Source: a virus (lineage: Duplodnaviria > Caudoviricetes). Taken from it: a stretch of 64,000 nt of DNA. The translations under genes were made by a program, and so were the position numbers. Below, piece by piece: positions 1 to 64,000 of the stretch. Positions within the stretch are counted from its first letter, which is position 1, and each line of letters begins with the position of its first letter. The notes below the pieces were generated by a model, which did not search any database, was not told the DNA's origin, and was given only the letters and a program-made list of their open reading frames with translations. The DNA lies in the IMG/VR virus record IMGVR_UViG_3300031993_000004, positions 64,001-128,000 of that record; one strand, 5' to 3'.

Positions 1-904
1 ATGGGATATCCAGTTTCGGATCCCATGGGAGTACTTTTGACATATCATTGACATCAGCCAACAGTGTTGAATTGAATGTCCGATTGTCCAGCCGTACCAT
101 ATATGAATTCATCATATTTGCATTGCGGAAATATGAATGAGAAGAATCAAGTGTTCCGAGCTCTTGGAAGATTCCAGCTTGTGGATCCATCAGGTACGCA
201 TAATCCTGGATATTCACAACCAGAAATTCATGACCACCTTCAGAATCCTTCCAATTCACATGAACATACCATCTGGAATCAACCGCACCACGTACAGTAT
301 CAATCAGATTTCTCTGTGATGTAAACTTTTGCCGAACCGGATTCTTGACGACTGTTTCACCTATGATCTCCAAAGCGGGATCGCGCGGTGAATAGATTGG
401 ACGCGGAAGTACATGCATTCCGCGGCATTGTGCTTCAGCGCACCATACACAAAGTTGGCAGTTCTGATTGCCTGTTGGTGGTTTGGAATCTGCCTCCACC
501 TTTGTTTTGATTTGGTTGACAATGGTTCTGGCGCGATCAATCGTCAATGCCTCGACTTCTTTCATACCATGCAGACGCGCGAACAGCTCGTCTTTTCCTT
601 CGAGATACGGCGCCATCAGATGTGGCGCAACATTACCTCGACTGGTTCCGTCTGACATTGGTGGTACCTGTTCAGCAATCTTCTTGACTGCATCCATACC
701 AGATGTATCAACACCTTCTTCGTTCGCACGTCGAAGGATCTTGTTTGCAAGTGTTTTCTTTTCAGATGTTGTGATATCACCATGGTTGATCAGTCGTGCT
801 GCAGATTCGATATGCTCTGGATTATCCAACGGATATTTACGTTTTCCGGGAACACCAAACTCATTTTTTGGAATATTTTGGCGTTCTTTTGATGAGATTG
901 ACAT
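1..904 (-). CDS. DUF6582-like N-terminal domain fused to papain-fold (Tox-PL-like) Cys deamidase/protease domain; runs off window edge
   Basis: Not in the ORF track (no stop in window). Manual translation from ATG at 904 after AAAGGAG: MSISSKERQNIPKNEFGVPGKRKYPLDNPEHIESAARL...GNQNCQLCVWCAEAQCRG...VNWKDSEGGHEFLVVN...YLMDPQAG; Cys/His/Asp-x-Gln arrangement. Confidence 0.65.
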   Translation of the reverse strand, partial: MSISSKERQNIPKNEFGVPGKRKYPLDNPEHIESAARLINHGDITTSEKKTLANKILRRANEEGVDTSGMDAVKKIAEQVPPMSDGTSRGNVAPHLMAPYLEGKDELFARLHGMKEVEALTIDRARTIVNQIKTKVEADSKPPTGNQNCQLCVWCAEAQCRGMHVLPRPIYSPRDPALEIIGETVVKNPVRQKFTSQRNLIDTVRGAVDSRWYVHVNWKDSEGGHEFLVVNIQDYAYLMDPQAGIFQELGTLDSSHSYFRNANMMNSYMVRLDNRTFNSTLLADVNDMSKVLPWDPKLDIP

Positions 905-917
905 GATAACACTCCTT

Positions 918-2108
918 TCATCTTTTTGTTGTAGCCAATATTTGTTCATTGAATCGTATCAATCCTTCTGCCAAAGCATTTGCTTCGGTTTTCAGAATCA
1001 TGTATCCATCAACAAGAGCTGACATTGAATATGCAAATTGCGCCGATAATGATCTAAGATTTTCAACAATGTTTGTTTCTTCATCTGTCAATTGTCTTTT
1101 CTTAACCGTCTGAATTCGATCATGTACATCGTAATTGATCAAACCTTTATATGCATAATCCCCGCCGCCGACTCCAGTATTATAGTCGGCATCATCTTTT
1201 GCAGGAGATAGTTGAATAAGGGCTTCGAGTTTGTCACAAAATGAATCTGCACGCTTTACAACATCATCATATTCTTTTGATATCTCATTATAACGCTCAG
1301 AAAACTCCTCAATATCAATGGGATTTCTGATTGACATTCGATTTGAAGAACCTTTACGGAGAGCATCTGCTCGTTCACCATGATGCCAATATCCATAATA
1401 TCCGTTTGTAAAATGATATCCCTCCATGTCGGGTGGACGTTTGCCATTCCATATCCCAGATTTATCAGGAATTCCTGGAATTGGTGCACCATCATTGACA
1501 CCGGATTCAATCGATCTGTCAAAATGCTTTGCAATTTTATCGAATGCTGTAGATTCATCATCGACCATCCACAACCATCGATCCAGTAAACGATTCATGA
1601 CATCAATGTAGTTTTCGATAGAATAAACAGCATCATGGCTATTTGTTGGCGTTGCTGTACGTCCTTCTTTTAATAAGACTGCCGAGTATATTATACTCTT
1701 CTCGAAGTCAATCTCAATGGCGATTTGCTCTCCATGGAAGGTTCCTGTCTGCTTCATATGACGTTTACCCGGAGGAATTGCGGGAATATTATTCTTCTTA
1801 CGGCGATACGCTTCGACAGCTTTCTGAAGTTTCCTTGCAACAAAATTATGTCTCAACAACGATCGGACACCTCTTACGAATTTCCTGATCAGGTCTTTTA
1901 TTACACGCAAAATCTTTGTCAGAATGCTTTCTTTGCTTGTTTCAGTTTTGGATTCCATGAATATATCATGTATTTCCGTTGAATCATCACAGAATTCCAG
2001 CATAGTTGCATACTTTGAATAGCTATCTATCAGGGATAACATCACATCGGTAGATGCATACAATGAGTTCACATCTATATTATCAATCTGGTCAAGCAAT
2101 GTGTTCAT
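918..2108 (-). CDS. putative virion head (internal) protein, paralog family
   Basis: 396 aa; N-terminal segment ending IFMES resembles the N-termini of 3096-4127, 4143-5144 and 7621-8766. Confidence 0.55.
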   Translation of the reverse strand: MNTLLDQIDNIDVNSLYASTDVMLSLIDSYSKYATMLEFCDDSTEIHDIFMESKTETSKESILTKILRVIKDLIRKFVRGVRSLLRHNFVARKLQKAVEAYRRKKNNIPAIPPGKRHMKQTGTFHGEQIAIEIDFEKSIIYSAVLLKEGRTATPTNSHDAVYSIENYIDVMNRLLDRWLWMVDDESTAFDKIAKHFDRSIESGVNDGAPIPGIPDKSGIWNGKRPPDMEGYHFTNGYYGYWHHGERADALRKGSSNRMSIRNPIDIEEFSERYNEISKEYDDVVKRADSFCDKLEALIQLSPAKDDADYNTGVGGGDYAYKGLINYDVHDRIQTVKKRQLTDEETNIVENLRSLSAQFAYSMSALVDGYMILKTEANALAEGLIRFNEQILATTKR

Positions 2109-2175
2109 TGTGACAGCTCCTTTCAGATTTAAGGTTACAGAAACGTTTTAACGATGTGCTACTAATCTCATGCTC

Positions 2176-2190
2176 TATATATATATTATT
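2176..2190 (+). promoter_or_regulatory. putative phage early promoter motif TATATAT(T/C)ATT
   Basis: Motif recurs upstream of many transcription units in this window. Confidence 0.55.
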
Positions 2191-2304
2191 ATGCTGAATA
2201 ACGAGGAAACTGTTCAATTGTATACTCGATTATTCGAAAAAACAATATTGAGTTTGCGCCACAAAGATCTGGTGCTGCTACGTAAGAAAGTGAGGATATC
2301 TATC

Positions 2305-2634
2305 ATGAGGAGAACATTCAAAGTTTGCGGTCATACCACCGCACCGGTGACGATCGAAATACCTGGATCGACAGTCCAATGCAAGCTCTCGAAAGAGCTT
2401 ACAAAGTTAGAAGTCAAGGACGTTCTGTGCGGAGCATTCATCGGCAATTTCTGCGGGAAAAACAGAGCACTTCAGAAATCAATTGTTTCCAGAACATCGT
2501 TCGGGACTCTGTCTATTAAGAACGGCAAATTCTCAATTGTTATCAGTTCCGATAATGTATCAACATCGTTCTGGGAGGAAATCCTGGACGATGTCGCTGA
2601 CGGTAAATTCACGTTTACCGTCAGCGCTGCGTAA
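2305..2634 (+). CDS. hypothetical protein
   Basis: Start moved to ATG 2305 after AGAAAGTGAGG RBS. Confidence 0.6.
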   Translation: MRRTFKVCGHTTAPVTIEIPGSTVQCKLSKELTKLEVKDVLCGAFIGNFCGKNRALQKSIVSRTSFGTLSIKNGKFSIVISSDNVSTSFWEEILDDVADGKFTFTVSAA

Positions 2635-2642
2635 GGAAGGGG

Positions 2643-3044
2643 GTGTTGAAAATGGGATCCGGCGGGATTCGTGGGACATTCGTCCCAACTAGCGAATATG
2701 AAAATGCGGCGTACACGATCTCTTTATTGTTCTTCGGAACAGATTCGATCGTAATTGAAACCGCTAAAAAGGTCTTCCATGCGACCGATCTTCATATGTA
2801 TGTGACCGGAGGTGACTGGCGAAAAGCTAGTCGCAAATTGCTCGCAAGTTATTGTGAGCTGTTAGATCCGGGCGTGTTTATAAGATCATTGTGTATCGCA
2901 GATCTACCGATGTACAGTGATCTTGTTTCGCCATGTGTTATGGATGAAATCTGTGGTGCATTGGCGAGGAATCGCCCACACCGTGCACTGGGATACGCAT
3001 TCGCCGAAATCGGTGAACCGTATCCGTATGAGGATATTGAATGA
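2643..3044 (+). CDS. hypothetical protein
   Basis: 133 aa ORF after AAGGAAGGGGG, ends at terminator. Confidence 0.55.
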   Translation: MLKMGSGGIRGTFVPTSEYENAAYTISLLFFGTDSIVIETAKKVFHATDLHMYVTGGDWRKASRKLLASYCELLDPGVFIRSLCIADLPMYSDLVSPCVMDEICGALARNRPHRALGYAFAEIGEPYPYEDIE

Positions 3045-3047
3045 GAT

Positions 3048-3082
3048 TATGGGGGCGCATTGCGCCCCCATATCTTTTTTTC
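3048..3082. terminator. bidirectional intrinsic terminator
   Basis: TATGGGGGCGCA-T-TGCGCCCCCATA hairpin plus T-run between convergent genes. Confidence 0.8.
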
Positions 3083-3095
3083 TTATGATTCGAAA

Positions 3096-4127
3096 TCAGA
3101 CATTGTTATTCCATTTAGCTTGGGAATAATCAGGTTCATCATACATGCCATCCCAGAAAACATCGTCGTCATCCTCAGGATCAACGTTGCGTTTTGTTGG
3201 GGCCTTCTTGGCATCTTTTGAAAGTGACTTCAACCGTCTGACAAGCTCACTGCCCTTTGTTGACCATTGACCCATGATTCTGTAGAACTCGGTTACACGT
3301 TGAGTATCATACTTGTCAAGAGTCGCATCGGCATCAGGGTCTGCATCATATTTCTGAATTGCTTTCATTCCAGTCTGAATTGTCTTCTGACACTTCTTGA
3401 TCATGGTGATAAGCAGTTTTGCTTCCGCCCTGTTAACATCATTACTTGTGTACGCGTTGGTATCCCAATCGTTGATAGAAGTCTTAATCTCGGATACAAG
3501 TGCAGTTTGCTCTTTCATACACCATGCGACAGAGGATGCAACACTATGCTTCTGATCTTCTGGAGTTCTGTCAGTAAACATGAATCTCGATTGTGTCATA
3601 CCACAGATATCTTCGATCAAATCTGCGATATTAGCGACGGTATCGAAAACAAAATCGGCATTGAATGGAAGTTCAATGATTTCATTACGATCTTTCTCGC
3701 GCTGTTTTTCATCAATATTGTTTTGCAGATTCCGAAATGCCATGACAATGTAATCGCCAATCAATTTGACAACTCGCAAGGCAATCCGCAGGCCTGTGGC
3801 AATCAAACGCGGAATGAACAGAAGAATCTTCTTGACCAGACTTTCTCTGTTGAGGTCTGCATTTCCCAGTGGAGACTGGTTGACGGCATTAAAGGCTTTG
3901 TCAAACTTAGTATCCGGTCCTTTGATCTTGATAGAACCATCGGGCCGTTTTACACCTTCCTGGAAAATCGAAAACTCGGAGAGGTCTGCATTCGAATCGC
4001 AGTTCTCAAGAACTGCATACATCTTGGCATAGGATTCTGTCAGAGCCATGACAGTGTCAAGTTCGGCGTCTTCCACAGACCGGTTGATATTCTCAACCGA
4101 TTCGAGGATCACATTTGTAGATTCCAT
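3096..4127 (-). CDS. putative virion head protein, paralog family
   Basis: 343 aa; N-terminus MESTNVILESVENIN...EFSIFQEG closely matches 4143-5144. Confidence 0.6.
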   Translation of the reverse strand: MESTNVILESVENINRSVEDAELDTVMALTESYAKMYAVLENCDSNADLSEFSIFQEGVKRPDGSIKIKGPDTKFDKAFNAVNQSPLGNADLNRESLVKKILLFIPRLIATGLRIALRVVKLIGDYIVMAFRNLQNNIDEKQREKDRNEIIELPFNADFVFDTVANIADLIEDICGMTQSRFMFTDRTPEDQKHSVASSVAWCMKEQTALVSEIKTSINDWDTNAYTSNDVNRAEAKLLITMIKKCQKTIQTGMKAIQKYDADPDADATLDKYDTQRVTEFYRIMGQWSTKGSELVRRLKSLSKDAKKAPTKRNVDPEDDDDVFWDGMYDEPDYSQAKWNNNV

Positions 4128-4142
4128 TTTGCGAACCTCCTC

Positions 4143-5144
4143 TCATGTCTCGAGATCAGATTCATCAGCAGGAGTCAGTTCTTCTGGTTCGATGTCCTTG
4201 ATTTTGGAATTAGCGGTTTTCGCTTCTTGTTCAAGCGCTTTCAAACGCTTAGCAAGTTCAGAACCCTTTTCAGCCCATGTTGTCATGACTTTTCTGAATC
4301 TTTCTGTTTCTCGTTCAAGGTCTTTATCATCTTCACTATCAGTATCCGCCTTATAATTACCAGAAGCAAACTTGTTGATCATTTTGGTATATTTGTTCAA
4401 CTTCTTCTGTGCGGATTTTATTTCCTTCAGTGTGTTCTTTGCGTCATATCTGGTCATCTCAGTTGGTTCGTACGCCCTATCATCAAAGACTTCCAGATTC
4501 TTTTCAATGTTTGTAATGAGTGCAGGGTCGCGGTAAAATGCATAGTGAATGGCCAGTGCGAGATTATATTCATTATCTTTTTCCCATCCGAAGACCTCTT
4601 TGTCATCATAAGTCATTGCAGTGGCATTATAAACATCACGGTCACATATGTATTTAAGAAGCTCGGTCAGTTCCATAACTGTTGTAAAAACGAACTCCAA
4701 ATTGAAATTGAGTTCGATCATGTCTTCCTTGTCACGCGCATCACGTTTTGCATTGATCGCATGAATTGCAAGAGCTCCTCCCACAGCAATGAGGCTTCCG
4801 ACAAATGACAAGAGAAGTGTTATAATCCCTAACGCAAGCTTGATAACAAATGTGATCAGACGCGGCAGGAACATCAGAATTCTCTTTGCAAGACTTTCTG
4901 ATTTATAACCAATTGGGTCCGAGTTAAGTTCTCGATCGATCTTGCTCCGAGGTTTGTATGTTTTGATAGAAGCTTCCTGGAAAATGTCGAACTCAGAAAT
5001 GTCCGTGTTTGCATCGCAATGTTCGAGAATCGAATACATTTTTGCATATGCATTAGAAAGTGCCAGAATCGTTTCCAGTTCAGCATTCGCGGCAGACTGA
5101 TTCAGATTCTCAACGGATTCAAGAATAACATTCATAGTATCCAT
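4143..5144 (-). CDS. putative virion head protein, paralog family
   Basis: 333 aa; tandem paralog of 3096-4127 (MDTMNVILESVENLN...EFDIFQEA; RILMFLPRLI). Confidence 0.6.
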   Translation of the reverse strand: MDTMNVILESVENLNQSAANAELETILALSNAYAKMYSILEHCDANTDISEFDIFQEASIKTYKPRSKIDRELNSDPIGYKSESLAKRILMFLPRLITFVIKLALGIITLLLSFVGSLIAVGGALAIHAINAKRDARDKEDMIELNFNLEFVFTTVMELTELLKYICDRDVYNATAMTYDDKEVFGWEKDNEYNLALAIHYAFYRDPALITNIEKNLEVFDDRAYEPTEMTRYDAKNTLKEIKSAQKKLNKYTKMINKFASGNYKADTDSEDDKDLERETERFRKVMTTWAEKGSELAKRLKALEQEAKTANSKIKDIEPEELTPADESDLET

Positions 5145-5175
5145 AGAGATATTCTCCTTTCATAAAGAATAAATA

Positions 5176-5205
5176 AAATATGGGGGCCCATGGGCCCCCA
5201 TATTT
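5176..5205 (-). terminator. intrinsic terminator-like hairpin
   Basis: AAATATGGGGGCCCATGGGCCCCCATATTT perfect palindrome with A-run on the left. Confidence 0.65.
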
Positions 5206-5219
5206 CATCGTAGATAGAC

Positions 5220-5483
5220 TCACTGATCGGGGTCCATGAAGCGACCCGGCTTCGGAGAAGTTGCCGGTTCAGGCTGCTTGTAACCGATTGCGAGGTCAGA
5301 CTCCTCGATCTCAGGATCGAACTGACCGCTCTTCAGTCTGTTGTTACCAGTCACGATGTTCGCCGGATCGAAGCCGTTGAACTTCTGCTGGAAGAGATCA
5401 GAATAGCTGGAAGAAGAGGCATTGTAGCTTTCCTGCACCATGCTGCCCTGATCCATCGGATCGAACTCGAAATCATTTCTCAT
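5220..5483 (-). CDS. small acidic protein, possibly virion
   Basis: 87 aa, AAAGGAG RBS, contains VQES motif. Confidence 0.6.
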   Translation of the reverse strand: MRNDFEFDPMDQGSMVQESYNASSSSYSDLFQQKFNGFDPANIVTGNNRLKSGQFDPEIEESDLAIGYKQPEPATSPKPGRFMDPDQ

Positions 5484-5498
5484 GATAAGGTGCTCCTT

Positions 5499-6869
5499 TC
5501 AGAATTTTTCATTCTCACCATACATCTCAATCAGAAGTTTGTTGATGTACAACTGATTGATGGTGATTAATAATCGGTAGGTGTTCGCATAATTAACATT
5601 CTGAATGATCAGCATACGACGTTCCCAGTCGACGCAATAACCATCCAAGATCAGTGACCGATTTTCCCGGAGATGTACATTGATGAACAATTCCGGGTTC
5701 AAATGATTCTTCAAATGATAGTCGATCAGGTTGTTAATCGTCTTGCCAAGACCATTGCCGATGAATACCTCTTTCTCACCCCAGTCCAATTTCACAATCG
5801 GACGGGAATGGATCTTCCATCCGTATAACAATGGGAAATCTTTCTCATTGAACACATCAGAGAAGATCGGAATAGAGATAGAAGATTGCGGTGGTTCATA
5901 TGCCCGGAATGGACCGGGATTTGGAACAGACAGATCAAACAAACCGATTGTGTTGAATTCGCAACGGATCGTGAATGTGATCGGACAATCACTCTCGGTT
6001 TGTCCTGTCTTGTTGACCTGGTTGTATGACAGATCATGAATGCTGCACAGCAACGAGGTCATATAATATGAATAGAACGCATCCTTGTGGCGTCCAGATG
6101 AGAATCTGTACGAAACGGGATACACGCTATTCATATTGAGATAGTCAACAAATTGCGAAACATTTCCATCTTCATCTTTCACAGGGATTCCCGCATAACG
6201 CGAGGTCTCGTTCAAGAATCCATCTGGTAATGCCAATTCCAATGCGGTGTCAACGTCGAAGAATCCACCATCAGTCGGTATCTTGTTTATCAAATACGAA
6301 GCCCAACGGATTTGTTCCGTTATGCTACGGAATGACAGTACGAAATCAAAATACATGACAACGCGATTGATCTTCCCTCGCCACTCGATTCCCTTCCGTT
6401 TGTCAAAGAATAACTTTTCCATCTCGGAGCGATTCTGAAATCGGTTGGAAGTTGTGGACCAAAGCGTTGTTGCATATGATCCCGCAGCCAACCGATTATC
6501 CAAACCAGACAACGAGATCCGAGGATTGACGATACACATCGGGTATGGCTGTGTTCGAATTTGTTTCGGTGTATGACGAAGTTGACGGTGTGCGATCCGA
6601 GTGGAAGGCAACGCCGTCTCGAAGGTTTTTGATGGAAACATATCCAATACGAACTGCAGCATGATTGCCGTCACGTTTCCAATCGTATGCGCCATGTCCG
6701 TGCCTGATTGACAAGCTAACGAAAGCTCGTAACCGTGTGGCATGTATTCCGGCGACAAACTGTTCAATTGGTACGTACGTCCTGGATTCGATATGTTCCG
6801 ATCGGTGATGCCCTCATTGACTACATTCTGATTATCGCGATTCGGATGCATTTCATCATAATGAATCAT
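5499..6869 (-). CDS. conserved jumbo-phage structural protein (putative)
   Basis: 456 aa in the late minus-strand cluster, overlaps the baseplate gene stop. Confidence 0.5.
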   Translation of the reverse strand: MIHYDEMHPNRDNQNVVNEGITDRNISNPGRTYQLNSLSPEYMPHGYELSLACQSGTDMAHTIGNVTAIMLQFVLDMFPSKTFETALPSTRIAHRQLRHTPKQIRTQPYPMCIVNPRISLSGLDNRLAAGSYATTLWSTTSNRFQNRSEMEKLFFDKRKGIEWRGKINRVVMYFDFVLSFRSITEQIRWASYLINKIPTDGGFFDVDTALELALPDGFLNETSRYAGIPVKDEDGNVSQFVDYLNMNSVYPVSYRFSSGRHKDAFYSYYMTSLLCSIHDLSYNQVNKTGQTESDCPITFTIRCEFNTIGLFDLSVPNPGPFRAYEPPQSSISIPIFSDVFNEKDFPLLYGWKIHSRPIVKLDWGEKEVFIGNGLGKTINNLIDYHLKNHLNPELFINVHLRENRSLILDGYCVDWERRMLIIQNVNYANTYRLLITINQLYINKLLIEMYGENEKF

Positions 6870-7294
6870 GTCATATTCCTCGCAATCAGTACTGATAACA
6901 CCTCGGTGAATTTCGCGACGTTATAGTACTTGATGAACTCGAAGTTGAACTTCGTAATGGACGGACAACGATTCAGAATCATCAATGGACGCCACATGTT
7001 TGTGGTGCCATAACGTTCGTATGCGCATAGTTTAGGATTCTGGTTGTACCGTACATCGAACTTCTCCGTCGTGTACATGTTGGGATATGACTCCAACAAA
7101 CGGAAGAAATCCAATGGTAGATATGATACAACAGCATCCCAAATCTTTGCGTCAAGTTCGTCGTCGATCCGAAGATCTTCTTCTTGTATCAACCTCACAG
7201 AGTTGGCGATGTTGTCCAACGTGAATAGATCAGACCTGATGTTTGCAATCAATGAGGGACTGAACGTTTTTTCATCAGAGGTCATCGTATTCAC
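6866..7294 (-). CDS. baseplate wedge protein, T4 gp53/LysM-like
   Basis: YNQNPKLCAYERYGTTNMWRPLMILN matches the gp53/LysM-type P..la...YG....W..l...N pattern. Confidence 0.6.
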   Translation of the reverse strand: MNTMTSDEKTFSPSLIANIRSDLFTLDNIANSVRLIQEEDLRIDDELDAKIWDAVVSYLPLDFFRLLESYPNMYTTEKFDVRYNQNPKLCAYERYGTTNMWRPLMILNRCPSITKFNFEFIKYYNVAKFTEVLSVLIARNMT

Positions 7295-7308
7295 ATCCTC
7301 TCATGAAG

Positions 7309-7593
7309 TTATTGCACGCGGACATACATGTTGAAGACATCGTTATCGTCACACACAAGCGTTGCTTGCATATTTGCATCTTGATTCTCAATACATCTAG
7401 ATTCGGTTAGAATCCGGATCGGAGCAGAGAATGACTCTGTCGTGGTAATAGAACCAGTTTGAAAATTAGCGGATGCAAATACAGGTGAAACGATTTCGAC
7501 GATGTCTCCATCCTCAATATGTCCGCGTGACTTGATAATGCAGGTGGAAGTATGAGGAACTTTGAAAGACATTTGCCGGTTTTGCAGCAGCAT
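7309..7593 (-). CDS. hypothetical protein
   Basis: 94 aa ORF within minus-strand operon. Confidence 0.5.
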   Translation of the reverse strand: MLLQNRQMSFKVPHTSTCIIKSRGHIEDGDIVEIVSPVFASANFQTGSITTTESFSAPIRILTESRCIENQDANMQATLVCDDNDVFNMYVRVQ

Positions 7594-7620
7594 AGTAAAT
7601 CAACGTCCCTTCATAGAAGA

Positions 7621-8766
7621 TTACTCTTCAGCTGCAGCAGCCTCTTCACCAGTATCAGCCACATCACCAGTACCGGTTGCGACATGACCCAGAGCAGCAA
7701 CAGCATCGGAGAAGGTCTTGACGACCATGTCAGAAGAACGCTCGATGGAACCTGCCCATTCCTTTGCGTTTGCATTGATCTTGTCGAAGTTCTTGGAGAT
7801 CTTCTTTGCCGCGCGATCTTCGGAAGCTGCATGACGACGAGACTCGGAATCACACAGAGCGCGGATATTCTGCTCAGCGCCACTCTTCTTGGTAGCGGTT
7901 GCAGACTTGACGATGCCGTCGGAGATCTGACGAGCAACGTACGTGTAGGTGATCAGCCATGCGATGTCATCAGCATCTGCAGACTTCGTAGTGGTGATCT
8001 TGCCCAGCGGCTTCACGTTGGTACCCTTCTGCAGTGCCTTATACAGTGCAGCTGCATCCGGAACGCCGCCCTTGGAGAAACCGGTCTTCGGATCGTTGAC
8101 CGCAGTCGGGTCTCCGCCGACGAATCTGGAACCCCAGGCCTTCATTGTCTTGACGAAGTTCTTGTCGAGAGACAGGACTTCCTGAACGGTAGGATCTTCG
8201 ATACAGTCACCGATGCTCAGTCCGAAGACTGCAGCCAGGTGTGCCATCGCGTTACCGTAGTTGAAAATCAGATTCTCAGCACCGGACTCAGTCGGGAACG
8301 GAACGGAGAACTTGATCTTGTTGCCGACCTTTCTGTTAGCAGCGAACTCGCGAACGAGTGCCTTGCCGAGAGGTCTTGCAAAGGAGATCATAAAGTTACC
8401 GGAGTTGGCAGCAGAAGTGGAAATACCATACTTCTTGCCAAGGCCGATAATTGCCTTCATATCGCGGTCTGCAGCAGCCTTAACTTTTCTTGCATTCTCG
8501 ACGAGAACGTCGTAAATGCCGATCAGCTCCTGAGCAACAGCTTCAGATGCCAGGCCAGGTGCTTCAGCCGGATCAGTCGGAAGACCGGAAGCTTCAGCAG
8601 CCTCAGCCGCTTCCTGGATAACAGAATTTTCAGCGTCTGCGAGCAGAGATGCATATTCATACATCATCGACGCAACATCAACACGACCGGCGGCAAACTT
8701 TGCATTGACATTATGCATGCTTGCATCGCCAGTGTCGAGATCGAGGAGAATTTGTGAAAATCTCAT
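7621..8766 (-). CDS. abundant virion head protein (putative)
   Basis: 381 aa, Ala/Lys-rich, biased codon use, N-terminal segment ending VIQEA. Confidence 0.55.
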   Translation of the reverse strand: MRFSQILLDLDTGDASMHNVNAKFAAGRVDVASMMYEYASLLADAENSVIQEAAEAAEASGLPTDPAEAPGLASEAVAQELIGIYDVLVENARKVKAAADRDMKAIIGLGKKYGISTSAANSGNFMISFARPLGKALVREFAANRKVGNKIKFSVPFPTESGAENLIFNYGNAMAHLAAVFGLSIGDCIEDPTVQEVLSLDKNFVKTMKAWGSRFVGGDPTAVNDPKTGFSKGGVPDAAALYKALQKGTNVKPLGKITTTKSADADDIAWLITYTYVARQISDGIVKSATATKKSGAEQNIRALCDSESRRHAASEDRAAKKISKNFDKINANAKEWAGSIERSSDMVVKTFSDAVAALGHVATGTGDVADTGEEAAAAEE

Positions 8767-8861
8767 ATTATCTGATTCCTTTCTATTTGATTATATCTAC
8801 AATAGAATCTACGATAAGAGCCCCCTGATACCGCAGTTTCCATGTAAATTACAATTTGGTG

Positions 8862-9200
8862 TTAGCCGGAAAGATTATCTCTCATTTCCAGCTTATAGCG
8901 GTCGATCAATTGGTTCGCTTGATCTTTATACTTGTTGATGACATCGCATCTACACTTGCGGTGAGACATGCCGGCACGTACCAGTGCGGCATAATCAGGA
9001 TCATCATTACGCTTTGCCAGCATCAGTGCAACAGTTGATGTCGCAACATTGTTGATGGAGTCCTCGGTGAGATTGATTGTGTTCTTCACATCGAGTCCAT
9101 TACTCTTTGCCAGATTCTGCAGTTGCTGATTCTGTGTGAGATGTGTCATGATCTTTCCGACAACCTGCAGCATTGCGTCGTCAGTATAAACTTCACTCAT
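8862..9200 (-). CDS. small conserved jumbo-phage protein
   Basis: 112 aa, AAAGGAG RBS; ALMLAKRNDDPDY..L helical motif. Confidence 0.55.
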   Translation of the reverse strand: MSEVYTDDAMLQVVGKIMTHLTQNQQLQNLAKSNGLDVKNTINLTEDSINNVATSTVALMLAKRNDDPDYAALVRAGMSHRKCRCDVINKYKDQANQLIDRYKLEMRDNLSG

Positions 9201-9323
9201 TTTGATCGTCTCCTTTCATTCAAAAATATATCCAAGACTGAGCCGGATATTACCATAACGTGGCACTATATATAGTACGAATCAAAAAAAAAAGACAGAG
9301 ATACTATTATAATATCTCCGTCT

Positions 9324-9587
9324 TTAAAATGGTACCTCACATGGCAGTGGATTCTCGTAATGGATAATTTCTTTGCTGTTCATAATGACCATGTCATAGT
9401 TGCCAGACAACAATTGAGCTGCATAATATTCCATCTCACGCAATGCGGCTTCTTGTCTGTCATCATTGACGGCGATATGTTTTCTGTATGCCTTCAATAA
9501 TGCATCAAGTTGTTTGGCATAATATTCTATCTCAGATGAATATATGACCGGCAATTTGTCAGCATTTTTATTTACCATGATATCCAT
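9324..9587 (-). CDS. hypothetical protein
   Basis: 87 aa, AAAGGAG RBS. Confidence 0.6.
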   Translation of the reverse strand: MDIMVNKNADKLPVIYSSEIEYYAKQLDALLKAYRKHIAVNDDRQEAALREMEYYAAQLLSGNYDMVIMNSKEIIHYENPLPCEVPF

Positions 9588-9679
9588 TGTATAACTCTCC
9601 TTTCTAGGGTGAACAAATTTTCTAATATGCCATCGGTATATTTCAAATTGAATATATATCTACGGAAAGGAAGAAAAAT

Positions 9680-10195
9680 ATGTTTGACATGGAAAACCAT
9701 GAACTGATCGCAAAGTTCATAAATGAAAGAAAACCAGAGTCGTACGTTGCCCCGTTATACATCAAAATGTATAATGAACGATACGACCTTTGCGAAATCA
9801 CACAGATTGACAATTTCACACCTTCTGGTTGTAAGATTGGATTCGGTGCGCACTTCTCGCTGATCGACAAATATTCATTCCCGGATAATATGCTGCGCGC
9901 ATTCGAACCGGTTGAAGCATTCACAACATTTGACGAAGAACGGAATCTGAGTGATCGTTATATCATTATCGAAACAGGTATCGTTGATTTGTCAATTGAT
10001 TCTGAAACCGGTACATTTGCAGACAAACAATCCGACGGTACTGTGGTGGAAATTACGCAACGGGTTGTTTACAATAAAGCTGTATTGGAGCAAATGGAAT
10101 ATTACCAGAATATGTTGCTTGATTTCCTATCCAAACAGCAAGAAGAAATCCGTAAGAAACGTTTGGCTGCAGCAATGTCTGAATATGCCTCTTGA
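9680..10195 (+). CDS. hypothetical protein
   Basis: 171 aa, GAAAGGAAG RBS, TATATAT motif upstream. Confidence 0.7.
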   Translation: MFDMENHELIAKFINERKPESYVAPLYIKMYNERYDLCEITQIDNFTPSGCKIGFGAHFSLIDKYSFPDNMLRAFEPVEAFTTFDEERNLSDRYIIIETGIVDLSIDSETGTFADKQSDGTVVEITQRVVYNKAVLEQMEYYQNMLLDFLSKQQEEIRKKRLAAAMSEYAS

Positions 10196-10285
10196 TCATT
10201 TTTTATTTTCATGAATATATATACTTGCATTGACGGAGTCAGGTGCCAGTGTAAGATTAAATAGAAAATTGAAAGAGGTGATTAC

Positions 10286-11218
10286 ATGGATGCAGCATTG
10301 GCAGAATTCAAAAGAAGATTATTGGCGACAGGTTTGTTTATGAAAGTTTCCGCAAAAGGACAGTATCGGTGTAAGACATGTCCGTATTGTGGTGATACAA
10401 ACAAACACATGTATGTGAAAATCGATTTGGATTCTGATATGCCTGTTGTATGCAAATGTCATAAATGCAATGCCGGCGGATTATTGAAACAAGATTGGTT
10501 GGATTATTTTGGAATCGATGATATTCAAGTCCCAAAGATGAAAGGTACACGACGAGTCTTTGGCAAGAACGGAGATACAACAATTCCAGAATTGATTGAT
10601 TTCGACAAAGATCAGGATGCGATTCAAATATGCCGCGATTATATTCTGAAACGTGTCGGAGAAACACCAACTGCGGGTGATCTAAAAGCATTCCAATTCA
10701 TAGGCAATGTTGAATCCTATGTGACAGCATATCTCGGCGGAGATACACGCGGATTACGAAATCGAGTTTGGTTCTGTTTGAATACCGGAAACATCATCGG
10801 AAGACGTCTGGATGATATCGATTCATTTAGATGGGTCAAAAAGAATTATAATGGTGATTCCAAAGGCCGCGGATTATATGTCATCAAGAAACCTGCTGAT
10901 ACATTACAGACAATCAATGTTTGTATTTGTGAAGGAATTATGGACGCAATCGGATTGTACTATCATGCTCATGTAAACAATGCGTTCTTCATTGGATGTA
11001 TGGGCAGTGAGTATAAAGCGGCGTTGAAGTATGTCATTGATCATGGTATCTTTGGAGAAAGTGTGAACATTCGGATTTACAAAGACCCCAACATCAATTA
11101 TGTTGATATCCCTAAACGGTATCGACGCATGTTCAAATCGATATCCATTTATAAGAATGCATTCGGAAAAGATTTCGGTGTTCCAGAAGATGAAATCGAA
11201 TTCGAGAAGTGTATGTGA
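10286..11218 (+). CDS. DNA primase (zinc finger + TOPRIM)
   Basis: CPYCGD...CKCHKCNAGG zinc-binding domain; TOPRIM ICEGIMDAIG; C-terminal KDFG. Confidence 0.85.
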   Translation: MDAALAEFKRRLLATGLFMKVSAKGQYRCKTCPYCGDTNKHMYVKIDLDSDMPVVCKCHKCNAGGLLKQDWLDYFGIDDIQVPKMKGTRRVFGKNGDTTIPELIDFDKDQDAIQICRDYILKRVGETPTAGDLKAFQFIGNVESYVTAYLGGDTRGLRNRVWFCLNTGNIIGRRLDDIDSFRWVKKNYNGDSKGRGLYVIKKPADTLQTINVCICEGIMDAIGLYYHAHVNNAFFIGCMGSEYKAALKYVIDHGIFGESVNIRIYKDPNINYVDIPKRYRRMFKSISIYKNAFGKDFGVPEDEIEFEKCM

Positions 11219-11250
11219 TGGGGGCTTCGGCCCCCATCTATTTATTTTTT
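11217..11250 (+). terminator. intrinsic terminator
   Basis: GATGGGGGC-TTCG-GCCCCCATC plus T-run. Confidence 0.8.
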
Positions 11251-11328
11251 CTCCATATGTATATTATTATACTGAACGGATCAAAGAATTTTCCGTTACA
11301 ATTTCTTTTTGCCGAAAGGAGTAATATC

Positions 11329-12216
11329 ATGGATTTCAATTATGGGTCTACAAACTTCCAGGTTGACACAACGAGTCTGCAAAACAATGTGCACAACCAC
11401 AAACCGGAATACGCATTTAAATATGAAATGCGGATGGCTACTGGTGATGCCAAACCCGAGTCCAGTTTAAAACAACTTGATCAAATTTACGATGTGGACA
11501 TCGAGAACCTTCAGCGCGATCGGGACGGTCTCCAAGCAAATGCTGACAGAATCGCCACAGAAATTGGCGAAAAATATGCCGATTCATGCCGAGCAGGAAT
11601 TCTGTCAATCAATAACAGGATTGATTGCATTAATTCATGCCGTACCGCTGCAAAATCGATTGCTGAACTCACGGAAGAAATCGAACAGAGACTCGGTCTC
11701 AAACTGTTTGCGGATTCACATCCGTCGTCAACACATTGGACTGCAGAAAGTGTATACACAATCGGAGAATCGCCGCTTCTTATTGTGCTTTCCGTGTACT
11801 GTATGAACACAACCGGAAATCACATTCATTTTGTATACCAGGTTGGATGGATACTCTTGACAACAGATCATCCAGAGTATCTCGCACGGCACACGGATGA
11901 CGAGAGCTATGCCGAATGGCTTGAAGGCGGCATCATGGCACATCGCTATGAATCAATATCAGGGTCCATCGTAAACATCAACAATCGCGTTGGATGTTTT
12001 CAAAGCCGCAATTATACTGCAAAAGACGGCGAGCCACTTTGCAGCACATTCGTTATGGCGAATCTTGCAGATATTCCGGACTATGAAGCCGCGAAGATTC
12101 GTCAAATTAGAGATATCATGGATGATATCCTGGAAAGTAAGGCATCCACTTTGATCTATGGTGTCGGAAGCGCCGTGTTGAGGAGTAATGATGATGGACA
12201 AAATGACAATATTTGA
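11329..12216 (+). CDS. hypothetical protein
   Basis: Start moved to ATG 11329 after AAAGGAG; promoter motif at ~11255-11270. Confidence 0.7.
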   Translation: MDFNYGSTNFQVDTTSLQNNVHNHKPEYAFKYEMRMATGDAKPESSLKQLDQIYDVDIENLQRDRDGLQANADRIATEIGEKYADSCRAGILSINNRIDCINSCRTAAKSIAELTEEIEQRLGLKLFADSHPSSTHWTAESVYTIGESPLLIVLSVYCMNTTGNHIHFVYQVGWILLTTDHPEYLARHTDDESYAEWLEGGIMAHRYESISGSIVNINNRVGCFQSRNYTAKDGEPLCSTFVMANLADIPDYEAAKIRQIRDIMDDILESKASTLIYGVGSAVLRSNDDGQNDNI

Positions 12217-12622
12217 TCGGCTTCGGGATTATGAAGATGATGCGAAGCATCTCTTTTCCGATGATGAAAGAAATGAAATCTGTTCCGTGTACAGTGGAGA
12301 ATGTGCTGCAGGTGTATTTGTTGTCTTCAAATTCTCGCGACACATAAAGAAACTGAGAATGTACAAATATAAACTCAGTGATGGAACAGAGAACATCGGA
12401 TACATTTCGAATTATAATATTTTGATTTGTATCGCAACAGATCAATATACGCCGGCAACGCAGTTCATGTTGCTGTCCGATGAAGATATCCGCAGTGCTA
12501 TCAAAGGCCTGTATATCAACGGCCCGTTTACACAGGTTGACTGCGCGGCATTTTTGGATGTCTCGCAGTCGACTGTTTCAAATATCGCAAGAGAAATAAA
12601 GGAGGAATTGAGTAATGCATGA
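12188..12622 (+). CDS. protein with C-terminal helix-turn-helix
   Basis: FTQVDCAAFLDVSQSTVSNIARE is a typical HTH. Confidence 0.7.
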   Translation: MMMDKMTIFDRLRDYEDDAKHLFSDDERNEICSVYSGECAAGVFVVFKFSRHIKKLRMYKYKLSDGTENIGYISNYNILICIATDQYTPATQFMLLSDEDIRSAIKGLYINGPFTQVDCAAFLDVSQSTVSNIAREIKEELSNA

Positions 12623-13454
12623 TGCCGAATTAATGCTGACTGCTATCCGTCAGGATGGTGAACGACTCCGGCACAAAAGATTTCATCTCAAATCTTTTGA
12701 TATGCCTGACATCAAAAGACAGTTTCCTGATGCGTACGAGACAAAGATCGGATACCAAAGACTGATCGAAGAAATCGGGCGGATCGAGTCGATCCGGGAT
12801 TTCGATGAACAGCATATTGACGATTATAAGAGAATCTCTGATACGGTCGATAAGATCGTGCGGGAACTGGATTTCACGGCCATTCAGACCGGTGATCACA
12901 TCCGAAATTTTGAATTTCCGGTATCTATTACCAGCGGCCTGGATGTGGATGACGAAGAATCTACACCCAATACGCTGACTGGTGTCATGTACCGGATCCG
13001 GCAAATCACATCCTGTAATTCTAGATCGGTATTTTATGCACCAGCCACATATTGTGGAATGGTGTTTGAATTTTCAATTCAGCATAAATACACAGCACTG
13101 AACGAACAGACCATTGTCAATTCCATATGGACAAGAGAAAAATATGACATCACTGGAATCAAGTTACTTATTTCAGCGATCCCGCTTGACAAAAGCGCAT
13201 TTCTTGAAGAGTGGTTGCCTGCACTGAATCTGGAGAAGAACTTGGGCTCAAAGGGCGCAAGGGTCATTTTTGCAATTGATCCGGAACGGGGAACCCTTGA
13301 ATACCCTGATAAGAACAGGCTTATCATTCCGGCGTGGAATTACTATAACCAGTCTGTTGCTGAAGGCCTGATTGACAACGCTGTAAAACATATCAGTGAG
13401 TCGTGCCTGGATGTTTTCTTTCCGAAGCCCGCATCTGAACCCGTCACCGAATAA
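12615..13454 (+). CDS. hypothetical protein
   Basis: 279 aa, AAGGAGG RBS. Confidence 0.7.
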   Translation: MHDAELMLTAIRQDGERLRHKRFHLKSFDMPDIKRQFPDAYETKIGYQRLIEEIGRIESIRDFDEQHIDDYKRISDTVDKIVRELDFTAIQTGDHIRNFEFPVSITSGLDVDDEESTPNTLTGVMYRIRQITSCNSRSVFYAPATYCGMVFEFSIQHKYTALNEQTIVNSIWTREKYDITGIKLLISAIPLDKSAFLEEWLPALNLEKNLGSKGARVIFAIDPERGTLEYPDKNRLIIPAWNYYNQSVAEGLIDNAVKHISESCLDVFFPKPASEPVTE

Positions 13455-13476
13455 AGAACCCCAAGGAGGAATCCAA

Positions 13477-14616
13477 ATGCCAGCCAAATACCTCAGACCA
13501 TCAAAACCGACATATTATCTAAGCTTTGCTGAAACCGCAGCAAGACGCTCCACTTGCTTGAAACGACGATATGGTGCGGTCATCGTTAAAGATGACCGCA
13601 TCATTTCAACCGGATACAATGGAGCGCCGCGTGGTCGGATAAATTGCGTTGAGATCGGGTGTCCGCGTTTGAATGTTCCAAACAATACAGAATACTCAAC
13701 ATGCCGGTCCGTCCATGCCGAAGCAAACGCAATGTTACACGCCGAATATACTGACATGATCGGATCGACATTATATCTGTATGGGTATGATGTCGTGAAA
13801 GACGAGCGTGTTAAAGATTGCGAACCATGTCCCATGTGTAAGCGCATGATCATTAATGCGCAAATCAAAGATGTCGTTGTATATGACAGAGATCTGAATG
13901 TCAAAACCTTTCATGTGAAGGACTGGACATTACCATGCAACGACGATTCCATTCCTGAGAAAGAACCGGAACTCTCCGATCCGGCGACGACGCCGTCCGA
14001 AGATACTCTGGACGTTGTTCTCATGAATAACGTTGAATCATCTAACGATGAAACAATACCATTTCTCGCGTCATCAAAACATCTTGAAGAGCTGATTGAG
14101 AAAGATCCCCAAACACAGATAACCGACGTGGATATATTGATGCGGTGTTACACGTTGTACCGCGATTCATTACGGTTTGCAATGTCAAATACGAACATGC
14201 CATTAGCATTGACAGAACTTTGTGTCTGCTTCTATGCTGGACACGGACATGTGGGCCTTGTAAATCAGAGTGCAATATCCAACTTCATGCTTGATTATGC
14301 GGGTAAAACGTTGCCTGCATATATTGATACATGTGTGCGAAATGCATTGTACAAATGCAGTCGATTCGAATGTGTCAATAACCGGTTGAGCTTTAGTTAT
14401 AATGGTAGATGGGGCGAAATCAGAAAGACAATTGATGCAACGGCTTACAAATATTTGCTTCCGGCAATTCGCGTCAGACGTGCGTTGTTACATGCAGGCT
14501 TCCTGGACGCAAATACCGAGAATCTATTGCTGAAGCTTCAGCGATATCTGAAGGAACGAAATGCGTTCCACGAAAGCACGCCGTGGGAACCCGGCATCCA
14601 ATATCCGATTTACTGA
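13477..14616 (+). CDS. dCMP deaminase with C-terminal extension
   Basis: ARRSTCLKRRYGAVIV..GYNGAPRG..HAEANA..PCPMC zinc-deaminase motifs in first ~155 aa; start moved to ATG 13477 after AAGGAGG. Confidence 0.88.
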   Translation: MPAKYLRPSKPTYYLSFAETAARRSTCLKRRYGAVIVKDDRIISTGYNGAPRGRINCVEIGCPRLNVPNNTEYSTCRSVHAEANAMLHAEYTDMIGSTLYLYGYDVVKDERVKDCEPCPMCKRMIINAQIKDVVVYDRDLNVKTFHVKDWTLPCNDDSIPEKEPELSDPATTPSEDTLDVVLMNNVESSNDETIPFLASSKHLEELIEKDPQTQITDVDILMRCYTLYRDSLRFAMSNTNMPLALTELCVCFYAGHGHVGLVNQSAISNFMLDYAGKTLPAYIDTCVRNALYKCSRFECVNNRLSFSYNGRWGEIRKTIDATAYKYLLPAIRVRRALLHAGFLDANTENLLLKLQRYLKERNAFHESTPWEPGIQYPIY

Positions 14617-14630
14617 TACAAATACTTGCA

Positions 14631-14652
14631 GTGCCCGCCATATGGCGGGCAT
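14631..14652 (+). promoter_or_regulatory. GC-rich hairpin immediately upstream of pentamer array 1
   Basis: TGCCCGCCATATGGCGGGCA palindrome without a T-tail. Confidence 0.5.
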
Positions 14653-14653
14653 T

Positions 14654-16697
14654 GTAATGTAATGGTACGGTATGGAAGAGTTCGGTAGGGTCTTGCTCCG
14701 TTCTGTGTGGGTGGAGTGCGCTGTAGTTCTGTTCCGTGTAGGTGAAGTGCACTGTAGTCCTGTTCGGTGCAGGTAAAGTCTGGGATGGTTCTGGTAAGTT
14801 TAGCAATGTGATTGCACGGTTAGGCAAACTGCCGCATTGTCTAGCTACGTATTGTGACTGTGGTGCTGCGGTTTCGCGATGTAACCTGTGGTATCGTATG
14901 GGCATGGTATCGTTGAATTCAGTAATGATTCGTTCGGCGATGTGATTGTGATGCGGTGTACCATACCGTCGCGTGGAGGTAGTGTGGGGCAGAGTGGTGA
15001 CGTGCATCGTTATGATATGTGAAGCAACTGTAAAGAGTCGTGGAGTATCGCTATGTCAAGGCAAGGCACAGTATTCTCTCGTCATGTCTCGTGGCGTCAA
15101 TGTAGTGTAGTATAGTGTGCCGTGGCGTAAAGGTACAGCGGGGCTTTGTCAAGTAATGTAACGGTAAAGTGGCGCGGTGTAAGGTCACATCGCGTTTTGT
15201 CACGTTGCGTTTCGGTAAAGTAATGTATTGTCTTGTATCGTTGGGGTGAGGTCCGGTAAGGTGCGTTATCGTAAGGCGGTGTGGCGTACAGTAAAGGTAC
15301 TGTAATGTCGGGCGCTGTCACGTTACGGCAAAGTGAATTCTGGTATGGTGACGTAACGTAAATGTTTCGTAATGTTTCATTTAGCAACGTAATGGCATAG
15401 TGAAGTCTGGTATGGTGCCGTGATGTAATGGCAAAGTGCTGTGAAGTTATGTATGGTAAAGGTATGGTTGCGTCCGGTAAGGCGCAGTAGTATATTGTGA
15501 CGTGAATGTAAGGTAAAGTGGGGTATGCTTATGTGAAGCAGCGACCCAGTAATTCAGTCACGGTATGGCGACGTAACGTAGAGTATCGTTACGTGGGGTT
15601 ATGGCAAAGTGTTGGTTAGCTTCGTACAGCTCAGTCATGCAACAGTGAGGTTTGGCAGGGTTGGGTAAAGTCATGTAAAGGCAGGGTGAGGTGTGGCAGA
15701 ATAACGTGTGGCAATGTCACGTAACGGTGAAGAATGGTGCAGTGTTGAGTTGTTCCGTTAAGTGATGGCACGGTGTTGATTAGCTTCGTACAGCTCAGTC
15801 GCGCAACAGTGAAGTGAAGTAGCGCACGGTGGAGCTATGTAAAGGCAAGGCGGGGTGTGGCGTTGAACTGTTGAGCTCTGTCACTGTGAGGTGAGGCGTG
15901 GTAGCGAGCGTATGGCAATGCCTCGTAAGGTATTGGTATGGTATGGCTGTGTCTCGCAGAGTGATGGTTAAGTGATGTTGTGTTGAGTGTTGTATCGTTT
16001 GGCCATGGCATGGTGTCGTATCGTATGGTCACGGTCGGTTCTGTAAAGGCAAAGTACGTTGTCGTCTGGTGGAGTCTCGTGGTGTCAATGTAGTGTAGTG
16101 CTCAGCGATGTCAGGTTACGGTAACGGTACGGTGCTGTTTGGTAGAGCTTAGTTTAGTAAAGGTACAGCATGGTTATGTACTGATTGATTGAGTAATGCG
16201 CTGTAATGGCATGGTTCGGTCCGGTCCTCTCCTGTTATGTAATGGCATGGTGGAATGTTGTGACGTAATGCCACGTAAGGTCTTGCAACGCAATTGTACA
16301 GCATTGTCTGGTCTAGTGCGGCCAAGTGCTGTCTGGTCTCGGTATGGTATATTCCAGTCACGATCTTTGCGGTTAGGTGTTGTGTTGTAAAGGTGCGGCA
16401 GGGTTGCGCGAGGTGCCGTTGCGTAATGCTTCGTGAGGTAATTGTACAACATTGTCTAGTTTTGGTATGGCGTAGAGACGTTCCGTAACGGTGATGTGAT
16501 GTGTAGTTCCGTCGGGTATAGTAAAGGTATGGTTCTGCGAGGTGTTCTGAAGTATTGTGAGGTCAGGTCTAGGTAAGGTAATACATCGTAAGATGCAGAA
16601 CTGTCTGGGGATGGTACAGCACATCAAAGTTATGTACTGCAAAGTTGTGTCTCGGCGCAGCTCAGTGACGATCCGCTTTGTGAAGTAACCTGAAGTT
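14654..16697 (+). repeat. non-coding degenerate pentamer (GY-NNN) array 1, candidate guide-RNA array
   Basis: From 15122: GTGGC GTAAAG GTACA GCGGG GCTTT GTCAA GTAAT GTAACG GTAAA GTGGC GCGGT GTAAG...; ~2 kb with no credible ORF. Confidence 0.9.
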
Positions 16698-16710
16698 CAG
16701 ATTTGAAAAA

Positions 16711-16741
16711 AGATGGGGCGCATCACGCCCCATCTTTTTTC
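16711..16741 (+). terminator. intrinsic terminator ending array 1
   Basis: AGATGGGGCG-CATCA-CGCCCCATCT plus TTTTT. Confidence 0.8.
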
Positions 16742-16749
16742 TTGAATTT

Positions 16750-16766
16750 CATATATATATCATTAT
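16750..16766 (+). promoter_or_regulatory. putative early promoter motif
   Basis: CATATATATATCATTAT. Confidence 0.55.
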
Positions 16767-16836
16767 AGGGAATGGGATTTCAAAATCTCATTAAGCTTTA
16801 TTCCGTACGGAATCGAATCAGAAAGTGAGGAGAAAA

Positions 16837-18255
16837 ATGAGCAACCCAATCAAAAAGCGCATTGAAAAAATTGCTGACACATGCGCAATGTCAGCAGAGC
16901 ACTATCCGTTGCTGGAAAACTGGTTTCAGTGCACAGCAGAAACTGCTCGCGAGATTGAACGCTCGCAAATCAAATCTCTCGAAGAATTTGACAGCGTGGC
17001 ACTGGCATTGTCGGCACTGAGATCGGACATTCCAATCATTGACCGGTCCACTTTGAATGAAGGTATCGATGCATTACGGTCTGCATGCGCCAGATATTCG
17101 TCAGCCACCGATGAATTCTCTCCGTTCAACGCGTTAATTGCGCAGTCGTGCAATACGTTGATCGTTGTGGGTGAAGAGATCATCGGAGCACTCACCAATC
17201 TCAAAATTCTTGAGATTGCACTCGGCATCGGCACAATGGTCCCACGTGATGCTCCGGAAGAAGACGTGGCGACAACGGAACAGGAAAAAATCGAACAGAT
17301 TTGTTCCGCACCGGTACCGGCTGAAATCACCGTCACTTTACCGGCATCAGATAAGACTATCGTTCTTTCACAATGTGATGCAACTATTCTCGAACCCATC
17401 TTTGCCCAGAGAGAACAGGAACTGCAGGAGCCGATTCCGGAAGAAGACGCGGCGGCAACGGAACAGGAAAAAATCGAACAGATTTGTTCTGCACCGGCTG
17501 ACGAATGTGAGGAAAACAGTGGCTATACTGTTTTCGGAATTCCGATCGAGCAAATCGGAGTATCCCAGGAAGAAATCAAACGTGTTACAACAGATATTCC
17601 AGATCCGCCGAAGCCTAAGAAGAAACCCAATGAACCACGTAAAGTGGGAGTGCTGGATGTCCCGACTGGGTTTACCGCGCTCAAAGTTCCGGGTTTCCCG
17701 GATGACAGATTCATGTTGTCTGTAGATAATCAAATCGTTGACCGTCGGACAGGGCGGAAGATCAAAGCAACTCTCAGACACGGGGTTGAATATGTCAAGC
17801 TTTTCCATCCGAGAGATGAACATGGGGAACAACAGTTTGTCGAGTTCCCGCTCGCGGATCTGATCTCAAAATCTACATCTACAGCGGCATTGCCGCTTCC
17901 GAAACCTGCAATGACGGAGGAAAAAGACGACACATTTGTGTACGTCGATTGGTTTCCAGGAATACCTGCTCGGAAATATAAGGTATATGCCTCAGGAAAG
18001 GTATACGATACTGTACACAAAGAGTTTATACCCTATGACAGGAAGAACGAGTCTATTCGACTTACAGATTCGGATATCGAATCCCGCACGATTGGGGTTC
18101 ATGCGGTTGTCAAGGCGCTGAAACGGCAGTCACTCGTATGGCAGGCTTTCCATAAAGAATACCGGAATCAATCCAGGGTGTACATCTCTTTCAGAGATGG
18201 AAACAGACAGAATTGTGCACTCGACAATCTGTATATCGGAAGATCTGCAAAATAA
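16837..18255 (+). CDS. protein with NUMOD4-like motifs and degenerate HNH domain
   Basis: LKVPGFPDDRFMLS and VDWFPGIPARKYKVYASGKV (NUMOD4-like); LVWQAF...ISFRDGNRQNCALDNL (HNH_3-like, His absent). Confidence 0.6.
   Translation: MSNPIKKRIEKIADTCAMSAEHYPLLENWFQCTAETAREIERSQIKSLEEFDSVALALSALRSDIPIIDRSTLNEGIDALRSACARYSSATDEFSPFNALIAQSCNTLIVVGEEIIGALTNLKILEIALGIGTMVPRDAPEEDVATTEQEKIEQICSAPVPAEITVTLPASDKTIVLSQCDATILEPIFAQREQELQEPIPEEDAAATEQEKIEQICSAPADECEENSGYTVFGIPIEQIGVSQEEIKRVTTDIPDPPKPKKKPNEPRKVGVLDVPTGFTALKVPGFPDDRFMLSVDNQIVDRRTGRKIKATLRHGVEYVKLFHPRDEHGEQQFVEFPLADLISKSTSTAALPLPKPAMTEEKDDTFVYVDWFPGIPARKYKVYASGKVYDTVHKEFIPYDRKNESIRLTDSDIESRTIGVHAVVKALKRQSLVWQAFHKEYRNQSRVYISFRDGNRQNCALDNLYIGRSAK
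17253..17497 (+). repeat. 62-bp intragenic direct repeat (17253-17314 and 17436-17497)
   Basis: Both encode PEED(V/A)A(T/A)TEQEKIEQICSAP; 3 nucleotide mismatches. Confidence 0.9.
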
Positions 18256-18330
18256 TTCCACGGCAAAATCGTCGTGCGGGTATCTTTCGTACTGAATGAT
18301 ACCCGCATGATAATATAGGAGGTAACCCTT

Positions 18331-19263
18331 ATGACAACTGCATATGAAAAATACGAAGATGTGACCGGAAACAAAGATGCTTTCATCAACCAGATAAAGT
18401 GTCATCCGGATTTCAGCGAATCATTAAATATGATCGTATGCGAACCGTCAATTTTCTATGCCGCGTCAGATGAACTTAAATCCGGCACTGTTTCGTTTGA
18501 GCATCAGTGCACGGGCCACATTCATCGCGCAACAGAGTTGGATCCCGCCAGAAAACGTGCAGCGTACGTGCTGTATCATAATAGCACGACAATGCCATAT
18601 TCAAAAGCCAAAGAACTTGCGGCTTTTGATATTGAGTCTGCGCTGGATCTGTCTTCTCTGTATCATATTGCGGAAAAGCTTGACGATAAGTTCTTCATAT
18701 TGGCTTATATGAAGCAATATGCTCGGAACGGAATCATTACGCACACGAAACCTCATATATTTGTCGCCGATATTGTGGAAGATACGGAGTATATGGACGT
18801 CACATACGCGGACGGCGTATTTTCTTCTCATCCTTCGGGTCACCACAAACGTGTATACCAACTATCCGACATTTCCGACATGCTGACTGTTGGAGATGAA
18901 ATCGTAATTGGTGATAATGCACGTGAGGAATTATCGAATGAACAGACGAAAGCCTGGTGTGATCGTCACGTAAATTGCTTGCTCCGATCTGACGGCATTC
19001 CGAATCTGGATTTGTACCATTTGTATTATTTGGATGCTGAGGTTGCTGAATATGTGGCAGAAAAGCTAAACGCAATTCCAAAAATGAGGATGCGTGTATG
19101 CAGACAATGTCATTCTTCATTCCTTCTTTCAGAATCGGAAATGCAATGGTATGCCGATAAGGGATTCAAACTCCCGAATCGATGCGGTGTATGCCGTTCT
19201 GACGAAAAACGAAGGAGACGAGAAGCAGAACGCGAAGAGTATTTCCGCGATCTGCTTTTCTGA
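18331..19263 (+). CDS. protein with C-terminal zinc ribbon
   Basis: CRQCHSSFLLSESEMQWYADKGFKLPNRCGVCR (zf-trcl-like). Confidence 0.75.
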   Translation: MTTAYEKYEDVTGNKDAFINQIKCHPDFSESLNMIVCEPSIFYAASDELKSGTVSFEHQCTGHIHRATELDPARKRAAYVLYHNSTTMPYSKAKELAAFDIESALDLSSLYHIAEKLDDKFFILAYMKQYARNGIITHTKPHIFVADIVEDTEYMDVTYADGVFSSHPSGHHKRVYQLSDISDMLTVGDEIVIGDNAREELSNEQTKAWCDRHVNCLLRSDGIPNLDLYHLYYLDAEVAEYVAEKLNAIPKMRMRVCRQCHSSFLLSESEMQWYADKGFKLPNRCGVCRSDEKRRRREAEREEYFRDLLF

Positions 19264-19305
19264 TATAATTGCCCATATGTACAACATGTATGTATGGGCA
19301 AAGAT

Positions 19306-19376
19306 GGGTTCGTAGTTTAATGGCAAAACAACGGTCTCCAAAACCGTTGATTGGGGTTCGATTCCCTGCGGACCTG
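19306..19376 (+). tRNA. tRNA-Trp(CCA)
   Basis: GGGTTCG/CGGACCT acceptor; ACGGT-CTCCAAA-ACCGT; TTCGATT T-loop. Confidence 0.9.
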
Positions 19377-19474
19377 TCAAAATAAAAGGGAGTTAAGTCG
19401 TGGCGGTTTGAATCTGCTTTTAAGGTTCGGAGTGTACCGCACCACGCTAGCCCAAAGTCCATAAACACTCATCT

Positions 19475-19558
19475 GCTGGTGTGGCGAAATCGGCAGACGC
19501 AGTAGACTCAAAATCTACCGGTGGCGATACCATGTGGGTTCGAGTCCCACCACCAGCA
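19475..19558 (+). tRNA. tRNA-Leu(CAA)
   Basis: GCTGGTG/CACCAGC; GTAGA-CTCAAAA-TCTAC; long variable arm. Confidence 0.93.
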
Positions 19559-19560
19559 TT

Positions 19561-19645
19561 CATCACAGGAGATGAGAAGTTCCAGCACTTCTTCGTGGTC
19601 CCTCAATGAAACTGCGTAGTTTAAGGGTAAAACCCCCTGTGTTGA
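19561..19645 (+). ncRNA. circularly permuted tRNA-like RNA (YrlA-like topology)
   Basis: T-arm and 3' acceptor strand precede 5' acceptor strand and D-arm; closed by CACAGG/CCTGTG. Confidence 0.45.
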
Positions 19646-19706
19646 TTCAAGGCGACATATCATGGTCTGGTGGTGGCAAAAGATGACACAGAAAAGGAGA
19701 AACGGT

Positions 19707-20066
19707 ATGGAACTGAAAAGACAAATGCCCGAGCAGCATGATGTTGTGACATTCTATATTAACAGCGATGAGTTTAACACCATGATGCTCAATCATACTG
19801 CAAACGAGTTTGTTGCGCAACGACTCAATGGCATTGCGATCAAAGAGAATGATCTGATTGTCATATATGTCGATCGCGGACAAACGCACAATCTGTCGGC
19901 AGAGCTGATGAAACAATTGATGAAATCCCTTGTCGATCAGCTTGGCTGCAAAGTTATATGCATGCCAGCTGTCGCACATCTCTCGGTTGAATCCAAAAAG
20001 GATTTCATTAATATGCTGAGAGAAACTATCATATATCTTGAAAAAGGCGATGACGAAAATAATTGA
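19707..20066 (+). CDS. hypothetical protein
   Basis: Start moved to ATG 19707 after AAAGGAG. Confidence 0.7.
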   Translation: MELKRQMPEQHDVVTFYINSDEFNTMMLNHTANEFVAQRLNGIAIKENDLIVIYVDRGQTHNLSAELMKQLMKSLVDQLGCKVICMPAVAHLSVESKKDFINMLRETIIYLEKGDDENN

Positions 20067-20204
20067 GAGCGATTGGCGATAGTGCGTGAATCGCGGTGGT
20101 ATGTTGTGTGGAACTAATTTCCAGGGGAGTTTCGATTCCAGACGAGGATCCTGGAGAAATAGAATGTCGAGGCCGTAAGATCTAGAAGCACATCATATTG
20201 TCAT

Positions 20205-20347
20205 CATTACCTCGTATGCAAGTGGTCAAAAGCAGTCTACCTTTGGTAGGTAGAGAAGACTCTCCACCCGGGATATCCGGCCGGGTATCGGGTTAAAACT
20301 CGCAATCGCGAGGGGGAGTACGCGGGTTCGAATCCCGCCGGGTAATG
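20205..20347 (+). ncRNA. enlarged tRNA-like RNA
   Basis: CATTACC/GGTAATG closing stem, D-like AAGTGGTCAAA, T arm GCGGG-TTCGAAT-CCCGC, ~60-nt branched variable region, no 7-nt anticodon loop. Confidence 0.55.
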
Positions 20348-20367
20348 TTGCTCAATTCTATATAGGC

Positions 20368-20440
20368 CGGGGTGTAGCGCAGTTGGTAGCGCGCCTGCTT
20401 TGGGAGCAGGATGCCGCAGGTTCGAATCCTGTCACTCCGA
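20368..20440 (+). tRNA. tRNA-Pro(TGG)
   Basis: CGGGGTG/CACTCCG; CCTGC-TTTGGGA-GCAGG. Confidence 0.95.
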
Positions 20441-20448
20441 TTTCCCAT

Positions 20449-20532
20449 GCTACTGTGGCGAAATTGGCAGACGCAAGAGACTTAAAATCTCTCGGTGGAT
20501 ACATCTTGTGGGTTCAAGTCCCATCGGTAGCA
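20449..20532 (+). tRNA. tRNA-Leu(TAA)
   Basis: GCTACTG/CGGTAGC; AGAGA-CTTAAAA-TCTCT. Confidence 0.92.
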
Positions 20533-20587
20533 TTCAAAGGCACTTACAGCAATTCTCAAATAATGATGAATGAACGATGTGCCTTGA

Positions 20588-20665
20588 GGTGAAGTAGCTC
20601 AGGTGGTAGAGCGTCGGGAGTGTAACTCCTGCAGGGATGTTAGGTTCGAGCCCTAACCTTCACCA
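20588..20665 (+). tRNA. atypical tRNA, anticodon probably GTA (Tyr-reading)
   Basis: GGTGAAG/CTTCACC; canonical D and T arms; CGGGA-GTGTAAC-TCCTG with non-standard spacing and no long variable arm. Confidence 0.55.
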
Positions 20666-20782
20666 TCCACGTCCTGTCGGAACCTGTGTACGCAGGCCAA
20701 TTCCACAAATAAAAGGATATACGGCGCCAAATGACCGTGACGGTCATGTATATCCCTCTCGGCAGGCTCCGTGGTGCCATAT

Positions 20783-20860
20783 GCCAGTGTAGCTCAGTTG
20801 GTCGTTAAGAGCAGCTCCTTCATACGGAGAAGGTCGGTGGTTCGAATCCACTCATTGGCA
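20783..20860 (+). tRNA. tRNA-Met(CAT)
   Basis: GCCAGTG/CATTGGC; CTCC-TTCATAC-GGAG; Met versus Ile2 not certain. Confidence 0.8.
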
Positions 20861-20872
20861 TTCATTTTTTCA

Positions 20873-21450
20873 TCAATTGAGTAGTAAACAAAAGCCCATT
20901 CAAAGGATGGGTAAGCTTTACCAAGGAAATCGTTGCAGTGCACAAGGATAAGAGTATTGCGATATGCTGCATTCCTAGTATCGGACGAGTACGAAACCTT
21001 GGTTGTGTCATTGGCGCTATTAAGAAGCGTCTTCCCGAAAAGAGCCTCAACGTAAGATCCAGTAGAAGAATCCATAGTCTGGTGCATATCTCGGTCTGTG
21101 GATTGCGATGTAACTGGTGGGAAAAGGATGATACGGGAATCTCCTGAGTAGTGGCGAGCGAAAGGGATCCACAAGAGAGCATGGGGACACGATCCGAACA
21201 CGTGCTTGTGAGTGGTCAAAATCGCCCTGGAAACGGGCATGGGCAGTTATGAAAGATGATGAAAAGATGGCGACGGTTGTGTGCAGTCCAGACCATTTGG
21301 TTGGCGTGGGATACTAAGGAATCACCAGACTGCATATGAACCTAGATTGTTGTGTAAGCGGGAACGCACTGGCCACCTAGCGAGCCAGGTATACCGGAGG
21401 ATTCCGGCGAACATAATTGAAGTGAGACGCTCTATAATCTACACAACAAT
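20873..21450 (+). ncRNA. large structured ncRNA, ROOL-like
   Basis: ~580 nt, non-coding, between tRNAs; TCAATTG (20873) pairs TAATTGA (21414), crossing the 11-bp helix ATTGTTGTGTA (21346)/TACACAACAAT (21440); AGTA/GAA motifs. Confidence 0.55.
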
Positions 21451-21451
21451 T

Positions 21452-21527
21452 GGGGCTGGGCAGGAACACACGTGGCCAGGGTGGCGTTACGACGTTGCCT
21501 TACGGGTTCGAATCCCGTCACAGCTCT
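21452..21527 (+). ncRNA. degenerate tRNA-like element
   Basis: GGGGCTG/CAGCTCT stem and T arm ACGGG-TTCGAAT-CCCGT, but no canonical D or anticodon arm. Confidence 0.45.
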
Positions 21528-21530
21528 TCT

Positions 21531-21603
21531 GACTCGGTAGCCAAGAGGCAAGGCAAGGGAGTGCAAATCCTAGATGCGTCGTGTTCGAATCCGACCCGAG
21601 TCT
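21531..21603 (+). tRNA. tRNA-Cys(GCA), slightly atypical
   Basis: GACTCGG/CCGAGTC; GGA-GTGCAAA-TCC; bulged T stem. Confidence 0.7.
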
Positions 21604-21610
21604 TTTTTTT

Positions 21611-21686
21611 GGGGTATTAGCTCAGACTGGATCAGAGCACCTCCCTTCTAAGGAGGGTGTCGTGGGTTCGAATCCTACATACCCCA
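21611..21686 (+). tRNA. tRNA-Arg(TCT)
   Basis: GGGGTAT/ATACCCC; CCTCC-CTTCTAA-GGAGG. Confidence 0.93.
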
Positions 21687-21704
21687 TTCAACATTCCGAA
21701 ATTT

Positions 21705-21720
21705 CATATATATATTATTA
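21705..21720 (+). promoter_or_regulatory. putative early promoter motif
   Basis: CATATATATATTATTA directly upstream of a non-coding GC-rich region. Confidence 0.55.
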
Positions 21721-21724
21721 TTAT

Positions 21725-22410
21725 GAAGGAAGATAACATCTTCCTTTACGCGCGACACCAGCGCAGCACAACGACAAACAAGACCGAACACGGCGGTCGG
21801 ACGATCCCGAAATATGGGATTGTCCTAGGGTCACTAGGCTAACCCAAAGCAAATGCTAGCCTAGTCAGTTCGACAGCAACTGTTAGGGGTCAACCCGAAA
21901 AGCTGTAGTAATCGCATGTCCTATCCGCAATGTATTGAAGCATTGTGTAACCCATGATAGGATTCCTGTATCACTCGCCTCTGGGAGTGATAGGAGTAGG
22001 CTCACACATTACGCCGAGACGCGAACAAAGAAGGCAGGTCGACTTCGCTTTCCTGCTGAGCGGTCAGAGGAATACCCATACATCCGTGGTGGGATGTGAC
22101 AGTGCGTTGTGGAGAAAAGTTATGGGGTTTCTCCGCCAATCGAAAATCGATTGCCTAGGGGGATGGGATGAGATCCATCGTCTGAGCACCTGCGTGAAGA
22201 ATATCTCAAACCAAGACAGACGTGGTCCACTGGCGGCCGCGCTTGGTCGGGTGTGCGGTTGCACCCAACGGAATGTGTCCGATTGCGGATAGGTCATTCG
22301 GGTTAAAACACGCTAATTAGCGTGCCGGCTGGGCCTGGATCCGAACCGGGCACAACAACGAGGAAGGATACTGAGTGGGATTGCGTGTGACAATCCCACT
22401 CATTATTCTT
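21725..22410 (+). ncRNA. unassigned large structured ncRNA (~690 nt)
   Basis: Promoter upstream, terminator-like hairpin TGAGTGGGATTG/CAATCCCACTCA downstream, 12-bp long-range helix 21920-21931/22282-22293, many local hairpins, no credible ORF. Confidence 0.55.
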
Positions 22411-22511
22411 CTTATAAAGCGGGAGTGTCGGGGCCGATCCGGCCCCGAACTCTTTTGATCTATTTTTTATATTATATAGCGGGGGAGACCCCGCAGAAAG
22501 TGAGGATCATC

Positions 22512-23066
22512 ATGAGACCGACTAGACAAGAAATCAAATCCGTTGCAAGACGGAGAAGAAATCCGAATGGCGCATCGCGCGCCATCATCACAGCAGACGA
22601 TGTCCGCCAGTTGGCGGAAAAGCCCGTTCTGGAGTTGATGGGTTTGTTCCGCAGATGCTCCGGGACAAACGAAAGCGGTTTGGAGACCCTGTTCGGGGTC
22701 AAGAATGCTGCTCTTGACCGGGAGGCCCTTGAGCTGCTTGAGCCGATGTTCTTTCGTTATTTTGAACCGTTCTGTTTCAAAACAGAACGGTTCAACTCAT
22801 GGGAATTCAACATCCCCACGAGTGAACTACACGGTCTCGTGTATCTGGCAGATTATGACAACGAATTTGTGATAATGTCCCAATACGAAATAAGAAACAC
22901 TGGGGATGTAATCGATGTTGAAATCATCGGAATCGATAATGATTTCAGCACGGTAACCGTTTCCACGGGAACGAACTTCTCGTGGGGACAAACCGTCTGT
23001 TACTCCTACGACAGCTTGAGAGAAGCATATTTCGCTGCTGTCATTGAGCGAAGGTGGGAAAATTGA
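22512..23066 (+). CDS. hypothetical protein
   Basis: Start moved to ATG 22512 after AGAAAGTGAGG. Confidence 0.7.
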   Translation: MRPTRQEIKSVARRRRNPNGASRAIITADDVRQLAEKPVLELMGLFRRCSGTNESGLETLFGVKNAALDREALELLEPMFFRYFEPFCFKTERFNSWEFNIPTSELHGLVYLADYDNEFVIMSQYEIRNTGDVIDVEIIGIDNDFSTVTVSTGTNFSWGQTVCYSYDSLREAYFAAVIERRWEN

Positions 23067-23199
23067 GTGATTCAGGGGCGCTTCGGCGCCCCTCACTTTA
23101 TTTTTTTTTTTGATATTCTGATATTTCATATATATATTATTTTTGTGCAAAGGAAGTGATCATTCCAATGCAAATAATAAGAAAGTGAGGAAAAAAATT

Positions 23200-23973
23200 A
23201 TGAGCATTATGAAAGACCCCGTAATCTGGTATACTCTCGATGATTTCTATGACAGAAATGTGACATGTGTTTCACTGACACGAGAAGCATGTGACAAGAT
23301 GTTTGACAATCATAATGATGAATTAAAAGCAGATGGATTCCAACCACATCCGGAATCGGACAGAAAGGATCTTGTTCAGAGTATCGCACTGACCGGAGAC
23401 CTGACGATATACTATTGTGTCGCAGGATACTATAGTGGACAAAGCGTGGTCGGTGCATGTTTACAAAATCAGCTTGAGGAAATGCAAGCATTTGTCGATA
23501 GGCTCAATGCCCAGCACGGTGACAACTTTTTCCACATTGAAAAAGTCACGCTCGGACTTTCTCAAAATACGGACAAGACGTACTATGGTGTCCGCCTTCC
23601 GATCATTTCCGATATTCCGGATGGTTATTGGAATACATACAAAAACGTGTCTATGGACAATCTCGAGAACTTCCTGGTTCCAAAGGTTGAAGTTTGTACA
23701 GGAGATGATATTGAAGACTTCAACAAATACGGAATGGCGCGCCCCGAGATTTACAATCTCACAGTTGATCAACTGTGTATGACAGACGGAAGTGTCAAGT
23801 ATCTGTACAAGTACACAGTCCGCTGTTATGCGACTGACGATGTTCAGGCATTGAAAATTGCTACGGAAGCATTATCTCAGTATCTGTATGAAAAGAGATG
23901 CAACGAACCGCAAACAATGCCTGATCCGAACAGAATAACGACATGGGATACTGGTGATCCTGAAGAACATTAA
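23200..23973 (+). CDS. hypothetical protein
   Basis: Start moved to ATG 23200 after AGAAAGTGAGG; promoter motif 23127-23141. Confidence 0.7.
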   Translation: MSIMKDPVIWYTLDDFYDRNVTCVSLTREACDKMFDNHNDELKADGFQPHPESDRKDLVQSIALTGDLTIYYCVAGYYSGQSVVGACLQNQLEEMQAFVDRLNAQHGDNFFHIEKVTLGLSQNTDKTYYGVRLPIISDIPDGYWNTYKNVSMDNLENFLVPKVEVCTGDDIEDFNKYGMARPEIYNLTVDQLCMTDGSVKYLYKYTVRCYATDDVQALKIATEALSQYLYEKRCNEPQTMPDPNRITTWDTGDPEEH

Positions 23974-23987
23974 TGGAGGTTTAAAAA

Positions 23988-24704
23988 ATGGGCACTCAAG
24001 ATAGAAATCAAGAACTGGTAAGATCCAGATTTATAATGGCAAAACCACTGTATCTGAGCACAGTTGAAAAATGGGCAAAAGAACCCGCTGAAAACAAGAA
24101 CGGGTTCACAGAGCAAACCAGAGCTATCTATGCATCAGCAGCCGAGGAGGCTGAGAAGGAACATATTGATGGAAATGCAGTCCAGGTTTGCGAGCTGATC
24201 TTTGCGGAAAAAGAAGATGGTGCTGAGCGCATCATTTCCAGAATTCCGTTTCTGGTGACGTATCAATATAAAGAATCCCCGTATGGGAAAGGCGAACATG
24301 ACTGGTTCGCAACACCAAAAATGTATAACGTACACTCGTGGGAATACGGCACACCACAGATCGCATCCCCGCCGCTCAAAAAAGAGCAAAATTCTCACGC
24401 GGATTATTTGTGTTCTGCGGTCTTTACGATGCACGCTGTCATCAGAAGTGTCGCTCGTTCAGTGGCAGCAAACTCAAGCATCCCGTATAATTCAGAAATT
24501 ACAGACGGATGGTTACAAGATTCAGGCGCTGCACACGAATTCATTGTTCGTGCAAAATACTTATTGCACGACTGGTTTGAAAAACAGCATAAGCAGAGCA
24601 GATCTCCGATTGATCAGGATACCATCAATCAGAATGCAGCATTTCTGATGAGATCACTTGCTGCTCTTACAAATTCCACAGATGAAGGAGATGTTTCCAA
24701 ATGA
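23988..24704 (+). CDS. hypothetical protein
   Basis: 238 aa, GGAGG RBS. Confidence 0.7.
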   Translation: MGTQDRNQELVRSRFIMAKPLYLSTVEKWAKEPAENKNGFTEQTRAIYASAAEEAEKEHIDGNAVQVCELIFAEKEDGAERIISRIPFLVTYQYKESPYGKGEHDWFATPKMYNVHSWEYGTPQIASPPLKKEQNSHADYLCSAVFTMHAVIRSVARSVAANSSIPYNSEITDGWLQDSGAAHEFIVRAKYLLHDWFEKQHKQSRSPIDQDTINQNAAFLMRSLAALTNSTDEGDVSK

Positions 24705-25636
24705 TGAAAGCTGTGCTCCGATTAACATATAATGGCGTTGAACACAACATCATTTGTGAAGGCCGTTCAATCTATCCGGATTGTCTGGTTGAAGATGATG
24801 AACACCTGTATGTATACGAACTCTCAGAAAGATTAATCGAATGGCAGACAATTGTCGATGGCAAACCTTTGTGGCGGATTCATGTGACACATGATCCGTC
24901 CAAGAATGCGAAGTTATTCATTGTCACAAAATCGTCTCTTCGAAAAATATTCAAGCTGGACCCAATCGATGAGTACTGGATTGATGTTGAGGAAATCATT
25001 CCGTTTGATGATGATAAAGAGCACCCGTATTCGTATTCTTACGATGAGCGTGGTGAATATTTCGTCACAAATCCATTTTTACAAGATATGCCGGAATATC
25101 CGTTTGATCGGGATGAACTGACAAAAGCATATACAGAAATCATCGGGAATGAAGTCCTCGGGGATTCTTGTGCGGACGAACTGATGACTGAACTGGTTTG
25201 CTCTGGAGAGATTATTAATGCCGCCGGAGATTTCCGTATATGGACAGAAGAGGAAAATACCTATATTCTTCATCTGCCTTCTGGTACCATCGTTGGATGG
25301 TATAAGTTCTTCCATATCGGCAGATGCAATTTCTGTAATAAGCCTAATATGACAATTGCTGATTTGCGTCAATTCTTTATGCTACTGCGCAATCAGCTTC
25401 TCAAAGAACCTGATCGTGTAACTGATCCTATCATTCCGAAAGTTGCTGTTACGGAAATCGATCGCAATACGTATCCGGGAGATCCAAACGAGGATGTCAT
25501 TCTTGATATGTCGTCCATGTATCCGAAAATTGGAATCGTGATTCCGTCGGAGCATACGACATCTGATGGAAAGATCATCTATCATGGTGAACAAGGTCCC
25601 GATGAAGGAGACGATTATGAAACAGACGACAATTGA
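24701..25636 (+). CDS. hypothetical protein
   Basis: 311 aa, ATGA-coupled to upstream gene. Confidence 0.7.
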   Translation: MMKAVLRLTYNGVEHNIICEGRSIYPDCLVEDDEHLYVYELSERLIEWQTIVDGKPLWRIHVTHDPSKNAKLFIVTKSSLRKIFKLDPIDEYWIDVEEIIPFDDDKEHPYSYSYDERGEYFVTNPFLQDMPEYPFDRDELTKAYTEIIGNEVLGDSCADELMTELVCSGEIINAAGDFRIWTEEENTYILHLPSGTIVGWYKFFHIGRCNFCNKPNMTIADLRQFFMLLRNQLLKEPDRVTDPIIPKVAVTEIDRNTYPGDPNEDVILDMSSMYPKIGIVIPSEHTTSDGKIIYHGEQGPDEGDDYETDDN

Positions 25637-26216
25637 CCAAATCCGTGAGGTTGTAAGAGACTGCATTGAACAAGATGCAGTCCACGGAAGTGCGATTCAT
25701 TGGGATCTTGGAAAAGATTCCGATGGAAATGACCGTTTCTATGTGACATGGGGAAAACCCGGCGAATACACTCTCATCGGAGTAGAAAACAACATCGGAG
25801 TCGAAAACGCTTTCGTATATATCGTGCATGACTATGACACGGGTGAATCTATGCGATTCTTCGCGGATCATATCGAATCCGATCCAAAAAGATGGAACGA
25901 TTCCGGTGAACCCGACTTCGCGTCAGAAGGTCTATCAACATTGGCTACCGAGCTGATTACGATGATAGACACCCCCGAATATGATCTGTACGGAACCATC
26001 TTTGAAAAACACGAAGATGGTTCGTATTATCTTACCGAAGAGGCTGCTGCTGAGCAGGAACGACGCGAAAAAGAACAGCGTTTACGGAATTCCAAACCGG
26101 ACTGTATGCCAACAAATGCTGAAATGGGCGTGCAGCTCCTCACTCATCTGATATCGCAAGAAGCTTTATCGGCAAAACATTTATTACCACCTAAAGCAGG
26201 GGAGGGAACAAAATGA
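25617..26216 (+). CDS. hypothetical protein
   Basis: Start moved to ATG 25617 after AAGGAG. Confidence 0.7.
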   Translation: MKQTTIDQIREVVRDCIEQDAVHGSAIHWDLGKDSDGNDRFYVTWGKPGEYTLIGVENNIGVENAFVYIVHDYDTGESMRFFADHIESDPKRWNDSGEPDFASEGLSTLATELITMIDTPEYDLYGTIFEKHEDGSYYLTEEAAAEQERREKEQRLRNSKPDCMPTNAEMGVQLLTHLISQEALSAKHLLPPKAGEGTK

Positions 26217-26683
26217 GACTATGTGCTGGTTACGACGGGAGAACCTGTGTCCGGAATATGACCATGTTCTTGATGGCAGTTTTCTCGACGAAAATCTCCG
26301 AATACGCCATGAAGAAACTTGGTGACAAACACGACAATTTCTCGTGCCACCTCTTCGAAGAGGGTGCCGGCATTATGATCAGTGCGTCCCATGATGCGAA
26401 TGATGATCCAACGTTTTATCCCATGTATCGTGTGACTGTTAACGACGACCGTAATACTGTATACGTCGTATACGGTGATGACATCGTCACATTCCGTATT
26501 AAGACGACGGCGATTGGAACTGGAATTTCATGCTCAGATTATTCCAACATCAAAGATCCGATCGCATTGGAACATATCACGGAATTGCGTCAATTGATCC
26601 AGGATGCGATGAAGACGATCGTCGGCCCGATGGCAGCACTCGCCATAATGCCTGATGAAGGGATTGATCATGATGCATCGTAA
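26213..26683 (+). CDS. hypothetical protein
   Basis: 156 aa, ATGA-coupled. Confidence 0.65.
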   Translation: MRLCAGYDGRTCVRNMTMFLMAVFSTKISEYAMKKLGDKHDNFSCHLFEEGAGIMISASHDANDDPTFYPMYRVTVNDDRNTVYVVYGDDIVTFRIKTTAIGTGISCSDYSNIKDPIALEHITELRQLIQDAMKTIVGPMAALAIMPDEGIDHDAS

Positions 26684-27305
26684 GCCAATAAAGTACGAAC
26701 CCGTCAAGCCGTCTGTGTTTGACGGGTTCAAACTCGATCTGATTGTGATTGTAATCCTTATTATAATCGCAGGGGTCTGCACAATTATTACGACCCCAAG
26801 AACTAACAAAACCATGTCATCTGCTGATACAGCAGAAATCACGACCACGTGCACGACTTCAACTACCGTTATGACCACCACTACAACGGTTACGACTGTA
26901 ACAACTACGACAACCGAAATGACAACAACCACCACAACCACTTATGATCCAAAGGAACGCCTAATCGATTATGGCAACTTTACTGCCACTTATTATCATG
27001 GCAGATATACAAATCCATGTCCTGGTGGATCCGGACGGATGCTTCTGGACTGTACACCAAAAGACGATGAAATCAAAGGCAGTGTTGCTTGTCGACGGAT
27101 TCAAGAAGATTACGGATATAACGTAAACGGAAGAACCCGTGTTTATCTCGAAATGGACAGTCATCCTGAAATGGACGGCTGGTATTTCGTCGATGACGCG
27201 TGCGAGAAGCTCACAATTGTAGACTTTTATTTCATCGAATATGAGGATTGTCCATGGTGTGGTGATATACCACCATCTGTACACTTGTGGATGGAAGTCT
27301 CATAA
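26670..27305 (+). CDS. membrane-anchored 3D-domain (lytic transglycosylase-like) protein with Thr-rich linker
   Basis: TM LIVIVILIIIAGVC, poly-Thr linker, GNFTATYY..GSG..GSVAC..TRVYLE..GWYFVDDAC..VDFY resembles 3D domain. Confidence 0.6.
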   Translation: MMHRKPIKYEPVKPSVFDGFKLDLIVIVILIIIAGVCTIITTPRTNKTMSSADTAEITTTCTTSTTVMTTTTTVTTVTTTTTEMTTTTTTTYDPKERLIDYGNFTATYYHGRYTNPCPGGSGRMLLDCTPKDDEIKGSVACRRIQEDYGYNVNGRTRVYLEMDSHPEMDGWYFVDDACEKLTIVDFYFIEYEDCPWCGDIPPSVHLWMEVS

Positions 27306-27307
27306 CT

Positions 27308-28093
27308 GTCTAGTTTGGGTAAAGTGCTGCGAGGCGCAGTATGGTCGTGGTGTTGCACGGTCCAGTATGACATTGTTTTGTCGAGCAACTGTATAGCGGT
27401 GTATTGTCAGGTTTTGGTACTGTGGCGTTAGGTTCAGCACGGTCTCGTCTGGTACTGGTTTAGTATTGCCGAGCAGCGCAACGTATAATGCAGTGACGGT
27501 GTAGTCATGTCTGATGTGGTCGAGTCAAGTCAAGGTTAAGCTGCGTTCGGTGCAGGTGCCGTTCAGTTGTGGTGTAGTCGAGGTTTGGTAAAGTACTGTA
27601 CAGCTAAGTATCGTCAATGTGTTGTCAAGAACGGTTCCGTGATGTTAAGGTTAGGATACGTGCCGTATGATACCGTGAAGGTATGGTGCAATGAGCTCAA
27701 GTGTTGTTATGACACGTGCATTTCTGTAAAGGTTAAGCTCTGTGACGCATTGCATCTCGTGATTGTAAAGGAAAGTGTCATGCAGAACAGTGCAGCGTAG
27801 TTTCTGTGCTGTTATATCTTGTCCAGCGTGGTTAAGGTCGGGTACGGTCCCGCATTGTTCTGTTTGGTAATGTAATAGCGTAGTACAGTTAGGTTGTGTT
27901 ACGTAGAGCAACTGCATAGTGATCTGATGTAGGGTCGTGTCACGGTCGGTGATGTAATGTACAGCATAGGTATAGTTCCGTATAGTATCGTTCAGCCATG
28001 TTCAGTTGCGGTAGAGTAAAGTTGAGCGACGTGTGGTAGGGTAACGGTGGAGTGTTGTGTTGTCACGTGAAGTCAAGTAATAGTAATGGTAAA
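27308..28093 (+). repeat. degenerate pentamer (GY-NNN) array 2
   Basis: GTCTA GTTTGG GTAAA GTGCT GCGAG GCGCA GTATG...; same grammar as array 1; starts 2 nt after the upstream stop. Confidence 0.9.
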
Positions 28094-28146
28094 CACACTC
28101 ATCACAATTCTTTCGTAATATGAGATTTGAAGAAATTCTGAAATCT

Positions 28147-28163
28147 CATATATATATCATTAT
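28147..28163 (+). promoter_or_regulatory. putative early promoter of the RAMP gene
   Basis: CATATATATATCATTAT, identical to the motif at 16750. Confidence 0.6.
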
Positions 28164-28268
28164 GATGATCCGGAGACAAATTCTCACCCCCACCCGGATC
28201 AAAAACAAACAAATTCACAAATTCAATGGGTTTAAAGTGGGGGACAACCCGGAAAAGGAGCGCATATT

Positions 28269-29033
28269 ATGGCAAACAAGAAAGACGCTGCAGAAGCAGC
28301 AGCAACAACCACCACGGTCGAGAAGAAGGCACCTGCGAAAAAGAAGGCAAAATCTGATGGGCCTCAAAAGTATTACATGACGACAGTTGAGGTAACTTTC
28401 ACGAACGAGCTTCTGGCCACCAACAGCGCGGATCCGGATATCTATTCCGCGTATCTCGCGTCACTCGCAAGTGACGAAGACCGCAAGGCGGAACTCGAGC
28501 GTCTCGGCCTCGCAGAGGTTGATGAGAAGGGTATGACGGTTTTCCTCAGAAACAAGGAAAACCCGATGATCCCTCAGCTCAAGGCATATACATGGCTCGG
28601 GTTCCTCAAGGCCCGCAGCCGTGCACAGGCAAAGATCGACGGAAATCCGATCGTTGGAATGACCGCATATATCAAAGAAATCGATGACCGCATTGCGGTA
28701 TCTCCGAAATTCATTGATCTGGAGCTCCCGGAAGGAGCAGCTGTTGACACTCTGCAGCGTCCGCTTCGTGCGCAAACCATGCAGGGTGACCGTGTCGCTC
28801 TCGCAAAGTCTGAGACTGTTCCGGCTGGCACAAAGTGCCGCTTTACCTTCAGAACCGAAACTCTTGAAGGTATGAAGCTTGTTGAAGCCTGCCTCAGATA
28901 CGGCGCTATCCATGGTACAGGCCAGTGGAGGAATGCCGGTTACGGCACCTTCACATATAAGATCATCGATAGATGGTCGGAGGTCGAAGAGCCGATCGTT
29001 CTGTCTGAAGAGGACTTCCCTGTCCGCGCATAA
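28269..29033 (+). CDS. stand-alone Cas7/Csm3-like RAMP-fold protein (Vipr-like candidate RNA-guided effector)
   Basis: VEVTFTNELLAT (beta1), PQLKAYTWLGFLKAR, SETVPAGTKCRFTF, C-terminal G-rich loop YGAIHGTGQWRNAGYGTF; AAAAGGAG RBS; flanked by pentamer arrays. Confidence 0.75.
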   Translation: MANKKDAAEAAATTTTVEKKAPAKKKAKSDGPQKYYMTTVEVTFTNELLATNSADPDIYSAYLASLASDEDRKAELERLGLAEVDEKGMTVFLRNKENPMIPQLKAYTWLGFLKARSRAQAKIDGNPIVGMTAYIKEIDDRIAVSPKFIDLELPEGAAVDTLQRPLRAQTMQGDRVALAKSETVPAGTKCRFTFRTETLEGMKLVEACLRYGAIHGTGQWRNAGYGTFTYKIIDRWSEVEEPIVLSEEDFPVRA

Positions 29034-29047
29034 TACTCACAAGATCG

Positions 29048-29080
29048 AAATTGGCGGTGTCTATATGGCACCGCCAATTT
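29048..29080 (+). promoter_or_regulatory. hairpin between the RAMP gene and array 3
   Basis: AAATTGGCGGTG-TCTATATGG-CACCGCCAATTT. Confidence 0.6.
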
Positions 29081-29097
29081 TCTATGCTACCACAATG

Positions 29098-29425
29098 GCT
29101 TAACAGTAACGGCACAGTTTCGCGGGGTCAAGTGCAGTCCAGTCGTGGTATGGCATTGTTTACTAATGTCTCGTGGAGTTTTGGCATGGTGTGGTTTCGC
29201 TGTGTGGCGTGCTGTCAAGGCAGGGTATTGTACTATGACGCATTGTCGCGTATTGGTTACGTAATGTGAGACATGGTTATGTGTCGTAAAGGCATTGTGG
29301 AGTACGGTAATGTTGTGCTTAGTCATGTTATGGTATAGCAGCGGTTGGTGAGGTGTTGCTGTGTGGCGTTTCGGTATTGTGATGTTCCGTGTCGTGGAGC
29401 AGAGTAATTGTGACATCACTGTATA
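29098..29425 (+). repeat. degenerate pentamer (GY-NNN) array 3
   Basis: GTAACG GCACA GTTTC GCGGG GTCAA GTGCA GTCCA GTCGTG GTATG GCATT...; directly downstream of the RAMP gene. Confidence 0.88.
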
Positions 29426-29436
29426 CCATATAATAT

Positions 29437-29556
29437 TCCGGGATGGTGGAACTGGCAGACACAGCGCCTGGCTAATAGTGGTTATTCACTGGCGAAAACG
29501 CGAGGTTTGGCGAATAACCGAACCAAATCATCTGGGTTCAAATCCCAGTCTCGGAT
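29437..29556 (+). ncRNA. Leu-type tRNA-like RNA with expanded anticodon region and internal 8-bp complementarity
   Basis: TCCGGGA/TCTCGGA; D arm GGTGGAACTGGCAGACAC; CTGGG-TTCAAAT-CCCAG; GGTTATTC (29480) complements GAATAACC (29512). Confidence 0.6.
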
Positions 29557-29677
29557 TCAGGCTGAACTGCGCATTGGTTTCACAATCGTGTCACCATATT
29601 AGTCGTGTATGTTTTGCCGGTTTGGTTTGCAGTGGTGGTGCTAAGGCATTCACACCACCACTGCTTTCCAGACGAAC

Positions 29678-29751
29678 GGGCCTCTAGCTCAGACGGTTAG
29701 AGCAGTGGACTCATAATCCATTGGTCCAGGGTTCGAGTCCCTGGGGGCCCA
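29678..29751 (+). tRNA. tRNA-Ile2/Met(CAT)
   Basis: GGGCCTC/GGGGCCC; GTGGA-CTCATAA-TCCAT; body resembles lysidine tRNA-Ile2. Confidence 0.85.
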
Positions 29752-29794
29752 TCATCTATATAATTAGCGAAGGGGAGTACAACATAATATTTGA

Positions 29795-29880
29795 GGAGAG
29801 GTGTCCGAGTGGCTTAAGGAGCCAGTCTTGAAAACTGGTGATACGGAAACGTACCGTGGGTTCAAATCCCACTCTCTCCG
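29795..29880 (+). tRNA. tRNA-Ser(TGA)
   Basis: GGAGAGG/TCTCTCC; CCAGT-CTTGAAA-ACTGG; long variable arm. Confidence 0.95.
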
Positions 29881-30376
29881 TCAAACTCTAAGACGTCTGA
29901 TTTCGCAGACGCGTGCTTCCTTTTCGGCTTTAAACCGCCTGGCATGCCGATTCATGACCAGGTATAAAAAACAGTCCGTGTGTATCGAAACCGGCCAATG
30001 ATCTTAGGCCGGATCGCGCCCGCCGCCTGCAGATCGCGGCATTGAGCTCTTATCTCCGTGAGAGTTGGCGCTACTATGTGAGAGACACGGACTACCGCTG
30101 GGGTTTACATAAATGCGGTTTACCCAGCACCAGCTTATTGCCAGAGGCAACAGCTGCCGGCTTTGCTGTTGTCTTTGCTCAGATAAGGGCCTAGTATTCA
30201 GGAATTTACAAAGCGGGTTATGCTTATTGAGGTTTCAGAGAGCGCCGCAATGGATGCGCTTGAAGATGTCGTTCATCTCTAAATCCAATGTGTTCATGTT
30301 GCGGAAGCACAACAACAACCACAACGACCACAGATGCTCGGCTTCCCCGCTAAAGAATATGAAAAACGCTCAATTT

Positions 30377-30448
30377 GCACGTGTCGTACAGTGGGCAGTA
30401 TACCAGCCTTCCAAGCTGGGGATGAGGGTTCAATTCCCTTCACGTGCT
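30377..30448 (+). tRNA. tRNA-Gly(TCC)
   Basis: GCACGTG/CACGTGC; CCAGC-CTTCCAA-GCTGG. Confidence 0.92.
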
Positions 30449-30722
30449 TCGACGATGATGGTTTGATTTCTGACATTTACGGGTTATGTATTAACCGGTC
30501 GATGTATTGACAGATACATATGGCAGAATGATACTATCACCGTCGCACTCCGTATAAACCGTAGGGGTAGAGGCACCCACCCCTGCGGTTTTGCTCTTTA
30601 CTGTAAATTCTTGCAGTTTGTCCATTCTGCAAGGATCTGCATGAAGATACCTCCAGACGCGCAGGAGTTCTCACGCTAGCTAAGAGGACTCCTGCACTGC
30701 GTCGCCTGAGAAAGGAGAAACT

Positions 30723-30989
30723 ATGAATGATGATCTCAAAAAATGCTTGACAAGCGTTGCAGCATTGATCGCAATATTCATTCTCTGCTCTGCGCTCGGA
30801 TCATGTTGCACAGAGCAGGATATACGTGATTACACGTATATCTATGTCGATGGACAACAATACATGACATCAGATATTGTTGACATAAGTTATATCCCTC
30901 TCCGCTACGGCAATGACGCCGTGACATTCAAGCTCAAAGACGGAACTGTTATACGCACACAATCTAATGATTATACTCTCAGCAATTAA
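30723..30989 (+). CDS. small membrane/lipoprotein-like protein
   Basis: 88 aa, AAAGGAG RBS, N-terminal hydrophobic helix ending LGSCC. Confidence 0.65.
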   Translation: MNDDLKKCLTSVAALIAIFILCSALGSCCTEQDIRDYTYIYVDGQQYMTSDIVDISYIPLRYGNDAVTFKLKDGTVIRTQSNDYTLSN

Positions 30990-31001
30990 GCGTTTCCATA
31001 T

Positions 31002-31073
31002 TGGAGTATGGCCAAGCGGCAAGGCATCAGACTTTGACTCTGACACGCGCTGGTTCGAATCCAGCTACTCCAA
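31002..31073 (+). tRNA. tRNA-Gln(TTG)
   Basis: TGGAGTA/TACTCCA; TCAGA-CTTTGAC-TCTGA. Confidence 0.93.
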
Positions 31074-31214
31074 CTCAATATCTTTTATCTCGGCACCAAA
31101 TGATTTTTCAACACTCGTTTTGGTGCGCAGTCTTCACTTTCTATACTGATTTCATTTGATTTCAGTTGTCCACGGTTTCGACATCTTCCGTGGACATTCT
31201 TTTTTAAGAAATAT

Positions 31215-31250
31215 GGAGCGGGGCAATGCCCCGCTCCTTCTTATTTTTTT
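31215..31250. terminator. terminator between convergent units
   Basis: GGAGCGGGGC-AAT-GCCCCGCTCC plus T-run. Confidence 0.75.
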
Positions 31251-34200
31251 TTATATCTGAGACCATTCATGAGATTCCTGATCGTATACTTTCAGATCAA
31301 CACGACCAGTTGTTGTGTTCTCATCCATGAGCAACATCTTGTAATTTACTGGGTCGCCATCTTCATTCAACACATCTGTTGTGTTTCCGACGTTTGCACC
31401 GCGGAGTATTGACATTCTGACAGGCGTGAATTCACGTCCGTCATCAGGAGCACTACTCTTCAGCTTGTATGTTCCTGTCGCAGGAATGCTTGGGAATACA
31501 AGTCTCCAAGAACCTCTTGGTGCTTTGGATGTAAGTACGGATCCACCGGCATTGTCAGAAAAGAGCTTCACGAATTCCGGTTGCTGATAGATCTCTGATG
31601 TAGTATCCGCAGTAGAATATGCCGGAGAATTCGAATACACATTGTATATTGAATGTGCTGATACAGAACCAGCATTTTCAATAATTGATGCATGTGTGGT
31701 TCCAGCCGCGTCGCAAACCTCAACGGATTCCCAACTCAGCTTTTCACGTACAACATACAGATCACGTGTATGTGCATTCACATAATACTTTTCATGCACA
31801 TCAGACATTGGATCGAACATCCATACCATCGGACCAACATGTGGAACATTCCACATGATCGTTGTTTGTGTATTGGTATGAACATATTCCGGAGATACCA
31901 GATCATTGCCAGGAAGCATGGACGTTTTGTCTGTTGACTGGAGATTGTTCAATGAACGATGGACGACGCCATATTCAAATTCAAAATTCAATGAATCTGA
32001 TGGATCAATCCATCTCCAGAAAATATATGAATCGAATTGGTTTCCACCATTTTCTCTTATTTTTTCCAGAACGGCGCCTTCGCTCTTACCGTATGCACTC
32101 AATCTCCGAAGACCGCGACAATACATCTTGTTGATGTCGATGACAGTGAGATCATCATACGTGTCACTTCCAGACGATGCAGCTGTCGATGGAACATGCA
32201 CTGGTGTACAATTTGTATCGACAACATTAATCGATGATGCGGTTGTGAACGCTTGCATCATGATATCCGCGGCATATGGTGCCATTGGGTTAACAGGAAG
32301 ATTACGCGCCGATGGAAGAATGGAATTCATATATGAATCACGGAGTGATACTTCACCAGTGACCGACGATGTATCGGACGCATATGATTGCGCAACCAAC
32401 CGTTCCTTGACCCACTGATTGTTTCGTCTGAGGACAAACCAGACACCTTCAAAGTCAGAAACGAACGCAAACAAATCGGAGAACACAGGACCTTTCTTAG
32501 GAAGCAGATCTGCACAATTCGCGATCCTCAGAATAACGCGAAGACCGCGTCCACTTACAACACCACCGGTATCAAGCGGAGATGTTCCATAAGCCTGTGT
32601 CAAACCAGAACCTGTGTCAATTGAAGCCAGATCAAAGTTTGCCAGATTGATCAGTGTGCTAGCATCATCATTCGACGCTAATTCTGCGCTGACAACAGAC
32701 CCACTTGCAGTAACAGCCGTGACTTGATATGTGAACGAGTAACCACCGACAACGATGATACCCATCGAACCGACACTGTATCCAGTACCACCTTCGAAGA
32801 TATGTGCAATGGATACATCAACCGGATGAACGCCGCGATTCAGATTCGTTGTTTCTCTGAAATCATTGTGGTTCATCAGATCCACCTGATTCAAAAGCTC
32901 CATGGAATCGAAGACGAATTCATTAGATTGTGTATCCGGCTCTCCCGTATAGATCGGTGTACCGGTTACGTCCAATGCAGTTGGGCGGACCCATCTATTC
33001 TTCGAACCATTGTACAGATAATTCTGGTCTTTCTCTGTAAAGGTTGCTTCTGACCGAATGTATTTTTTGTCAACAACAGATGTTGGTGCAACACCGTGAA
33101 TGCCGGAAAGTTGCATGATGGATGTTGGAATATCACAGATACGCGCAAGCGTACGTTCCGGTTTCGGATTCTTTGCAGTTGCATTGTTCTGATACGTCGC
33201 AGAGTCATTTGACAACACGTATACACGTCCGATCTCGCTTGTATCGACATCGTCTGATGTATACGGCGCGACTTTCTCTGTGATAGAATTTTCATCAATT
33301 GCAACAACCAATCCTGTACCGGTTGTGAATGTGTGATACCACCACGGAAGTCCGTCCGCCATAAGTCCGGTTCCAGTTCCGGCAAGCTGTGACGTTCTCG
33401 CTTCCATAAGTTCTTCTTGTGTAAAGTTTTCGTCATACACCCATTCTGTCGTGAGATGAGAACCTGTCAACAATGATTTGTCATACACGGCTTCGTATGC
33501 AGATCCTGCATAATACCCAGGAAGCAAGATGTATTTCTGTTCTTGTTGATCCCAGATATACACATTTGGCTCGTTTGTCGCTTTGTATATTTTTGATTCA
33601 TCGGGGATGATCAGTTCCAATTCTGATGAATCCGTAAAGAATTCTCCACGTTCACTATCATAGAAACCGTAAATCATTTCGTCAACATCATCTTCCGATG
33701 AATCAACATACAATGGGTTCAATTCTGTTGCTGCTCCTGTCACAGGATCAACTGCAGTAATCTCGACGAGTGTTCTGCTTCGAGATCCATTATTGAACTT
33801 CACCCAAACACGGTTTGGATTGGTGATATGTCTGTACATATCACCGCTCAGAAGTGTGTATGCCGTATTATATTGGTCATACCTGTATGATGCCGATGAC
33901 GGAATGTCAATATACAGTTTACCTGGATCAGCTGTGATCAACGTTGTATGTGCCGCCTCTTCGTAAAAGGCTCCATTGTAGAAGTATCCTCTGACAACAA
34001 CACGTTCATCGAGTTGCTGGTTATAACCGGCACCGCCAGACACGATTGAGATTGCATCCAACTCATATGAACCGGGATGGAAATTGTCATCGTACGAACG
34101 CTCAACACCAGGATCAAACAACAGACCTGCAATTTGCCGTGTTGATTGATCACTCGGTCTGTAGAATGGCGTGTCGTGTGCCGCATACACCGATAAGTGT

Positions 34201-35522
34201 TGCGGTGTCAGATTCTCATCATTATTGCGAATCCATTCTGGCAAACCGTCCAGATTTGTCAAATCATGGGGATACCGCGGTTGTTGATCCGGATAATTCT
34301 TTGAAGAACCCATTCTGATTCCAGCAAATCCTGTATCAGTTGTCGTATCTTCAAACAGGATCGTGTCATCCATCCGAACATCAAACGCTGCAATCAACGG
34401 ATCTTCATCTTCTGACGAATAAAGATTCGTTGCAAATGTAGACATTGGAATCGAATACGCATGATTCTCGTCATCGTATACCCATCCAGCGTCCGGATTC
34501 AGTGAGACAATGTTGGAACCTGTCTCATTGATAAATTTGATGTATTCCGGATCTGCCGAGGAACCTGGATCAAGGTGTCTCAACATCACAATTCTGACTT
34601 GACGTGTGAAGTCAGTAGCACTTCCATCGAATGCACCAACTGATGGGGAAGCACATACGAGTTCCCAATCATCAAGTGTATCGGATGGGACAGAATCTTC
34701 CTCAATACCAACCGCAGGATACAGTTTTTCGATATATGCTGATGCATTGCCAGGGTGTCCCATTGTCAAATACTTAGACCCGGATATAGAACCAGATCTT
34801 GTGTTGTTATCGACACGGATCTTCGGGCCGAGATTGGATTCATCACATGTGAACCACAACAACGGATATCCAATCAGATTTTGATCTGTGATTGGTACGG
34901 TGATAACATGTTGCAAAACATAAGTATCGACCGCGACAGGTTGAAGAACTTCGTCTGCAGGGAAATAGAACACTGGGTTTGTGACGCCTGATGAGAACTG
35001 AATAGGACGTTCCAGCAGCCATTGTCCGTTACCATCCATCATCTGCAGAATTGGACGCGCTGATGTTTTATACCATTTATAGACAAATACATCAGGATCA
35101 TTCTTATCGGGTGCCATTGGAATATAGCATTCTTCGACATCAGTCAACATCAATCTGAAATTATGGTATTCGTCATCCACCATCAAATTGATTGACTTTA
35201 ATCGGAGAAAATGCAATCCATTCATTTCCGGGATATAACTGAATACAGACGACGCCAAATCGAACACGTCGGACACATTCTCCGAAGAGAATGTGCCCTT
35301 ATGCACGACAACGTCCTGCGTATACAGCTTTTCAGTTTCAATAATGATGTCTGATCCGAGATTGTCGATACGGCCCTGGAAAGTATCACCAGTTACGGTG
35401 TCCTGGACCTGCTTCAACTTGTCTGTCTTCAGCAGCCAATGTCTGCGATCTTGCTCCATGATTGTTGCAAAACTATTGGAACCAAGATACCAGTATGTCT
35501 TATTCGGATTCATGACATTCAC
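31251..35522 (-). CDS. large tail/baseplate-associated structural protein
   Basis: 1423 aa, beta-rich, GGAGY/GGTGY motifs; paralog of the adjacent 1301-aa gene. Confidence 0.6.
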   Translation of the reverse strand: MNVMNPNKTYWYLGSNSFATIMEQDRRHWLLKTDKLKQVQDTVTGDTFQGRIDNLGSDIIIETEKLYTQDVVVHKGTFSSENVSDVFDLASSVFSYIPEMNGLHFLRLKSINLMVDDEYHNFRLMLTDVEECYIPMAPDKNDPDVFVYKWYKTSARPILQMMDGNGQWLLERPIQFSSGVTNPVFYFPADEVLQPVAVDTYVLQHVITVPITDQNLIGYPLLWFTCDESNLGPKIRVDNNTRSGSISGSKYLTMGHPGNASAYIEKLYPAVGIEEDSVPSDTLDDWELVCASPSVGAFDGSATDFTRQVRIVMLRHLDPGSSADPEYIKFINETGSNIVSLNPDAGWVYDDENHAYSIPMSTFATNLYSSEDEDPLIAAFDVRMDDTILFEDTTTDTGFAGIRMGSSKNYPDQQPRYPHDLTNLDGLPEWIRNNDENLTPQHLSVYAAHDTPFYRPSDQSTRQIAGLLFDPGVERSYDDNFHPGSYELDAISIVSGGAGYNQQLDERVVVRGYFYNGAFYEEAAHTTLITADPGKLYIDIPSSASYRYDQYNTAYTLLSGDMYRHITNPNRVWVKFNNGSRSRTLVEITAVDPVTGAATELNPLYVDSSEDDVDEMIYGFYDSERGEFFTDSSELELIIPDESKIYKATNEPNVYIWDQQEQKYILLPGYYAGSAYEAVYDKSLLTGSHLTTEWVYDENFTQEELMEARTSQLAGTGTGLMADGLPWWYHTFTTGTGLVVAIDENSITEKVAPYTSDDVDTSEIGRVYVLSNDSATYQNNATAKNPKPERTLARICDIPTSIMQLSGIHGVAPTSVVDKKYIRSEATFTEKDQNYLYNGSKNRWVRPTALDVTGTPIYTGEPDTQSNEFVFDSMELLNQVDLMNHNDFRETTNLNRGVHPVDVSIAHIFEGGTGYSVGSMGIIVVGGYSFTYQVTAVTASGSVVSAELASNDDASTLINLANFDLASIDTGSGLTQAYGTSPLDTGGVVSGRGLRVILRIANCADLLPKKGPVFSDLFAFVSDFEGVWFVLRRNNQWVKERLVAQSYASDTSSVTGEVSLRDSYMNSILPSARNLPVNPMAPYAADIMMQAFTTASSINVVDTNCTPVHVPSTAASSGSDTYDDLTVIDINKMYCRGLRRLSAYGKSEGAVLEKIRENGGNQFDSYIFWRWIDPSDSLNFEFEYGVVHRSLNNLQSTDKTSMLPGNDLVSPEYVHTNTQTTIMWNVPHVGPMVWMFDPMSDVHEKYYVNAHTRDLYVVREKLSWESVEVCDAAGTTHASIIENAGSVSAHSIYNVYSNSPAYSTADTTSEIYQQPEFVKLFSDNAGGSVLTSKAPRGSWRLVFPSIPATGTYKLKSSAPDDGREFTPVRMSILRGANVGNTTDVLNEDGDPVNYKMLLMDENTTTGRVDLKVYDQESHEWSQI

Positions 35523-35531
35523 TCCTTTCTA

Positions 35532-38500
35532 TCAGATATATGCGTATTCCCAACGTCCGTTGTGATACGTATACTTCTTATATCCATCAGGTTGTTTTAC
35601 GATCAGCAGTGTATACGCCGAGACATCTACATTGCCATCCATCATCTTCAGATTATTGAAATCCGAGATGGGTTCGTCAATGCGAAATACATATAACGGA
35701 TCAGCAGTCTTTTGCGTATTTCGAACTGTCACACATGAGTCTACGGTTTCCTTCAGCGGAATATATCCACCGATCGGATTATTTTTCGGAACACTCATGC
35801 TGCTTCCTTTATAAGCGTACACTTCGAGATCCGGATTATCATAAACCGTTGTCGGGAATGTTCTGGCCATCACGTAGTTGACCATCATTTGGAATTTTAC
35901 GCTTGGTCCGATGTATGTCATATTTCCGTTTGCCACATCATGTGACAAATCCGATGCAACAAACAACCGTGCAGCTGAGTACAACGACGTCTCGGTTGTT
36001 GTTTTATAAATGACAAATTCGCCACGAGTATATGTTTCACCGGGTACATACAACCGTTCTGGATATGAATAGTACCGTGAGATATCATTATCCTCACCAT
36101 ACTTTTCATTGATCAGGTTATATAATTCTTCTGAACTCATTGCTTCAAGTTCGGTACGAATTCTTTCATATTCCCTAAACGGTTTAAAGTGGTCAAACCG
36201 ATAAAGATTATAATTCAGATTCATACCGGAGTACAACCTCATTGCATCTGACGGATATACATCTTGAACAATTTTCAGAATTGATGTCAGAGATATCTCA
36301 GATCGACCGGTAAGGCACATATCACCTTTCTCAAGTGAATATGTATCATATGTACGATGCAATGGATCATACATGAATGGGCAAACATCCTTGTTCGATG
36401 CAACTGTGAATTTTACAGACGACCACGAGTTATCATACGACGAGAAATTCGTTCCAACAAAATGTGGGAACAACAAATTGCCATTCCCAAATCTTCCATT
36501 TTCGAAAGATGAATTCATGTCGTATGCCCATGAAACCGTGTAATATTTCTCATTGTCATTCGACTGAACAGCTGCAACAAAACAATTCCATTTGTTCAAT
36601 CCGTTATCTGATAATACTTCTGACAAATCTGCAGGATGACCGGTGCCAGGATCATTGTTCACAAGTTTGTCTGGAGTAATTGTAGGCGGATCATACGTGC
36701 AATGTGCATACTGGAAATCAATAATCTTACCACCGGATATTGATTGAAGGATATTGTCTTCTTCAATATTTCGATTGGTCAGCAAATTATATAGATAGGT
36801 AGAATTGAGTGTGCGTCGTTTCATTGTTGACCTGTCTTCATATACCGGATTTCCGACAGAGAGATCGCCGGTGAGTTGTGTCAATGCAGATTCTTCCCAC
36901 AACATTGTGTCATAGTTGTATTTTGTGACATAAAGTCCTCGGTCAAGTTCATCTGAAACGAATGCAACAAGATTTGGATTCCAAGTTGTTCGAATACCGG
37001 TTTCTTGGGCATCCCATGCCTCGGATGGTACTTCAACTGAGATAACCGCACCAGAACCTGGACCTTGCAACGTTTTCAATTCATATTCCGAAATCCTGCC
37101 GTTCAGGTTTGCTAATGGAATAAAAACGTTTTCATCAGCAGCTTGGTCCGGAATATCTCGATTCACGTAAATCAAGAACGCATCCGGGTTAAGTGAACCA
37201 GACATGAGCGGAACAATCTTGAAGAATACACCACCAATATTGAATCCAAGCATGGATGGATTTGGTGATGTATATGCATTATATCCAGAACCGCCGTTTG
37301 TGATTCTGAATGTGATATCGTTGAAGTGTACGGTTCTTAGTGGAGGAATTGCGCGACCGTATCTTTCAAGAATCATACTGAGATTATGGAATGGCTCAAT
37401 ATGATTCAATTCGTAAAACGTTGGGAAATACACTTTCACATGATTTCCAAATGGATATGTCGCCTGGAACCAATTCAACAGGAAATCATTCCACAACATT
37501 TGATATTCATCTTCGTTGAATGAAGCATACGCTCGAACATAATCAGGATCGATAATCAATGTTGGAGAAACATTGGTGATGTTCTGAAGTTGTTCAAACG
37601 ACGTTGGAATGTCACAGATACGAGCAGCTGTTCTTGGTGCTTTTGGCGTTTTTGATTCAGAATTGTTCTCGTATGTCGCGGGATCATTCGTGATCAGATA
37701 TCCACGTCCGTATTCTGTACTCGGATCAATATCGATAACACCTGTTGAGAAGTATCTGTTTCCGTGATAGACAAACCGATGTGAATATTTTGCACCAGGA
37801 ATTGTCACATCGCAGAAATGATATTTATCAATGAATCCGGTATCGGACAGGAAGTTTACATCAGAGATGATGTGTGCTGGATTCGTGATATACTTGAAAG
37901 TATGCGGTCCCTCATATACGATAACAGGTTTCATATCTGCAGTGATTGCAGCATAGTCCGTAATCGGAACAGCGGAATCCAGAATAACAGCAGATGTTTG
38001 TTTATCCATTGCATGTTGATTCTTAACATTTGCGTCATCTCTGATTGCATACAGCTCTGCATGAGCATGATGAATCGTCCGATCCATATAATATTTATAG
38101 TATGACGGCAATCCATCAAATTCACACAAATCGCGAATAACGCCGAAGCGTTTGTCAACGCAATTATCGGAATAATCGGTTGTCACATCCAAATGAACTC
38201 CGGCGTTCATTGCATTGATCTCAGATTCATATGGATGAAAGTAAATGTCCTTAAATGACACTTTGAACAACGGATAGAACACATGATGCTCGATAAGAGA
38301 CTCGATTGCATTGTTCTCTTCATATTCCGCTAAGAACATGCATGCATTGATTGGCTGATACGGTGTGGTATCATCGTAATCATAATCACCTTCTTCTGCA
38401 CGTCTGAATGTCCAATGCATGTCACGTGGAATACCGGATTCTGTCAATGAGACTTTCGCATACTTCTCATCATATGTGAAATAGTATTCGAAGTCAGGTT

Positions 38501-39437
38501 CATCTGTGAACGATTCTGTTTGACAGTGAATATAGCCGATTCGGTGAACAGTCGTATTCAGATTGAATTCGCTGTGTTCTGTATTGGAGAATTCACCATA
38601 TACCTTCACATACCAATATCCACCAGAAACCGATGTTGACGGAACATTGTCATGGCCGTACATATACGGATACAGAAAGATTGTGTCATCTCCGTTGACA
38701 CCATATTCGACCAACGGACGCCCTTCTGTGTCAATGTTTCCAGGATCCGTTCCATTCTTCCATTTAATATCCGGAAGCATTCTCATGCTAGAAACACACA
38801 ACCACAATGCAGGAAGATCGATGAATTTTGTCAAATCATCAATAACAACGGTGCCTTCAGCTATATCAGCTGTATACATTCCGTCGGTTGTTTGATTGAT
38901 GGCAAAATACCATGTGACATGTTCATCCGAGTTGTTTTCGTGATCAACATACAATGGATATTCATCTTCATCAATTACCAACACAGGATTTGCCGTTGTC
39001 GCATAGAATGCAGAGATTCGAGCTTTGCGGTCAGAATACGCTTCCGCACGAGCGAAGTATCTCAGCGTGACATCTGAAAAACGCAGTTGATATGTGTGAT
39101 TGGATAACAGAACATCTTTCTTCACACATCCCATCAGCATGTTCTGTTGTGGATACGCTTCAATGAAATCAGAATGTGAGATATTGAAATAGTATGACAA
39201 CAATGCCGATGGATTGATGACTTTTTCTGGTGGACGATTCATCCGAAGTTTGCGTGTTTCCAGCAAAATCTCAGAACCGAAGTTTGCAGTCGAGCCGACA
39301 TATTGCAAACCATCAATATCCGTATAGCCAAAGAATCTTGGCGTATGGAGGTCATAGAAACTTTTCGACAATCTAAGCAGTTGTCTCAACGCATCGGGTG
39401 ACGCTTTCGGTGATGTCATGCGAAGTATATCAGACAT
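35532..39437 (-). CDS. large tail/baseplate-associated structural protein
   Basis: 1301 aa; shares GR.Y...ND.ATY.NN...K.PK..RT.ARICDIPTS block and GGSGY motif with neighbour. Confidence 0.6.
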   Translation of the reverse strand: MSDILRMTSPKASPDALRQLLRLSKSFYDLHTPRFFGYTDIDGLQYVGSTANFGSEILLETRKLRMNRPPEKVINPSALLSYYFNISHSDFIEAYPQQNMLMGCVKKDVLLSNHTYQLRFSDVTLRYFARAEAYSDRKARISAFYATTANPVLVIDEDEYPLYVDHENNSDEHVTWYFAINQTTDGMYTADIAEGTVVIDDLTKFIDLPALWLCVSSMRMLPDIKWKNGTDPGNIDTEGRPLVEYGVNGDDTIFLYPYMYGHDNVPSTSVSGGYWYVKVYGEFSNTEHSEFNLNTTVHRIGYIHCQTESFTDEPDFEYYFTYDEKYAKVSLTESGIPRDMHWTFRRAEEGDYDYDDTTPYQPINACMFLAEYEENNAIESLIEHHVFYPLFKVSFKDIYFHPYESEINAMNAGVHLDVTTDYSDNCVDKRFGVIRDLCEFDGLPSYYKYYMDRTIHHAHAELYAIRDDANVKNQHAMDKQTSAVILDSAVPITDYAAITADMKPVIVYEGPHTFKYITNPAHIISDVNFLSDTGFIDKYHFCDVTIPGAKYSHRFVYHGNRYFSTGVIDIDPSTEYGRGYLITNDPATYENNSESKTPKAPRTAARICDIPTSFEQLQNITNVSPTLIIDPDYVRAYASFNEDEYQMLWNDFLLNWFQATYPFGNHVKVYFPTFYELNHIEPFHNLSMILERYGRAIPPLRTVHFNDITFRITNGGSGYNAYTSPNPSMLGFNIGGVFFKIVPLMSGSLNPDAFLIYVNRDIPDQAADENVFIPLANLNGRISEYELKTLQGPGSGAVISVEVPSEAWDAQETGIRTTWNPNLVAFVSDELDRGLYVTKYNYDTMLWEESALTQLTGDLSVGNPVYEDRSTMKRRTLNSTYLYNLLTNRNIEEDNILQSISGGKIIDFQYAHCTYDPPTITPDKLVNNDPGTGHPADLSEVLSDNGLNKWNCFVAAVQSNDNEKYYTVSWAYDMNSSFENGRFGNGNLLFPHFVGTNFSSYDNSWSSVKFTVASNKDVCPFMYDPLHRTYDTYSLEKGDMCLTGRSEISLTSILKIVQDVYPSDAMRLYSGMNLNYNLYRFDHFKPFREYERIRTELEAMSSEELYNLINEKYGEDNDISRYYSYPERLYVPGETYTRGEFVIYKTTTETSLYSAARLFVASDLSHDVANGNMTYIGPSVKFQMMVNYVMARTFPTTVYDNPDLEVYAYKGSSMSVPKNNPIGGYIPLKETVDSCVTVRNTQKTADPLYVFRIDEPISDFNNLKMMDGNVDVSAYTLLIVKQPDGYKKYTYHNGRWEYAYI

Positions 39438-39542
39438 TCGTTATTCCTCCTTTCGAAAAAAAAATAGTTTCCATGTATATGTATAATTTTTGTGCACGGG
39501 GGTTGAACACTCATTTACTACGCAATCCCCAAATTCAAGAAA

Positions 39543-41195
39543 GTGAAGGTGATTTTTGTGACTGATTACGTCATCAAAGAAATGCATAATCCTTTGTCAG
39601 GGATTCAAGTCGACCTTGGTGTTGATCAACCTCTTTGGCGTTATGTTCAGAAAGCAATACAAGATATTGAAGTTCTGAACATTTTGAATCTCTACAAATA
39701 TGACAAGGACATTCCGGCGCCATTCATTCATGTGATAAATTGGTCGTGGAATCCGCATCCGTTGGCAGAAGAAATCCAGTACCGCCGGCGTGAAACCGGC
39801 GATAAACTTTCAACAAAATCAATTGGAGACACCCGCATCGGTATTCTTGAATTTGATATCTATTGCGGCGCACGCGATAAAAATAAGAATATCGTCGAAG
39901 AAGTAGTGCACAACAAATTGTACGTCCCCATCGAGGACGAACATGGAAATTATTTGATTGAACACCAGTTGTACTCCGAGTATCAGCTGGTTGATAAGCT
40001 GCTGTATCCATCCGGTAACAATTCATTCACACTGAAGTCATTGCTTCCGGTTGTGATCAAATATGAAGAAGCAACCGAGCAATCCATGGATGGATATCTT
40101 GTCACTTCCAAAATTGGAATGGTCAAGATCTTCACAACAATGGAACCGATTCTCGCATGCTTCATGCATATCCCAGGACCGCTGTGCTATCTCGGAGTTT
40201 ACCCAGTATTACAGTTCTGTGACCATGTCCGCGAGCAGGATAAGGACGAGTATGAGTACTTCCAGCCTATTCCTGACCGCGATATTTACATCAGAGCATA
40301 CCGAAAAGGACTCGAAGAATTTGATTATGTTCGATCTATTTTGGTTATGGCAATCCCACTGATCAAGAAGTACAATCCGGAAACACTTGAGCAATTGAAT
40401 TCGCCTGAATGGTGGATTTATCAGCTGTCTTATTATGATAACATTATTGAGCATCGTGGCTCCTGTTATGAAATGCATGTTGCCCGTATGCTTGATACAA
40501 TCTCAGCAAATGTTCTTCCGATTCCTGAAATCGATAAACGGAATATGATTGCTCTGTTGCGATATGTTCTTCAAACAGAATTCACAGATGTGAACATCTA
40601 TTCATATGAGAATAAACGGTTGCGTTTGAATGAAGTCATTTCAACAATTGTTACCGCAGAAGTCTCTGAGAAGCTGAAGAAGATGTTCAAGTTCGGCCTT
40701 CTTTTGAAGATGACTGATATGCAGCCGGCTGTTAAATTCCGTCCGGAATTGATTCTGAAGAACATCTACAAACTCGGAACAGTTCATGTGACCGACTTTG
40801 CGAACGATCTTGATTATCCACAGCATCTCCGCTGGACCAAGAAAGGTCCTAATTCTCTCGGCCGTTTGGATAATCATAAGATCAACTTTGTGCACAGACA
40901 ACTTCATCCGTCCATGATCGGTTTGGTCGATCTCCTGGATTATTCAAAGGATGTCGGTCAATCTGGTATGATCTCACCGTGGGCAGATATCTCGACGATT
41001 TCAAATGTTGACATCAACAAATACCCGAATGTGAAGTATGACCTTTTCAGATTCATACAAGAAGAATTCCCGAATCCGGTCGTGCGATTCAACTGCAACA
41101 GCATCGAAGAGTACAACCGATTGTTGGATAAACTCGTTCTGAGTACATATATGAATATCACGTATCATGTACCAGGAGGAGGCGAAAGTAAGTAA
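39543..41195 (+). CDS. multisubunit phage RNA polymerase beta subunit, N-terminal part (probably non-virion RNAP)
   Basis: YSEYQLVDK and HRQLHPSMIGLVDLLDYSKDVGQSGMISP match the RNAP beta R..H.S..G..D motif region; size fits split beta of phiKZ/AR9-type phages; start may be GTG 39558. Confidence 0.8.
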   Translation: MKVIFVTDYVIKEMHNPLSGIQVDLGVDQPLWRYVQKAIQDIEVLNILNLYKYDKDIPAPFIHVINWSWNPHPLAEEIQYRRRETGDKLSTKSIGDTRIGILEFDIYCGARDKNKNIVEEVVHNKLYVPIEDEHGNYLIEHQLYSEYQLVDKLLYPSGNNSFTLKSLLPVVIKYEEATEQSMDGYLVTSKIGMVKIFTTMEPILACFMHIPGPLCYLGVYPVLQFCDHVREQDKDEYEYFQPIPDRDIYIRAYRKGLEEFDYVRSILVMAIPLIKKYNPETLEQLNSPEWWIYQLSYYDNIIEHRGSCYEMHVARMLDTISANVLPIPEIDKRNMIALLRYVLQTEFTDVNIYSYENKRLRLNEVISTIVTAEVSEKLKKMFKFGLLLKMTDMQPAVKFRPELILKNIYKLGTVHVTDFANDLDYPQHLRWTKKGPNSLGRLDNHKINFVHRQLHPSMIGLVDLLDYSKDVGQSGMISPWADISTISNVDINKYPNVKYDLFRFIQEEFPNPVVRFNCNSIEEYNRLLDKLVLSTYMNITYHVPGGGESK

Positions 41196-41746
41196 TGGCA
41201 CAACGAATCAACTATAAACTGTTCAGAGGTTCCATTGACAAACATTTGACAGTGCTTTATTCATACATTTATGAAGAAGACGGGGATTTCAGAACAATCT
41301 ATCAGCGTGAAGGAAGCACGTCTGTTACGATATCTCCATCATTCGGCGTATCGTTATCACACGGATACGGACAAGATAGCGTGTATGTCCCCGCGTCACA
41401 GTATTTCTCGTTCATAACAATGCTTGAGAAATGTGTGAAACTCGTATCTGAAAATCTGTATGAATTATTTCCAAATGTTGGTCGTTCAGAATTCGAAATC
41501 AACGCGAAAGCATTGGAACGATTCCAGACTGAAAAGGCAATGGCATCGGATGGTATCACGATGATTCCATCCGTATATGTCGATGAAACAAATCAGTGCT
41601 TCCCAGGAATTCAAATCAATACATTGAAGCACGGGAGCATCAGGATTCCACTGGAAGATGCAATCCCAATGTCGAAAATGTTCTCAACATTTGATCCGAA
41701 CGTTATGGCAATTTCAATGTTACGTATTCTCGGAAAGATCAGTTAA
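41195..41746 (+). CDS. conserved hypothetical protein coupled to RNAP gene
   Basis: 183 aa, TAATG overlap. Confidence 0.7.
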   Translation: MAQRINYKLFRGSIDKHLTVLYSYIYEEDGDFRTIYQREGSTSVTISPSFGVSLSHGYGQDSVYVPASQYFSFITMLEKCVKLVSENLYELFPNVGRSEFEINAKALERFQTEKAMASDGITMIPSVYVDETNQCFPGIQINTLKHGSIRIPLEDAIPMSKMFSTFDPNVMAISMLRILGKIS

Positions 41747-41781
41747 GAAGAGCGGGGGCAAACGCCCCCGCTTCTTTTTTC
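41745..41781. terminator. bidirectional terminator
   Basis: AGCGGGGGC-AAAC-GCCCCCGCT plus T-run. Confidence 0.75.
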
Positions 41782-43515
41782 TTACATTCTGCTTGTATTG
41801 AGGAACTGGTTTGCGAAATCATAGAAGTCTGATTTCAGAGCAGATCCAACATTGTATCCGATGTTCGCACCGTCTGATGCTGCAAGGATTGCTTTCGTAA
41901 CAAGACGCATAGAACCATTCACACGATATTTATCAACTGCACAGCATTGTGCGATGTAATCAAACATCGTGTGGTTGTTCAGCATAACAGACATCTTATC
42001 CATTGGAGACGTCATTAATGTATGCTGCAGATCAGTAACATTAATGGTCATATCAACAGATGTCGGATAACCATAAATGGACACGTCATTCCCATCCGGA
42101 TTCTTCGTAATGGTCAAACTGGTGACCAGGCCGAGACGAGTTCCGAATATACCAGGAATATTACACTGAACAAGTGGTGGATAGCTATATGATGCAGCTG
42201 AGTTCTTGGACATCGCTGGAAGAACCATACCGAGTGCAAAGAACATCGGCACCAAAATCTCTGTCAGATAAGAATATGGATCGCCGCCTGATGAACGAAG
42301 CTTTACAGTCATCGAAATCTCCGATGCATTAGATGTATGATTCTGGAAAATAAGCGGATAAATCGTATGATCGCCTTTGAATGAACGGAACATGGATGAT
42401 GCAAGTGATGCTGTGAATCTACCAGCAGAACCAAGATTTGACATGATCGATTCTGCAGTACTCACAACGTCATCAGTCAATTGCAACAGTTTATCATCGA
42501 GCGATGACGCTGTTGATGACGTGATAAACGCAATTTCATTTCCATATTCGTTACCCATGTTCAAAACAGACGAATATATTTTGGATTCTCCTGCGGAGTT
42601 TTGGTACGATTCTGTTATACCTTTCGGATCGATCATGAATGATACATATTGAGACGTATCACCATTCTGCGAATCCAACTCCTGTACAGTGCCGAGACCG
42701 GTAGTAGGTGTGATGTAACGATAGTTTGCCCACACATCGGATGCAGTATCGATCTTTGCGGTCGGACAAATGCTAAACATTTCGTCGCCAATTCGAACAG
42801 TTGCATCTTGTAAACCGAGCATGACAACCGCTGCATTGATCATCATCTTGACATTATTGATATAGGAATGCCAGTCCGAGTCAAATGTGTAGAACGGCTG
42901 TTGTACAGCCATTGATGTCAAGAATGGAGCCATCAGACGTCCACCAAACCAACCTCCGAGACTGGAATCAATCTGCTCAGATACCGTTTGCATATCAGCG
43001 CTAACATCCGTATCTTCGCCGATTTCGTCTTTCAGCAAGAATGAAAATGCGTTTGCCTTTTTGGTTTCGTAGTTCGCGGAATCATCATTACTCAACTCGC
43101 TGATGAATTTCTTGAGTTTGTTCCAGTTATCGACGAGCGTAGTCGCATTTGGTTTGAATGTTTGATTTCCGGTTGTACTATCTCCATATTTTTCCAATGC
43201 ATAAATATACTGTCCAGCTTGTGTAAGAGCCTGACGTACAGATGACATGCCACCCGTGAATCTTGCGCGACCAATAACGAAGTTTGCAACTTGTGCGTCA
43301 CGCAGAATGTGTTTCAGATAGAAATCACCAACGGGTCCTTCTCTGCCATTTGCCGCACTCATCGTGCGCATATCATTTAAGCTCGTCAACTGTGGAGGAG
43401 CTCCAAACAGTCTGGGAGAATAATTATGCAACATTGCAGTCGCTTGTTGCACTTGTGCCGGCGTCGGTTCTGCACTCGGTGTCGTTGCAGCAACTCCAGG
43501 AATGAGAAATCCCAT
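41782..43515 (-). CDS. virion structural protein (baseplate hub/tube-initiator-like)
   Basis: 577 aa; C-terminal YSYPPLVQCNIPG..LGLVTSLTITK..GYPTSVDMTINVTDL resembles tube-fold baseplate proteins. Confidence 0.5.
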   Translation of the reverse strand: MGFLIPGVAATTPSAEPTPAQVQQATAMLHNYSPRLFGAPPQLTSLNDMRTMSAANGREGPVGDFYLKHILRDAQVANFVIGRARFTGGMSSVRQALTQAGQYIYALEKYGDSTTGNQTFKPNATTLVDNWNKLKKFISELSNDDSANYETKKANAFSFLLKDEIGEDTDVSADMQTVSEQIDSSLGGWFGGRLMAPFLTSMAVQQPFYTFDSDWHSYINNVKMMINAAVVMLGLQDATVRIGDEMFSICPTAKIDTASDVWANYRYITPTTGLGTVQELDSQNGDTSQYVSFMIDPKGITESYQNSAGESKIYSSVLNMGNEYGNEIAFITSSTASSLDDKLLQLTDDVVSTAESIMSNLGSAGRFTASLASSMFRSFKGDHTIYPLIFQNHTSNASEISMTVKLRSSGGDPYSYLTEILVPMFFALGMVLPAMSKNSAASYSYPPLVQCNIPGIFGTRLGLVTSLTITKNPDGNDVSIYGYPTSVDMTINVTDLQHTLMTSPMDKMSVMLNNHTMFDYIAQCCAVDKYRVNGSMRLVTKAILAASDGANIGYNVGSALKSDFYDFANQFLNTSRM

Positions 43516-43589
43516 AACGAGACCTCCTTCTATATAGATTATTAATTTTGGGTCTACAAAAATGAAACTTATCTAAAGGAGAGGATATT

Positions 43590-44435
43590 ATGAATTTAAC
43601 ATTTGTCAATCTTCAGAAGCCTGTTTGTTCGGATGATCTTCATAAGTTTGCAGATATGCTTCTTGAGAAAGGAATCATTAATGACAAACTTCTGGAAAGT
43701 ATTTACATTCCGTTGATTGTCCGTCCTTATTCAGCGGCTCAAATGATTTATCGTGCATTCTGGTCAGAGACGTTTCTCAGACGTGATTTCAAAACCTCAT
43801 ATCAAAACAGAGGTGACGGTGGTCCTGATTGGGTTATGGATGATTTGTTTCAAGAGCTTCCGCCTGAAGCTGAAGTCCCTGTCATGATGTCGATTTCTGA
43901 ATGTATCGATTTTATCTACAAGGCAACTCCCGCAGCTCTGCAAGAGAAGATTCCGGAAAATATAAAGTCGATTCAGAATATCTGGGATCTGATGCATTAC
44001 TTCTTCTTTGAAGAGAAGGATCCGAGACTTTCAACATATAATCTCACAACATTTTATTCGGTGTTCCATATGGAAGCGTTCGAGAACCGATACAAAGCTG
44101 ATCGCAAACGTATTAAGTTTCTCCGCAGTCTGATCAAAAAATATGACATGGATAATTATGGAACACTACTTGGATGTGTTGATGCATCAACGATTGAGAT
44201 TGATAAGATCATGGAACAATCTGATTCAGATGAAACAACACCCGCATATGTTCAAATGTCATTCCACGCAAACGTTGAAGAAGACATTGAAATCTTGTAT
44301 GATTTTCTGTGTATGAACGAATTCTCAATCACAGGTGTTGAATGTGATCAGACAGGTGTATATGTATCAGCATATTGCCAATGCCTCAATCACGATATAT
44401 GCAATTTCATTAAATCGATTTATTCTAATTTATAA
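43590..44435 (+). CDS. hypothetical protein
   Basis: 281 aa, AAGGAGAGG RBS; terminator at 44438-44479. Confidence 0.7.
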   Translation: MNLTFVNLQKPVCSDDLHKFADMLLEKGIINDKLLESIYIPLIVRPYSAAQMIYRAFWSETFLRRDFKTSYQNRGDGGPDWVMDDLFQELPPEAEVPVMMSISECIDFIYKATPAALQEKIPENIKSIQNIWDLMHYFFFEEKDPRLSTYNLTTFYSVFHMEAFENRYKADRKRIKFLRSLIKKYDMDNYGTLLGCVDASTIEIDKIMEQSDSDETTPAYVQMSFHANVEEDIEILYDFLCMNEFSITGVECDQTGVYVSAYCQCLNHDICNFIKSIYSNL

Positions 44436-44671
44436 TAGTATGGGGGCCTTCGGGTCCCCATAAAATATTTTTTTATTTTCAGAGACATATATACTTTGTC
44501 TGGAATGGGAGATGCTATGCACGTGAGACATAGCTATGAAAGTATCACAGGCATGAGAGCGAATAAGTGGATTGATTCGTTTACGATATAACTGACGTCC
44601 TGTTGCGAGGACTATCAGCGGTTATAACGCTTCTACTGTGAATCTCGAATCTATTCTAAATATTAGAAAGG

Positions 44672-45823
44672 ATGGAAATACAAATGTTAAATTCCTCAAT
44701 GCTTATTGCGGGAATCGCAGGCGTGTCTGCGCTGATCGGTGTGATTGTGAATTCCGTTCGGAATGATTTCAATCGTTTCGCATTTGAGAGATATGGCTAT
44801 TATCCGGATTCAAATCGTATCCCGATGCCTCAAACTCCTCAAATGGCACCGCAGCAGTGCACATATAACTTTGCACAGAGACAGCCGATGTCGATGCCGG
44901 TACAACAGCAAATCGTTCCGCCGTGTGCACAGAACGTATATCCCCCGTCTTATCCGTGGGGTGCAAATGCATATATCGCAACGATTGCAAATATGCCGAC
45001 CGTTCAACCTCAATATCCGCAGACAGCATATCAAATGCCCGGTCCTATGATGGCACCGAAGGTATATGATTATGACTTCAATAAGCGGAATGCCATGCTT
45101 CAAGCACAAGGCATGTCACCAGGAGGTACTGTAATGCCACAGTACCAAAACCCAACATTACAGTTTGCAACCCAGAGTGGTTATCCGTGGGCGAGACAGC
45201 CTGTCATGCAGCCCCAGATGGCAATGCCTATGCAGCAGAGACCTATGGATGTCACAGAAGTTTGGGCAAACCGTAATTTCACAGTACGTCCGTTGCCGAC
45301 GTATGCACAGCAACAGCCGGTTGCACAACCTGCTCCTCAGCAGATGGCTCCCACACAGCCTACACCGCCGGCCCCGGTAATCCCGCGACCCGCGAACGGA
45401 TGCCCGCTTCCGCAGCAGCCGATCTTTAAGACTCCGCCGCAGATGTGGGAGATGCCGGCAAAACCGGTATTCCCAAAGCAGCTGCAGTCCACACCGTCTG
45501 CACCGAAGTCGGCGTTTCCTCCGCTGACACAGATTGTTGATTCGACGCCAAGTACGCCAAGCAGTCTCGGACCTATCGGTGAAACCATGTTTGATTCCAT
45601 TCTGCTGAATCAAGCAAATACACGACCGGATCCGAATGCTGAGATTCCGGCACCAGATCCGGATATGCCAATCGAAATGGTCGATGATTCCAACATGCCA
45701 AAGTTGTCTGAGATTCGTGAAAGGAACGCTGCCGCCGCCGCGAAAGCACTCGCGGAAGAAGAAGCAGCAAAACAAAAAGCCAGCAACAACACAGGCAAAA
45801 CAAATAAAGAACCCAAAGGTTAA
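44672..45823 (+). CDS. Pro/Gln-rich disordered protein with N-terminal membrane helix
   Basis: MLIAGIAGVSALIGVIV followed by P/Q/M-rich low-complexity sequence. Confidence 0.7.
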   Translation: MEIQMLNSSMLIAGIAGVSALIGVIVNSVRNDFNRFAFERYGYYPDSNRIPMPQTPQMAPQQCTYNFAQRQPMSMPVQQQIVPPCAQNVYPPSYPWGANAYIATIANMPTVQPQYPQTAYQMPGPMMAPKVYDYDFNKRNAMLQAQGMSPGGTVMPQYQNPTLQFATQSGYPWARQPVMQPQMAMPMQQRPMDVTEVWANRNFTVRPLPTYAQQQPVAQPAPQQMAPTQPTPPAPVIPRPANGCPLPQQPIFKTPPQMWEMPAKPVFPKQLQSTPSAPKSAFPPLTQIVDSTPSTPSSLGPIGETMFDSILLNQANTRPDPNAEIPAPDPDMPIEMVDDSNMPKLSEIRERNAAAAAKALAEEEAAKQKASNNTGKTNKEPKG

Positions 45824-45887
45824 TACAACCATTTACATTGATCGGATAGAGTCAGGCTATCTGATCACGTAAATAGTAGAGGAGGTC

Positions 45888-46307
45888 ATGACAATGATGG
45901 AAAATCCGGCAGTGGCTCAGGTATTTGATGGTATCGGTGCAGTTGTCGATGGCGGTCGCGCAATCGCAAACATGGCAACGAACACATTTGATATTCTGAG
46001 CAATATCGGTAATCCACAAGGCGGTGGTGGTCTGTTCTCCAGACGTGACTACAACTATCAGGCACCGCAACAGCAGATGCAGTATCAGCCGTCCACATAT
46101 CCGTGGGCAACCAGCCCGAATGTATACGGCGGATATCAAATGCAGCCGCAGGGAATCGTCGGCTATCCTGGTATCACGAATCCGAATTATGGTCATCCCG
46201 GATTTTACACCGGAACATTCAACCAGAACAATTCGGGATTGTGGTCATATAATAACCAGAATGCAAGCTCCAGCATGCCCACATGGGTCAACCAGATCTG
46301 GAGGTAA
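45888..46307 (+). CDS. Gly/Gln/Asn/Tyr-rich low-complexity protein
   Basis: 139 aa, GAGGAGG RBS. Confidence 0.7.
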   Translation: MTMMENPAVAQVFDGIGAVVDGGRAIANMATNTFDILSNIGNPQGGGGLFSRRDYNYQAPQQQMQYQPSTYPWATSPNVYGGYQMQPQGIVGYPGITNPNYGHPGFYTGTFNQNNSGLWSYNNQNASSSMPTWVNQIWR

Positions 46308-46313
46308 TGGATT

Positions 46314-46682
46314 ATGTTGTTCGGTCAGTTTTGCAAACAGTTTGCAAGCAATGAGTTGATCACGGAACCTTTCACAGATGCCGAAACGGCTTCGGATGAT
46401 ATCAAAGCTCGCGCACAAGTGCTTTGCGACATCATGAAGCCGAAGATGGATATTCTGGATAAAGTTGAAGTGGTGTTCATTGAAGCAGCTCTTCAGGACC
46501 CGGAGTATGTTGAGTCAACGCTGGCACAATATAATCAAGGCGATATTCCGGACTATTTGTTCAAGAAATTCTCAGAGACGCTGTATCAGACACCTTTTCA
46601 GGAGTTGACATTAGAGCAGCAATCTATAATTAAAACCTTGAGCGCGTACATCTGTGTATCCGCCCAGGGTTCTAATAAATAA
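46314..46682 (+). CDS. hypothetical protein
   Basis: 122 aa in operon. Confidence 0.65.
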   Translation: MLFGQFCKQFASNELITEPFTDAETASDDIKARAQVLCDIMKPKMDILDKVEVVFIEAALQDPEYVESTLAQYNQGDIPDYLFKKFSETLYQTPFQELTLEQQSIIKTLSAYICVSAQGSNK

Positions 46683-46705
46683 CTTTCACGAGGAGGAAAA
46701 TCCAA

Positions 46706-47365
46706 ATGGCAACAAAAGCGAATCTCAAAAATCTTCCGGTTGAGCATTTCCAGGTGACGTCATCTGACATCGTCACGTACCTGCAGAACCAGCTGGGATT
46801 CCGGTTCGACTGTGACTTCCAGCTGTGGGATAACAGAGCTGAATGGGAGAAGCCGATGTCCGTGCATAAGTGCTACGTCATCATGCGCGCAATCTTCAGA
46901 AGTGAGGATATTCGCGTCAATGATCAGATTCAGTCTTATGTCGATCAGGTTCTCGAAGACAGCGCTGCAGGCATCCGCTTCAAGGACAATGTCATCAATG
47001 TGCTGAAGCCGTTCATGTTCCCGGAGAACTTCGCAACCGTCCGTCAGAATCCGGAGAAGCTCCAGCAGCTCGCGGAAATGGGCATCTACGGTGATCGTCT
47101 TGAGAGACTGATTCGTCGTCCGGGTCTGTTCTATGATCAGCAGACCAAGCGCTTCGGTCTGTATCTGCGTCCTGAGCTGATTATCAAGGACATGGCAGCA
47201 GATCCCGCAACAAACAAGACCGATGGCGTTATGGCATTCGGTTATGTCTCTGACGCATCTGGTAATGCTGCAGCAATCAGCTGGGGTGTCAACCTGTATC
47301 ACGGTCTGCACGCAAACAATGGTGGTATTTCCATCGATGCCGTCTTCAACAACGTACAGGCGTAA
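46706..47365 (+). CDS. hypothetical protein, probably highly expressed
   Basis: 219 aa, GAGGAGG RBS, C-ending codon bias. Confidence 0.75.
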   Translation: MATKANLKNLPVEHFQVTSSDIVTYLQNQLGFRFDCDFQLWDNRAEWEKPMSVHKCYVIMRAIFRSEDIRVNDQIQSYVDQVLEDSAAGIRFKDNVINVLKPFMFPENFATVRQNPEKLQQLAEMGIYGDRLERLIRRPGLFYDQQTKRFGLYLRPELIIKDMAADPATNKTDGVMAFGYVSDASGNAAAISWGVNLYHGLHANNGGISIDAVFNNVQA

Positions 47366-47449
47366 TTTGTTTGCGCAAACAAATTCAAAATATGATGAGT
47401 GGTGGGATTCGTCCCACCACTCCTCTCATATTTTTTGGAGGTGAAACGT

Positions 47450-48514
47450 ATGTCTATTCTGGAAATCAATGAAATGATCGACATGATGGAAGACCATTTC
47501 TCTACGAACTGGGGTATTCGAAATCATATGATGACTGTCGGTGGTGTAGCAGGCACACAGATATTCCAATATGCAATTGATGCTGCTTTGCGATATCATG
47601 ATATCAGCAAGATTCTGATTGTGGATGGATGTCAGGATTATATCGGTTTGCTCAGAAAGCCAATGCATAATTATGTATACTACATGGATCTATTCCAGAC
47701 AGTTCGAATTCAACAGATTGAGAAACAACTAAATCCATTTCATGACTTCCCAATGGAATTGCCGTGTTATTATCGGAAAACACTCATGGATCATCTGATC
47801 AACGGATACGATGCAATGATTATACAGAATGCACATCTGATTCCACCGGAATGCATTCAAGCATTTGATTCTTTTTTCTGTGGAAAGATCGTATGTATCA
47901 TCGATCCACTTGATTTCAATGGAAATGATTTCTGTGCAATCCCGACATTGTATGATTCTCTGACAAAACAATCACCAATGATTGCATTGGCACGCTCTAT
48001 GTATGATATTGATTCACGTTGTATCGATAGAAAGGTCAAAGGAGACTTTAAACGAGCGAAAATGTCGAAACGAAGCATCGGAAAGATCGACACGAATCAA
48101 TATGTAACCAACTCTCCGGACGTATTGAAACAAATACAGGCGAAACAGTTCCATGCGCCATACAGAAAGAATCAGAAGTTTATCGTTGCAACAGATGAAA
48201 TCACCGTTTTCAAAGATCAAAACGATGCTCTCATCAATGTTGGACCTGGTTCAATGTTTTCAATCATGTCTGTTACAAAGCCAATGCTTCGTTTGCGGCT
48301 TCATTCATCAAGAAGCCAATTTTATTCGACGTTGTCATACCGTCATACGGATATGGCGCTTTATGTCAAGCCTGCAAATATAATATCAATAGAGGACGCT
48401 GTACACCATAGATTTAATTCACTGATTGTGGTAATGGGTGACCAACCCATGTCAAATAGGTTATGGTATTCTCTTTTGAAGATAGCGAATAACGTAACAG
48501 TTGTAGACTTCTAA
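47450..48514 (+). CDS. degenerate RecD/Dda-like SF1B helicase
   Basis: Motif order retained but altered: TVGGVAGTQIF (Walker A), AMIIQNAH (DE), IIDPLD, ANIISIEDAVHHRF, RLWYSLLKIA; start moved to ATG 47450. Confidence 0.55.
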   Translation: MSILEINEMIDMMEDHFSTNWGIRNHMMTVGGVAGTQIFQYAIDAALRYHDISKILIVDGCQDYIGLLRKPMHNYVYYMDLFQTVRIQQIEKQLNPFHDFPMELPCYYRKTLMDHLINGYDAMIIQNAHLIPPECIQAFDSFFCGKIVCIIDPLDFNGNDFCAIPTLYDSLTKQSPMIALARSMYDIDSRCIDRKVKGDFKRAKMSKRSIGKIDTNQYVTNSPDVLKQIQAKQFHAPYRKNQKFIVATDEITVFKDQNDALINVGPGSMFSIMSVTKPMLRLRLHSSRSQFYSTLSYRHTDMALYVKPANIISIEDAVHHRFNSLIVVMGDQPMSNRLWYSLLKIANNVTVVDF

Positions 48515-48527
48515 TGGGGGCATACAT

Positions 48528-49217
48528 ATGTTATTTTTTGCCAAAAGGCGTGCTCAAAAAGAACGTGAGTTGAAAGACAAGCTTGCGTTGCATTCATTTG
48601 CAACAGTTGTCACAAGTATTGTGTCAGGTATGCACAATCTTGACAAATTGATGCAAAAGATGATGAACGCAGGTGATATATCATACGATTCAGCATTGGT
48701 TGTATATCGGTCATGTGAAGATTTATTTGCGTTGCTCGATATCTATCGGAATAACAAATACTATCATCATTGTTTTGACAATTTGCTCGAGAAGGGTATC
48801 GAGTCAATTAAACGAAGTGCATCACGTCTCAAAGATCTAACAGAGAATTCGCGAATCATGTATGAGAATTATAAACTCACTCGCAATGGTTTGGATACAT
48901 ATAAGGATCAGACCGAGATCGATGTTGATCGCGAAACACTTGAGGACATTCATCAACGATTGATGACATTAATGATGGAACATCATCAGGTGGTGTTTGA
49001 AATCAGGTTGACACAAATTGAGTTACGCTCAGTAATGAACGCAGTACGTGGTATTGTTGTTCGTGATTACATCACGATCAAAAGCGGAATTAACATTCCA
49101 TTATTATACGAAGATTACGAAACTCTTGTCAATAATCATTTAAAGCAAGAGATTCTGTTCGATAAAGTTGAGATACAGAAGATCTCTGCAAATAAAGGAG
49201 GAAAAGAACATGAATGA
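48528..49217 (+). CDS. hypothetical helical protein
   Basis: 229 aa ORF in operon. Confidence 0.65.
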   Translation: MLFFAKRRAQKERELKDKLALHSFATVVTSIVSGMHNLDKLMQKMMNAGDISYDSALVVYRSCEDLFALLDIYRNNKYYHHCFDNLLEKGIESIKRSASRLKDLTENSRIMYENYKLTRNGLDTYKDQTEIDVDRETLEDIHQRLMTLMMEHHQVVFEIRLTQIELRSVMNAVRGIVVRDYITIKSGINIPLLYEDYETLVNNHLKQEILFDKVEIQKISANKGGKEHE

Positions 49218-50937
49218 CATGATTGCAGAAGAGCTGGGTTATCAGAAGCATTTCGATTTTACCCAGTACTCGCACGACAACAACGTGAATGTTATCCCCG
49301 AACAGGACTTCAAACGTCTTGTCGCAGATACATTCAGATGCATTGCGGATAACCTGCGGAACACGTATGGACCGTACGCATCATCTGTTCTGATTTCTGA
49401 TCAGAGCGAGACATATGCAACCAAGGATGGTTACAATGTCTTCAATGCCATCGGGTTCTCCCATACGTACAAGAACATGGTATATCTGGCAATCAAGAAG
49501 ATCATTGACCGCGTCAATCATAACGTCGGCGATGGTACGACTTCGTGTATTCTGCTTGCAGAGAAACTGTTCAACGAGTTGAATCATGCTCTGAAAACAG
49601 TTGATGACAAGCGGAACATCATGGACGTGTTGTCCAATATTGAGAAAGACCTTTTGAATGAACTGGTCATTGCACAGGACCGTACAGAAGGAATGATCAA
49701 GCCGCTGACAAAGGAATCTCTCGAGGGTCTTATCCGTGTTGCCAGTAACTATGATTCCGAATTGACCCATATGATTATGGATGCATTGAGCCCGACATAT
49801 GACGAAGACGGAAACGTTACAACGATCCGTAATATCATTGTTGATTCTGCTCTGGTTGACGACAGTGATACACTGACATATGATGTTGATTTTCTCCCTG
49901 GAGACTATCGCATTCGTGTTGAAATGGATCAGACGTTTGCGCTTACGTTTATGGAACCGCGGCCTGTCCGTGTTGCACTGTATGATCACCAGTTCGGTGC
50001 AGATGACTGGAATTTCTTCATGAAAAACTATGACAAGGTCACTGAAACTGTCATTATTGCAAGAGACTTCAGTCGTTCGTTCCTTGATCATGAGTTCTAC
50101 AAGTACTGCCGTGATCTTGCAGTGGTGAAGCAGCCGTGTCCAATTATCTTTGTAAAAATCAAAGGCGAATATGTTCGCGACGAAATCAAGGATCTCGGTG
50201 CAGTTCTTGGATTCGAACCAATCGGACTGTATGCAAAATCAGTTGATCATACTACGCTGCCGGTAAAGAACATTCAGGTTTTCAAAGGAAACTGCATGTG
50301 CTTTGATATGCCGAATCCACCGCTTGATTACATCGAGACCGTTAAGGCTGATGCAAAGGCAGATCTCAGTAAGAGCCTGACCAAGCCGCAATGGTACAGA
50401 GACAGAATCAGAGCTTTGTCCAATACGGCCAAGGACACGCTCATCGTCGTGAATGCTACTTCGTCTCTCGAAAGAAAGATGGTTGCAGATAAGATCGATG
50501 ACTGTATCTCCATCGTAAACTCTGCGATGACATACGGTGTTATCCCGAATCTGTTTGCGTATGGTCATTATCGCATTGGCGATTTCCATCCTACCGAACA
50601 CAAAGATCTTTCCGAAGCTGCACAGAATGCGATCATGCGTTCTATTGAAGGTCTTCTCAGAGACATCTGGGAATCCAAGCATGGTGCAGATTACGAGTCG
50701 AAGTGTAACACAATCATCAAGACGATGTATGCTGATGATGATACATACGAATCATTCGATATCATCAAAGAACGCTTCGTTCCGATCGACAAGATTCCGA
50801 CATCTGCACAGTACGATCTCGAGGTGATCGCCGCAGCAATCTCCATTGTGAAGTATTTGCTGACTGGACGTGCGTTGATCTTTGATGCGTTCATCATGAA
50901 GAAAGTTGATGACACCGGTTCTTATTCAAGGAATTAA
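49210..50937 (+). CDS. groEL: phage GroEL-like chaperonin
   Basis: TYGPY, TKDGY, VGDGTTSC motifs; start moved to ATG 49210 after AAGGAGG. Confidence 0.88.
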   Translation: MNDMIAEELGYQKHFDFTQYSHDNNVNVIPEQDFKRLVADTFRCIADNLRNTYGPYASSVLISDQSETYATKDGYNVFNAIGFSHTYKNMVYLAIKKIIDRVNHNVGDGTTSCILLAEKLFNELNHALKTVDDKRNIMDVLSNIEKDLLNELVIAQDRTEGMIKPLTKESLEGLIRVASNYDSELTHMIMDALSPTYDEDGNVTTIRNIIVDSALVDDSDTLTYDVDFLPGDYRIRVEMDQTFALTFMEPRPVRVALYDHQFGADDWNFFMKNYDKVTETVIIARDFSRSFLDHEFYKYCRDLAVVKQPCPIIFVKIKGEYVRDEIKDLGAVLGFEPIGLYAKSVDHTTLPVKNIQVFKGNCMCFDMPNPPLDYIETVKADAKADLSKSLTKPQWYRDRIRALSNTAKDTLIVVNATSSLERKMVADKIDDCISIVNSAMTYGVIPNLFAYGHYRIGDFHPTEHKDLSEAAQNAIMRSIEGLLRDIWESKHGADYESKCNTIIKTMYADDDTYESFDIIKERFVPIDKIPTSAQYDLEVIAAAISIVKYLLTGRALIFDAFIMKKVDDTGSYSRN

Positions 50938-51051
50938 TTTTTTCTTCGAAGATATATCATTATGCGGATATGAGGGGGCTTCATGCCCCCTCGATCTAAT
51001 TTTTGGACCCCGAGAACCGAAATATACAAAATTTGATTAGGCGGTGATGAT

Positions 51052-52542
51052 GTGAAAACATTAAAACCATCGATGTGGAAAAACATCGCGTCGATATTGT
51101 TGTCCAATCATGATGAATGGAAGACATCTAAAAATATGATTCTGTTTGCACGTGCTGTGAGTACCTACCCGAGCAAATCAGAATACTATCTGACGTGTGA
51201 ACGTGTGATTCATTATATGGAACAGAACATCCTGTCAGTTCCAATGATCATTGAGACCATGAGAAATGAGGGTGAGACGGACGATGTATTGGAAGTTGCT
51301 GAATTGCTGAGTCAGCAACCTACCATCAAAACACTTGCAGAGGTGCAGCGTCTTTGTACGGTGTTGGCAGACTATGTGAAATATGCAAAGATCTTGAAAG
51401 TCAAGGAGTCTTTTCTGAAGACACTTGATATGATTGATGAAGATGATGCCAACATCAAAACGACAGTTGATACTCTGTATCGTATATCAAATGAGATTGT
51501 GACTGCGTATAACTCAGCAGCATTCACACAAGCAACGTGTTCATTTGATTCTGACAATGCTGAAGAAATGAGAAACGGTATTGCAGAAGCAAAAGATGCA
51601 CGCTCGTCAGATAAGACAATCATCACAGGTATTCGTGGTTTGAATAATCTTTTGTCACCAGGATATCTGTCTGGATGTTTATACATATATGCGGCATTGC
51701 CCGGTTGTTACAAAAGCGGTATTCTGTTACAATCGCATATTGACACCTGTAAATACAATGAGCATATCAAGCATACAACAAATGGAAAGACACCGATCTC
51801 TATCTATATCTCGATGGAGAATACGATGGCACAGACCATTCGTCGTGTATGGTCATTGTTATTCCCGACTGCAGACTTGTCAATGTTCACTGTCGATGAA
51901 GCGATGGAGATGATCAATCGCGAGCTCACGACAAAAGGATTCCGTTCTGTTATTCTGTATTATGGATATCGCGAGAAATCCACTGCAGATCTGTATGATA
52001 TCATTCGTGGTTATAATGATGACAACCATCAGGTCGTCGCATTGTTCTTGGATTACATCAAGCGTATTCGTTCTGCACGTACTGATGCAGCAGCAACAAA
52101 TTCTGAAAAGTCTGAGCTTCATGCGATTATGAATGAGCTGAAGACGATTGCATCACAATTTGACATTCCTGTTGTATCTGGTCACCAGCTGAACAGAGCC
52201 GCAGCATCTGCAGTCGATACTGTTGTTGCATCTGGTGGATATGCAAAGACATCTGAAGTTCTTGGAAGATCACAGATTTCTGTTGCATGGGAAATCATGG
52301 AAGTTGCTGACTGGCTGTCGGTCATGAACATTGAGAATGACGGCGAGAACAAGATGCTGATGATCAAGGCTGTTAAACAGAGAGATCTTGATAGTAAGTC
52401 TGATGTTCAAATCACAGCAATCAGACATCCGTTCTTGTCACCAGATTCGTTCGCATTGCGTCAGGACATCATGGAGAATTGCTCGATTTCGACACCAATC
52501 TATACGGGCAAACACCAGCTGAATTATATGGCGAATATTTAA
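51052..52542 (+). CDS. DnaB-like replicative helicase
   Basis: Walker A AALPGCYKSG, YISMEN, FLDYIKRI, GHQLNR. Confidence 0.85.
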   Translation: MKTLKPSMWKNIASILLSNHDEWKTSKNMILFARAVSTYPSKSEYYLTCERVIHYMEQNILSVPMIIETMRNEGETDDVLEVAELLSQQPTIKTLAEVQRLCTVLADYVKYAKILKVKESFLKTLDMIDEDDANIKTTVDTLYRISNEIVTAYNSAAFTQATCSFDSDNAEEMRNGIAEAKDARSSDKTIITGIRGLNNLLSPGYLSGCLYIYAALPGCYKSGILLQSHIDTCKYNEHIKHTTNGKTPISIYISMENTMAQTIRRVWSLLFPTADLSMFTVDEAMEMINRELTTKGFRSVILYYGYREKSTADLYDIIRGYNDDNHQVVALFLDYIKRIRSARTDAAATNSEKSELHAIMNELKTIASQFDIPVVSGHQLNRAAASAVDTVVASGGYAKTSEVLGRSQISVAWEIMEVADWLSVMNIENDGENKMLMIKAVKQRDLDSKSDVQITAIRHPFLSPDSFALRQDIMENCSISTPIYTGKHQLNYMANI

Positions 52543-52631
52543 TTATTTTTCGCACATATATAATTTATCGGATTACGGGTGACACTCTGTTACTCCGTGA
52601 TTGAGAAAATCTTTAAGGAGGATTTAGCATC

Positions 52632-53261
52632 ATGATTGAGCAGTATCAATCACACATTCTCAAACCTGCTGAAGTGGTCGATTATTCCGCTGAATTGATC
52701 CACGGTTTGAGACCCGAGACCATCCAGAATGAACCACTGATTGGTTTCAAGGTGCTGGTCAGAGACACGAACGCGCATATCACTTCTCCTGCAGCGAGAT
52801 TCCAGTTTCTGGAAACGAATCTTGGATTCCTGCAGAACAGTGGTTGTATCCTTCGTGAGAGCCAGCCGAATGAAGCTCTCGATGGATTCTGGGTAATCAC
52901 ATTCCCGGTACCGCAGTCCAACCTCTCAACTCAGATTATGAATCTGACGAGAATCCTGGATTGCCTCACAGCATCGTTCGGTATCATTCCGGCAAATGTT
53001 GTTGAGATTTCGGTGTCGGGACGTTGTGGTATCGGCGAAACTGAATGGCGTTTGGCGAACATCAATCTTCCGATGAATCTTCGTCAGGGTCTGGTTGAGC
53101 CGACCAACACTCCGTATAAATTGGGACACCTCATCAGAATCAATGATGATTTCGCGATTCTTCGCACCATGTGGGATTGGCGGATTTGTGGTTCTACCAC
53201 GAATTCCCACCTGAGCGATTTGCTCGTGATTCCTCAGCTGCTCTGTGGGATGTTCCATTAA
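52632..53261 (+). CDS. hypothetical protein
   Basis: 209 aa, AAGGAGG RBS, promoter-like motif ~52555. Confidence 0.7.
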   Translation: MIEQYQSHILKPAEVVDYSAELIHGLRPETIQNEPLIGFKVLVRDTNAHITSPAARFQFLETNLGFLQNSGCILRESQPNEALDGFWVITFPVPQSNLSTQIMNLTRILDCLTASFGIIPANVVEISVSGRCGIGETEWRLANINLPMNLRQGLVEPTNTPYKLGHLIRINDDFAILRTMWDWRICGSTTNSHLSDLLVIPQLLCGMFH

Positions 53262-53283
53262 AAATCCAAAGGAGGAAACACAT

Positions 53284-53985
53284 ATGTCCATCTTCAACGT
53301 TAACCCCGATCCCGATTGGCCGGTACTGACCGGACCCGGCTTTGTCCAGGCGACGTATCAGCCGTACAATCAGCCGATGGGTGCTCCGTCTTACTATTAC
53401 AATGGTATGACGGTGGTTCCCACAACTCCGCAGGTCGGTATGCAGCCGGATTCTCGCAGATATGATACACAGCCTCCTGCGTATCAGCAGACTGCGATGT
53501 TCCAGCAGCCTGTTGCACAGCAGCCGCAGACATTCGGCTTCAATCAGCTTGCAGAGAGCAGACGGACTCAGACCACAGCTCCTACAGCAGTGAATCCGTG
53601 GGCAGTCCAGCCGGTACAGCAGGCACAGGCTGTGATGCAGCCTGTATTCCAGCAGCCGGTATATCAGCAGTTCGTTCCGCAGACACAGGTGACGACTGTT
53701 TCGTATCCGGTCACGTTCAGTGCAGGTGGTCCGTATGCAGCGCTGAGCGCATGCCATCCGATGATCAATAAGAAAAATGCATGGGGTGAGCAGCAGGTGT
53801 ACAATCCGACTCCGGCTCCGGTGATCAACTGGGCAAACGTCGGTGTTCAGACCGCGCCGCAGCAGTGCACCTATGCACTTCAGCCGATGGCACAGCAGCC
53901 GCAGATGACATATCCGCAGCCGGTATTCCAGCAGCCGGTGCAGCAGAGCTGGGAGGAGTTGGCAAAACAGAACTTCTGCAAGTGA
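53284..53985 (+). CDS. Gln/Pro-rich low-complexity protein
   Basis: Repeated FQQPV motifs; start moved to ATG 53284 after AAGGAGG. Confidence 0.7.
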   Translation: MSIFNVNPDPDWPVLTGPGFVQATYQPYNQPMGAPSYYYNGMTVVPTTPQVGMQPDSRRYDTQPPAYQQTAMFQQPVAQQPQTFGFNQLAESRRTQTTAPTAVNPWAVQPVQQAQAVMQPVFQQPVYQQFVPQTQVTTVSYPVTFSAGGPYAALSACHPMINKKNAWGEQQVYNPTPAPVINWANVGVQTAPQQCTYALQPMAQQPQMTYPQPVFQQPVQQSWEELAKQNFCK

Positions 53986-53996
53986 GGTGAATGTGA

Positions 53997-54827
53997 ATGA
54001 TCGTGGAATATCGGTCACGAATATTACAGCTTCCTCAAGAAGTTCGAGAAGGCTTGGCGGAGGTGTCATATCAAATCGGTATGACGCCTTCCGCAAGACG
54101 GGAAAGATGCATAAATGTCTTAAAGGAGCACAATATTCCGTTCAAAGATATTGGCACGGGGACGAATCGGTTCATCATTCGTTATGATGGTTTTGCGTTA
54201 AAGATCGCATTGGATGCCGAGGGTATTGCTGACAATAAACAAGAATGGGTTATGAGTTCTAAACTGGCACCGGATGTTGCGCCAGCACATGATATTAGTG
54301 ATGGAGGCCACCTTTTGGTGGCCTCTTATGCACCCGCCTTTTCGAATTATCAGGAATTTATTTCATTCCGTCCGCAAATCGTTGCCATTCTTCGGAAGTG
54401 GTCAACACGATATTTGTTGGGCGATGTCGGAATCACGCGCATTAATTATGCAAACTGGGGTATGCTGGGTAACAGACCAGTGTGTATCGATTATGCGTAT
54501 ATATTCCCAGTATCGATGGATGTATTCACATGTGTTTGTGGATGTAAGGAAATGACGTTCACAGATGAATCGTATACGGAATACAAGTGTAGTAATCCCG
54601 AGTGTGGTCTCACGTATACTGATAGAGATTTGCGTTCCAAGATCTCTCAAAAGGAACGATTTGATCTGTTCAAAAACGTGTCTGAAAATGCGGTGAGGAT
54701 GACATCAGCAACACAGCAGATGGAAGTCGATGATTATTTGGTGTCGAAAGCAAATGATCCCGACATGCCAGATCCTGTTGAGGTCATCACACAGGCAAAC
54801 AATCACTGGGGTTATCCAAAACTTTAA
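53997..54827 (+). CDS. protein kinase-like protein with C-terminal zinc finger
   Basis: IGTGTNR (Gly loop), ALKIA, E in DNKQE, GDVG..NYANWG, CIDYAY; CVCGC...CSNPEC. Confidence 0.7.
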   Translation: MIVEYRSRILQLPQEVREGLAEVSYQIGMTPSARRERCINVLKEHNIPFKDIGTGTNRFIIRYDGFALKIALDAEGIADNKQEWVMSSKLAPDVAPAHDISDGGHLLVASYAPAFSNYQEFISFRPQIVAILRKWSTRYLLGDVGITRINYANWGMLGNRPVCIDYAYIFPVSMDVFTCVCGCKEMTFTDESYTEYKCSNPECGLTYTDRDLRSKISQKERFDLFKNVSENAVRMTSATQQMEVDDYLVSKANDPDMPDPVEVITQANNHWGYPKL

Positions 54828-54844
54828 TCGAAAGGAGTACCAAA

Positions 54845-55468
54845 ATGCTGTATACACATGTAATCAAAACTGCTGGGGGAGTTGCGAGTGCCCCCAGCAA
54901 AGAATCTCCGTCAGAATTGGTTACATTGCTTCGCCAGTTGGCAGCAAAGAACGATACCCCGATGCCAAAGGTCGTTGCAGAATCAATCCGCACGGATTAT
55001 GATGTTCGGCTGATTCTGGAGTACGCGATGGAATTCCAGAAAAAGTATTTCCCGAAAACTCCATTGGCAAAGGATCTTGTGAAGCAGTTCATTTACAATG
55101 TTCCTGACAATGTTATGGCTGGAATCCGGTATGCACAAAACCATCCCGAGTTGGCAGATATCCTGAATCCGGTCATCTTCCTGTATCCGTTGTTGATGGT
55201 CAATCCGTCTGATTCAAATGGTGTGTTCTTGATGCAACTGAAAGAACTTTTCGATGGCAGTCGCGAAGCTATTGAAAAGGATGTCACAGATTTCATCAAC
55301 TTCCAAAATGAATCTAACGACGATATTGTTCCGGACATCACAGAACCAGCAGCCGAGGAAGACGTTGACGAATACGATGAACCGGCAGAAGAACTGACAG
55401 ACTATGAGCCGGACGGCGACCCGGATGATGAAAGTGACGAATTGGAGGACATGATTTATGGCGAATAA
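54845..55468 (+). CDS. hypothetical protein with acidic C-terminus
   Basis: 207 aa, AAAGGAG RBS. Confidence 0.7.
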   Translation: MLYTHVIKTAGGVASAPSKESPSELVTLLRQLAAKNDTPMPKVVAESIRTDYDVRLILEYAMEFQKKYFPKTPLAKDLVKQFIYNVPDNVMAGIRYAQNHPELADILNPVIFLYPLLMVNPSDSNGVFLMQLKELFDGSREAIEKDVTDFINFQNESNDDIVPDITEPAAEEDVDEYDEPAEELTDYEPDGDPDDESDELEDMIYGE

Positions 55469-56699
55469 TGACGCAAAAGATATCAAGTTTACCGGAGACC
55501 CCGTTGCATTTGACGGGGTTGAAGGTAAACGTGATCCTAAAACTGGAAAAGGTCGTTTTGATCTGATTCCAGAAGAAGTGTATCCCGTGATCTTTGATCA
55601 AATCGATCAGTTCAATGGTCTTCCCGGAAGAGATGTGTGTTATGATCCGATGCTGATATACCATAATATTGCTAAGGAAAACTGGGTCTATGCCATTATC
55701 CAAATGACAATATATGGATATCGTGATGAGAGACCTCCGGTCGATAGTAACGCCAATTGTCTTTGGTTGTGCCCACCGAAAGAGATCATTGGCTGTTTCT
55801 GGAAAATGCTGCAAGATTTAGCAATTCATTTCCAGAAGGGCGCGGAGCACTACGGTGAAAGGAATTGCCAAAGAGGGATCCCGCTGTGGAGCTTCAAGGA
55901 TTCTGCGTTGCGCCATGCAACACAGACATTCTCTGGTAAGACTGATGAACCGCATCTGATTTCAGTCATCTGGAATTGCTGGATGGCAGAATGGACAGTT
56001 CTCAATGACGAAGCCAAGACTTCATCCGTTCCGACTACAAAAGAAGAAATCAGTAATGTTCTGGAAAAATACGGGATTTCAGTTTGCGATATTCCGGATG
56101 AGGAGATGCAGGAGAAGATTGCTGCGATTGATATATGTATCAATGATTTCTTAGCAACAGTCAAAGCCAACGAAGGAAATGGACCGGTAATGAGAAGAGA
56201 GTTCTTCCGTGTATTTAAGGAGGATATCCTCAATATTCCGAATAACGTGGGATTTGGGCTCGTGTTTAAGAGATTGACTGAACGGATTCTGGAACCGAAC
56301 ATATCTGGCACTCGTCGTTTATATCTGAAATATTTGCAAGATTATGTCAATAATCTTGACACTGACGAGGATGCGATCTTCGAAAGCATGGATGACGAGC
56401 TGATGATAACCAGAACCGATTCTCCATACGATAGAATCGATGGCTTGCTCACAGATCTCGTCATGAGTGGTCCACACAATAACCACAACAAGGAATATAC
56501 CACTCAAGAGTTCATCAATACATTTATCTCAGATACATTAAGCGGACATGTTTCATTACAACTTGCAAGAAAACGTACTAAGGAACGAATGAAGACATAT
56601 CCAGAAGGATCTGTGCAATATTCTAAATTACAGACTGTCGTTGACGCATTGAATCGTCGGATCAATCTTGATTCTTACGAAGAATCTATTAATAAATGA
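55458..56699 (+). CDS. DUF5664-type dATP/dGTP diphosphohydrolase domain protein with C-terminal extension
   Basis: RDPKTGKGRFDLIP...HFQKGAEHYGERNCQRGIP...DSALRH...DEPHLISVIWN. Confidence 0.7.
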   Translation: MANNDAKDIKFTGDPVAFDGVEGKRDPKTGKGRFDLIPEEVYPVIFDQIDQFNGLPGRDVCYDPMLIYHNIAKENWVYAIIQMTIYGYRDERPPVDSNANCLWLCPPKEIIGCFWKMLQDLAIHFQKGAEHYGERNCQRGIPLWSFKDSALRHATQTFSGKTDEPHLISVIWNCWMAEWTVLNDEAKTSSVPTTKEEISNVLEKYGISVCDIPDEEMQEKIAAIDICINDFLATVKANEGNGPVMRREFFRVFKEDILNIPNNVGFGLVFKRLTERILEPNISGTRRLYLKYLQDYVNNLDTDEDAIFESMDDELMITRTDSPYDRIDGLLTDLVMSGPHNNHNKEYTTQEFINTFISDTLSGHVSLQLARKRTKERMKTYPEGSVQYSKLQTVVDALNRRINLDSYEESINK

Positions 56700-56733
56700 G
56701 ATATATATCATTAATCCGAAAGGAGATGGTATA

Positions 56734-57657
56734 ATGATTTTATGTTCTCGACGTGTATTCCTGAATGTTGTCACCCAGCTATATGACCTGCACACACTGA
56801 TCAATGCAAACTATTTTCTGGTGGATCAGATTAAGCCAACCGGTATGGCGTCATTCCTTGATGAACCTAAGATCGGCATGAGTGGAGAACTTACGTTTGC
56901 TCCGAGTTTGGATTTCAATGATGAACCAAAGCAAGCATTCTATAAGTACTTTATCCACTATTCGAAGGTCTTGGATATGGCACCATATTTCTCGGTGGTA
57001 TCCGCGTCCGGAATAAACGATTATACACCACCAATAGAACGCGTGATCAGACAGTTGAATGATCCGGAACGTCAAGCTTCGATTTATCAGGAGCTGTTTC
57101 AGACGAAGTTACAGGGAAATGGTCTGCAGTTTGTGATCATTGCATCAGATATCGCAGCTCAGGAGTGTGGTCATGTTATATGCACATTCTTGGCATCTGA
57201 ATTTGGTGCAGATATTACATTCGTTGATCCGGCATATCGTCCGAAGACGAAAGGTCAACTGCAATATGTTGGAGACAAGATTCGCGGTGAACAACACATT
57301 CACGAACTTCGTGATATGATATTCTGTATGTCCGTCCAGTCGGCACTTGATAGTGCTAAGTTTGGAAATGGATTGATGAATCTGGAAGCGTACTTCGACA
57401 ATGATGCGTTCACAATCGAAGATATGTTCCATGCGTATCACCTGTTGTTCCCAAATGATCGTCTTCCGCCTGGGGAATACACGATTCCTCATATGAAGAA
57501 AATGATTATCGGCAGATTGTTGGATTCGACTGGAAAGAGTAATGAATTCAAGATTGCGAAAGATCTCGGTGTTGACTTCTATGCGTATGACAACATGATT
57601 GACCAATATACCGATAGTCTGACGACACCGGAGGAAGACTTTTCAGGATACTCATGA
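56734..57657 (+). CDS. hypothetical protein
   Basis: Start moved to ATG 56734; promoter motif 56701-56713; terminator 57660-57698. Confidence 0.7.
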   Translation: MILCSRRVFLNVVTQLYDLHTLINANYFLVDQIKPTGMASFLDEPKIGMSGELTFAPSLDFNDEPKQAFYKYFIHYSKVLDMAPYFSVVSASGINDYTPPIERVIRQLNDPERQASIYQELFQTKLQGNGLQFVIIASDIAAQECGHVICTFLASEFGADITFVDPAYRPKTKGQLQYVGDKIRGEQHIHELRDMIFCMSVQSALDSAKFGNGLMNLEAYFDNDAFTIEDMFHAYHLLFPNDRLPPGEYTIPHMKKMIIGRLLDSTGKSNEFKIAKDLGVDFYAYDNMIDQYTDSLTTPEEDFSGYS

Positions 57658-57742
57658 TGAAGATGGGGGCAAATCGCCCCCATCTTTCTTTTTTCTTTGA
57701 AAACGAATTCGTAATACTTTTACGAAAGGAGCTGTCTCTGTT

Positions 57743-60700
57743 ATGACCAATTTCCAATTGGAAAAGAATCAAAAACGAAATCCGATGGCAGAGTATCTGT
57801 TCAAGATTCAACAAATTGTCACAAATACTTCATTCAAAGACAAGGACGAAGCCGCTCGGTATGAGACGCTTGATATGAAACTGAATGGCGAGAAATATAT
57901 CCGTGCCAAAACAGAACGTGATATATTCGAGTCATACGAATATGATCCGAGATATGTTTACCAGGTATTGCTGGAATCGGGAATCAACGAAATGCGAATT
58001 CCTGCGATGGTTGAAAACATGTCGCTGATCCCGCCTGCAATCCGAAACAAACTGATGATTGATGCACGCGAGCAGTTCATCCAGAATTATACTGAAGAAA
58101 ATCCGTATTATGTCATGTTGGCTGGTAAACCGTTTCCCGGTTCAGTTAACATCCCACCCGAGAATGTGTTGACAATTCCTGATGAGTTCTATTATATCTA
58201 TCAGAACGTCAATGCAATCGAACGCAATCAGGCTGTTCATGAAATGCCGATCAAGTATCAAGAGTTATTCATGAACACGCCGTACTATCGGCAGATGTTG
58301 ATCGATTATCCAAAGAATCGATATCTGAAGTATCTGGGTTCGCATGCAATTCCATATGAAGTATCTCGTGCAGCGCACGACGGTGATATCATGAAGATTA
58401 ATGTTGACTCATTGTCAGCAGCGCATCCGGTCTTCGGTAATGTAACCGTCGAGCATCCGCTGATTCATCTGTTTACCAACACATATCATGAGACACATTC
58501 ATATGTGTACGGCGCGTTGCGCGGTGATTTTGGAGACATCTACGCAAACTATAATTCTTTCATCAGATTTTTGACGATATATATGGCAATCGGTGGATGC
58601 CTGAATAAGCTGATGAAGGACTCCGCATCCATGATCTATATCAATAAATCAACCGCAAACGATTTCTTCATGCTGTATGGTCTGCCTTCTGTAATCATGG
58701 AAGGAGCGTCCATGATTTCATTCTTGAAACAATTCAGAATGATCTTAATGGACAAGGGCACGAATATTGTATATCGTGTTAAGGATCTGATCGGTTATGA
58801 ATACACCGACATCTACACACTTGTCATGGTCAAGCAGCAAGTGTTTGAGAAAGGTCAACCGAAATACACTACCGACGAAAAAGGAAATCGCATTCCTGTT
58901 CAGGAAATCGTATTTCGTAGATTGGGTGTCACGGATGAGAATGTCTCATATTTCAAGTTCCGTGATTCTCGAGAGACGTATACATTGGAACAGATCACAT
59001 CCGGAGATCCTCGTTGGTGGAACACGCCGGAAGTTGATCAGATGTTGACAGACATGAATTATACATTGTCGAATTCCAAGTATATCCAGTTGTCGACACA
59101 TTTGTCTATGACAGATATCTATTGGCAATGTGTAATTCTGGTTCGCGGTCTTTTAGACAATCGATATGAAACGGAACACATTAATCTTGCAACGAATCTG
59201 AACATGGGTGGAGATTCAGAGATATCTGTATTTGATGCCGTGTTGATTCTCGAGATCCTGATGAACTGGCATATCACAACTGTACGCGGCGACTCTTTGC
59301 ACGGCGATATGTATTTGCCAAACGGAACATACGAGGGAATGGCTGCATGTGTTGATATGTTATTCAACGGATTGGATGAATATGGCAATCCGTTGCCATT
59401 GAAGCCAGGTCTTCCATTCAAGGTGTCTTCGTTCAACTTTGATTTTCCCGAAGAACATAGAGAATTCTTCAACCAGATTCTTCCTGAGATGGAATACATT
59501 GATCCTGATACGTTCATTCCAATGCTGAACCGAGTCTTCCAACGGCAAGAAAATAACATCGGTGAAGTATTAATGGGTGACGTTAAAAAGATATACCATT
59601 ATCTTGAACTGAAACTGCTTGGATGCGTAAACATCCATCAGTTCAGACAAGTCACCGATGTATTCAGCAGATTGTTCCTGGTTGATCCTGAACGCGACTG
59701 GTATGAAGAAGGTATGATCGATGTCGACGCGTATTTGTGCGAGACATACAGAATTTCATTGTACGAACTAAGCACGCTGAAGGCGTTCTTCAATTCTGAT
59801 ACTTCAAAACCGGAAGACTTTGACGTTGAATACAATGATAAAGTATATCCGATTTATTTGTATCAGATTATGAATGAAGATGTTTTGCATATTGAAATCA
59901 ATGGGGAAGTTCCTTTCCAGGACAACAGATTTGTCGAAGCATTCATCGCGGCATTTGATCAGTATCCACCGAATAAGGATGAAGATCCGGTCAAGAATTC
60001 GAACTTGCCGATTAACGTTCGCAATTCGTATAAGAGCATCATCTCGGATAAAGTCGTGCTCGATGTTGGTAATGGGCTGAATGGACCTAGAACATTTGAA
60101 GCTCTGTTGTTCAGAAATAATCCTGACATCTATAAGCATCTGATTTCTCTGAGAAGTAACTCTGAATCTCTGATACTGATCATGCGGTCCATCGTAAAAT
60201 CTCTCGAGAGCTACACGAACTCTGCTTTGACAGGTTTGGAATTCTCGGCAATCGGTCAACAGGAGTACTTCAAAATTTTGAAAGCCGTTATTAGTTACTT
60301 TAAATCATACATGGTTGAATATACGAAAGACGAATTCATTTACGTGTTTGATGGACTGTTCGACAATGGCGGAAACTCTAACATGCTGAATCTATATGAC
60401 GAGATTACGAGCGGAACGATTCGCATGGTTCCACAGGATTCATTGACACTTCATGATGCATCATGTGCTGTTAACGTATATAAATTCGGAGATGGTGGCT
60501 TGACGACAATGTATGACGAAATGCAAGTTCATCGCCGCGCAGCATACAAAAAAATCAAACAATTGGGATATGACATTATCTTTGACACACCATACGGGAT
60601 TACCAAATTCCCGATGGACGTACCAGGGGAAGACGACAAGATTGAATTCTCGGTGTATGAAGTTGACGGAAGTTATCAGGTAAGAATCTTCTTAAAATAA
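57743..60700 (+). CDS. large conserved jumbo-phage virion structural protein (putative)
   Basis: 985 aa; EENPYYVMLAGKP motif recalled from phiKZ/AR9-like structural proteins. Confidence 0.5.
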   Translation: MTNFQLEKNQKRNPMAEYLFKIQQIVTNTSFKDKDEAARYETLDMKLNGEKYIRAKTERDIFESYEYDPRYVYQVLLESGINEMRIPAMVENMSLIPPAIRNKLMIDAREQFIQNYTEENPYYVMLAGKPFPGSVNIPPENVLTIPDEFYYIYQNVNAIERNQAVHEMPIKYQELFMNTPYYRQMLIDYPKNRYLKYLGSHAIPYEVSRAAHDGDIMKINVDSLSAAHPVFGNVTVEHPLIHLFTNTYHETHSYVYGALRGDFGDIYANYNSFIRFLTIYMAIGGCLNKLMKDSASMIYINKSTANDFFMLYGLPSVIMEGASMISFLKQFRMILMDKGTNIVYRVKDLIGYEYTDIYTLVMVKQQVFEKGQPKYTTDEKGNRIPVQEIVFRRLGVTDENVSYFKFRDSRETYTLEQITSGDPRWWNTPEVDQMLTDMNYTLSNSKYIQLSTHLSMTDIYWQCVILVRGLLDNRYETEHINLATNLNMGGDSEISVFDAVLILEILMNWHITTVRGDSLHGDMYLPNGTYEGMAACVDMLFNGLDEYGNPLPLKPGLPFKVSSFNFDFPEEHREFFNQILPEMEYIDPDTFIPMLNRVFQRQENNIGEVLMGDVKKIYHYLELKLLGCVNIHQFRQVTDVFSRLFLVDPERDWYEEGMIDVDAYLCETYRISLYELSTLKAFFNSDTSKPEDFDVEYNDKVYPIYLYQIMNEDVLHIEINGEVPFQDNRFVEAFIAAFDQYPPNKDEDPVKNSNLPINVRNSYKSIISDKVVLDVGNGLNGPRTFEALLFRNNPDIYKHLISLRSNSESLILIMRSIVKSLESYTNSALTGLEFSAIGQQEYFKILKAVISYFKSYMVEYTKDEFIYVFDGLFDNGGNSNMLNLYDEITSGTIRMVPQDSLTLHDASCAVNVYKFGDGGLTTMYDEMQVHRRAAYKKIKQLGYDIIFDTPYGITKFPMDVPGEDDKIEFSVYEVDGSYQVRIFLK

Positions 60701-60705
60701 AAAAT

Positions 60706-60733
60706 GAGATGCGGGGGCTTTCGCCCCCGCATT
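60706..60733. terminator. bidirectional terminator
   Basis: ATGCGGGGGC-TTTC-GCCCCCGCAT between convergent genes. Confidence 0.75.
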
Positions 60734-60739
60734 GTCATC

Positions 60740-61180
60740 TCATTGTGCTTTATCAACTGCGGTCGGATCGACCAGCACTTCAATCGTGCCGATCTTTCCT
60801 CCCATATTAAGTTGGACACAAGCCAGTCCGCTTGCGGGATCGATCCCTTTGAACTTCCCGTTGAACTTTGGCACGACCTCGCCGGTTGTTTGATTAAGTG
60901 TGCCCGCGGCGAGCACGACTTTTTCGTTCAGATCAATCGTCTGCACCGGTGGCTGCGGCTCGATAATTTCCGCTGCCACGGGTTCGGTGGAGCAACAGTC
61001 GTCAAACTCCTCCGGATCATATGTCATCGATCCGGCGGGCATCGGCATTGATGCCATCTTCCGACGTTCCCACCATCTGGTCGCCGCAACGTCGATCGCT
61101 GAGAGGACATTTTGTGTCGTCAGCGCGACGAGCATACCGGCGATTTCTGCACCGGTGATGCCGAACAGAACAAAACTCAT
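60740..61180 (-). CDS. hypothetical membrane-associated protein
   Basis: 146 aa, AAGGAGG RBS, hydrophobic N-terminus. Confidence 0.65.
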   Translation of the reverse strand: MSFVLFGITGAEIAGMLVALTTQNVLSAIDVAATRWWERRKMASMPMPAGSMTYDPEEFDDCCSTEPVAAEIIEPQPPVQTIDLNEKVVLAAGTLNQTTGEVVPKFNGKFKGIDPASGLACVQLNMGGKIGTIEVLVDPTAVDKAQ

Positions 61181-61318
61181 TGTTTTTCCTCCTTATTCAT
61201 TTATGTGGTTTACATCTGTGATCTCCTTGTCAATCCCAGGATGTCATGAGCAGCTTGTTACAGAGTGACTATCAGCCAGGTAACAAGCTGCTCCAGCAGC
61301 TTCTGAAACAATTACTCT

Positions 61319-61576
61319 TCAGAAGCCGCAATTCTGCGACCCACGAAGGCTCGCTGTTGTTGTGGCCACTTCGGAACCGCTTCCGACGCTGTCGATAACC
61401 GGGATATCACATCCGGATTCGAATCGGCGCTGGTACCACCGCATTGCAGCGGCGCCGGCAACGAGAGATACAGCCGAGATTGCCACGCCCTTTGCGAGGG
61501 AGATTCCGGCGTGTTTCAAATATTCGCGCCGGATCATTCTTTTTTCTTCAGGGGTATACTGCTGCTGCTGTCTCAT
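61319..61576 (-). CDS. small membrane protein
   Basis: 85 aa, AAAGGAG RBS, TM GVAISAVSLVAGAAAM. Confidence 0.65.
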   Translation of the reverse strand: MRQQQQYTPEEKRMIRREYLKHAGISLAKGVAISAVSLVAGAAAMRWYQRRFESGCDIPVIDSVGSGSEVATTTASLRGSQNCGF

Positions 61577-61690
61577 GGATATTCTCCTTTTCTGTAGATT
61601 ACTAACTCGGTATTACTCTGGGACGAACCTACAAACTCCCAGTACCTCTTGCGAATATGACACACTTGTGGGCAGTGTGTCTCCTATTCA

Positions 61691-61709
61691 TAATAATAAT
61701 ATATATATG
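61691..61709 (-). promoter_or_regulatory. putative early promoter motif (minus strand)
   Basis: Reverse complement CATATATATATTATTATTA upstream of 61576. Confidence 0.55.
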
Positions 61710-61755
61710 AATTGGCAAAAAATAAGGGTATGTGGGGGCTCGCGCCCCCACACTT

Positions 61756-61989
61756 TTACCCACGGCATGCCGGATCTTTTGCTTCCGACATCTGCTTCAT
61801 CATATCGTCGTAATACTTCTTGGGATCCTGAGACATCTGAAATGCCTCGGGAAGCTTCAAGCCATGCAGACGAATCGTATTGCCGTCGGGATTCGTCAGC
61901 GTATAATCATGGAAGTCATTATGAGTTGTACTCAGATATGAATATCTGTATCCATCTTTTTCACCCTCATACGGTATTGCTTTTGGCAT
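61756..61989 (-). CDS. hypothetical protein
   Basis: 77 aa, coupled to the SbcC stop. Confidence 0.5.
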   Translation of the reverse strand: MPKAIPYEGEKDGYRYSYLSTTHNDFHDYTLTNPDGNTIRLHGLKLPEAFQMSQDPKKYYDDMMKQMSEAKDPACRG

Positions 61990-64000
61990 TATGATTCACC
62001 ACCTTTCTGATTGTCTATGATTTCAGATATATCAATTGTCTTTACGATGTGTGCAAACTGTCCTTTCTGAAGATTGTGCGAGATCAAGAACATTTGTTCC
62101 ATTCCGAGTTTACCCATCATAGCCTCCAACATCAGAATGAAATCATCTCGAATTGATATATCTAGATATGCATCGATCTCATCTACAAGCGGGATATTGA
62201 ATTGCGATAGAGATGATGCGAGCGAGAGAGACAAAGCCAACGATAACAATGTTGACTCTGATTGCGAGCCATAACGGATGTCAGCAGATTGATTACTACC
62301 ACATCTGAAAGGCAACGCAAAATTGTTTTCATCAATAACCGGATGAAGTAATTCGATCTCATGATCATACATCACATCCAGTAATTGATTTGCTGTGTGG
62401 ATTGCGCGTTCAACTGTATCGCGAATTGCAATGACGGGAATTCCTTTTGTGGAGGAAGTGGCTTCTGCAATCGCTTTGTATGTTGAATCCTTTTGTGAAT
62501 GCTGGTCGATTTCTGCAGTCGTTTTCACATACTGATCAAACGCTTTTTCCAATACATCCAACTCTGATACCAGAGATTTGTGCTGTGCGACACACTGGTT
62601 GTATTGAAGGGTCGTCGTATGAAGTTCTGTTTCTGCAGATTTCTGACGGTCGATAATCGTTTGTAGTTGGGTCTTTCTTTGCTGAAGGGTACCGATATCG
62701 ACACGTTTTATATTAGACAGCATCAAACGCTTTTCGTCTGTTGCTGCTAATTGCGTTGTAATATCCGCAATCGTCTGATCAAGTTCTGCCAACGATTGTT
62801 TCATTTTTTCCAACATCTGATCGAAGTTTTCGGTGTCGGCCAGATCAATATTGGCAGATAAGCGTTCCTGGATTACTTTCAGAGATTGTTCGCTTTCATG
62901 AATCTGCTGAATATACTGACCACGTTGTTCCATCTTGGTTGCTTCTTCAATCAGACGTTTGATCATATCAACATCAACACCGAATCCAAATTTCAACATA
63001 CTATTTGAAATTGATTTAATCGAGAACATTTCTCGGATTAATTCGTTCGGAATTTCGATATTGATCAGACGCTTAATAGTCTGGATATTTTTGTACGCAT
63101 GATCCATTTGTTCCAAATCATATTGTGTATAAGCACCACTTTCAGATGATTGATATGATTTGAAGTACGAATCAAATGCGTCATAGACCCGTCGATAGAG
63201 ACAATTTTCTATGCTACATCGCGATTGATCTGGGATTTCGCCGTCGATTGAACTCATCATTGTTCTGATGTATGATATCACAGATTTCTCTTTCTGAGAA
63301 TCTAATACATCTGCACCAGCTTTCATCAGAAATGCAGACACATCAATTCCATGTGTTATCATGTCGATCATGAATTCAAGATGTTCGCGTTTCAAAGATG
63401 AAATGATTTCTTTGCATGTTGAATTGATAGCCTGCGCCAGTGACAACATCGTCATCAGATACGACGATGTCAATTCCGCGACAACCGGATCTGGTTTTAA
63501 TAGCGAAACCTTTTCTTTCAACATTTCAATTGTGTTTTCCAATGCGTTTTTGTCTTCAATCGATTGTCTGTATGAGCGTGCGATTTCAGCGGCTTTGTGT
63601 TGTTTGTCATATACATCATCAATGTCCTTTAACAGAATCTCACGTTGTGCTTTCGTGTCTGACAGTTTCTGATTAAGTGAGATTTGTAGTTCGACGAGTT
63701 TATCCGGAAGATCCGGTTCATAGCTTCCACCGAGTTGAGCAATGTTCCTTTCATATTCTTCAATGGATGCGTTAACGCTGTAAAATTCTTGTGTCGGGTT
63801 TTGTTGCATGATTGACAAAACCATTCCCTGCAGTTTGTCCATAGTTGATTTCAGCTGCTGAACCTCGTACTCGAGTTTGTCACGTTCTGAACGTTTCGCA
63901 TCAACCTGAGCAAATAACGATTCATATGAACCATATGTGGTCAACAAATATTCACGTGTGTGGTTTAAAGATTCAATCAATCGGCTTGTGAATCTGTAAT
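61989..64000 (-). CDS. SbcC/Rad50-like SMC ATPase, C-terminal part (5' end outside window)
   Basis: Long coiled coil, CSIENC hook-like motif, signature YGSQSE, Walker B PLVDEIDAYLD, H-loop LISH. Confidence 0.85.
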   Translation of the reverse strand, partial: YRFTSRLIESLNHTREYLLTTYGSYESLFAQVDAKRSERDKLEYEVQQLKSTMDKLQGMVLSIMQQNPTQEFYSVNASIEEYERNIAQLGGSYEPDLPDKLVELQISLNQKLSDTKAQREILLKDIDDVYDKQHKAAEIARSYRQSIEDKNALENTIEMLKEKVSLLKPDPVVAELTSSYLMTMLSLAQAINSTCKEIISSLKREHLEFMIDMITHGIDVSAFLMKAGADVLDSQKEKSVISYIRTMMSSIDGEIPDQSRCSIENCLYRRVYDAFDSYFKSYQSSESGAYTQYDLEQMDHAYKNIQTIKRLINIEIPNELIREMFSIKSISNSMLKFGFGVDVDMIKRLIEEATKMEQRGQYIQQIHESEQSLKVIQERLSANIDLADTENFDQMLEKMKQSLAELDQTIADITTQLAATDEKRLMLSNIKRVDIGTLQQRKTQLQTIIDRQKSAETELHTTTLQYNQCVAQHKSLVSELDVLEKAFDQYVKTTAEIDQHSQKDSTYKAIAEATSSTKGIPVIAIRDTVERAIHTANQLLDVMYDHEIELLHPVIDENNFALPFRCGSNQSADIRYGSQSESTLLSLALSLSLASSLSQFNIPLVDEIDAYLDISIRDDFILMLEAMMGKLGMEQMFLISHNLQKGQFAHIVKTIDISEIIDNQKGGES

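What the first reader, a model, noticed from the sequence alone, without database searches (positions are those of the whole stretch)
14654..16697. 2-kb orphan pentamer array about 11.5 kb from the RAMP gene
Seen: roughly 400 GY-NNN units on the same strand and with the same grammar as arrays 2 and 3. It is bracketed by a hairpin (14631-14652) and a strong terminator (16711-16741) downstream of the dCMP deaminase operon. It is not a microsatellite, because the NNN positions are highly diverse while the GY phase is kept. Inference: a large trans-acting guide library for the RAMP protein, transcribed by read-through from the upstream operon.
Basis: partly seen in the sequence, partly recalled or inferred. 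Interest (0 to 1): 0.88.

Follow-up and report, generated by a model that had tools for sequence, protein, structure and literature searches.

The report
Phage VIPR guides spelling prophage DNA
This 2-kb stretch of a jumbo phage is a library of about 54 short guide RNAs for a CRISPR-related (VIPR) protein; deleting two fixed letters from every five spells out unbroken DNA of a rival Ruminococcus prophage, a reading rule not described for VIPR before.

Summary
The array is real: 398 units, GY-NNN pentamers cut into about 54 blocks by single hexamers, in a 277-kb phage with one Cas7-fold gene 11.6 kb away. It resembles the 'staggered' YNNNG VIPR arrays of 2026 preprints; this scan noted such arrays in other genomes, targets unknown. 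New here: targets and code. Removing each GY gives contiguous target DNA. Block 15246-15296 matches 26/27 bases of the ssDNA-binding gene of a Ruminococcus flavefaciens prophage. Across four related phages, 19 of 213 guides hit that prophage family's early operon (p<=0.01; 2 expected). Other prophages, host chromosome and self gave no enrichment. With sites chosen on two N positions only, the third matches 63-78% against 19-29% in controls, so the base that canonical VIPR skips is encoded. The two residues that read that G in SUSP1 Vipr (H17, D177) are replaced (T51, Q219). Whether the third base pairs or only records how guides are copied is untested, as is transcription. About 50 of this array's blocks have no target yet. 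New variant of a known kind.

The parts
14654..16697 (+). Guide array 1: 398 units, GY-NNN pentamers in about 54 blocks separated by hexamers
15246..15296 (+). Guide block (9 pentamers + hexamer); decoded, it matches 26/27 nt of the PF10991 ssDNA-binding gene of a R. flavefaciens FD-1 prophage
14742..14772 (+). Guide block; probable target in the prophage phrog_13787 early gene (14/15 nt, out of codon frame)
   Evidence: p=0.005
15328..15363 (+). Guide block; probable target 1.6 kb upstream of the SSB gene (16/18 nt)
   Evidence: p=0.01
15681..15726 (+). Guide block; probable target over the ribosome-binding site and start of an early prophage gene (20/24 nt); a related guide sits in another phage's vipr-proximal array
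   Evidence: p=0.003
14623..14661 (+). 5' hairpin (17 bp), no U-tract, overlaps the first unit
16705..16741 (+). Intrinsic terminator (16-bp stem); a G+C hairpin follows the orthologous arrays too
13396..14616 (+). dCMP deaminase, last gene of the upstream operon; the array follows it in three phages
28269..29033 (+). Single RAMP (Vipr-like) gene, 254 aa, Cas7/Csm3 fold, G-loop GQWR
27308..28081 (+). Guide array 2; blocks 27650 (prophage Dit gene, 15/15, antisense) and 28011 (17/18) have targets
29112..29408 (+). Guide array 3; block 29148 has a target (17/18) in the prophage early region

Best explanation
The array is the largest of three guide libraries of a VIPR-type system in a jumbo phage whose host is probably a Ruminococcus. 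It is transcribed (inferred) and yields about 54 guides of 5-10 pentamers, each closed by a hexamer. The single RAMP binds one pentamer per subunit (inferred from SUSP1 structures) and holds GY out of the duplex. The three N bases of successive units spell a contiguous 15-30-nt DNA target (shown by sequence matches). The position that is the fixed G1 in canonical GGY/NN guides has become a target-specifying base opposite the base that SUSP1 skips. That it base-pairs is inferred, about 60:40. The filament would sit on early-operon, replication and tail genes of a resident temperate phage and block its transcription, so that the prophage cannot compete during infection (inferred from SUSP1). Odds: VIPR-type guide array 0.95; contiguous triplet encoding 0.95; the window's RAMP is the partner 0.9; third base pairs 0.6.
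For: Targets: (47 loci; best locus 8/9 free third bases); five whole proviruses, 20 guides at score >=12 against 1.6 in unit-shuffled controls; loci found by HMM only, 11 against 0 at score >=15; gapped alternatives NN0, NNxx, NNNx and NNNxx are at control level; 19/213 guides at p<=0.01, 19 of 23 on the coding strand; a fifth phage has a guide to the same Dit site. Held-out third base 63-78% against 19-29%, p<=1.3e-9. Mismatches by position are 3/7/6 in 101 units; only 6 of 11 sense coding hits are wobble-aligned, and in the 5 out-of-frame hits the third base matches 32/32. Decoded strings keep TpA depletion across the GY and are enriched for Shine-Dalgarno words, 35 against 21.2, p=0.004. 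Protein: Cas7 fold, E 3e-8; end-to-end profile alignment to the SUSP1 Vipr family, E 2.5e-4, puts T51 and Q219 on H17 and D177, the G1 readers, and keeps W/R. Negative sets are flat.
Against: No RNA or binding data. Only 1 block of this array has a certain target and 3 a probable one; about 50 have none (searches found only chance hits or nothing). N5 is the most polymorphic N among strains (21 against 6 and 11). The one mismatch of block 15246 is at N5 in all 47 loci. The protein alignment is weak (probability 43%) and the thumb is not aligned. No vap gene or 3' tail was identified. The host is inferred only from the targets.
Confidence: 0.62

Rival explanations
1. Same system and targets, but the canonical 1-nt-skip mechanism: N5 stays unpaired and matches the target only because guides are copied from target DNA with GY inserted, and N5 then drifts slowly.
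For: In SUSP1 the skipped target base is flipped into a protein pocket. N5 is the most variable N in strains. Block 15246 carries a non-synonymous N5 mismatch in all loci.
Against: N5 transitions (13) are well below those of the Y (32). N5 matches as well as N4 in confident hits (6 against 7 mismatches, though these hits were chosen on all three positions). There is little wobble alignment, against nearly 90% reported for canonical vipr-targeting guides. N5 is identical in all 7 units of a guide shared by phages with 72% Vipr identity, while GY differs at 5 of 14.
Confidence: 0.27
2. The array is an orphan or decoy guide set meant for another element's Vipr, not for the RAMP in this genome.
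For: It lies 11.6 kb from the gene; orphan vrRNAs are described.
Against: Same grammar and hexamer as the arrays flanking the gene. Same target family. A guide here has a relative in a vipr-proximal array of another phage. No array was seen in any fetched prophage or host locus; vipr genes were not searched for there.
Confidence: 0.05
3. The guides act on RNA (mRNA binding) rather than on double-stranded DNA.
For: The fold is closest to the RNA-targeting Cas7/Csm3; SUSP1 Vipr can pair with RNA in vitro.
Against: 19 of 23 early-operon hits have the same sense as the mRNA and cannot pair with it. Some hits are intergenic and both strands occur.
Confidence: 0.04
4. Degenerate minisatellite or non-functional low-complexity DNA.
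For: Some internal duplications; arrays diverge about six times faster than the vipr gene.
Against: Decoded blocks match foreign DNA far above controls. Four target-matched guides showed a single allele among the strains compared.
Confidence: 0.01

Closest known systems
VIPR systems, SUSP1 / P. fulva type II (bioRxiv 10.64898/2026.04.26.720920, .720927; 10.64898/2026.10.15.759431)
   Same: Phage-encoded stand-alone RAMP; 5-nt repeat guides reading 3 nt of DNA per unit; targets on either strand of resident prophages, concentrated in early and regulatory regions; no self-targets.
   Different: The unit is GY/NNN, not GGY/NN; the skipped base is encoded; little wobble alignment; about 54 tail-less guides of 5-10 units in one array (about 85 in the genome) against 3-4 tailed guides of 9-16 units; H17/D177 replaced; no vap gene identified.
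VIPR variants with YNNNG consensus and 'staggered' arrays (same preprint, Methods and Fig. S17-S18)
   Same: YNNNG is GY-NNN in another phase; a 1-nt stagger between successive guides fits the hexamers.
   Different: The text gives no targets or decoding rule for these. Later mapping modelled units only as three fixed plus two free bases (10.64898/2026.10.21.760802). The figures could not be seen, so identity with their example is unverified.
Class 1 CRISPR Cas7/Csm3 backbones
   Same: RAMP fold with thumb and G-loop; the target is a contiguous DNA word.
   Different: No repeat-spacer array; the guide is interrupted every 3 nt by GY; one RAMP gene only.

Membership tests
VIPR | Stand-alone RAMP with G-loop and thumb in a virus, outside a CRISPR locus | tested here: met
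   Model pLDDT 80, Foldseek Cas7/Csm3 E 2.6e-8; one copy in a 277-kb virus record
VIPR | Homology to a characterised Vipr | tested here: inconclusive
   Profile-profile against the SUSP1 family: 169 columns, E 2.5e-4, probability 43%; beta1 and G-loop align, thumb does not
VIPR | Pentamer tandem-repeat non-coding arrays next to the gene (GGY/NN or a related consensus such as YNNNG) | tested here: met
   Arrays 2 and 3 flank the gene; GY-NNN = YNNNG
VIPR (canonical type II) | Fixed GGY motif | tested here: not met
   G at that position in only 27% of pentamers, 0.01 bit
VIPR (canonical type II) | 1-nt skip: the skipped target base is not encoded in the guide | tested here: not met
   The 5-nt to 3-nt spacing holds, but the held-out third base matches 63-78% against 19-29%
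VIPR (canonical type II) | Conserved structured 3' tail on each guide | tested here: not met
   Blocks abut through a 6-nt unit; windows of the array fold like shuffles, z from +1.1 to -2.5
VIPR | Natural targets in competing mobile elements, none in self | tested here: met
   self flat
VIPR | vap accessory gene | tested here: inconclusive
   Neighbours have no convincing Pfam match and differ between relatives
VIPR | Guides are expressed, bind the protein and repress transcription | not testable with these tools
CRISPR-Cas class 1 | Repeat-spacer array with cas operon | tested here: not met
   No constant repeat in the array; the only RAMP homolog found in the genome is this gene; cas1 was not searched for

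The most novel reading that the evidence does not exclude
This clade uses a fully paired triplet code (two bulged guide bases per three DNA pairs), and its guides are written by a templated process that copies foreign DNA three bases at a time and inserts GY. That would be an acquisition or rewriting step for VIPR, which no paper read here describes. The strain-level 26/27 match including synonymous bases, and the clumped sixfold-faster divergence of arrays, would be its footprint.
Probability: 0.3. Interest if true: 0.92.

Novelty: new variant of a known kind. Interest (0 to 1): 0.76.

Why it matters
VIPR's defining novelty is a gapped code that ignores every third base, explained as protection against wobble escape. 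Here a Vipr clade (more than 100 proteins with T/S51 and Q219) appears to encode all three bases, with a matching change in the two residues that read the lost G. This gives a direct, cheap test of how the code can shift, and an intermediate toward contiguous CRISPR-like reading. Because the guides retain the full target sequence, they can be decoded like spacers: they name the likely host and rivals of uncultured rumen-type jumbo phages. They also constrain how VIPR guides are acquired, which is an open question.

Tried and rejected
Self-targeting under 16 rules, and again under the contiguous rule: control level. Other Ruminococcus prophage regions (about 370 kb), 400 kb of one Ruminococcus chromosome, and fetched parts of related jumbo phages: no enrichment. 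Collection scans for blocks 28011, 15553, 15164, 16393 and 15604/15768, and genus searches for 16527 and 15604/15768: none or chance hits. The scan for block 15681 gave three generic ribosome-binding sites. A first held-out test on 590 kb was too unspecific (3 guides) and was redone on single prophages. Host by tRNA identity was inconclusive, at most 92%. Protein coding of the array and Rfam families were rejected. No close strain of this phage could be read, so strain statistics come from a related phage. No complex prediction was run, since the open question is RNA-DNA pairing.

Full report
Observation. The region has lag-5 identity 0.439 against 0.270 +/- 0.009 in shuffles. A dynamic-programming parse gives 398 units, of which 343 are pentamers and 53 hexamers; the Fourier peak is at 5.125. 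Pentamers are G (92%), Y (95%), then three nearly free bases (0.10, 0.04, 0.01 bit). Hexamers are GYnAnG and fall every 5-10 units, giving about 54 blocks. The window lies in a 277,583-bp virus record that has exactly three such arrays, all in this window, and one RAMP gene at 28269-29033. A 17-bp hairpin without U-tract precedes the array and a strong terminator follows it.

Conservation. About 25 close homologs of the RAMP (39-72% identity) exist, several on contigs of 260-295 kb. Two related phages carry a GY-NNN array at the same place, between the dCMP deaminase and the next gene, 583 and 904 bp long and unrelated in most blocks. A 39% homolog in a smaller phage contig has the same grammar. 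Between two strains the arrays differ by 10.6% and the gene by 1.6%, with differences clumped by block; four guides with identified or probable targets showed a single allele.

Known background. VIPR systems pair a stand-alone RAMP with GGY/NN guides that read DNA with a 1-nt skip. YNNNG variants and staggered arrays are mentioned without a decoding rule (10.64898/2026.04.26.720920). In SUSP1 Vipr, H17 and D177 read G1, W178 stacks G2 and R179 holds Y3, and the skipped target base is flipped out (10.64898/2026.04.26.720927). A search of 2026 papers found four on VIPR; in the passages read, none describes a code in which three bases are read. Earlier notes of this scan filed similar arrays as staggered VIPR, two of them stating that targets were unknown, and none holds a decoded target.

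The code. Deleting GY and joining the triplets gave natural-looking DNA. Shine-Dalgarno words are enriched (35 against 21.2, p=0.004), and the dinucleotide bias (TpA 0.72) continues from N5 to the next N3. A scan of IMG/VR fixing only N3 and N4 of block 15246 returned 47 loci, all in one gene, the PF10991 ssDNA-binding protein. The best locus matches 26/27 bases, including 8 of 9 third bases that were free in the scan; the hexamer does not match. The same site occurs in Ruminococcus genomes, with no further mismatch in R. flavefaciens FD-1, and 32 of 161 genomes of that genus carry the gene. The element is a temperate phage with a sigma-like gene, phrog_408, an exonuclease, SSB, a methyltransferase and Dit.

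Independent confirmation. Guides that played no part in finding these loci converge on them. In five whole proviruses, 20 guides score >=12 under the contiguous rule against 1.6 in unit-shuffled controls, and rules with other spacings are at control level. In loci chosen by HMM alone, 11 against 0 score >=15. In the 5 kb around the SSB gene, 19 of 213 guides reach p<=0.01 (2 expected; one is the circular 15246), 19 of 23 hits on the coding strand. From this array these are blocks 15246, 15681, 14742 and 15328; the last three are probable, not certain. A fifth phage adds a guide to a Dit site already hit by another. Other prophages, host chromosome, self and relatives show nothing. With sites chosen on N3+N4 only, N5 matches 41/65, 36/48 and 28/36 against 19-29% in controls; the three zones share guides, so these are not three independent tests. 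Among 15 confident hits the mismatches are 3, 7, 6 by position. Six of 11 sense coding hits are wobble-aligned, and in the five that are not, N5 matches 32/32. Hexamers match their targets only about 40%, and the preceding hexamer does not match upstream, so blocks are separate guides.

Protein. The model (pLDDT 80) matches Cas7 and Csm3. Profile alignment to the SUSP1 family is weak but end-to-end (E 2.5e-4). H17 (95/105) faces T/S51 (112/112), D177 (91/105) faces Q219 (110/112), and W178/R179 are kept as W220/R221. Loss of both G1 readers fits a freed position. This link is inferred from a low-probability alignment.

Mechanism. Shown: array anatomy, synteny, contiguous triplet encoding, target family, constraint on N. 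Inferred: transcription by read-through, processing at hexamers, binding by this RAMP in trans, one subunit per pentamer, transcriptional blocking of the prophage, Ruminococcus as host. Open: whether N5 pairs (0.6) or is a copy-derived vestige (0.3-0.4). N5 is more polymorphic than N3 and N4 but has fewer transitions than the Y (13 against 32), which fits weaker pairing, tracking of target wobble, or slow drift.

Verdict. It works like a VIPR and very probably is one, of the YNNNG staggered kind, but it fails three features of the canonical type. The decoding rule and targets appear to be new. About 50 of 54 blocks remain unassigned and nothing is tested at the bench. New variant of a known kind; interest 0.76.

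Noticed in passing
window 16747, 21702, 23124, 28144 (+), 61712 (-); genome 240656 (-): A 20-nt AT-rich motif occurs six times in the genome, including just after arrays 1 and 2 and before the RAMP gene; probably a phage promoter.
   Followed up: partly
window 15604-15644 and 15768-15808; 15061-15132 and 16049-16120: Duplicated guide blocks inside the array, one a two-block duplication, diverged mostly at their ends; no target found.
   Followed up: partly
window 29435-29555: A tRNA-Leu-like sequence not called by ARAGORN or Rfam directly follows array 3; a normal-looking tRNA follows the matching array in L002. It could supply a processing site.
   Followed up: no
window 19305-21687 and 29678-31074: Eleven to twelve tRNA genes lie between and after the arrays.
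   Followed up: no
window 16825-18255: The gene after the array has a weak C-terminal HNH match and is syntenic in two relatives; a link to the system is untested.
   Followed up: no
L008:6243-7337: A tubulin (PhuZ-like) gene lies near the vipr gene in one related jumbo phage.
   Followed up: no
L218:4353-5246: A sigma70 region 4 / RNA polymerase alpha-CTD protein follows vipr in a fifth phage; possible accessory gene.
   Followed up: no
window 27619-27649 and L002:8628-8668: Guides from two phages hit the same prophage site on opposite strands.
   Followed up: partly
L008 vs L009 arrays: Strain differences are clumped by guide (overdispersion 4.8), some blocks changed at 10-16 positions and others at none; suggests block-wise rewriting.
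   Followed up: partly

What the first reader, a model, noticed from the sequence alone, without database searches (positions are those of the whole stretch)
15122..15480. Higher-order grammar: a 6-nt phase-slip unit punctuates the arrays every ~5-9 pentamers
Seen: GTGGC [GTAAAG] GTACA GCGGG GCTTT GTCAA GTAAT [GTAACG] GTAAA...GTTGC [GTTTCG] GTAAA...[GTAAAG] GTACT GTAAT GTCGG GCGCT GTCAC [GTTACG] GCAAA...[GTAATG] GCATA...[GTAATG] GCAAA...[GTAAAG] GTATG. The hexamers are biased to GTAANG followed by GYA and occur in all three arrays, giving modules of roughly 26-51 nt. Inference: they mark guide boundaries, processing sites or filament-length limits, analogous to CRISPR repeats.
Basis: partly seen in the sequence, partly recalled or inferred. 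Interest (0 to 1): 0.78.

Follow-up and report, generated by a model that had tools for sequence, protein, structure and literature searches.

The report
Phage VIPR guide array with punctuation
The regularly spaced six-base units are real: they divide the guide-RNA arrays of a giant gut/rumen phage's VIPR system (a CRISPR-related DNA silencer first described in 2026) into about 90 separate guides. One decoded guide spells a conserved motif of a rival phage's DNA-binding gene and stops exactly at the six-base unit.

Summary
Observation confirmed. The three same-strand arrays (14654-16700, 27307-28085, 29090-29410) consist of G-Y-N-N-N units: 518 five-base and 85 six-base steps, and only one four-base step. 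Of 85 internal modules, 69 have 6-10 units (31, 36, 41, 46 or 51 nt); random spacing predicts 21. The junction has a consensus, G-Y-a-A-h-K | G-Y-A. The grammar recurs in nine independent related phage loci.

This is a VIPR system (bioRxiv 10.64898/2026.04.26.720920). The lone Cas7-fold gene at 28269-29033 is the Vipr. The arrays are YNNNG-type vrRNAs, and the layout fits that preprint's "staggered arrays".

Module 15246-15296, read by the published rule (two bases read, one skipped) without its final six-base unit, matches 47 IMG/VR contigs exactly. All lie in one frame of the motif EPKAINGGT of a Gp2.5-like ssDNA-binding protein, with the skipped base at the wobble position. With the six-base unit included there are no matches. 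Four control guides gave at most one independent hit each. The target sits in Ruminococcus/Oscillospiraceae prophages. Two further modules and three relatives' modules hit neighbouring genes of the same element family.

So the six-base unit is an unread boundary between guides. RNA ends are untested.

The scan found the same punctuation before on other DNA (e1-5356326, e1-5346725, e1-5485896). This is a new member of a known kind.

The parts
14654..16700 (+). vrRNA array A1, about 57 modules. It lies 11.5 kb upstream of vipr. The finding (15122-15480) sits inside it.
   Evidence: Period-5 GY signal. Segmentation into 341 five-nt and 54 six-nt units.
27307..28085 (+). vrRNA array A2, about 24 modules, directly upstream of vipr
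29090..29410 (+). vrRNA array A3, about 10 modules, directly downstream of vipr
28269..29033 (+). vipr gene: a 254-aa lone Cas7/RAMP-fold protein with G-loop GTGQWRNAGYG
   Evidence: AlphaFold2 model with pLDDT 83.7. Best Foldseek matches are type VII Cas7 and Csm3, E = 1e-8. Invariant G216, Q219, W220, R221 and N222 in 32 relatives. No Pfam, PHROG or PADLOC family.
15122..15480 (+). The stretch given in the finding. It holds ten six-nt junction units, at 15127, 15158, 15209, 15240, 15291, 15322, 15358, 15389, 15425 and 15456.
15246..15290 (+). Decoded guide of nine five-nt units. The read bases GA CC AA GC AT AA GG GG AC spell EPKAINGGT of a Gp2.5-like ssDNA-binding protein of rival prophages.
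   Evidence: 47 exact IMG/VR hits and 35 prokaryote-genome hits, all in one frame with the skipped base at the wobble position. Target family PF10991, E = 7e-78.
15291..15296 (+). Six-nt junction unit GTAAAG of that module. It is not read.
   Evidence: Including it gives 0 hits. The next target codon is CCN in all 82 rival-element loci held, against AA in the guide.
27350..27390 (+). Probable second decoded module: seven read units plus junction unit GCAACT. It runs antisense to the motif RKLMGVT of a DUF2800 PD-(D/E)XK exonuclease.
   Evidence: 13 of 14 read bases in 7 loci, in wobble phase. PF10926. Random guides reach 7 or more hits in 0.3% of draws.
16573..16613 (+). Probable third decoded module: seven read units plus junction unit GGGATG. 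It matches the sense strand of the motif KNITATL of a D5-like primase-helicase.
   Evidence: 13 of 14 read bases in 3 homologous loci, in wobble phase. D5_N and DUF5906.
16705..16741 (+). Strong intrinsic terminator that closes array A1
   Evidence: 16-pair stem followed by a T run
14633..14650 (+). Hairpin between the dCMP deaminase gene and array A1. No T run follows it.
   Evidence: read from the sequence
16750..16767 (+). 18-nt motif TCATATATATATCATTAT, copy 1. It lies after A1 and before the 476-aa ORF at 16825-18255.
   Evidence: The motif occurs only twice in the 277.6-kb genome. A near-identical core motif (TTCATATATATATCATT) sits at both equivalent places in relative L001.
28147..28164 (+). 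The same 18-nt motif, copy 2. It lies after A2 and before vipr.

Best explanation
The three arrays are the guide-RNA (vrRNA) arrays of a phage VIPR system of the YNNNG, 'staggered' kind.

Each unit is G-Y-N-N-x. By analogy with the solved SUSP1 complex, one Vipr protomer would bind each unit, hide the G and Y, and present the two N bases. These pair with target DNA while every third target base is skipped.

A module is one guide. It has 5-9 read pentamers, closed by one six-nt unit (consensus G-Y-a-A-h-K) whose own bases are not matched to the target. The extra base moves the next G-Y out of register by +1. A filament phased on one module therefore finds no G-Y where it needs one in the next module. 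This sets the guide's length without any repeat, hairpin or ribozyme.

About 90 guides are carried in total. At least one, and probably three, are aimed at the replication genes of temperate phages of Ruminococcus/Oscillospiraceae: the ssDNA-binding protein, the DUF2800 nuclease and the D5-like primase-helicase. This fits VIPR's published role in silencing rival mobile elements.

Shown here: the grammar, its conservation, the Cas7 fold, the target matches and where they stop. Inferred: protomer binding, filament termination by the register break, cutting or trimming of the RNA at the junction, and silencing.
For: Grammar
- +1 slips outnumber -1 slips 85 to 1 under equal penalties.
- 81% of modules have 6-10 units, against 26% on average (at most 39%) in 60 simulations and about 25% (21 of 85) under a geometric null.
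- The junction consensus is statistically distinct from ordinary units.

Conservation
- Relatives L001, L002 and L004-L007 (Vipr about 44-72% identical) show +1:-1 ratios of 37:1, 35:0, 16:2, 35:5, 22:0 and 27:1. L003, which encodes the same Vipr protein as L002, gives 43:1.
- They share the same junction consensus.
- The short arrays of human-gut phages with 38-41% identical Vipr follow the same grammar.

Protein
- Cas7 fold.
- No Cas1 in the genome.
- No CRISPR-like array or other tandem repeat in the arrays beyond two short local ones (31-nt, 2.6 copies; 15-nt, 1.9 copies).

Targets
- Module 15246 without its junction unit gives 47 IMG/VR contigs and 35 prokaryote loci. All are in frame on EPKAINGGT of PF10991 proteins, and the skipped bases vary as wobble bases do.
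- With the junction unit included there are 0 hits.
- Four control guides of 18 read bases gave 0, 1, 1 and 1 independent hits, none in wobble phase. A 20-base control gave 0.
- Matching is 0-50% in flanking junction units and neighbouring modules.
- Modules 27350 and 16573 hit two other genes of the same element family at 13 of 14 read bases, in wobble phase.
- Relatives' modules hit the same ssDNA-binding gene (KYSVSLIIP, 17 of 18 read bases in 34 loci), the same nuclease (TMTVIDF, 13 of 14 in 13 loci) and a third, unidentified in-frame site (L001, SKCAVSN; two exact hits).

Modules as units
- Three paralogous pairs are 83-88% identical over exactly one module, while their neighbours are 47-63% identical.
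- One strain of four carries a 31-nt single-module insertion.

Published mechanism and the staggered-array description: 10.64898/2026.04.26.720920 and 10.64898/2026.04.26.720927.
Against: - No RNA data exist for this phage. Transcription of the arrays, RNA ends and binding by Vipr are all untested.
- Only one module has an overwhelming target. The two others rest on 13 of 14 read bases in homologous loci, which are not independent.
- About 70 modules have no target yet. Seven exact-match scans and local searches of six 45-60-kb element windows found nothing further that was clear.
- About 18% of modules are shorter than 6 units, and a few slips are 4, 7 or 8 nt, so the grammar is not strict.
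- In one relative's guide the junction unit's AA happens to match the next codon, AAN.
- I could read only the legend of the preprint's fig. S18, not the figure. Equating this layout with 'staggered arrays' is therefore an inference.
- A substitution count between two strains did not single out positions 3-4 as the most constrained. The rates at positions 1-5 were 6%, 15%, 4%, 11% and 11%.
Confidence: 0.82

Rival explanations
1. The junction is above all a sequence-specific cleavage site for a host or phage RNase, or for Vipr itself acting like Cas6. The +1 shift would be incidental. This does not exclude the best explanation.
For: The junction has a conserved consensus beyond the shift itself: A at position 4, no G at position 5, K at position 6, then G-Y-A. 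It holds in this phage and in six relatives. The preprint's legend speaks of 'processed vrRNAs'.
Against: - The consensus is weak. Only 26% of six-nt units are GTAANG and 61% fit G-Y-N-A-H-K.
- The +1 shift is present at almost every boundary: 85 six-nt boundary units against three of another length (4, 7 or 8 nt).
- No hairpin or ribozyme is present. Rfam finds only tRNAs in the window.
Confidence: 0.3
2. The whole array is coated by one continuous filament that bulges one base at each junction. Modules would be cassettes of evolution and of target choice, but not physically separate particles ('beads on one string').
For: Nothing here shows cleavage. A1 looks like a single transcription unit of about 2 kb, bounded by a hairpin and a terminator. 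The structure preprint states that vrRNA length dictates filament length and that some vrRNAs reach 30 repeats.
Against: Target matches stop at the junction, and neighbouring modules match nothing nearby. Adjacent modules therefore cannot engage one DNA together. The strict lower bound near 6 units suggests that each module must work on its own.
Confidence: 0.12
3. The slips are neutral replication-slippage scars in a degenerate pentanucleotide repeat, or the tract serves at the DNA level (origin, packaging or nucleoid site) and has no guide function.
For: None beyond the repeat-like look of the tract.
Against: - The slips are directional, 85 to 1.
- Their spacing is bounded.
- The junction consensus is conserved across phages whose Vipr is as little as about 44% identical; the +1 grammar itself recurs down to 38%.
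- The arrays always lie beside a Cas7-fold gene.
- One module decodes to a protein motif in 82 rival loci, in wobble phase.
Confidence: 0.01

Closest known systems
VIPR systems with 'staggered' vrRNA arrays and YNNNG-type repeats (bioRxiv 10.64898/2026.04.26.720920, text, methods and legend of fig. S18)
   Same: - A lone RAMP protein in a phage.
- Same-strand pentanucleotide arrays beside it.
- Consecutive guides offset by one base, with the end of one marking the start of the next.
- No tail and no ribozyme between guides.
- Targets read two bases at a time with one base skipped, the skipped base at the wobble position.
- Rival mobile elements as targets.
   Different: - According to the preprint, only the ribozyme-interspersed and single-vrRNA layouts were confirmed by small-RNA sequencing, not the staggered one.
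- The texts I could read do not state the quantitative rules found here: 5-9 read units plus one unread six-nt unit, the G-Y-a-A-h-K | G-Y-A consensus, and slips that are +1 only.
- This phage is unusually rich in guides: about 90, in three arrays, one of them 11.5 kb from vipr.
- I could not establish which of the seven VIPR types it belongs to.
Type II VIPR of Escherichia phage SUSP1 and the Pseudomonas fulva prophage (same preprint; structures in 10.64898/2026.04.26.720927; biology in 10.64898/2026.10.15.759431)
   Same: The same target code (NN plus a one-base skip) and a Cas7-like protein with a G-loop containing W-R. Binding of one protomer per pentamer is assumed from those structures and is not shown here. 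Targets lie in essential genes of rival elements, on either strand.
   Different: - SUSP1 vrRNAs are separate RNAs of about 100 nt with 9-16 strict GGY-NN repeats and a structured 3' pseudoknot tail.
- Here the first G of GGY is not conserved (22-25% G against 33% background).
- Guides are shorter, 5-9 read units.
- They have no tail and follow each other directly.
- The G-loop reads Q-W-R where SUSP1 has D177-W178-R179. D177 contacts the first G. This correspondence is inferred and was not aligned.
Class 1 CRISPR-Cas crRNA with its Cas7 backbone (for example Csm3 and type VII Cas7)
   Same: The protein fold (Foldseek E = 1e-8), periodic interruption of the guide-target duplex by a thumb, and many guides carried on one precursor.
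   Different: - No repeat-spacer array and no Cas1; none of the 10 ORFs scanned near the arrays is a Cas family.
- The period is 5 nt with only 2 bases read, rather than 6 nt with 5 read.
- Guides are separated by a one-base register shift rather than by a 25-40-nt repeat cut by Cas6.

Membership tests
VIPR system | A stand-alone RAMP (Cas7-like) Vipr protein: RRM core plus G-loop, with no other cas genes | tested here: met
   Model pLDDT 83.7. Best matches are type VII Cas7 and Csm3, E = 1e-8. The G-loop GTGQWRNAGYG has invariant G, Q, W, R and N. No Cas1 in the genome, with the control search ringing in 7 of 14 genomes. Neighbouring ORFs carry no Cas families. The thumb domain was not examined separately.
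VIPR system | Flanking same-strand tandem pentanucleotide repeats with a conserved G(G)Y and hypervariable NN | tested here: met
   G is 93% and Y 95% at unit positions 1-2, and positions 3-5 are variable. The first G of GGY is not conserved, so this is the YNNNG variant named in the preprint's methods.
VIPR system | Targets recognised by the NN bases with one skipped base per unit, the skipped base falling on codon wobble positions | tested here: met
   Module 15246 gives 82 loci, all in one frame, with varying third codon bases. Two more modules and three relatives' modules are in wobble phase. Only exact or near-exact matches could be searched.
VIPR system | No self-targeting. Targets lie in competing mobile elements. 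| tested here: met
   Matches to the phage's own genome are no better than shuffled guides under eight reading rules. The genome has no PF10991 match, though this search rang in none of its control genomes and is weak evidence. Targets lie in integrated elements (probable prophages) of Ruminococcus and Oscillospiraceae genomes.
VIPR system | An accessory vap gene next to vipr | tested here: inconclusive
   No recognisable vap lies beside vipr. The 476-aa ORF at 16825-18255 shares a genome-unique 18-nt upstream motif with vipr and follows array A1. It has only a weak HNH hit, E = 2e-5, and seven relatives.
VIPR system | vrRNAs are expressed and co-purify with Vipr. The complex represses transcription. 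| not testable with these tools
   No RNA or protein data exist for this uncultured phage.
VIPR 'staggered' array architecture | Consecutive vrRNAs follow each other directly, offset by 1 nt, with no tail or ribozyme between them | tested here: met
   85 +1 junctions against 1 of -1. Rfam finds no hammerhead or other RNA family in the arrays. The comparison rests on the legend of fig. S18, because the figure itself is not held.
CRISPR array | Direct repeats of about 23-50 nt separated by unique spacers, with cas1/cas2 for adaptation | tested here: not met
   Tandem Repeats Finder finds no such repeat, only a 31-nt local duplication of 2.6 copies and a 15-nt one of 1.9 copies. No Cas1.

The most novel reading that the evidence does not exclude
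A one-base register shift plus an unread six-nt unit may be a complete punctuation system. It would let a single 2-kb transcript be partitioned into dozens of independent Vipr-guide particles with no repeat, hairpin, ribozyme or dedicated processing nuclease. Filament phasing alone would define each guide, and unprotected junctions would be trimmed, or left as linkers so that the guides stay tethered. That would be a new way of making multiplexed guide RNAs, and a simple design rule for engineered multi-guide VIPR arrays.
Probability: 0.3. Interest if true: 0.7.

Novelty: new member of a known kind. Interest (0 to 1): 0.5.

Why it matters
VIPR was described only in 2026. Its 'staggered' arrays appear in the preprint only as a supplementary figure, and they were not among the layouts confirmed by RNA sequencing.

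This locus supplies a large natural data set: about 90 modules here and more than 170 in relatives. It yields explicit rules:
- a guide is 5-9 read pentamers;
- it is closed by one unread six-nt unit;
- the register moves by +1 at each boundary.

It also gives a decoded, highly conserved target, the EPKAINGGT motif of a Gp2.5-like ssDNA-binding protein. That target ties an uncultured 278-kb phage to Ruminococcus/Oscillospiraceae hosts and to specific rival prophages.

The rules can be tested directly at the bench. They would help in calling guides in other VIPR loci, in predicting targets and hosts, and in building multi-guide arrays.

The kind of system and the idea of staggered guides are already published, and this scan has met the same punctuation in other genomes.

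Tried and rejected
1. My first idea was a long RNA that sponges a TRAP-like ring protein. I dropped it once the Cas7 fold and the VIPR preprints fitted.

2. Reading positions 3-5 of each unit as contiguous codons. Stop codons are only marginally depleted (17 observed against 26 expected, p = 0.013). No excess of open modules was found, so this is not a triplet code.

3. Self-targets. None were found under eight alternative reading rules.

4. Relatives' guides against this phage's genome. They do no better than shuffled guides, so these jumbo phages do not obviously target each other.

5. Exact IMG/VR scans of full modules with the junction unit included gave 0 hits. This led to dropping that unit. 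Four more guide patterns of 18 read bases and one of 20, all without the junction unit, returned 0, 0, 3 copies of one sequence, 1, and 2 copies of one sequence. None was in wobble phase, so I count them as chance.

6. Substitutions per unit position between two strains with the same Vipr. Position 3 was the most conserved (4%), but positions 4 and 5 were alike (11%). The sample was too small to define the read positions this way.

7. An apparent block replacement of modules between strains turned out to be point changes plus a 1-nt deletion that moved the called slips. It is not cassette exchange.

8. RNA folding of 15122-15480 gives z = -3.6 against shuffles. I do not read this as structure. 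GU dinucleotides spaced every 5 nt can pair with each other in register, and shuffling destroys that spacing.

9. All window modules and relatives' modules with at least 7 read units were scanned against six 45-60-kb windows around the target gene in R. callidus and R. flavefaciens. No further clear targets emerged. The number of modules with any near-hit equalled that of shuffled controls.

Full report
**What is there.** The window is bases 64001-128000 of a 277.6-kb uncultured phage genome. Its features include tRNA clusters, primase-like and dCMP deaminase genes and giant ORFs. Three intergenic tracts on the + strand are G-rich and C-poor: 14654-16700, 27307-28085 and 29090-29410. In them GT recurs every 5 nt. 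GT-GT autocorrelation is 2.9x at distance 5, with side peaks at 11 and 16. The rest of the window is flat. The genome has no other such tract on either strand.

**Checking the observation.** I segmented the arrays by dynamic programming into units beginning G-Y, with equal penalties for +1 and -1 slips.
After training it gave 518, 85 and 1, plus one 7-nt and one 8-nt step.
- The unit is G (93%), Y (95%), N, N, N. The base before the next G is not G-enriched.
- Ten six-nt units fall inside 15122-15480, and all three arrays have them.
- Of 85 internal modules, 69 have 6-10 units (31, 36, 41, 46 or 51 nt). A geometric model predicts 21. Sixty simulated arrays with random slips, run through the same segmentation, never exceeded 39% in that range, against 81% observed.
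- The junction differs from ordinary units. A at position 4 is 67% against 30% (p = 9e-10). G is almost absent at position 5. The sixth base is G in 75% or T in 19%. The next unit is G-Y-A in 65% against 36% (p = 2e-6).
- GTAANG accounts for 26% of six-nt units, whereas GTAAN accounts for 7% of pentamers.

**What it is.** The 254-aa ORF at 28269-29033, between arrays A2 and A3, has no Pfam, PHROG or PADLOC family. It has 308 relatives at E <= 0.001 in metagenomes. It folds with confidence (pLDDT 83.7) into a Cas7/RAMP fold. The best matches are type VII Cas7 and Csm3 at E = 1e-8. It carries an invariant glycine-rich loop with Q-W-R-N.

The genome has no Cas1, and Tandem Repeats Finder sees no repeat-spacer array. 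A note from this scan on the same genome (e1-5666112) used the term 'VIPR-like'. That led me to three 2026 preprints. They describe VIPR systems as follows:
- a lone ancestral RAMP, Vipr, coats a vrRNA made of GGY-NN pentamers, one protomer per repeat;
- the protein hides GGY and presents NN;
- the complex binds double-stranded DNA while skipping every third target base, usually the codon wobble base;
- it silences rival mobile elements.

The first preprint names alternative repeats (NNNGG, YNNNG, NNNNG). [quoted passage not shown] S18). It says that the ribozyme-interspersed and single-vrRNA layouts were confirmed by small-RNA sequencing. It does not say this of the staggered layout. The present arrays fit the YNNNG, staggered description.

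**Conservation.** I fetched loci around Vipr relatives that are about 44-72% identical to the window's protein.
- All have same-strand arrays next to the gene.
- All show the same grammar under equal slip penalties. The +1:-1 ratios in L001, L002 and L004-L007 are 37:1, 35:0, 16:2, 35:5, 22:0 and 27:1. L003 encodes the same Vipr protein as L002 and gives 43:1.
- 70% of 174 pooled modules have 6-10 units, and the junction consensus G-Y-A-A-n-G | G-Y-A recurs.
- Human-gut phage records of 44-85 kb with 38-41% identical Vipr carry short arrays of 3-5 modules built the same way.

**Modules are units of evolution.**
- Within A1, three pairs of modules are 83-88% identical over exactly one module. 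The background is 48 +/- 7.5%, and the flanking modules are 47-63% identical.
- Among four strains encoding the identical Vipr protein, one carries a clean 31-nt insertion (six units plus one base). It is flanked by the direct repeat GTGTAG, in otherwise about 95% identical sequence.

**Decoding a guide.** I turned modules into patterns by the published rule: the two bases after G-Y, then one wildcard.
- The full 10-unit module at 15246-15296 gave no exact match in IMG/VR.
- Without its last, six-nt unit, the pattern GANCCNAANGCNATNAANGGNGGNAC matched 47 contigs.
- All 47 lie in one reading frame of the same motif...TRFSYL.V.-EPKAINGGT-PKYSVSLIIPK... The wildcard bases are the third codon positions, and they vary among hits.
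- The protein is a Gp2.5-like ssDNA-binding protein (PF10991, E = 7e-78; phrog_112). It sits next to a DUF2800 PD-(D/E)XK exonuclease.
- In the prokaryote collection the same pattern hit 50 loci. Thirty-five are this motif, in Ruminococcus flavefaciens (three strains), R. callidus, other Ruminococcus, Oscillospiraceae and Clostridia genomes from rumen and gut.
- The other 15 are unrelated hits in miscellaneous phyla. By my rough estimate, chance would give about 17 in 596 Gb.
- Four other 18-base guide patterns gave 0, 1, 1 and 1 independent hits in IMG/VR, none in wobble phase. A 20-base pattern gave 0.

**Where the match stops.**
- The codon after the match is CCN in all 82 rival-element loci I held (47 IMG/VR, 35 prokaryote), while the junction unit offers AA.
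- The unit before the module, which is the previous junction unit, matches at 40%.
- Neighbouring modules do not match the gene's flanks at any offset from -9 to +9 (at most 39%).

**Further targets.** I scanned every module, minus its junction unit, against the 82 rival loci (718 kb).
- A2 module 27350 matches 13 of 14 read bases in seven loci. It is antisense and in wobble phase, on RKLMGVT of the DUF2800 nuclease.
- A1 module 16573 matches 13 of 14 read bases in three loci. It is sense and in wobble phase, on KNITATL of a D5_N/DUF5906 primase-helicase.
- Random seven-unit guides reach 4 or more hits in 0.7% of 600 draws and 7 or more in 0.3%.
- In both cases the flanking junction units do not match.
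- Relatives' modules hit the same family. L007's nine-unit module spells KYSVSLIIP, immediately after EPKAINGGT in the same gene (17 of 18 read bases, 34 loci). L002's spells TMTVIDF of the nuclease (13 loci). L001's spells SKCAVSN (two exact hits).
- Over six decoded modules, the junction unit's two bases match the next codon at 4 of 12 positions, which is chance level.
- The phage's own genome gave no PF10991 match, a weak negative because the search rang in no control genome, and no self-target.

**How it most likely works.** A module is one guide: 5-9 read pentamers closed by one unread six-nt unit.

The extra base shifts the next G-Y out of register. A Vipr filament phased on one module would then meet G-G or T-G where its pockets need G-Y; in SUSP1 the Y pocket excludes purines. 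The filament would therefore end there.

The read part covers 15-27 bp of target, with 10-18 specified bases. This is shorter than the 9-16 repeats of SUSP1 vrRNAs. The lower bound of six units equals one turn of the binary filament reported for SUSP1. That link is my inference.

It is not known whether the RNA is then cut or trimmed at the junction, or stays as a string of particles. The conserved junction consensus may serve a nuclease or the terminal protomer. The targets found so far suggest that the phage silences the replication genes of temperate phages resident in its Ruminococcus/Oscillospiraceae host. This is inferred from the published biology and from where the targets lie.

**Comparison and novelty.** The system meets every VIPR feature I could test, except for a recognisable vap gene. 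Its layout matches the staggered, YNNNG description, so it is a new member of a known kind.

What I did not find stated in the texts I could read:
- the quantified grammar;
- the finding that the six-nt unit is not read;
- the decoded target family.

This scan has already reported the same punctuation on other genomes (e1-5356326, e1-5346725, e1-5485896). That reduces the surprise further.

**Limits.**
- There are no RNA data.
- There is one overwhelming target and five supporting ones.
- Most guides remain undecoded, because public collections could only be searched for exact matches.
- The preprint's figure was not available.

Noticed in passing
window 16750-16767 and 28147-28164; L001 about 153-169 and 9899-9916: The 18-nt motif TCATATATATATCATTAT occurs only twice in the 277.6-kb genome. 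One copy follows array A2 and precedes vipr. The other follows array A1 and its terminator and precedes the 476-aa ORF at 16825-18255. A relative with 72% identical Vipr has a near-identical core motif (TTCATATATATATCATT) at both equivalent places. This looks like a shared promoter or operator and makes the 476-aa ORF a candidate VIPR accessory (vap) gene. That ORF has a weak C-terminal HNH hit and only seven relatives.
   Followed up: partly
window 16393-16443; L121 6117-6142 (R. callidus ATCC 27760): Module 16393 matches 17 of 18 read bases inside a 425-aa ORF (L121 5056-6333, minus strand) whose N-terminus looks dockerin-like by eye (no family search was run) and which lies about 24 kb from one of that genome's Gp2.5-like SSB genes. 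The skipped bases are not at wobble positions. My rough estimate is that such a match arises by chance about 0.02 times over all modules tested, so it could be chance, a host target or a decoy site.
   Followed up: partly
G001 (R. callidus ATCC 27760) C1: 1668718-1669239, 1827861-1828391, 1890979-1891518: This one genome carries three copies of the targeted ssDNA-binding protein family within about 220 kb. Only one copy has the exact EPKAINGGT target. Another reads EPKSIKGGA, with two mismatches to the guide; the third gave no match within two mismatches.
   Followed up: partly
window 15097-15387 (-), 16174-16452 (-), 16373-16642 (-); L001 8523-8885 and 9005-9517 (-); L005 8845-9519 (-): The arrays contain long open frames on the opposite strand. 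Public gene callers have annotated these as 120-224-aa proteins in relatives. They are almost certainly artefacts of the C-poor repeat.
   Followed up: no
window 15122-15480: As RNA, the array folds better than dinucleotide shuffles (z = -3.6). This is probably because GU dinucleotides spaced every 5 nt can pair with each other in register. It is not evidence of a conserved structure, and it is not explained further.
   Followed up: no
L002/L003 6243-7337: Relatives carry a tubulin-family gene (PF00091, PhuZ-like) about 3 kb upstream of vipr.
   Followed up: no
window 31251-35522 (-) and 35532-39437 (-): Two giant ORFs of 1423 and 1301 aa, of unknown function, lie just downstream of the VIPR locus. 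Similarly sized giant ORF pairs sit at the same position in relatives L001, L004, L005 and L007 (homology not checked).
   Followed up: no
window 13396-14616: A 406-aa protein has a dCMP deaminase domain at its N-terminus (residues 23-256 at most) and an unassigned C-terminal part (from about residue 165-256). It lies directly upstream of array A1.
   Followed up: no
window 19306-21686 and 29678-31073: Two clusters hold 12 tRNA genes in total. The second follows array A3.
   Followed up: no

Follow-up and report, generated by a model that had tools for sequence, protein, structure and literature searches.

A probable VIPR system with a lone Cas7-like RAMP and three five-nucleotide repeat arrays in a jumbo phage

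The vipr gene and its arrays

The stretch of DNA analysed here (the window; 64,000 nucleotides) comes from an uncultured jumbo phage with a complete genome of 277,583 bp (277 kb). It contains one RAMP gene, vipr, and three arrays of short units in which a G and a pyrimidine (GY) are followed by three free bases (NNN). The features are as follows:

14654..16699, + strand: array A, about 400 GY-NNN units in 55 blocks (51 with at least 5 units)
16705..16741, + strand: intrinsic terminator closing array A, a 16-bp stem followed by a T run
27308..28087, + strand: array B, 151 units in 25 blocks (19 with at least 5 units)
28011..28046, + strand: guide block in array B, also kept in the related jumbo phage L084 (position 9251)
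28146..28163, + strand: phage promoter-like motif of 18 nt, an exact copy, between array B and vipr
28269..29033, + strand: vipr gene, encoding a 254-aa lone RAMP with a modelled Cas7/Csm3 fold
29050..29084, + strand: terminator-like hairpin with a short T run, 3′ of vipr, read directly from the sequence
29106..29419, + strand: array C, 61 units in 10 blocks (8 with at least 5 units)

The initial annotation had picked out the 254-aa open reading frame for its RAMP/Cas7 hallmarks. Both the frame and the motifs quoted for it are present, and structure searches bear out the proposed fold. Vipr begins with a basic, disordered extension (residues 1-32), and its AlphaFold2 model (mean pLDDT 82) shows a hairpin at residues 160-184 and a G-loop, GTGQWRNAGYG, at residues 216-226. 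The top 37 matches of the model in a wide structure search are all CRISPR RAMPs (Z ≤ 12.7). The best match in the PDB is Csm3 of 9g9a (Z 12.7, rmsd 4.1 over 165 residues), another is 6ae2 (Z 11.8), and Foldseek matches type VII Cas7 with an E-value of 8e-9. Judged by its model, the product of 28269-29033 is a Cas7/Csm3-type RAMP. At the sequence level, Vipr has no match in Pfam, NCBIfam or PHROGs; among viral proteins, the one closest to it carries a RAMP annotation, and a sequence search of the PDB returned weak G-loop matches to Csm4 and type VII Cas7, and nothing else. The complete genome carries a single copy of vipr and no second RAMP gene. When three copies of Vipr were folded together, self-association scored 0.52 (best control 0.00), with at least 50% of contacts shared between runs and a partner pLDDT of at least 67 (68 in each run); of the proteins used for calibration, 20 of 30 whose solved structure pairs one chain with itself reached this mark, as did 1 of 23 whose solved structure is a single chain. 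Solved Cas7 filaments may account for this result.

Arrays were located as chains of six or more GY dinucleotides at exact 5-nt intervals. On its + strand, the window holds 58 such chains, every one inside the three array regions, against 2.3 expected from shuffles; the − strand holds 2. Arrays B and C, which flank vipr on its own strand, had been noticed earlier and are joined here by array A, about 2 kb long and 11.5 kb upstream of the gene; the complete genome has three arrays in all. Tiling yielded 612 units, including 525 pentamers, with G at position 1 in 92% and T or C at position 2 in 95%, while positions 3-5 carry 0.01-0.08 bit and are thus free. The base before GY, already suspected to be variable, is G in 25% of units (0.01 bit) and is therefore free as well. 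The free triplets are almost unbiased (chi-square 71, about 54 degrees of freedom) and not depleted in stop codons. ATG is overrepresented as the first triplet (13 of 76 guides), an enrichment that is weak because A is already biased in the first unit.

Superimposed on this period is a block grammar common to all three arrays. Units of six bases (84 in total, consensus GTnAnG) shift the phase by +1 and cut the arrays into blocks of 5n+1 nt (31, 36, 41, 46 and 51 nt). The blocks comprise 6-11 units and abut directly, with one six-base unit as the sole separator; in array C they follow each other at 36, 36, 36, 36, 36, 41 and 41 nt. Counted as guides, they amount to about 80-90 in the three arrays, about 78 of which have at least five units.

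Array A is placed after a hairpin at the end of a dCMP deaminase-like gene, and the strong terminator at its own end points to the + strand as the transcribed one. Array B begins 3 nt past the stop codon of the open reading frame at 26655-27305. The suggestion that vipr has its own promoter motif holds: the 18-nt motif upstream of it has 9 matches in the window (0.1 expected), including a second exact copy at 16749-16766. Motif and terminator scans found no promoter directly upstream of any of the three arrays, and the hairpin at 29050-29084 is missing from the list of the terminator consensus scan. The reported lack of cas genes and of a CRISPR array agrees with the complete genome, in which neither cas1 nor CRISPR-like repeats were found; the only Rfam families between 13000 and 32000 are tRNAs. 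Beside vipr no vap-like accessory gene is recognisable, and the neighbouring open reading frames have no Pfam match. According to the preprint describing VIPR (bioRxiv 10.64898/2026.04.26.720920), a vap gene "typically" adjoins vipr, a wording that does not make it an absolute requirement. In one relative (L106), a gene with sigma-70 region 4 and alpha-CTD domains lies directly downstream of vipr.

Likeness to known RAMP systems

VIPR, a CRISPR-related RNA-guided DNA silencer, was first described in 2026 (bioRxiv 10.64898/2026.04.26.720920); as defined there, its vrRNAs are expressed and purify together with Vipr, and the ribonucleoprotein binds double-stranded DNA and represses transcription. 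The initial annotation had named VIPR as the likely relative, and rightly so. The locus combines the features by which VIPR is recognised in sequence and modelled structure, namely a lone RAMP with an RRM core, a glycine-rich loop and a thumb, and 5-nt arrays with neither cas genes nor CRISPR repeats, and we regard it as highly probable that the 277-kb phage encodes a VIPR (Viral Interference Programmable Repeat) system consisting of one Cas7-like RAMP and three arrays. The proposed CRISPR-independent RNA-guided system thus stands as far as the lone RAMP and its arrays are concerned, but not as a new class: the methods and the legend of fig. S18 of the same preprint already list YNNNG repeats and "staggered" vrRNA arrays. 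The kind is therefore known, and the locus is a further example of it, with an unusual guide format. As in YNNNG VIPR, the RAMP is phage-encoded and stands alone, the 5-nt repeats share one strand and fix G and Y but leave three bases free, and the guides abut with a one-base offset and without a spacer. For the YNNNG form, the text of the preprint names neither a reading rule nor a host and does not number the guides; compared with that text, the present locus has its 80-90 or so guides in arrays lying up to 11.5 kb from the gene, and relatives of the phage point to gap-free reading of the target.

Type II VIPR is represented by Escherichia phage SUSP1 and a Pseudomonas fulva prophage (bioRxiv 10.64898/2026.04.26.720920), and its structures have been reported (bioRxiv 10.64898/2026.04.26.720927). 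The present locus resembles it in its small RAMP, which has both G-loop and thumb, in flanking arrays that share the strand of the gene (an arrangement seen in SUSP1 too), in a conserved W-R pair in the G-loop and, judging by relatives, in aiming some guides at rival VIPR loci. The guide format, however, is different. SUSP1 uses GGY/NN units, whereas here they are GY/NNN, the first G of GGY being free; SUSP1 guides have 9-16 repeats followed by a structured, invariable 3′ tail with a pseudoknot, whereas here 6-11 units are closed by a six-base unit without any tail. SUSP1 has four guides and a vap1 gene, and reads its target with one skipped base.

The difference in repeats has a counterpart in the protein. 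In SUSP1, the G-loop triad D177-W178-R179 contacts G1, G2 and Y3 (bioRxiv 10.64898/2026.04.26.720927). It aligns with the invariant Q219-W220-R221 of the Vipr studied here, where Gln replaces the Asp that reads the first G; the G1 contact is the sole change in the triad, and G1 is the sole base freed in the repeats. The similarity is confined to the G-loop module: hhalign links this Vipr weakly to its type II counterpart, at a probability of 35% for small profiles and 58% for 120-sequence profiles, over 43-46 columns, and cross hmmsearch against the published Vipr family (PSI-BLAST of X1U2U4, SUSP1 clade) gave at most 15.5 bits. A correspondence of thumb residues between the two families was considered and dropped, as the MAFFT alignment is unreliable there, so we claim correspondence for the G-loop only.

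Non-canonical VIPR arrays found with a genomic language model (WGT/NN, TGH/NN and GAC/NN; bioRxiv 10.64898/2026.10.21.760802) likewise have a period of 5, a degenerate first position and a Vipr-like fold beside them. They were modelled as three fixed and two free bases in about 10 repeats, whereas here the position before G carries no information. With the Cas7/Csm3 backbones of class 1 CRISPR systems, Vipr shares the fold, the G-loop, the thumb hairpin and, presumably, one protomer per fixed RNA period. Those backbones, however, have a 6-nt period and need Cas5, Cas6, a large subunit and CRISPR repeats, all missing here.

Relatives, guide turnover and targets

Vipr relatives are encoded in more than 520 viral loci. 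A check of homologue neighbourhoods for 5-nt periodicity, as had been proposed, came out positive: in 80 loci the period-5 G signal rises to about three times background in the 500 nt before the gene and the 1 kb after it, and the same 5n+1 blocks were seen in 41 sources. The linkage of gene and arrays is thus conserved among the relatives, which are mostly viral. What changes is the content: from one relative to another the frame persists while the variable positions are exchanged completely, and relatives with 72% identical Vipr have their guides replaced and one guide kept. Between the block at 28011-28046 and its copy in L084, 20 of 21 variable positions are the same, including all 7 third bases, and 4 of 14 GY positions have changed. 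Among strains with identical Vipr, substitutions per position amount to 1.8% for G, 4.4% for Y, and 2.2%, 3.2% and 4.2% for the three free bases; as a test of the reading rule these rates were set aside, since they do not separate the rules.

Two guides of relatives have credible targets. Once its GY dinucleotides are removed, a guide of L046 agrees at 19 of 21 bases with the leader immediately 5′ of vipr in 11 loci, and a guide of L011 (a shorter version exists in L080) likewise matches the vipr leader of L068. The matched sequences are ribosome-site leaders of rival vipr genes, spelled as unbroken DNA. In these two matches 13 of 14 units agree at the third variable base, against about 3.5 expected were it unread, and none of 30 shuffled guide sets reached 10% mismatches or fewer. 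Both guides run in the sense of the target mRNA and could therefore pair with the DNA but not with the transcript. At the level of sequence, this suggests that the guide RNA is discontinuous but the target DNA is read gap-free. The discontinuous targeting code proposed at the outset would then hold for the guide and not for the target, on a base of two independent guide-target pairs, both from relatives and none from the window.

For the guides of the window itself, the proposed search with concatenated variable positions drew a blank in IMG/VR: six decoded guides (five from arrays B and C, one from A) have no exact match there. Self-targeting was not seen under ten spacing rules, observed counts equalling those of shuffled controls, and related or co-occurring phages (G001 whole, the first 220 kb of G002, and G003-G007) show no excess of matches under any rule. 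A wobble-degenerate scan of genome contigs gave one match, in Rodentibacter, with 4 of 9 third bases agreeing; we judged it to be chance. The shared guide at 28011-28046, once decoded, has seven exact metagenome matches. Four fall in a gene for a 75-aa helix-hairpin-helix protein. In L115 this gene comes after a type III restriction gene that is part of an SNF2/DUF4391/methylase/restriction island; the L109 copy shares its contig with a serine recombinase, and the L111 copy was judged defence-linked by eye only. The other three, identified by eye from translations, are in host genes: truB (two contigs) and a SCIFF-type radical-SAM maturase (one). As about one chance match is expected, the seven are a lead only; this single set, the one tentative target match for the window's guides, may be due to chance.

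A proposed mechanism and its alternatives

We infer that the three arrays are transcribed from the + strand into long precursors holding the 80-90 or so guides, which would be processed and assembled with Vipr into a ribonucleoprotein. By analogy with the solved type II complex, one protomer would occupy each 5-nt unit and grip its constant G and pyrimidine, offering the three free bases for pairing with the double-stranded DNA of a competing element, which would be bound and silenced. The six-base unit (GTnAnG, then GY-A) would shift the register by one base, so that one filament ends and the next starts, and would stand in for the structured 3′ tail of type II guides. Each protomer would match five RNA bases to three DNA bases. 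The N found here in place of GGY's first G would read the base that type II skips, which would make the DNA target contiguous and 18-33 bp long. With moderate confidence, we propose that in this large Vipr family the GY+NNN code is read as unbroken DNA triplets, that a one-base phase slip ends each guide, and that one phage can thereby hold about 90 guides of 18-33 bp, some aimed at the vipr leaders of rivals and possibly some at the helix-hairpin-helix gene attached to host restriction-modification islands.

The most serious alternative concerns the reading rule: the system might be a VIPR that follows the published rule, reading two bases and skipping one, so that the third free base would go unread and the gap-free matches would be coincidental. 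This rule has been demonstrated for type II and applied to types III and V (bioRxiv 10.64898/2026.04.26.720920), and the third variable base is the one that changes most among the strains with identical Vipr. Such a coincidence sits uneasily with the agreement of third bases in the two leader matches, and with the guide kept in two phages, which retained all its third bases while its GY positions changed. We consider the one-skip rule possible but doubtful.

The other two alternatives question the mode of action. Vipr might be the Csm3-like backbone of an RNA-targeting complex of type III, type VII or Cas7-11-like character, its guides pairing with rival or host transcripts. Its closest solved folds (Csm3, Cmr4, type VII Cas7 and Cas7-11) do belong to RNA-targeting proteins, but in the credible guide-target pairs the guide has mRNA sense and so could not pair with the transcript, the genome, with no cas1 and one RAMP, shows no Cas10, Cas14 or other partner, and the characterised VIPR binds double-stranded DNA (bioRxiv 10.64898/2026.04.26.720920), all of which makes RNA targeting very unlikely. 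Less probable still is that the arrays work as DNA, as protein-binding tracts, origins or elements of chromosome structure, with the RAMP binding them or their transcripts without targeting. The lack of a promoter directly before the arrays and of a proven target for the window's guides would fit such a role. A motif confined to one strand, where array A ends in a strong terminator, does not, nor does the turnover of variable positions within a constant frame, and the fit of guides from relatives to rival vipr leaders is far closer than that of shuffled guides. The reading we prefer remains a DNA-directed VIPR with a contiguous target.

VIPR was described only in 2026, and type II alone has been studied in depth. 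The locus shows the scale that the design can reach, one 254-aa protein probably serving about 80-90 tail-less guides from three arrays in a jumbo phage, and the family it belongs to, with more than 500 viral loci, offers a convenient set in which to work out a second reading rule. If gap-free reading is true, the code would be denser and simpler to program than GGY/NN, and the Asp-to-Gln change in the G-loop would offer a structural handle for switching between codes. The matches to rival vipr leaders would extend the published silencing of phage by phage through VIPR to uncultured phages of gut and rumen.

The pentamer arrays and their surroundings

The initial annotation had placed two arrays beside the RAMP gene. 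Both are real: a scan for GY dinucleotides at exact 5-nt spacing, six or more to a chain and with one miss tolerated, found 58 chains on the plus strand and 2 on the minus strand, where shuffles lead one to expect 2.3. The following regions contain 58 of the 58 plus-strand chains:

14665-16696, plus strand: GY chains of array A
27319-28078, plus strand: GY chains of array B
29112-29405, plus strand: GY chains of array C

Array A (14654-16699), a third array larger than B and C, lies 11.5 kb upstream. Rated complete, the genome is a single 277,583-bp contig, and in all of it there are only these three arrays and one vipr copy.

Tiling divides the arrays into 612 units, of which 525 are pentamers. 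A G stands at position 1 in 92% of units and a pyrimidine at position 2 in 95% (T in 74%); positions 3, 4 and 5 hold 0.08, 0.04 and 0.01 bit of information. The suspicion that the base preceding GY is variable was well founded, as the base at the place of the first G of GGY is G in just 25% of units. The arrays also include 84 six-base units with the consensus GTnAnG, and the unit that follows usually starts with GY-A. Each six-base unit moves the phase by one, resulting in blocks, or candidate guides, of 31, 36, 41, 46 or 51 nt. Block length equals 5n+1 in 71 of 90 blocks, and block starts in array C are spaced by 36, 36, 36, 36, 36, 41 and 41 nt. Blocks of at least five units number 51 in array A, 19 in array B and 8 in array C. 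Arrays from 41 other sources encoding a Vipr relative show identical block lengths.

The window has nine sites of an AT-rich 18-nt motif (TCATATATATATCATTAT), where 0.1 would be expected by chance; the motif is probably a phage-specific promoter. Exact copies stand before vipr (28146-28163), confirming the promoter-like element proposed for this gene, and just past array A (16749-16766), which is itself closed by a terminator:

2175, 11253, 16749, 21704, 23126, 28146, 50946 and 56697, plus strand: 18-nt motif sites
61693, minus strand: 18-nt motif site
16705-16741, plus strand: strong terminator closing array A

The motif is absent ahead of arrays A, B and C. Arrays A and C each follow a hairpin at the end of the upstream gene and array B begins 3 nt past a stop codon; the arrays may be transcribed via read-through from upstream genes. 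An Rfam search found no ribozyme that might cut the precursor at the six-base units. Upstream of array A, the gene at 13396-14616 joins a dCMP/cytidine deaminase to some 240 residues that form a domain of no known family. Between array C and tRNA-Met, the stretch 29430-29580 resembles a tRNA and has a GGTTCAAATCCCAG-type T-arm; no tRNA is called there by ARAGORN or Rfam, and one that is degenerate or interrupted is a possibility.

Vipr, its fold and its relatives

The open reading frame at 28269-29033 (plus strand, 254 residues) is present as described. Searches of Pfam, NCBIfam and PHROGs with the protein returned nothing useful, and its assignment as a RAMP of the Cas7 kind was borne out at the level of structure. 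An AlphaFold2 model built from 30 homologues (mean pLDDT 82) matched only CRISPR RAMPs when compared with the PDB by Foldseek, the top match being a type VII Cas7 (E 8e-9). In a wide structural search, the best 37 matches were Cas7, Cas5 or Cas6 without exception, including Csm3 of 9g9a (Z 12.7, rmsd 4.1, 165 residues aligned) and 6ae2 (Z 11.8). Among viral models, the top match was a phage protein annotated as RAMP superfamily, followed by proteins from two archaeal viruses. The model has a βαββαβ core, a glycine-rich loop (GTGQWRNAGYG) and, in the place of a thumb, a long hairpin (residues 160-184). The N-terminal residues 1-32 (28269-28364) form a basic extension rich in Lys, Ala and Thr, modeled with low confidence and confined to Vipr proteins of the jumbo-phage clade. 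These also share a conserved DFPxR tail at the C-terminus (residues 243-254; 28995-29030); relatives of about 200 residues have neither the extension nor the tail.

Folding three copies of Vipr together gave a score of 0.52, and the best of three controls scored 0.00; in calibration, 20 of 30 proteins solved as same-chain pairs and 1 of 23 solved as single chains reached this mark. Contact agreement in the runs was at least 50% and partner pLDDT no lower than 67 (68 in each run), and in the model the C-terminal tail, ending in DFPVR, docks onto the neighboring copy. Solved Cas7 filaments may explain this outcome, which is therefore a sign of likeness, not of binding.

Vipr homologues number 308 in a large protein collection, several of them encoded on contigs of 260-295 kb, and more than 520 IMG/VR loci encode a relative. 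Around 80 loci of this kind, taken together, G shows a 5-nt periodicity: its period-5 power reaches about threefold background in the 500 nt upstream and the 1 kb downstream of the gene, and is at background level beyond these flanks. Related jumbo phages are syntenic, with arrays of 0.7-1.4 kb adjoining vipr. Together, the periodic signal and the arrays of syntenic relatives make gene-array linkage a property of the family. In one phage genome (G001), distances of 3 and 8 kb separate vipr from the arrays. A tubulin-family (PhuZ-like) gene located 2.7 kb upstream of vipr in a related jumbo phage (L102-L105, 6243-7337) hints that relatives may organize their DNA as nucleus-forming phages do. 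At another locus (L106, 11353-12246), the gene directly after vipr combines sigma-70 region 4 and RNA polymerase alpha-CTD domains and is possibly a vap-like accessory DNA-binding protein; the window has no counterpart of it.

Relation to type II VIPR

VIPR systems are characterized by a RAMP that stands alone and is mostly encoded by phages, by arrays of 5-nt repeats on its flanks, by the absence of cas genes and, usually, by an accessory gene (bioRxiv 10.64898/2026.04.26.720920). The studied type II has GGY/NN repeats (same preprint); in its filament each protomer takes one repeat, with GGY hidden, NN paired with double-stranded DNA and every third target base skipped (VIPR preprints of 2026). 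Our check of the type II example SUSP1 found genes of 195 and 146 residues between GGYNN arrays with hairpin tails. The systems preprint also lists loci with NNNGG, YNNNG or NNNNG repeats, and 'staggered arrays', in which adjacent guide RNAs (vrRNAs) have one base in common (bioRxiv 10.64898/2026.04.26.720920). Language-model mapping of VIPR arrays is the subject of a separate 2026 preprint (bioRxiv 10.64898/2026.10.21.760802). Since YNNNG in tandem is GY-NNN and one shared base yields 5n+1 blocks, the text fits our locus. The resemblance to VIPR that the initial annotation had pointed out is thus supported by the lone RAMP, the flanking 5-nt arrays and the linkage conserved in relatives: the locus holds a true VIPR system, and its form (YNNNG/staggered) is already listed but not characterized.

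By sequence the two proteins are distant. Profile comparison of type II Vipr with ours gave a probability of 35%, or 58% with deeper profiles, the match spanning 43-46 columns around the G-loop. In SUSP1 Vipr, H17 and D177 read G1, W178 stacks with G2, and R179 is among the residues holding Y3 (bioRxiv 10.64898/2026.04.26.720927). Every alignment made places D177-W178-R179 against Q219-W220-R221, all three invariant in the family of our Vipr; no reliable alignment was obtained for the thumb residues. Relative to SUSP1, the contacts to G2 and Y3 thus appear retained and one contact to G1 altered. From the alignments we infer that residues and repeat may correspond, the fixed G2 and Y3 to the kept contacts and the free G1 to the changed one.

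Guides, their turnover and their reading

Phages whose Vipr is 61-72% identical to ours have no array sequence in common with the window, except for one block:

28011-28046, plus strand: shared guide block, recurring in the related jumbo phage L084, where 20 of 21 free positions are retained and 4 of 14 GY positions changed

Among four strains with identical Vipr, variation in the arrays is 2-3 times that of the flanks. Guides turn over like spacers. Array A has two pairs of duplicated, diverged blocks; the coordinates recorded for duplicated blocks are 15604-15644 and 15768-15808, 15086-15111 and 16074-16099, and 15328-15363 and 15395-15430. One duplicate pair decodes to KELMDNK and IELMADN, as though following the variants of one protein motif.

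The initial annotation had proposed to search genomes with the concatenated variable positions. In IMG/VR, no exact match was found for any of six decoded guides, of which arrays B and C supplied five and array A one. A Rodentibacter gene, the sole match of a wobble-degenerate pattern, was taken as chance. The decoded shared guide, in its L084 spelling, from which the window's copy differs by one base, has seven exact matches in metagenome contigs. Four fall inside a 75-residue gene with a weak helix-hairpin-helix match (L109, L111 and L115 among the contigs), and three in host genes that by-eye translation reads as truB (two contigs) and a SCIFF-type radical-SAM maturase (one). We regard these matches as a lead and not a finding, as perhaps one match would arise by chance and, of the three gene families, two look like bystanders. 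On L115 (618-13553), AAA_13, SNF2 helicase, DUF4391, DNA methylase and type III restriction genes make up an island, and the 75-residue gene comes directly after its type III restriction gene; a serine recombinase gene is also present on L109.

Under ten spacing rules for decoding, the phage's own genome offered no match better than those of shuffled guides, nor was there an excess of matches in G001 (whole), the first 220 kb of G002 or five smaller Vipr-bearing phages. When 287 guides from all sources were pooled and compared with 1.4 Mb of DNA, an excess appeared under the gap-free three-base reading only: 19 guides at no more than 12% mismatch, versus 5-12 in shuffles. Two cases are clear. 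With GY removed, a guide of locus L046 matches at 19 of 21 bases the A-rich leader and ribosome site upstream of vipr in 11 related loci, ending 6 nt short of the ATG. A guide of L011 (with a shorter version in L080) likewise matches the vipr leader of L068, ending 10 nt before the ATG. The phages bearing these guides have vipr leaders of their own that differ from the targeted ones. In a search limited to vipr leaders, none of the shuffled sets in 30 trials matched at 10% mismatch or less. Agreement extends to the third free base in 13 of 14 units, and the target has no match to the sixth base of the closing unit. Leader-matching guides have mRNA sense and could therefore pair with the template DNA strand, not with the transcript. 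Guides against other VIPR loci have been published too (VIPR preprints of 2026). We therefore lean towards a gap-free reading, on the basis of two independent guide-target pairs, both from relatives. Each protomer would then span five RNA bases to three DNA bases, as in type II, and the base skipped there would be read here.

What the locus adds to the preprints' description is the scale of the system, the lack of a tail and of a recognizable vap gene, and signs of gap-free reading.
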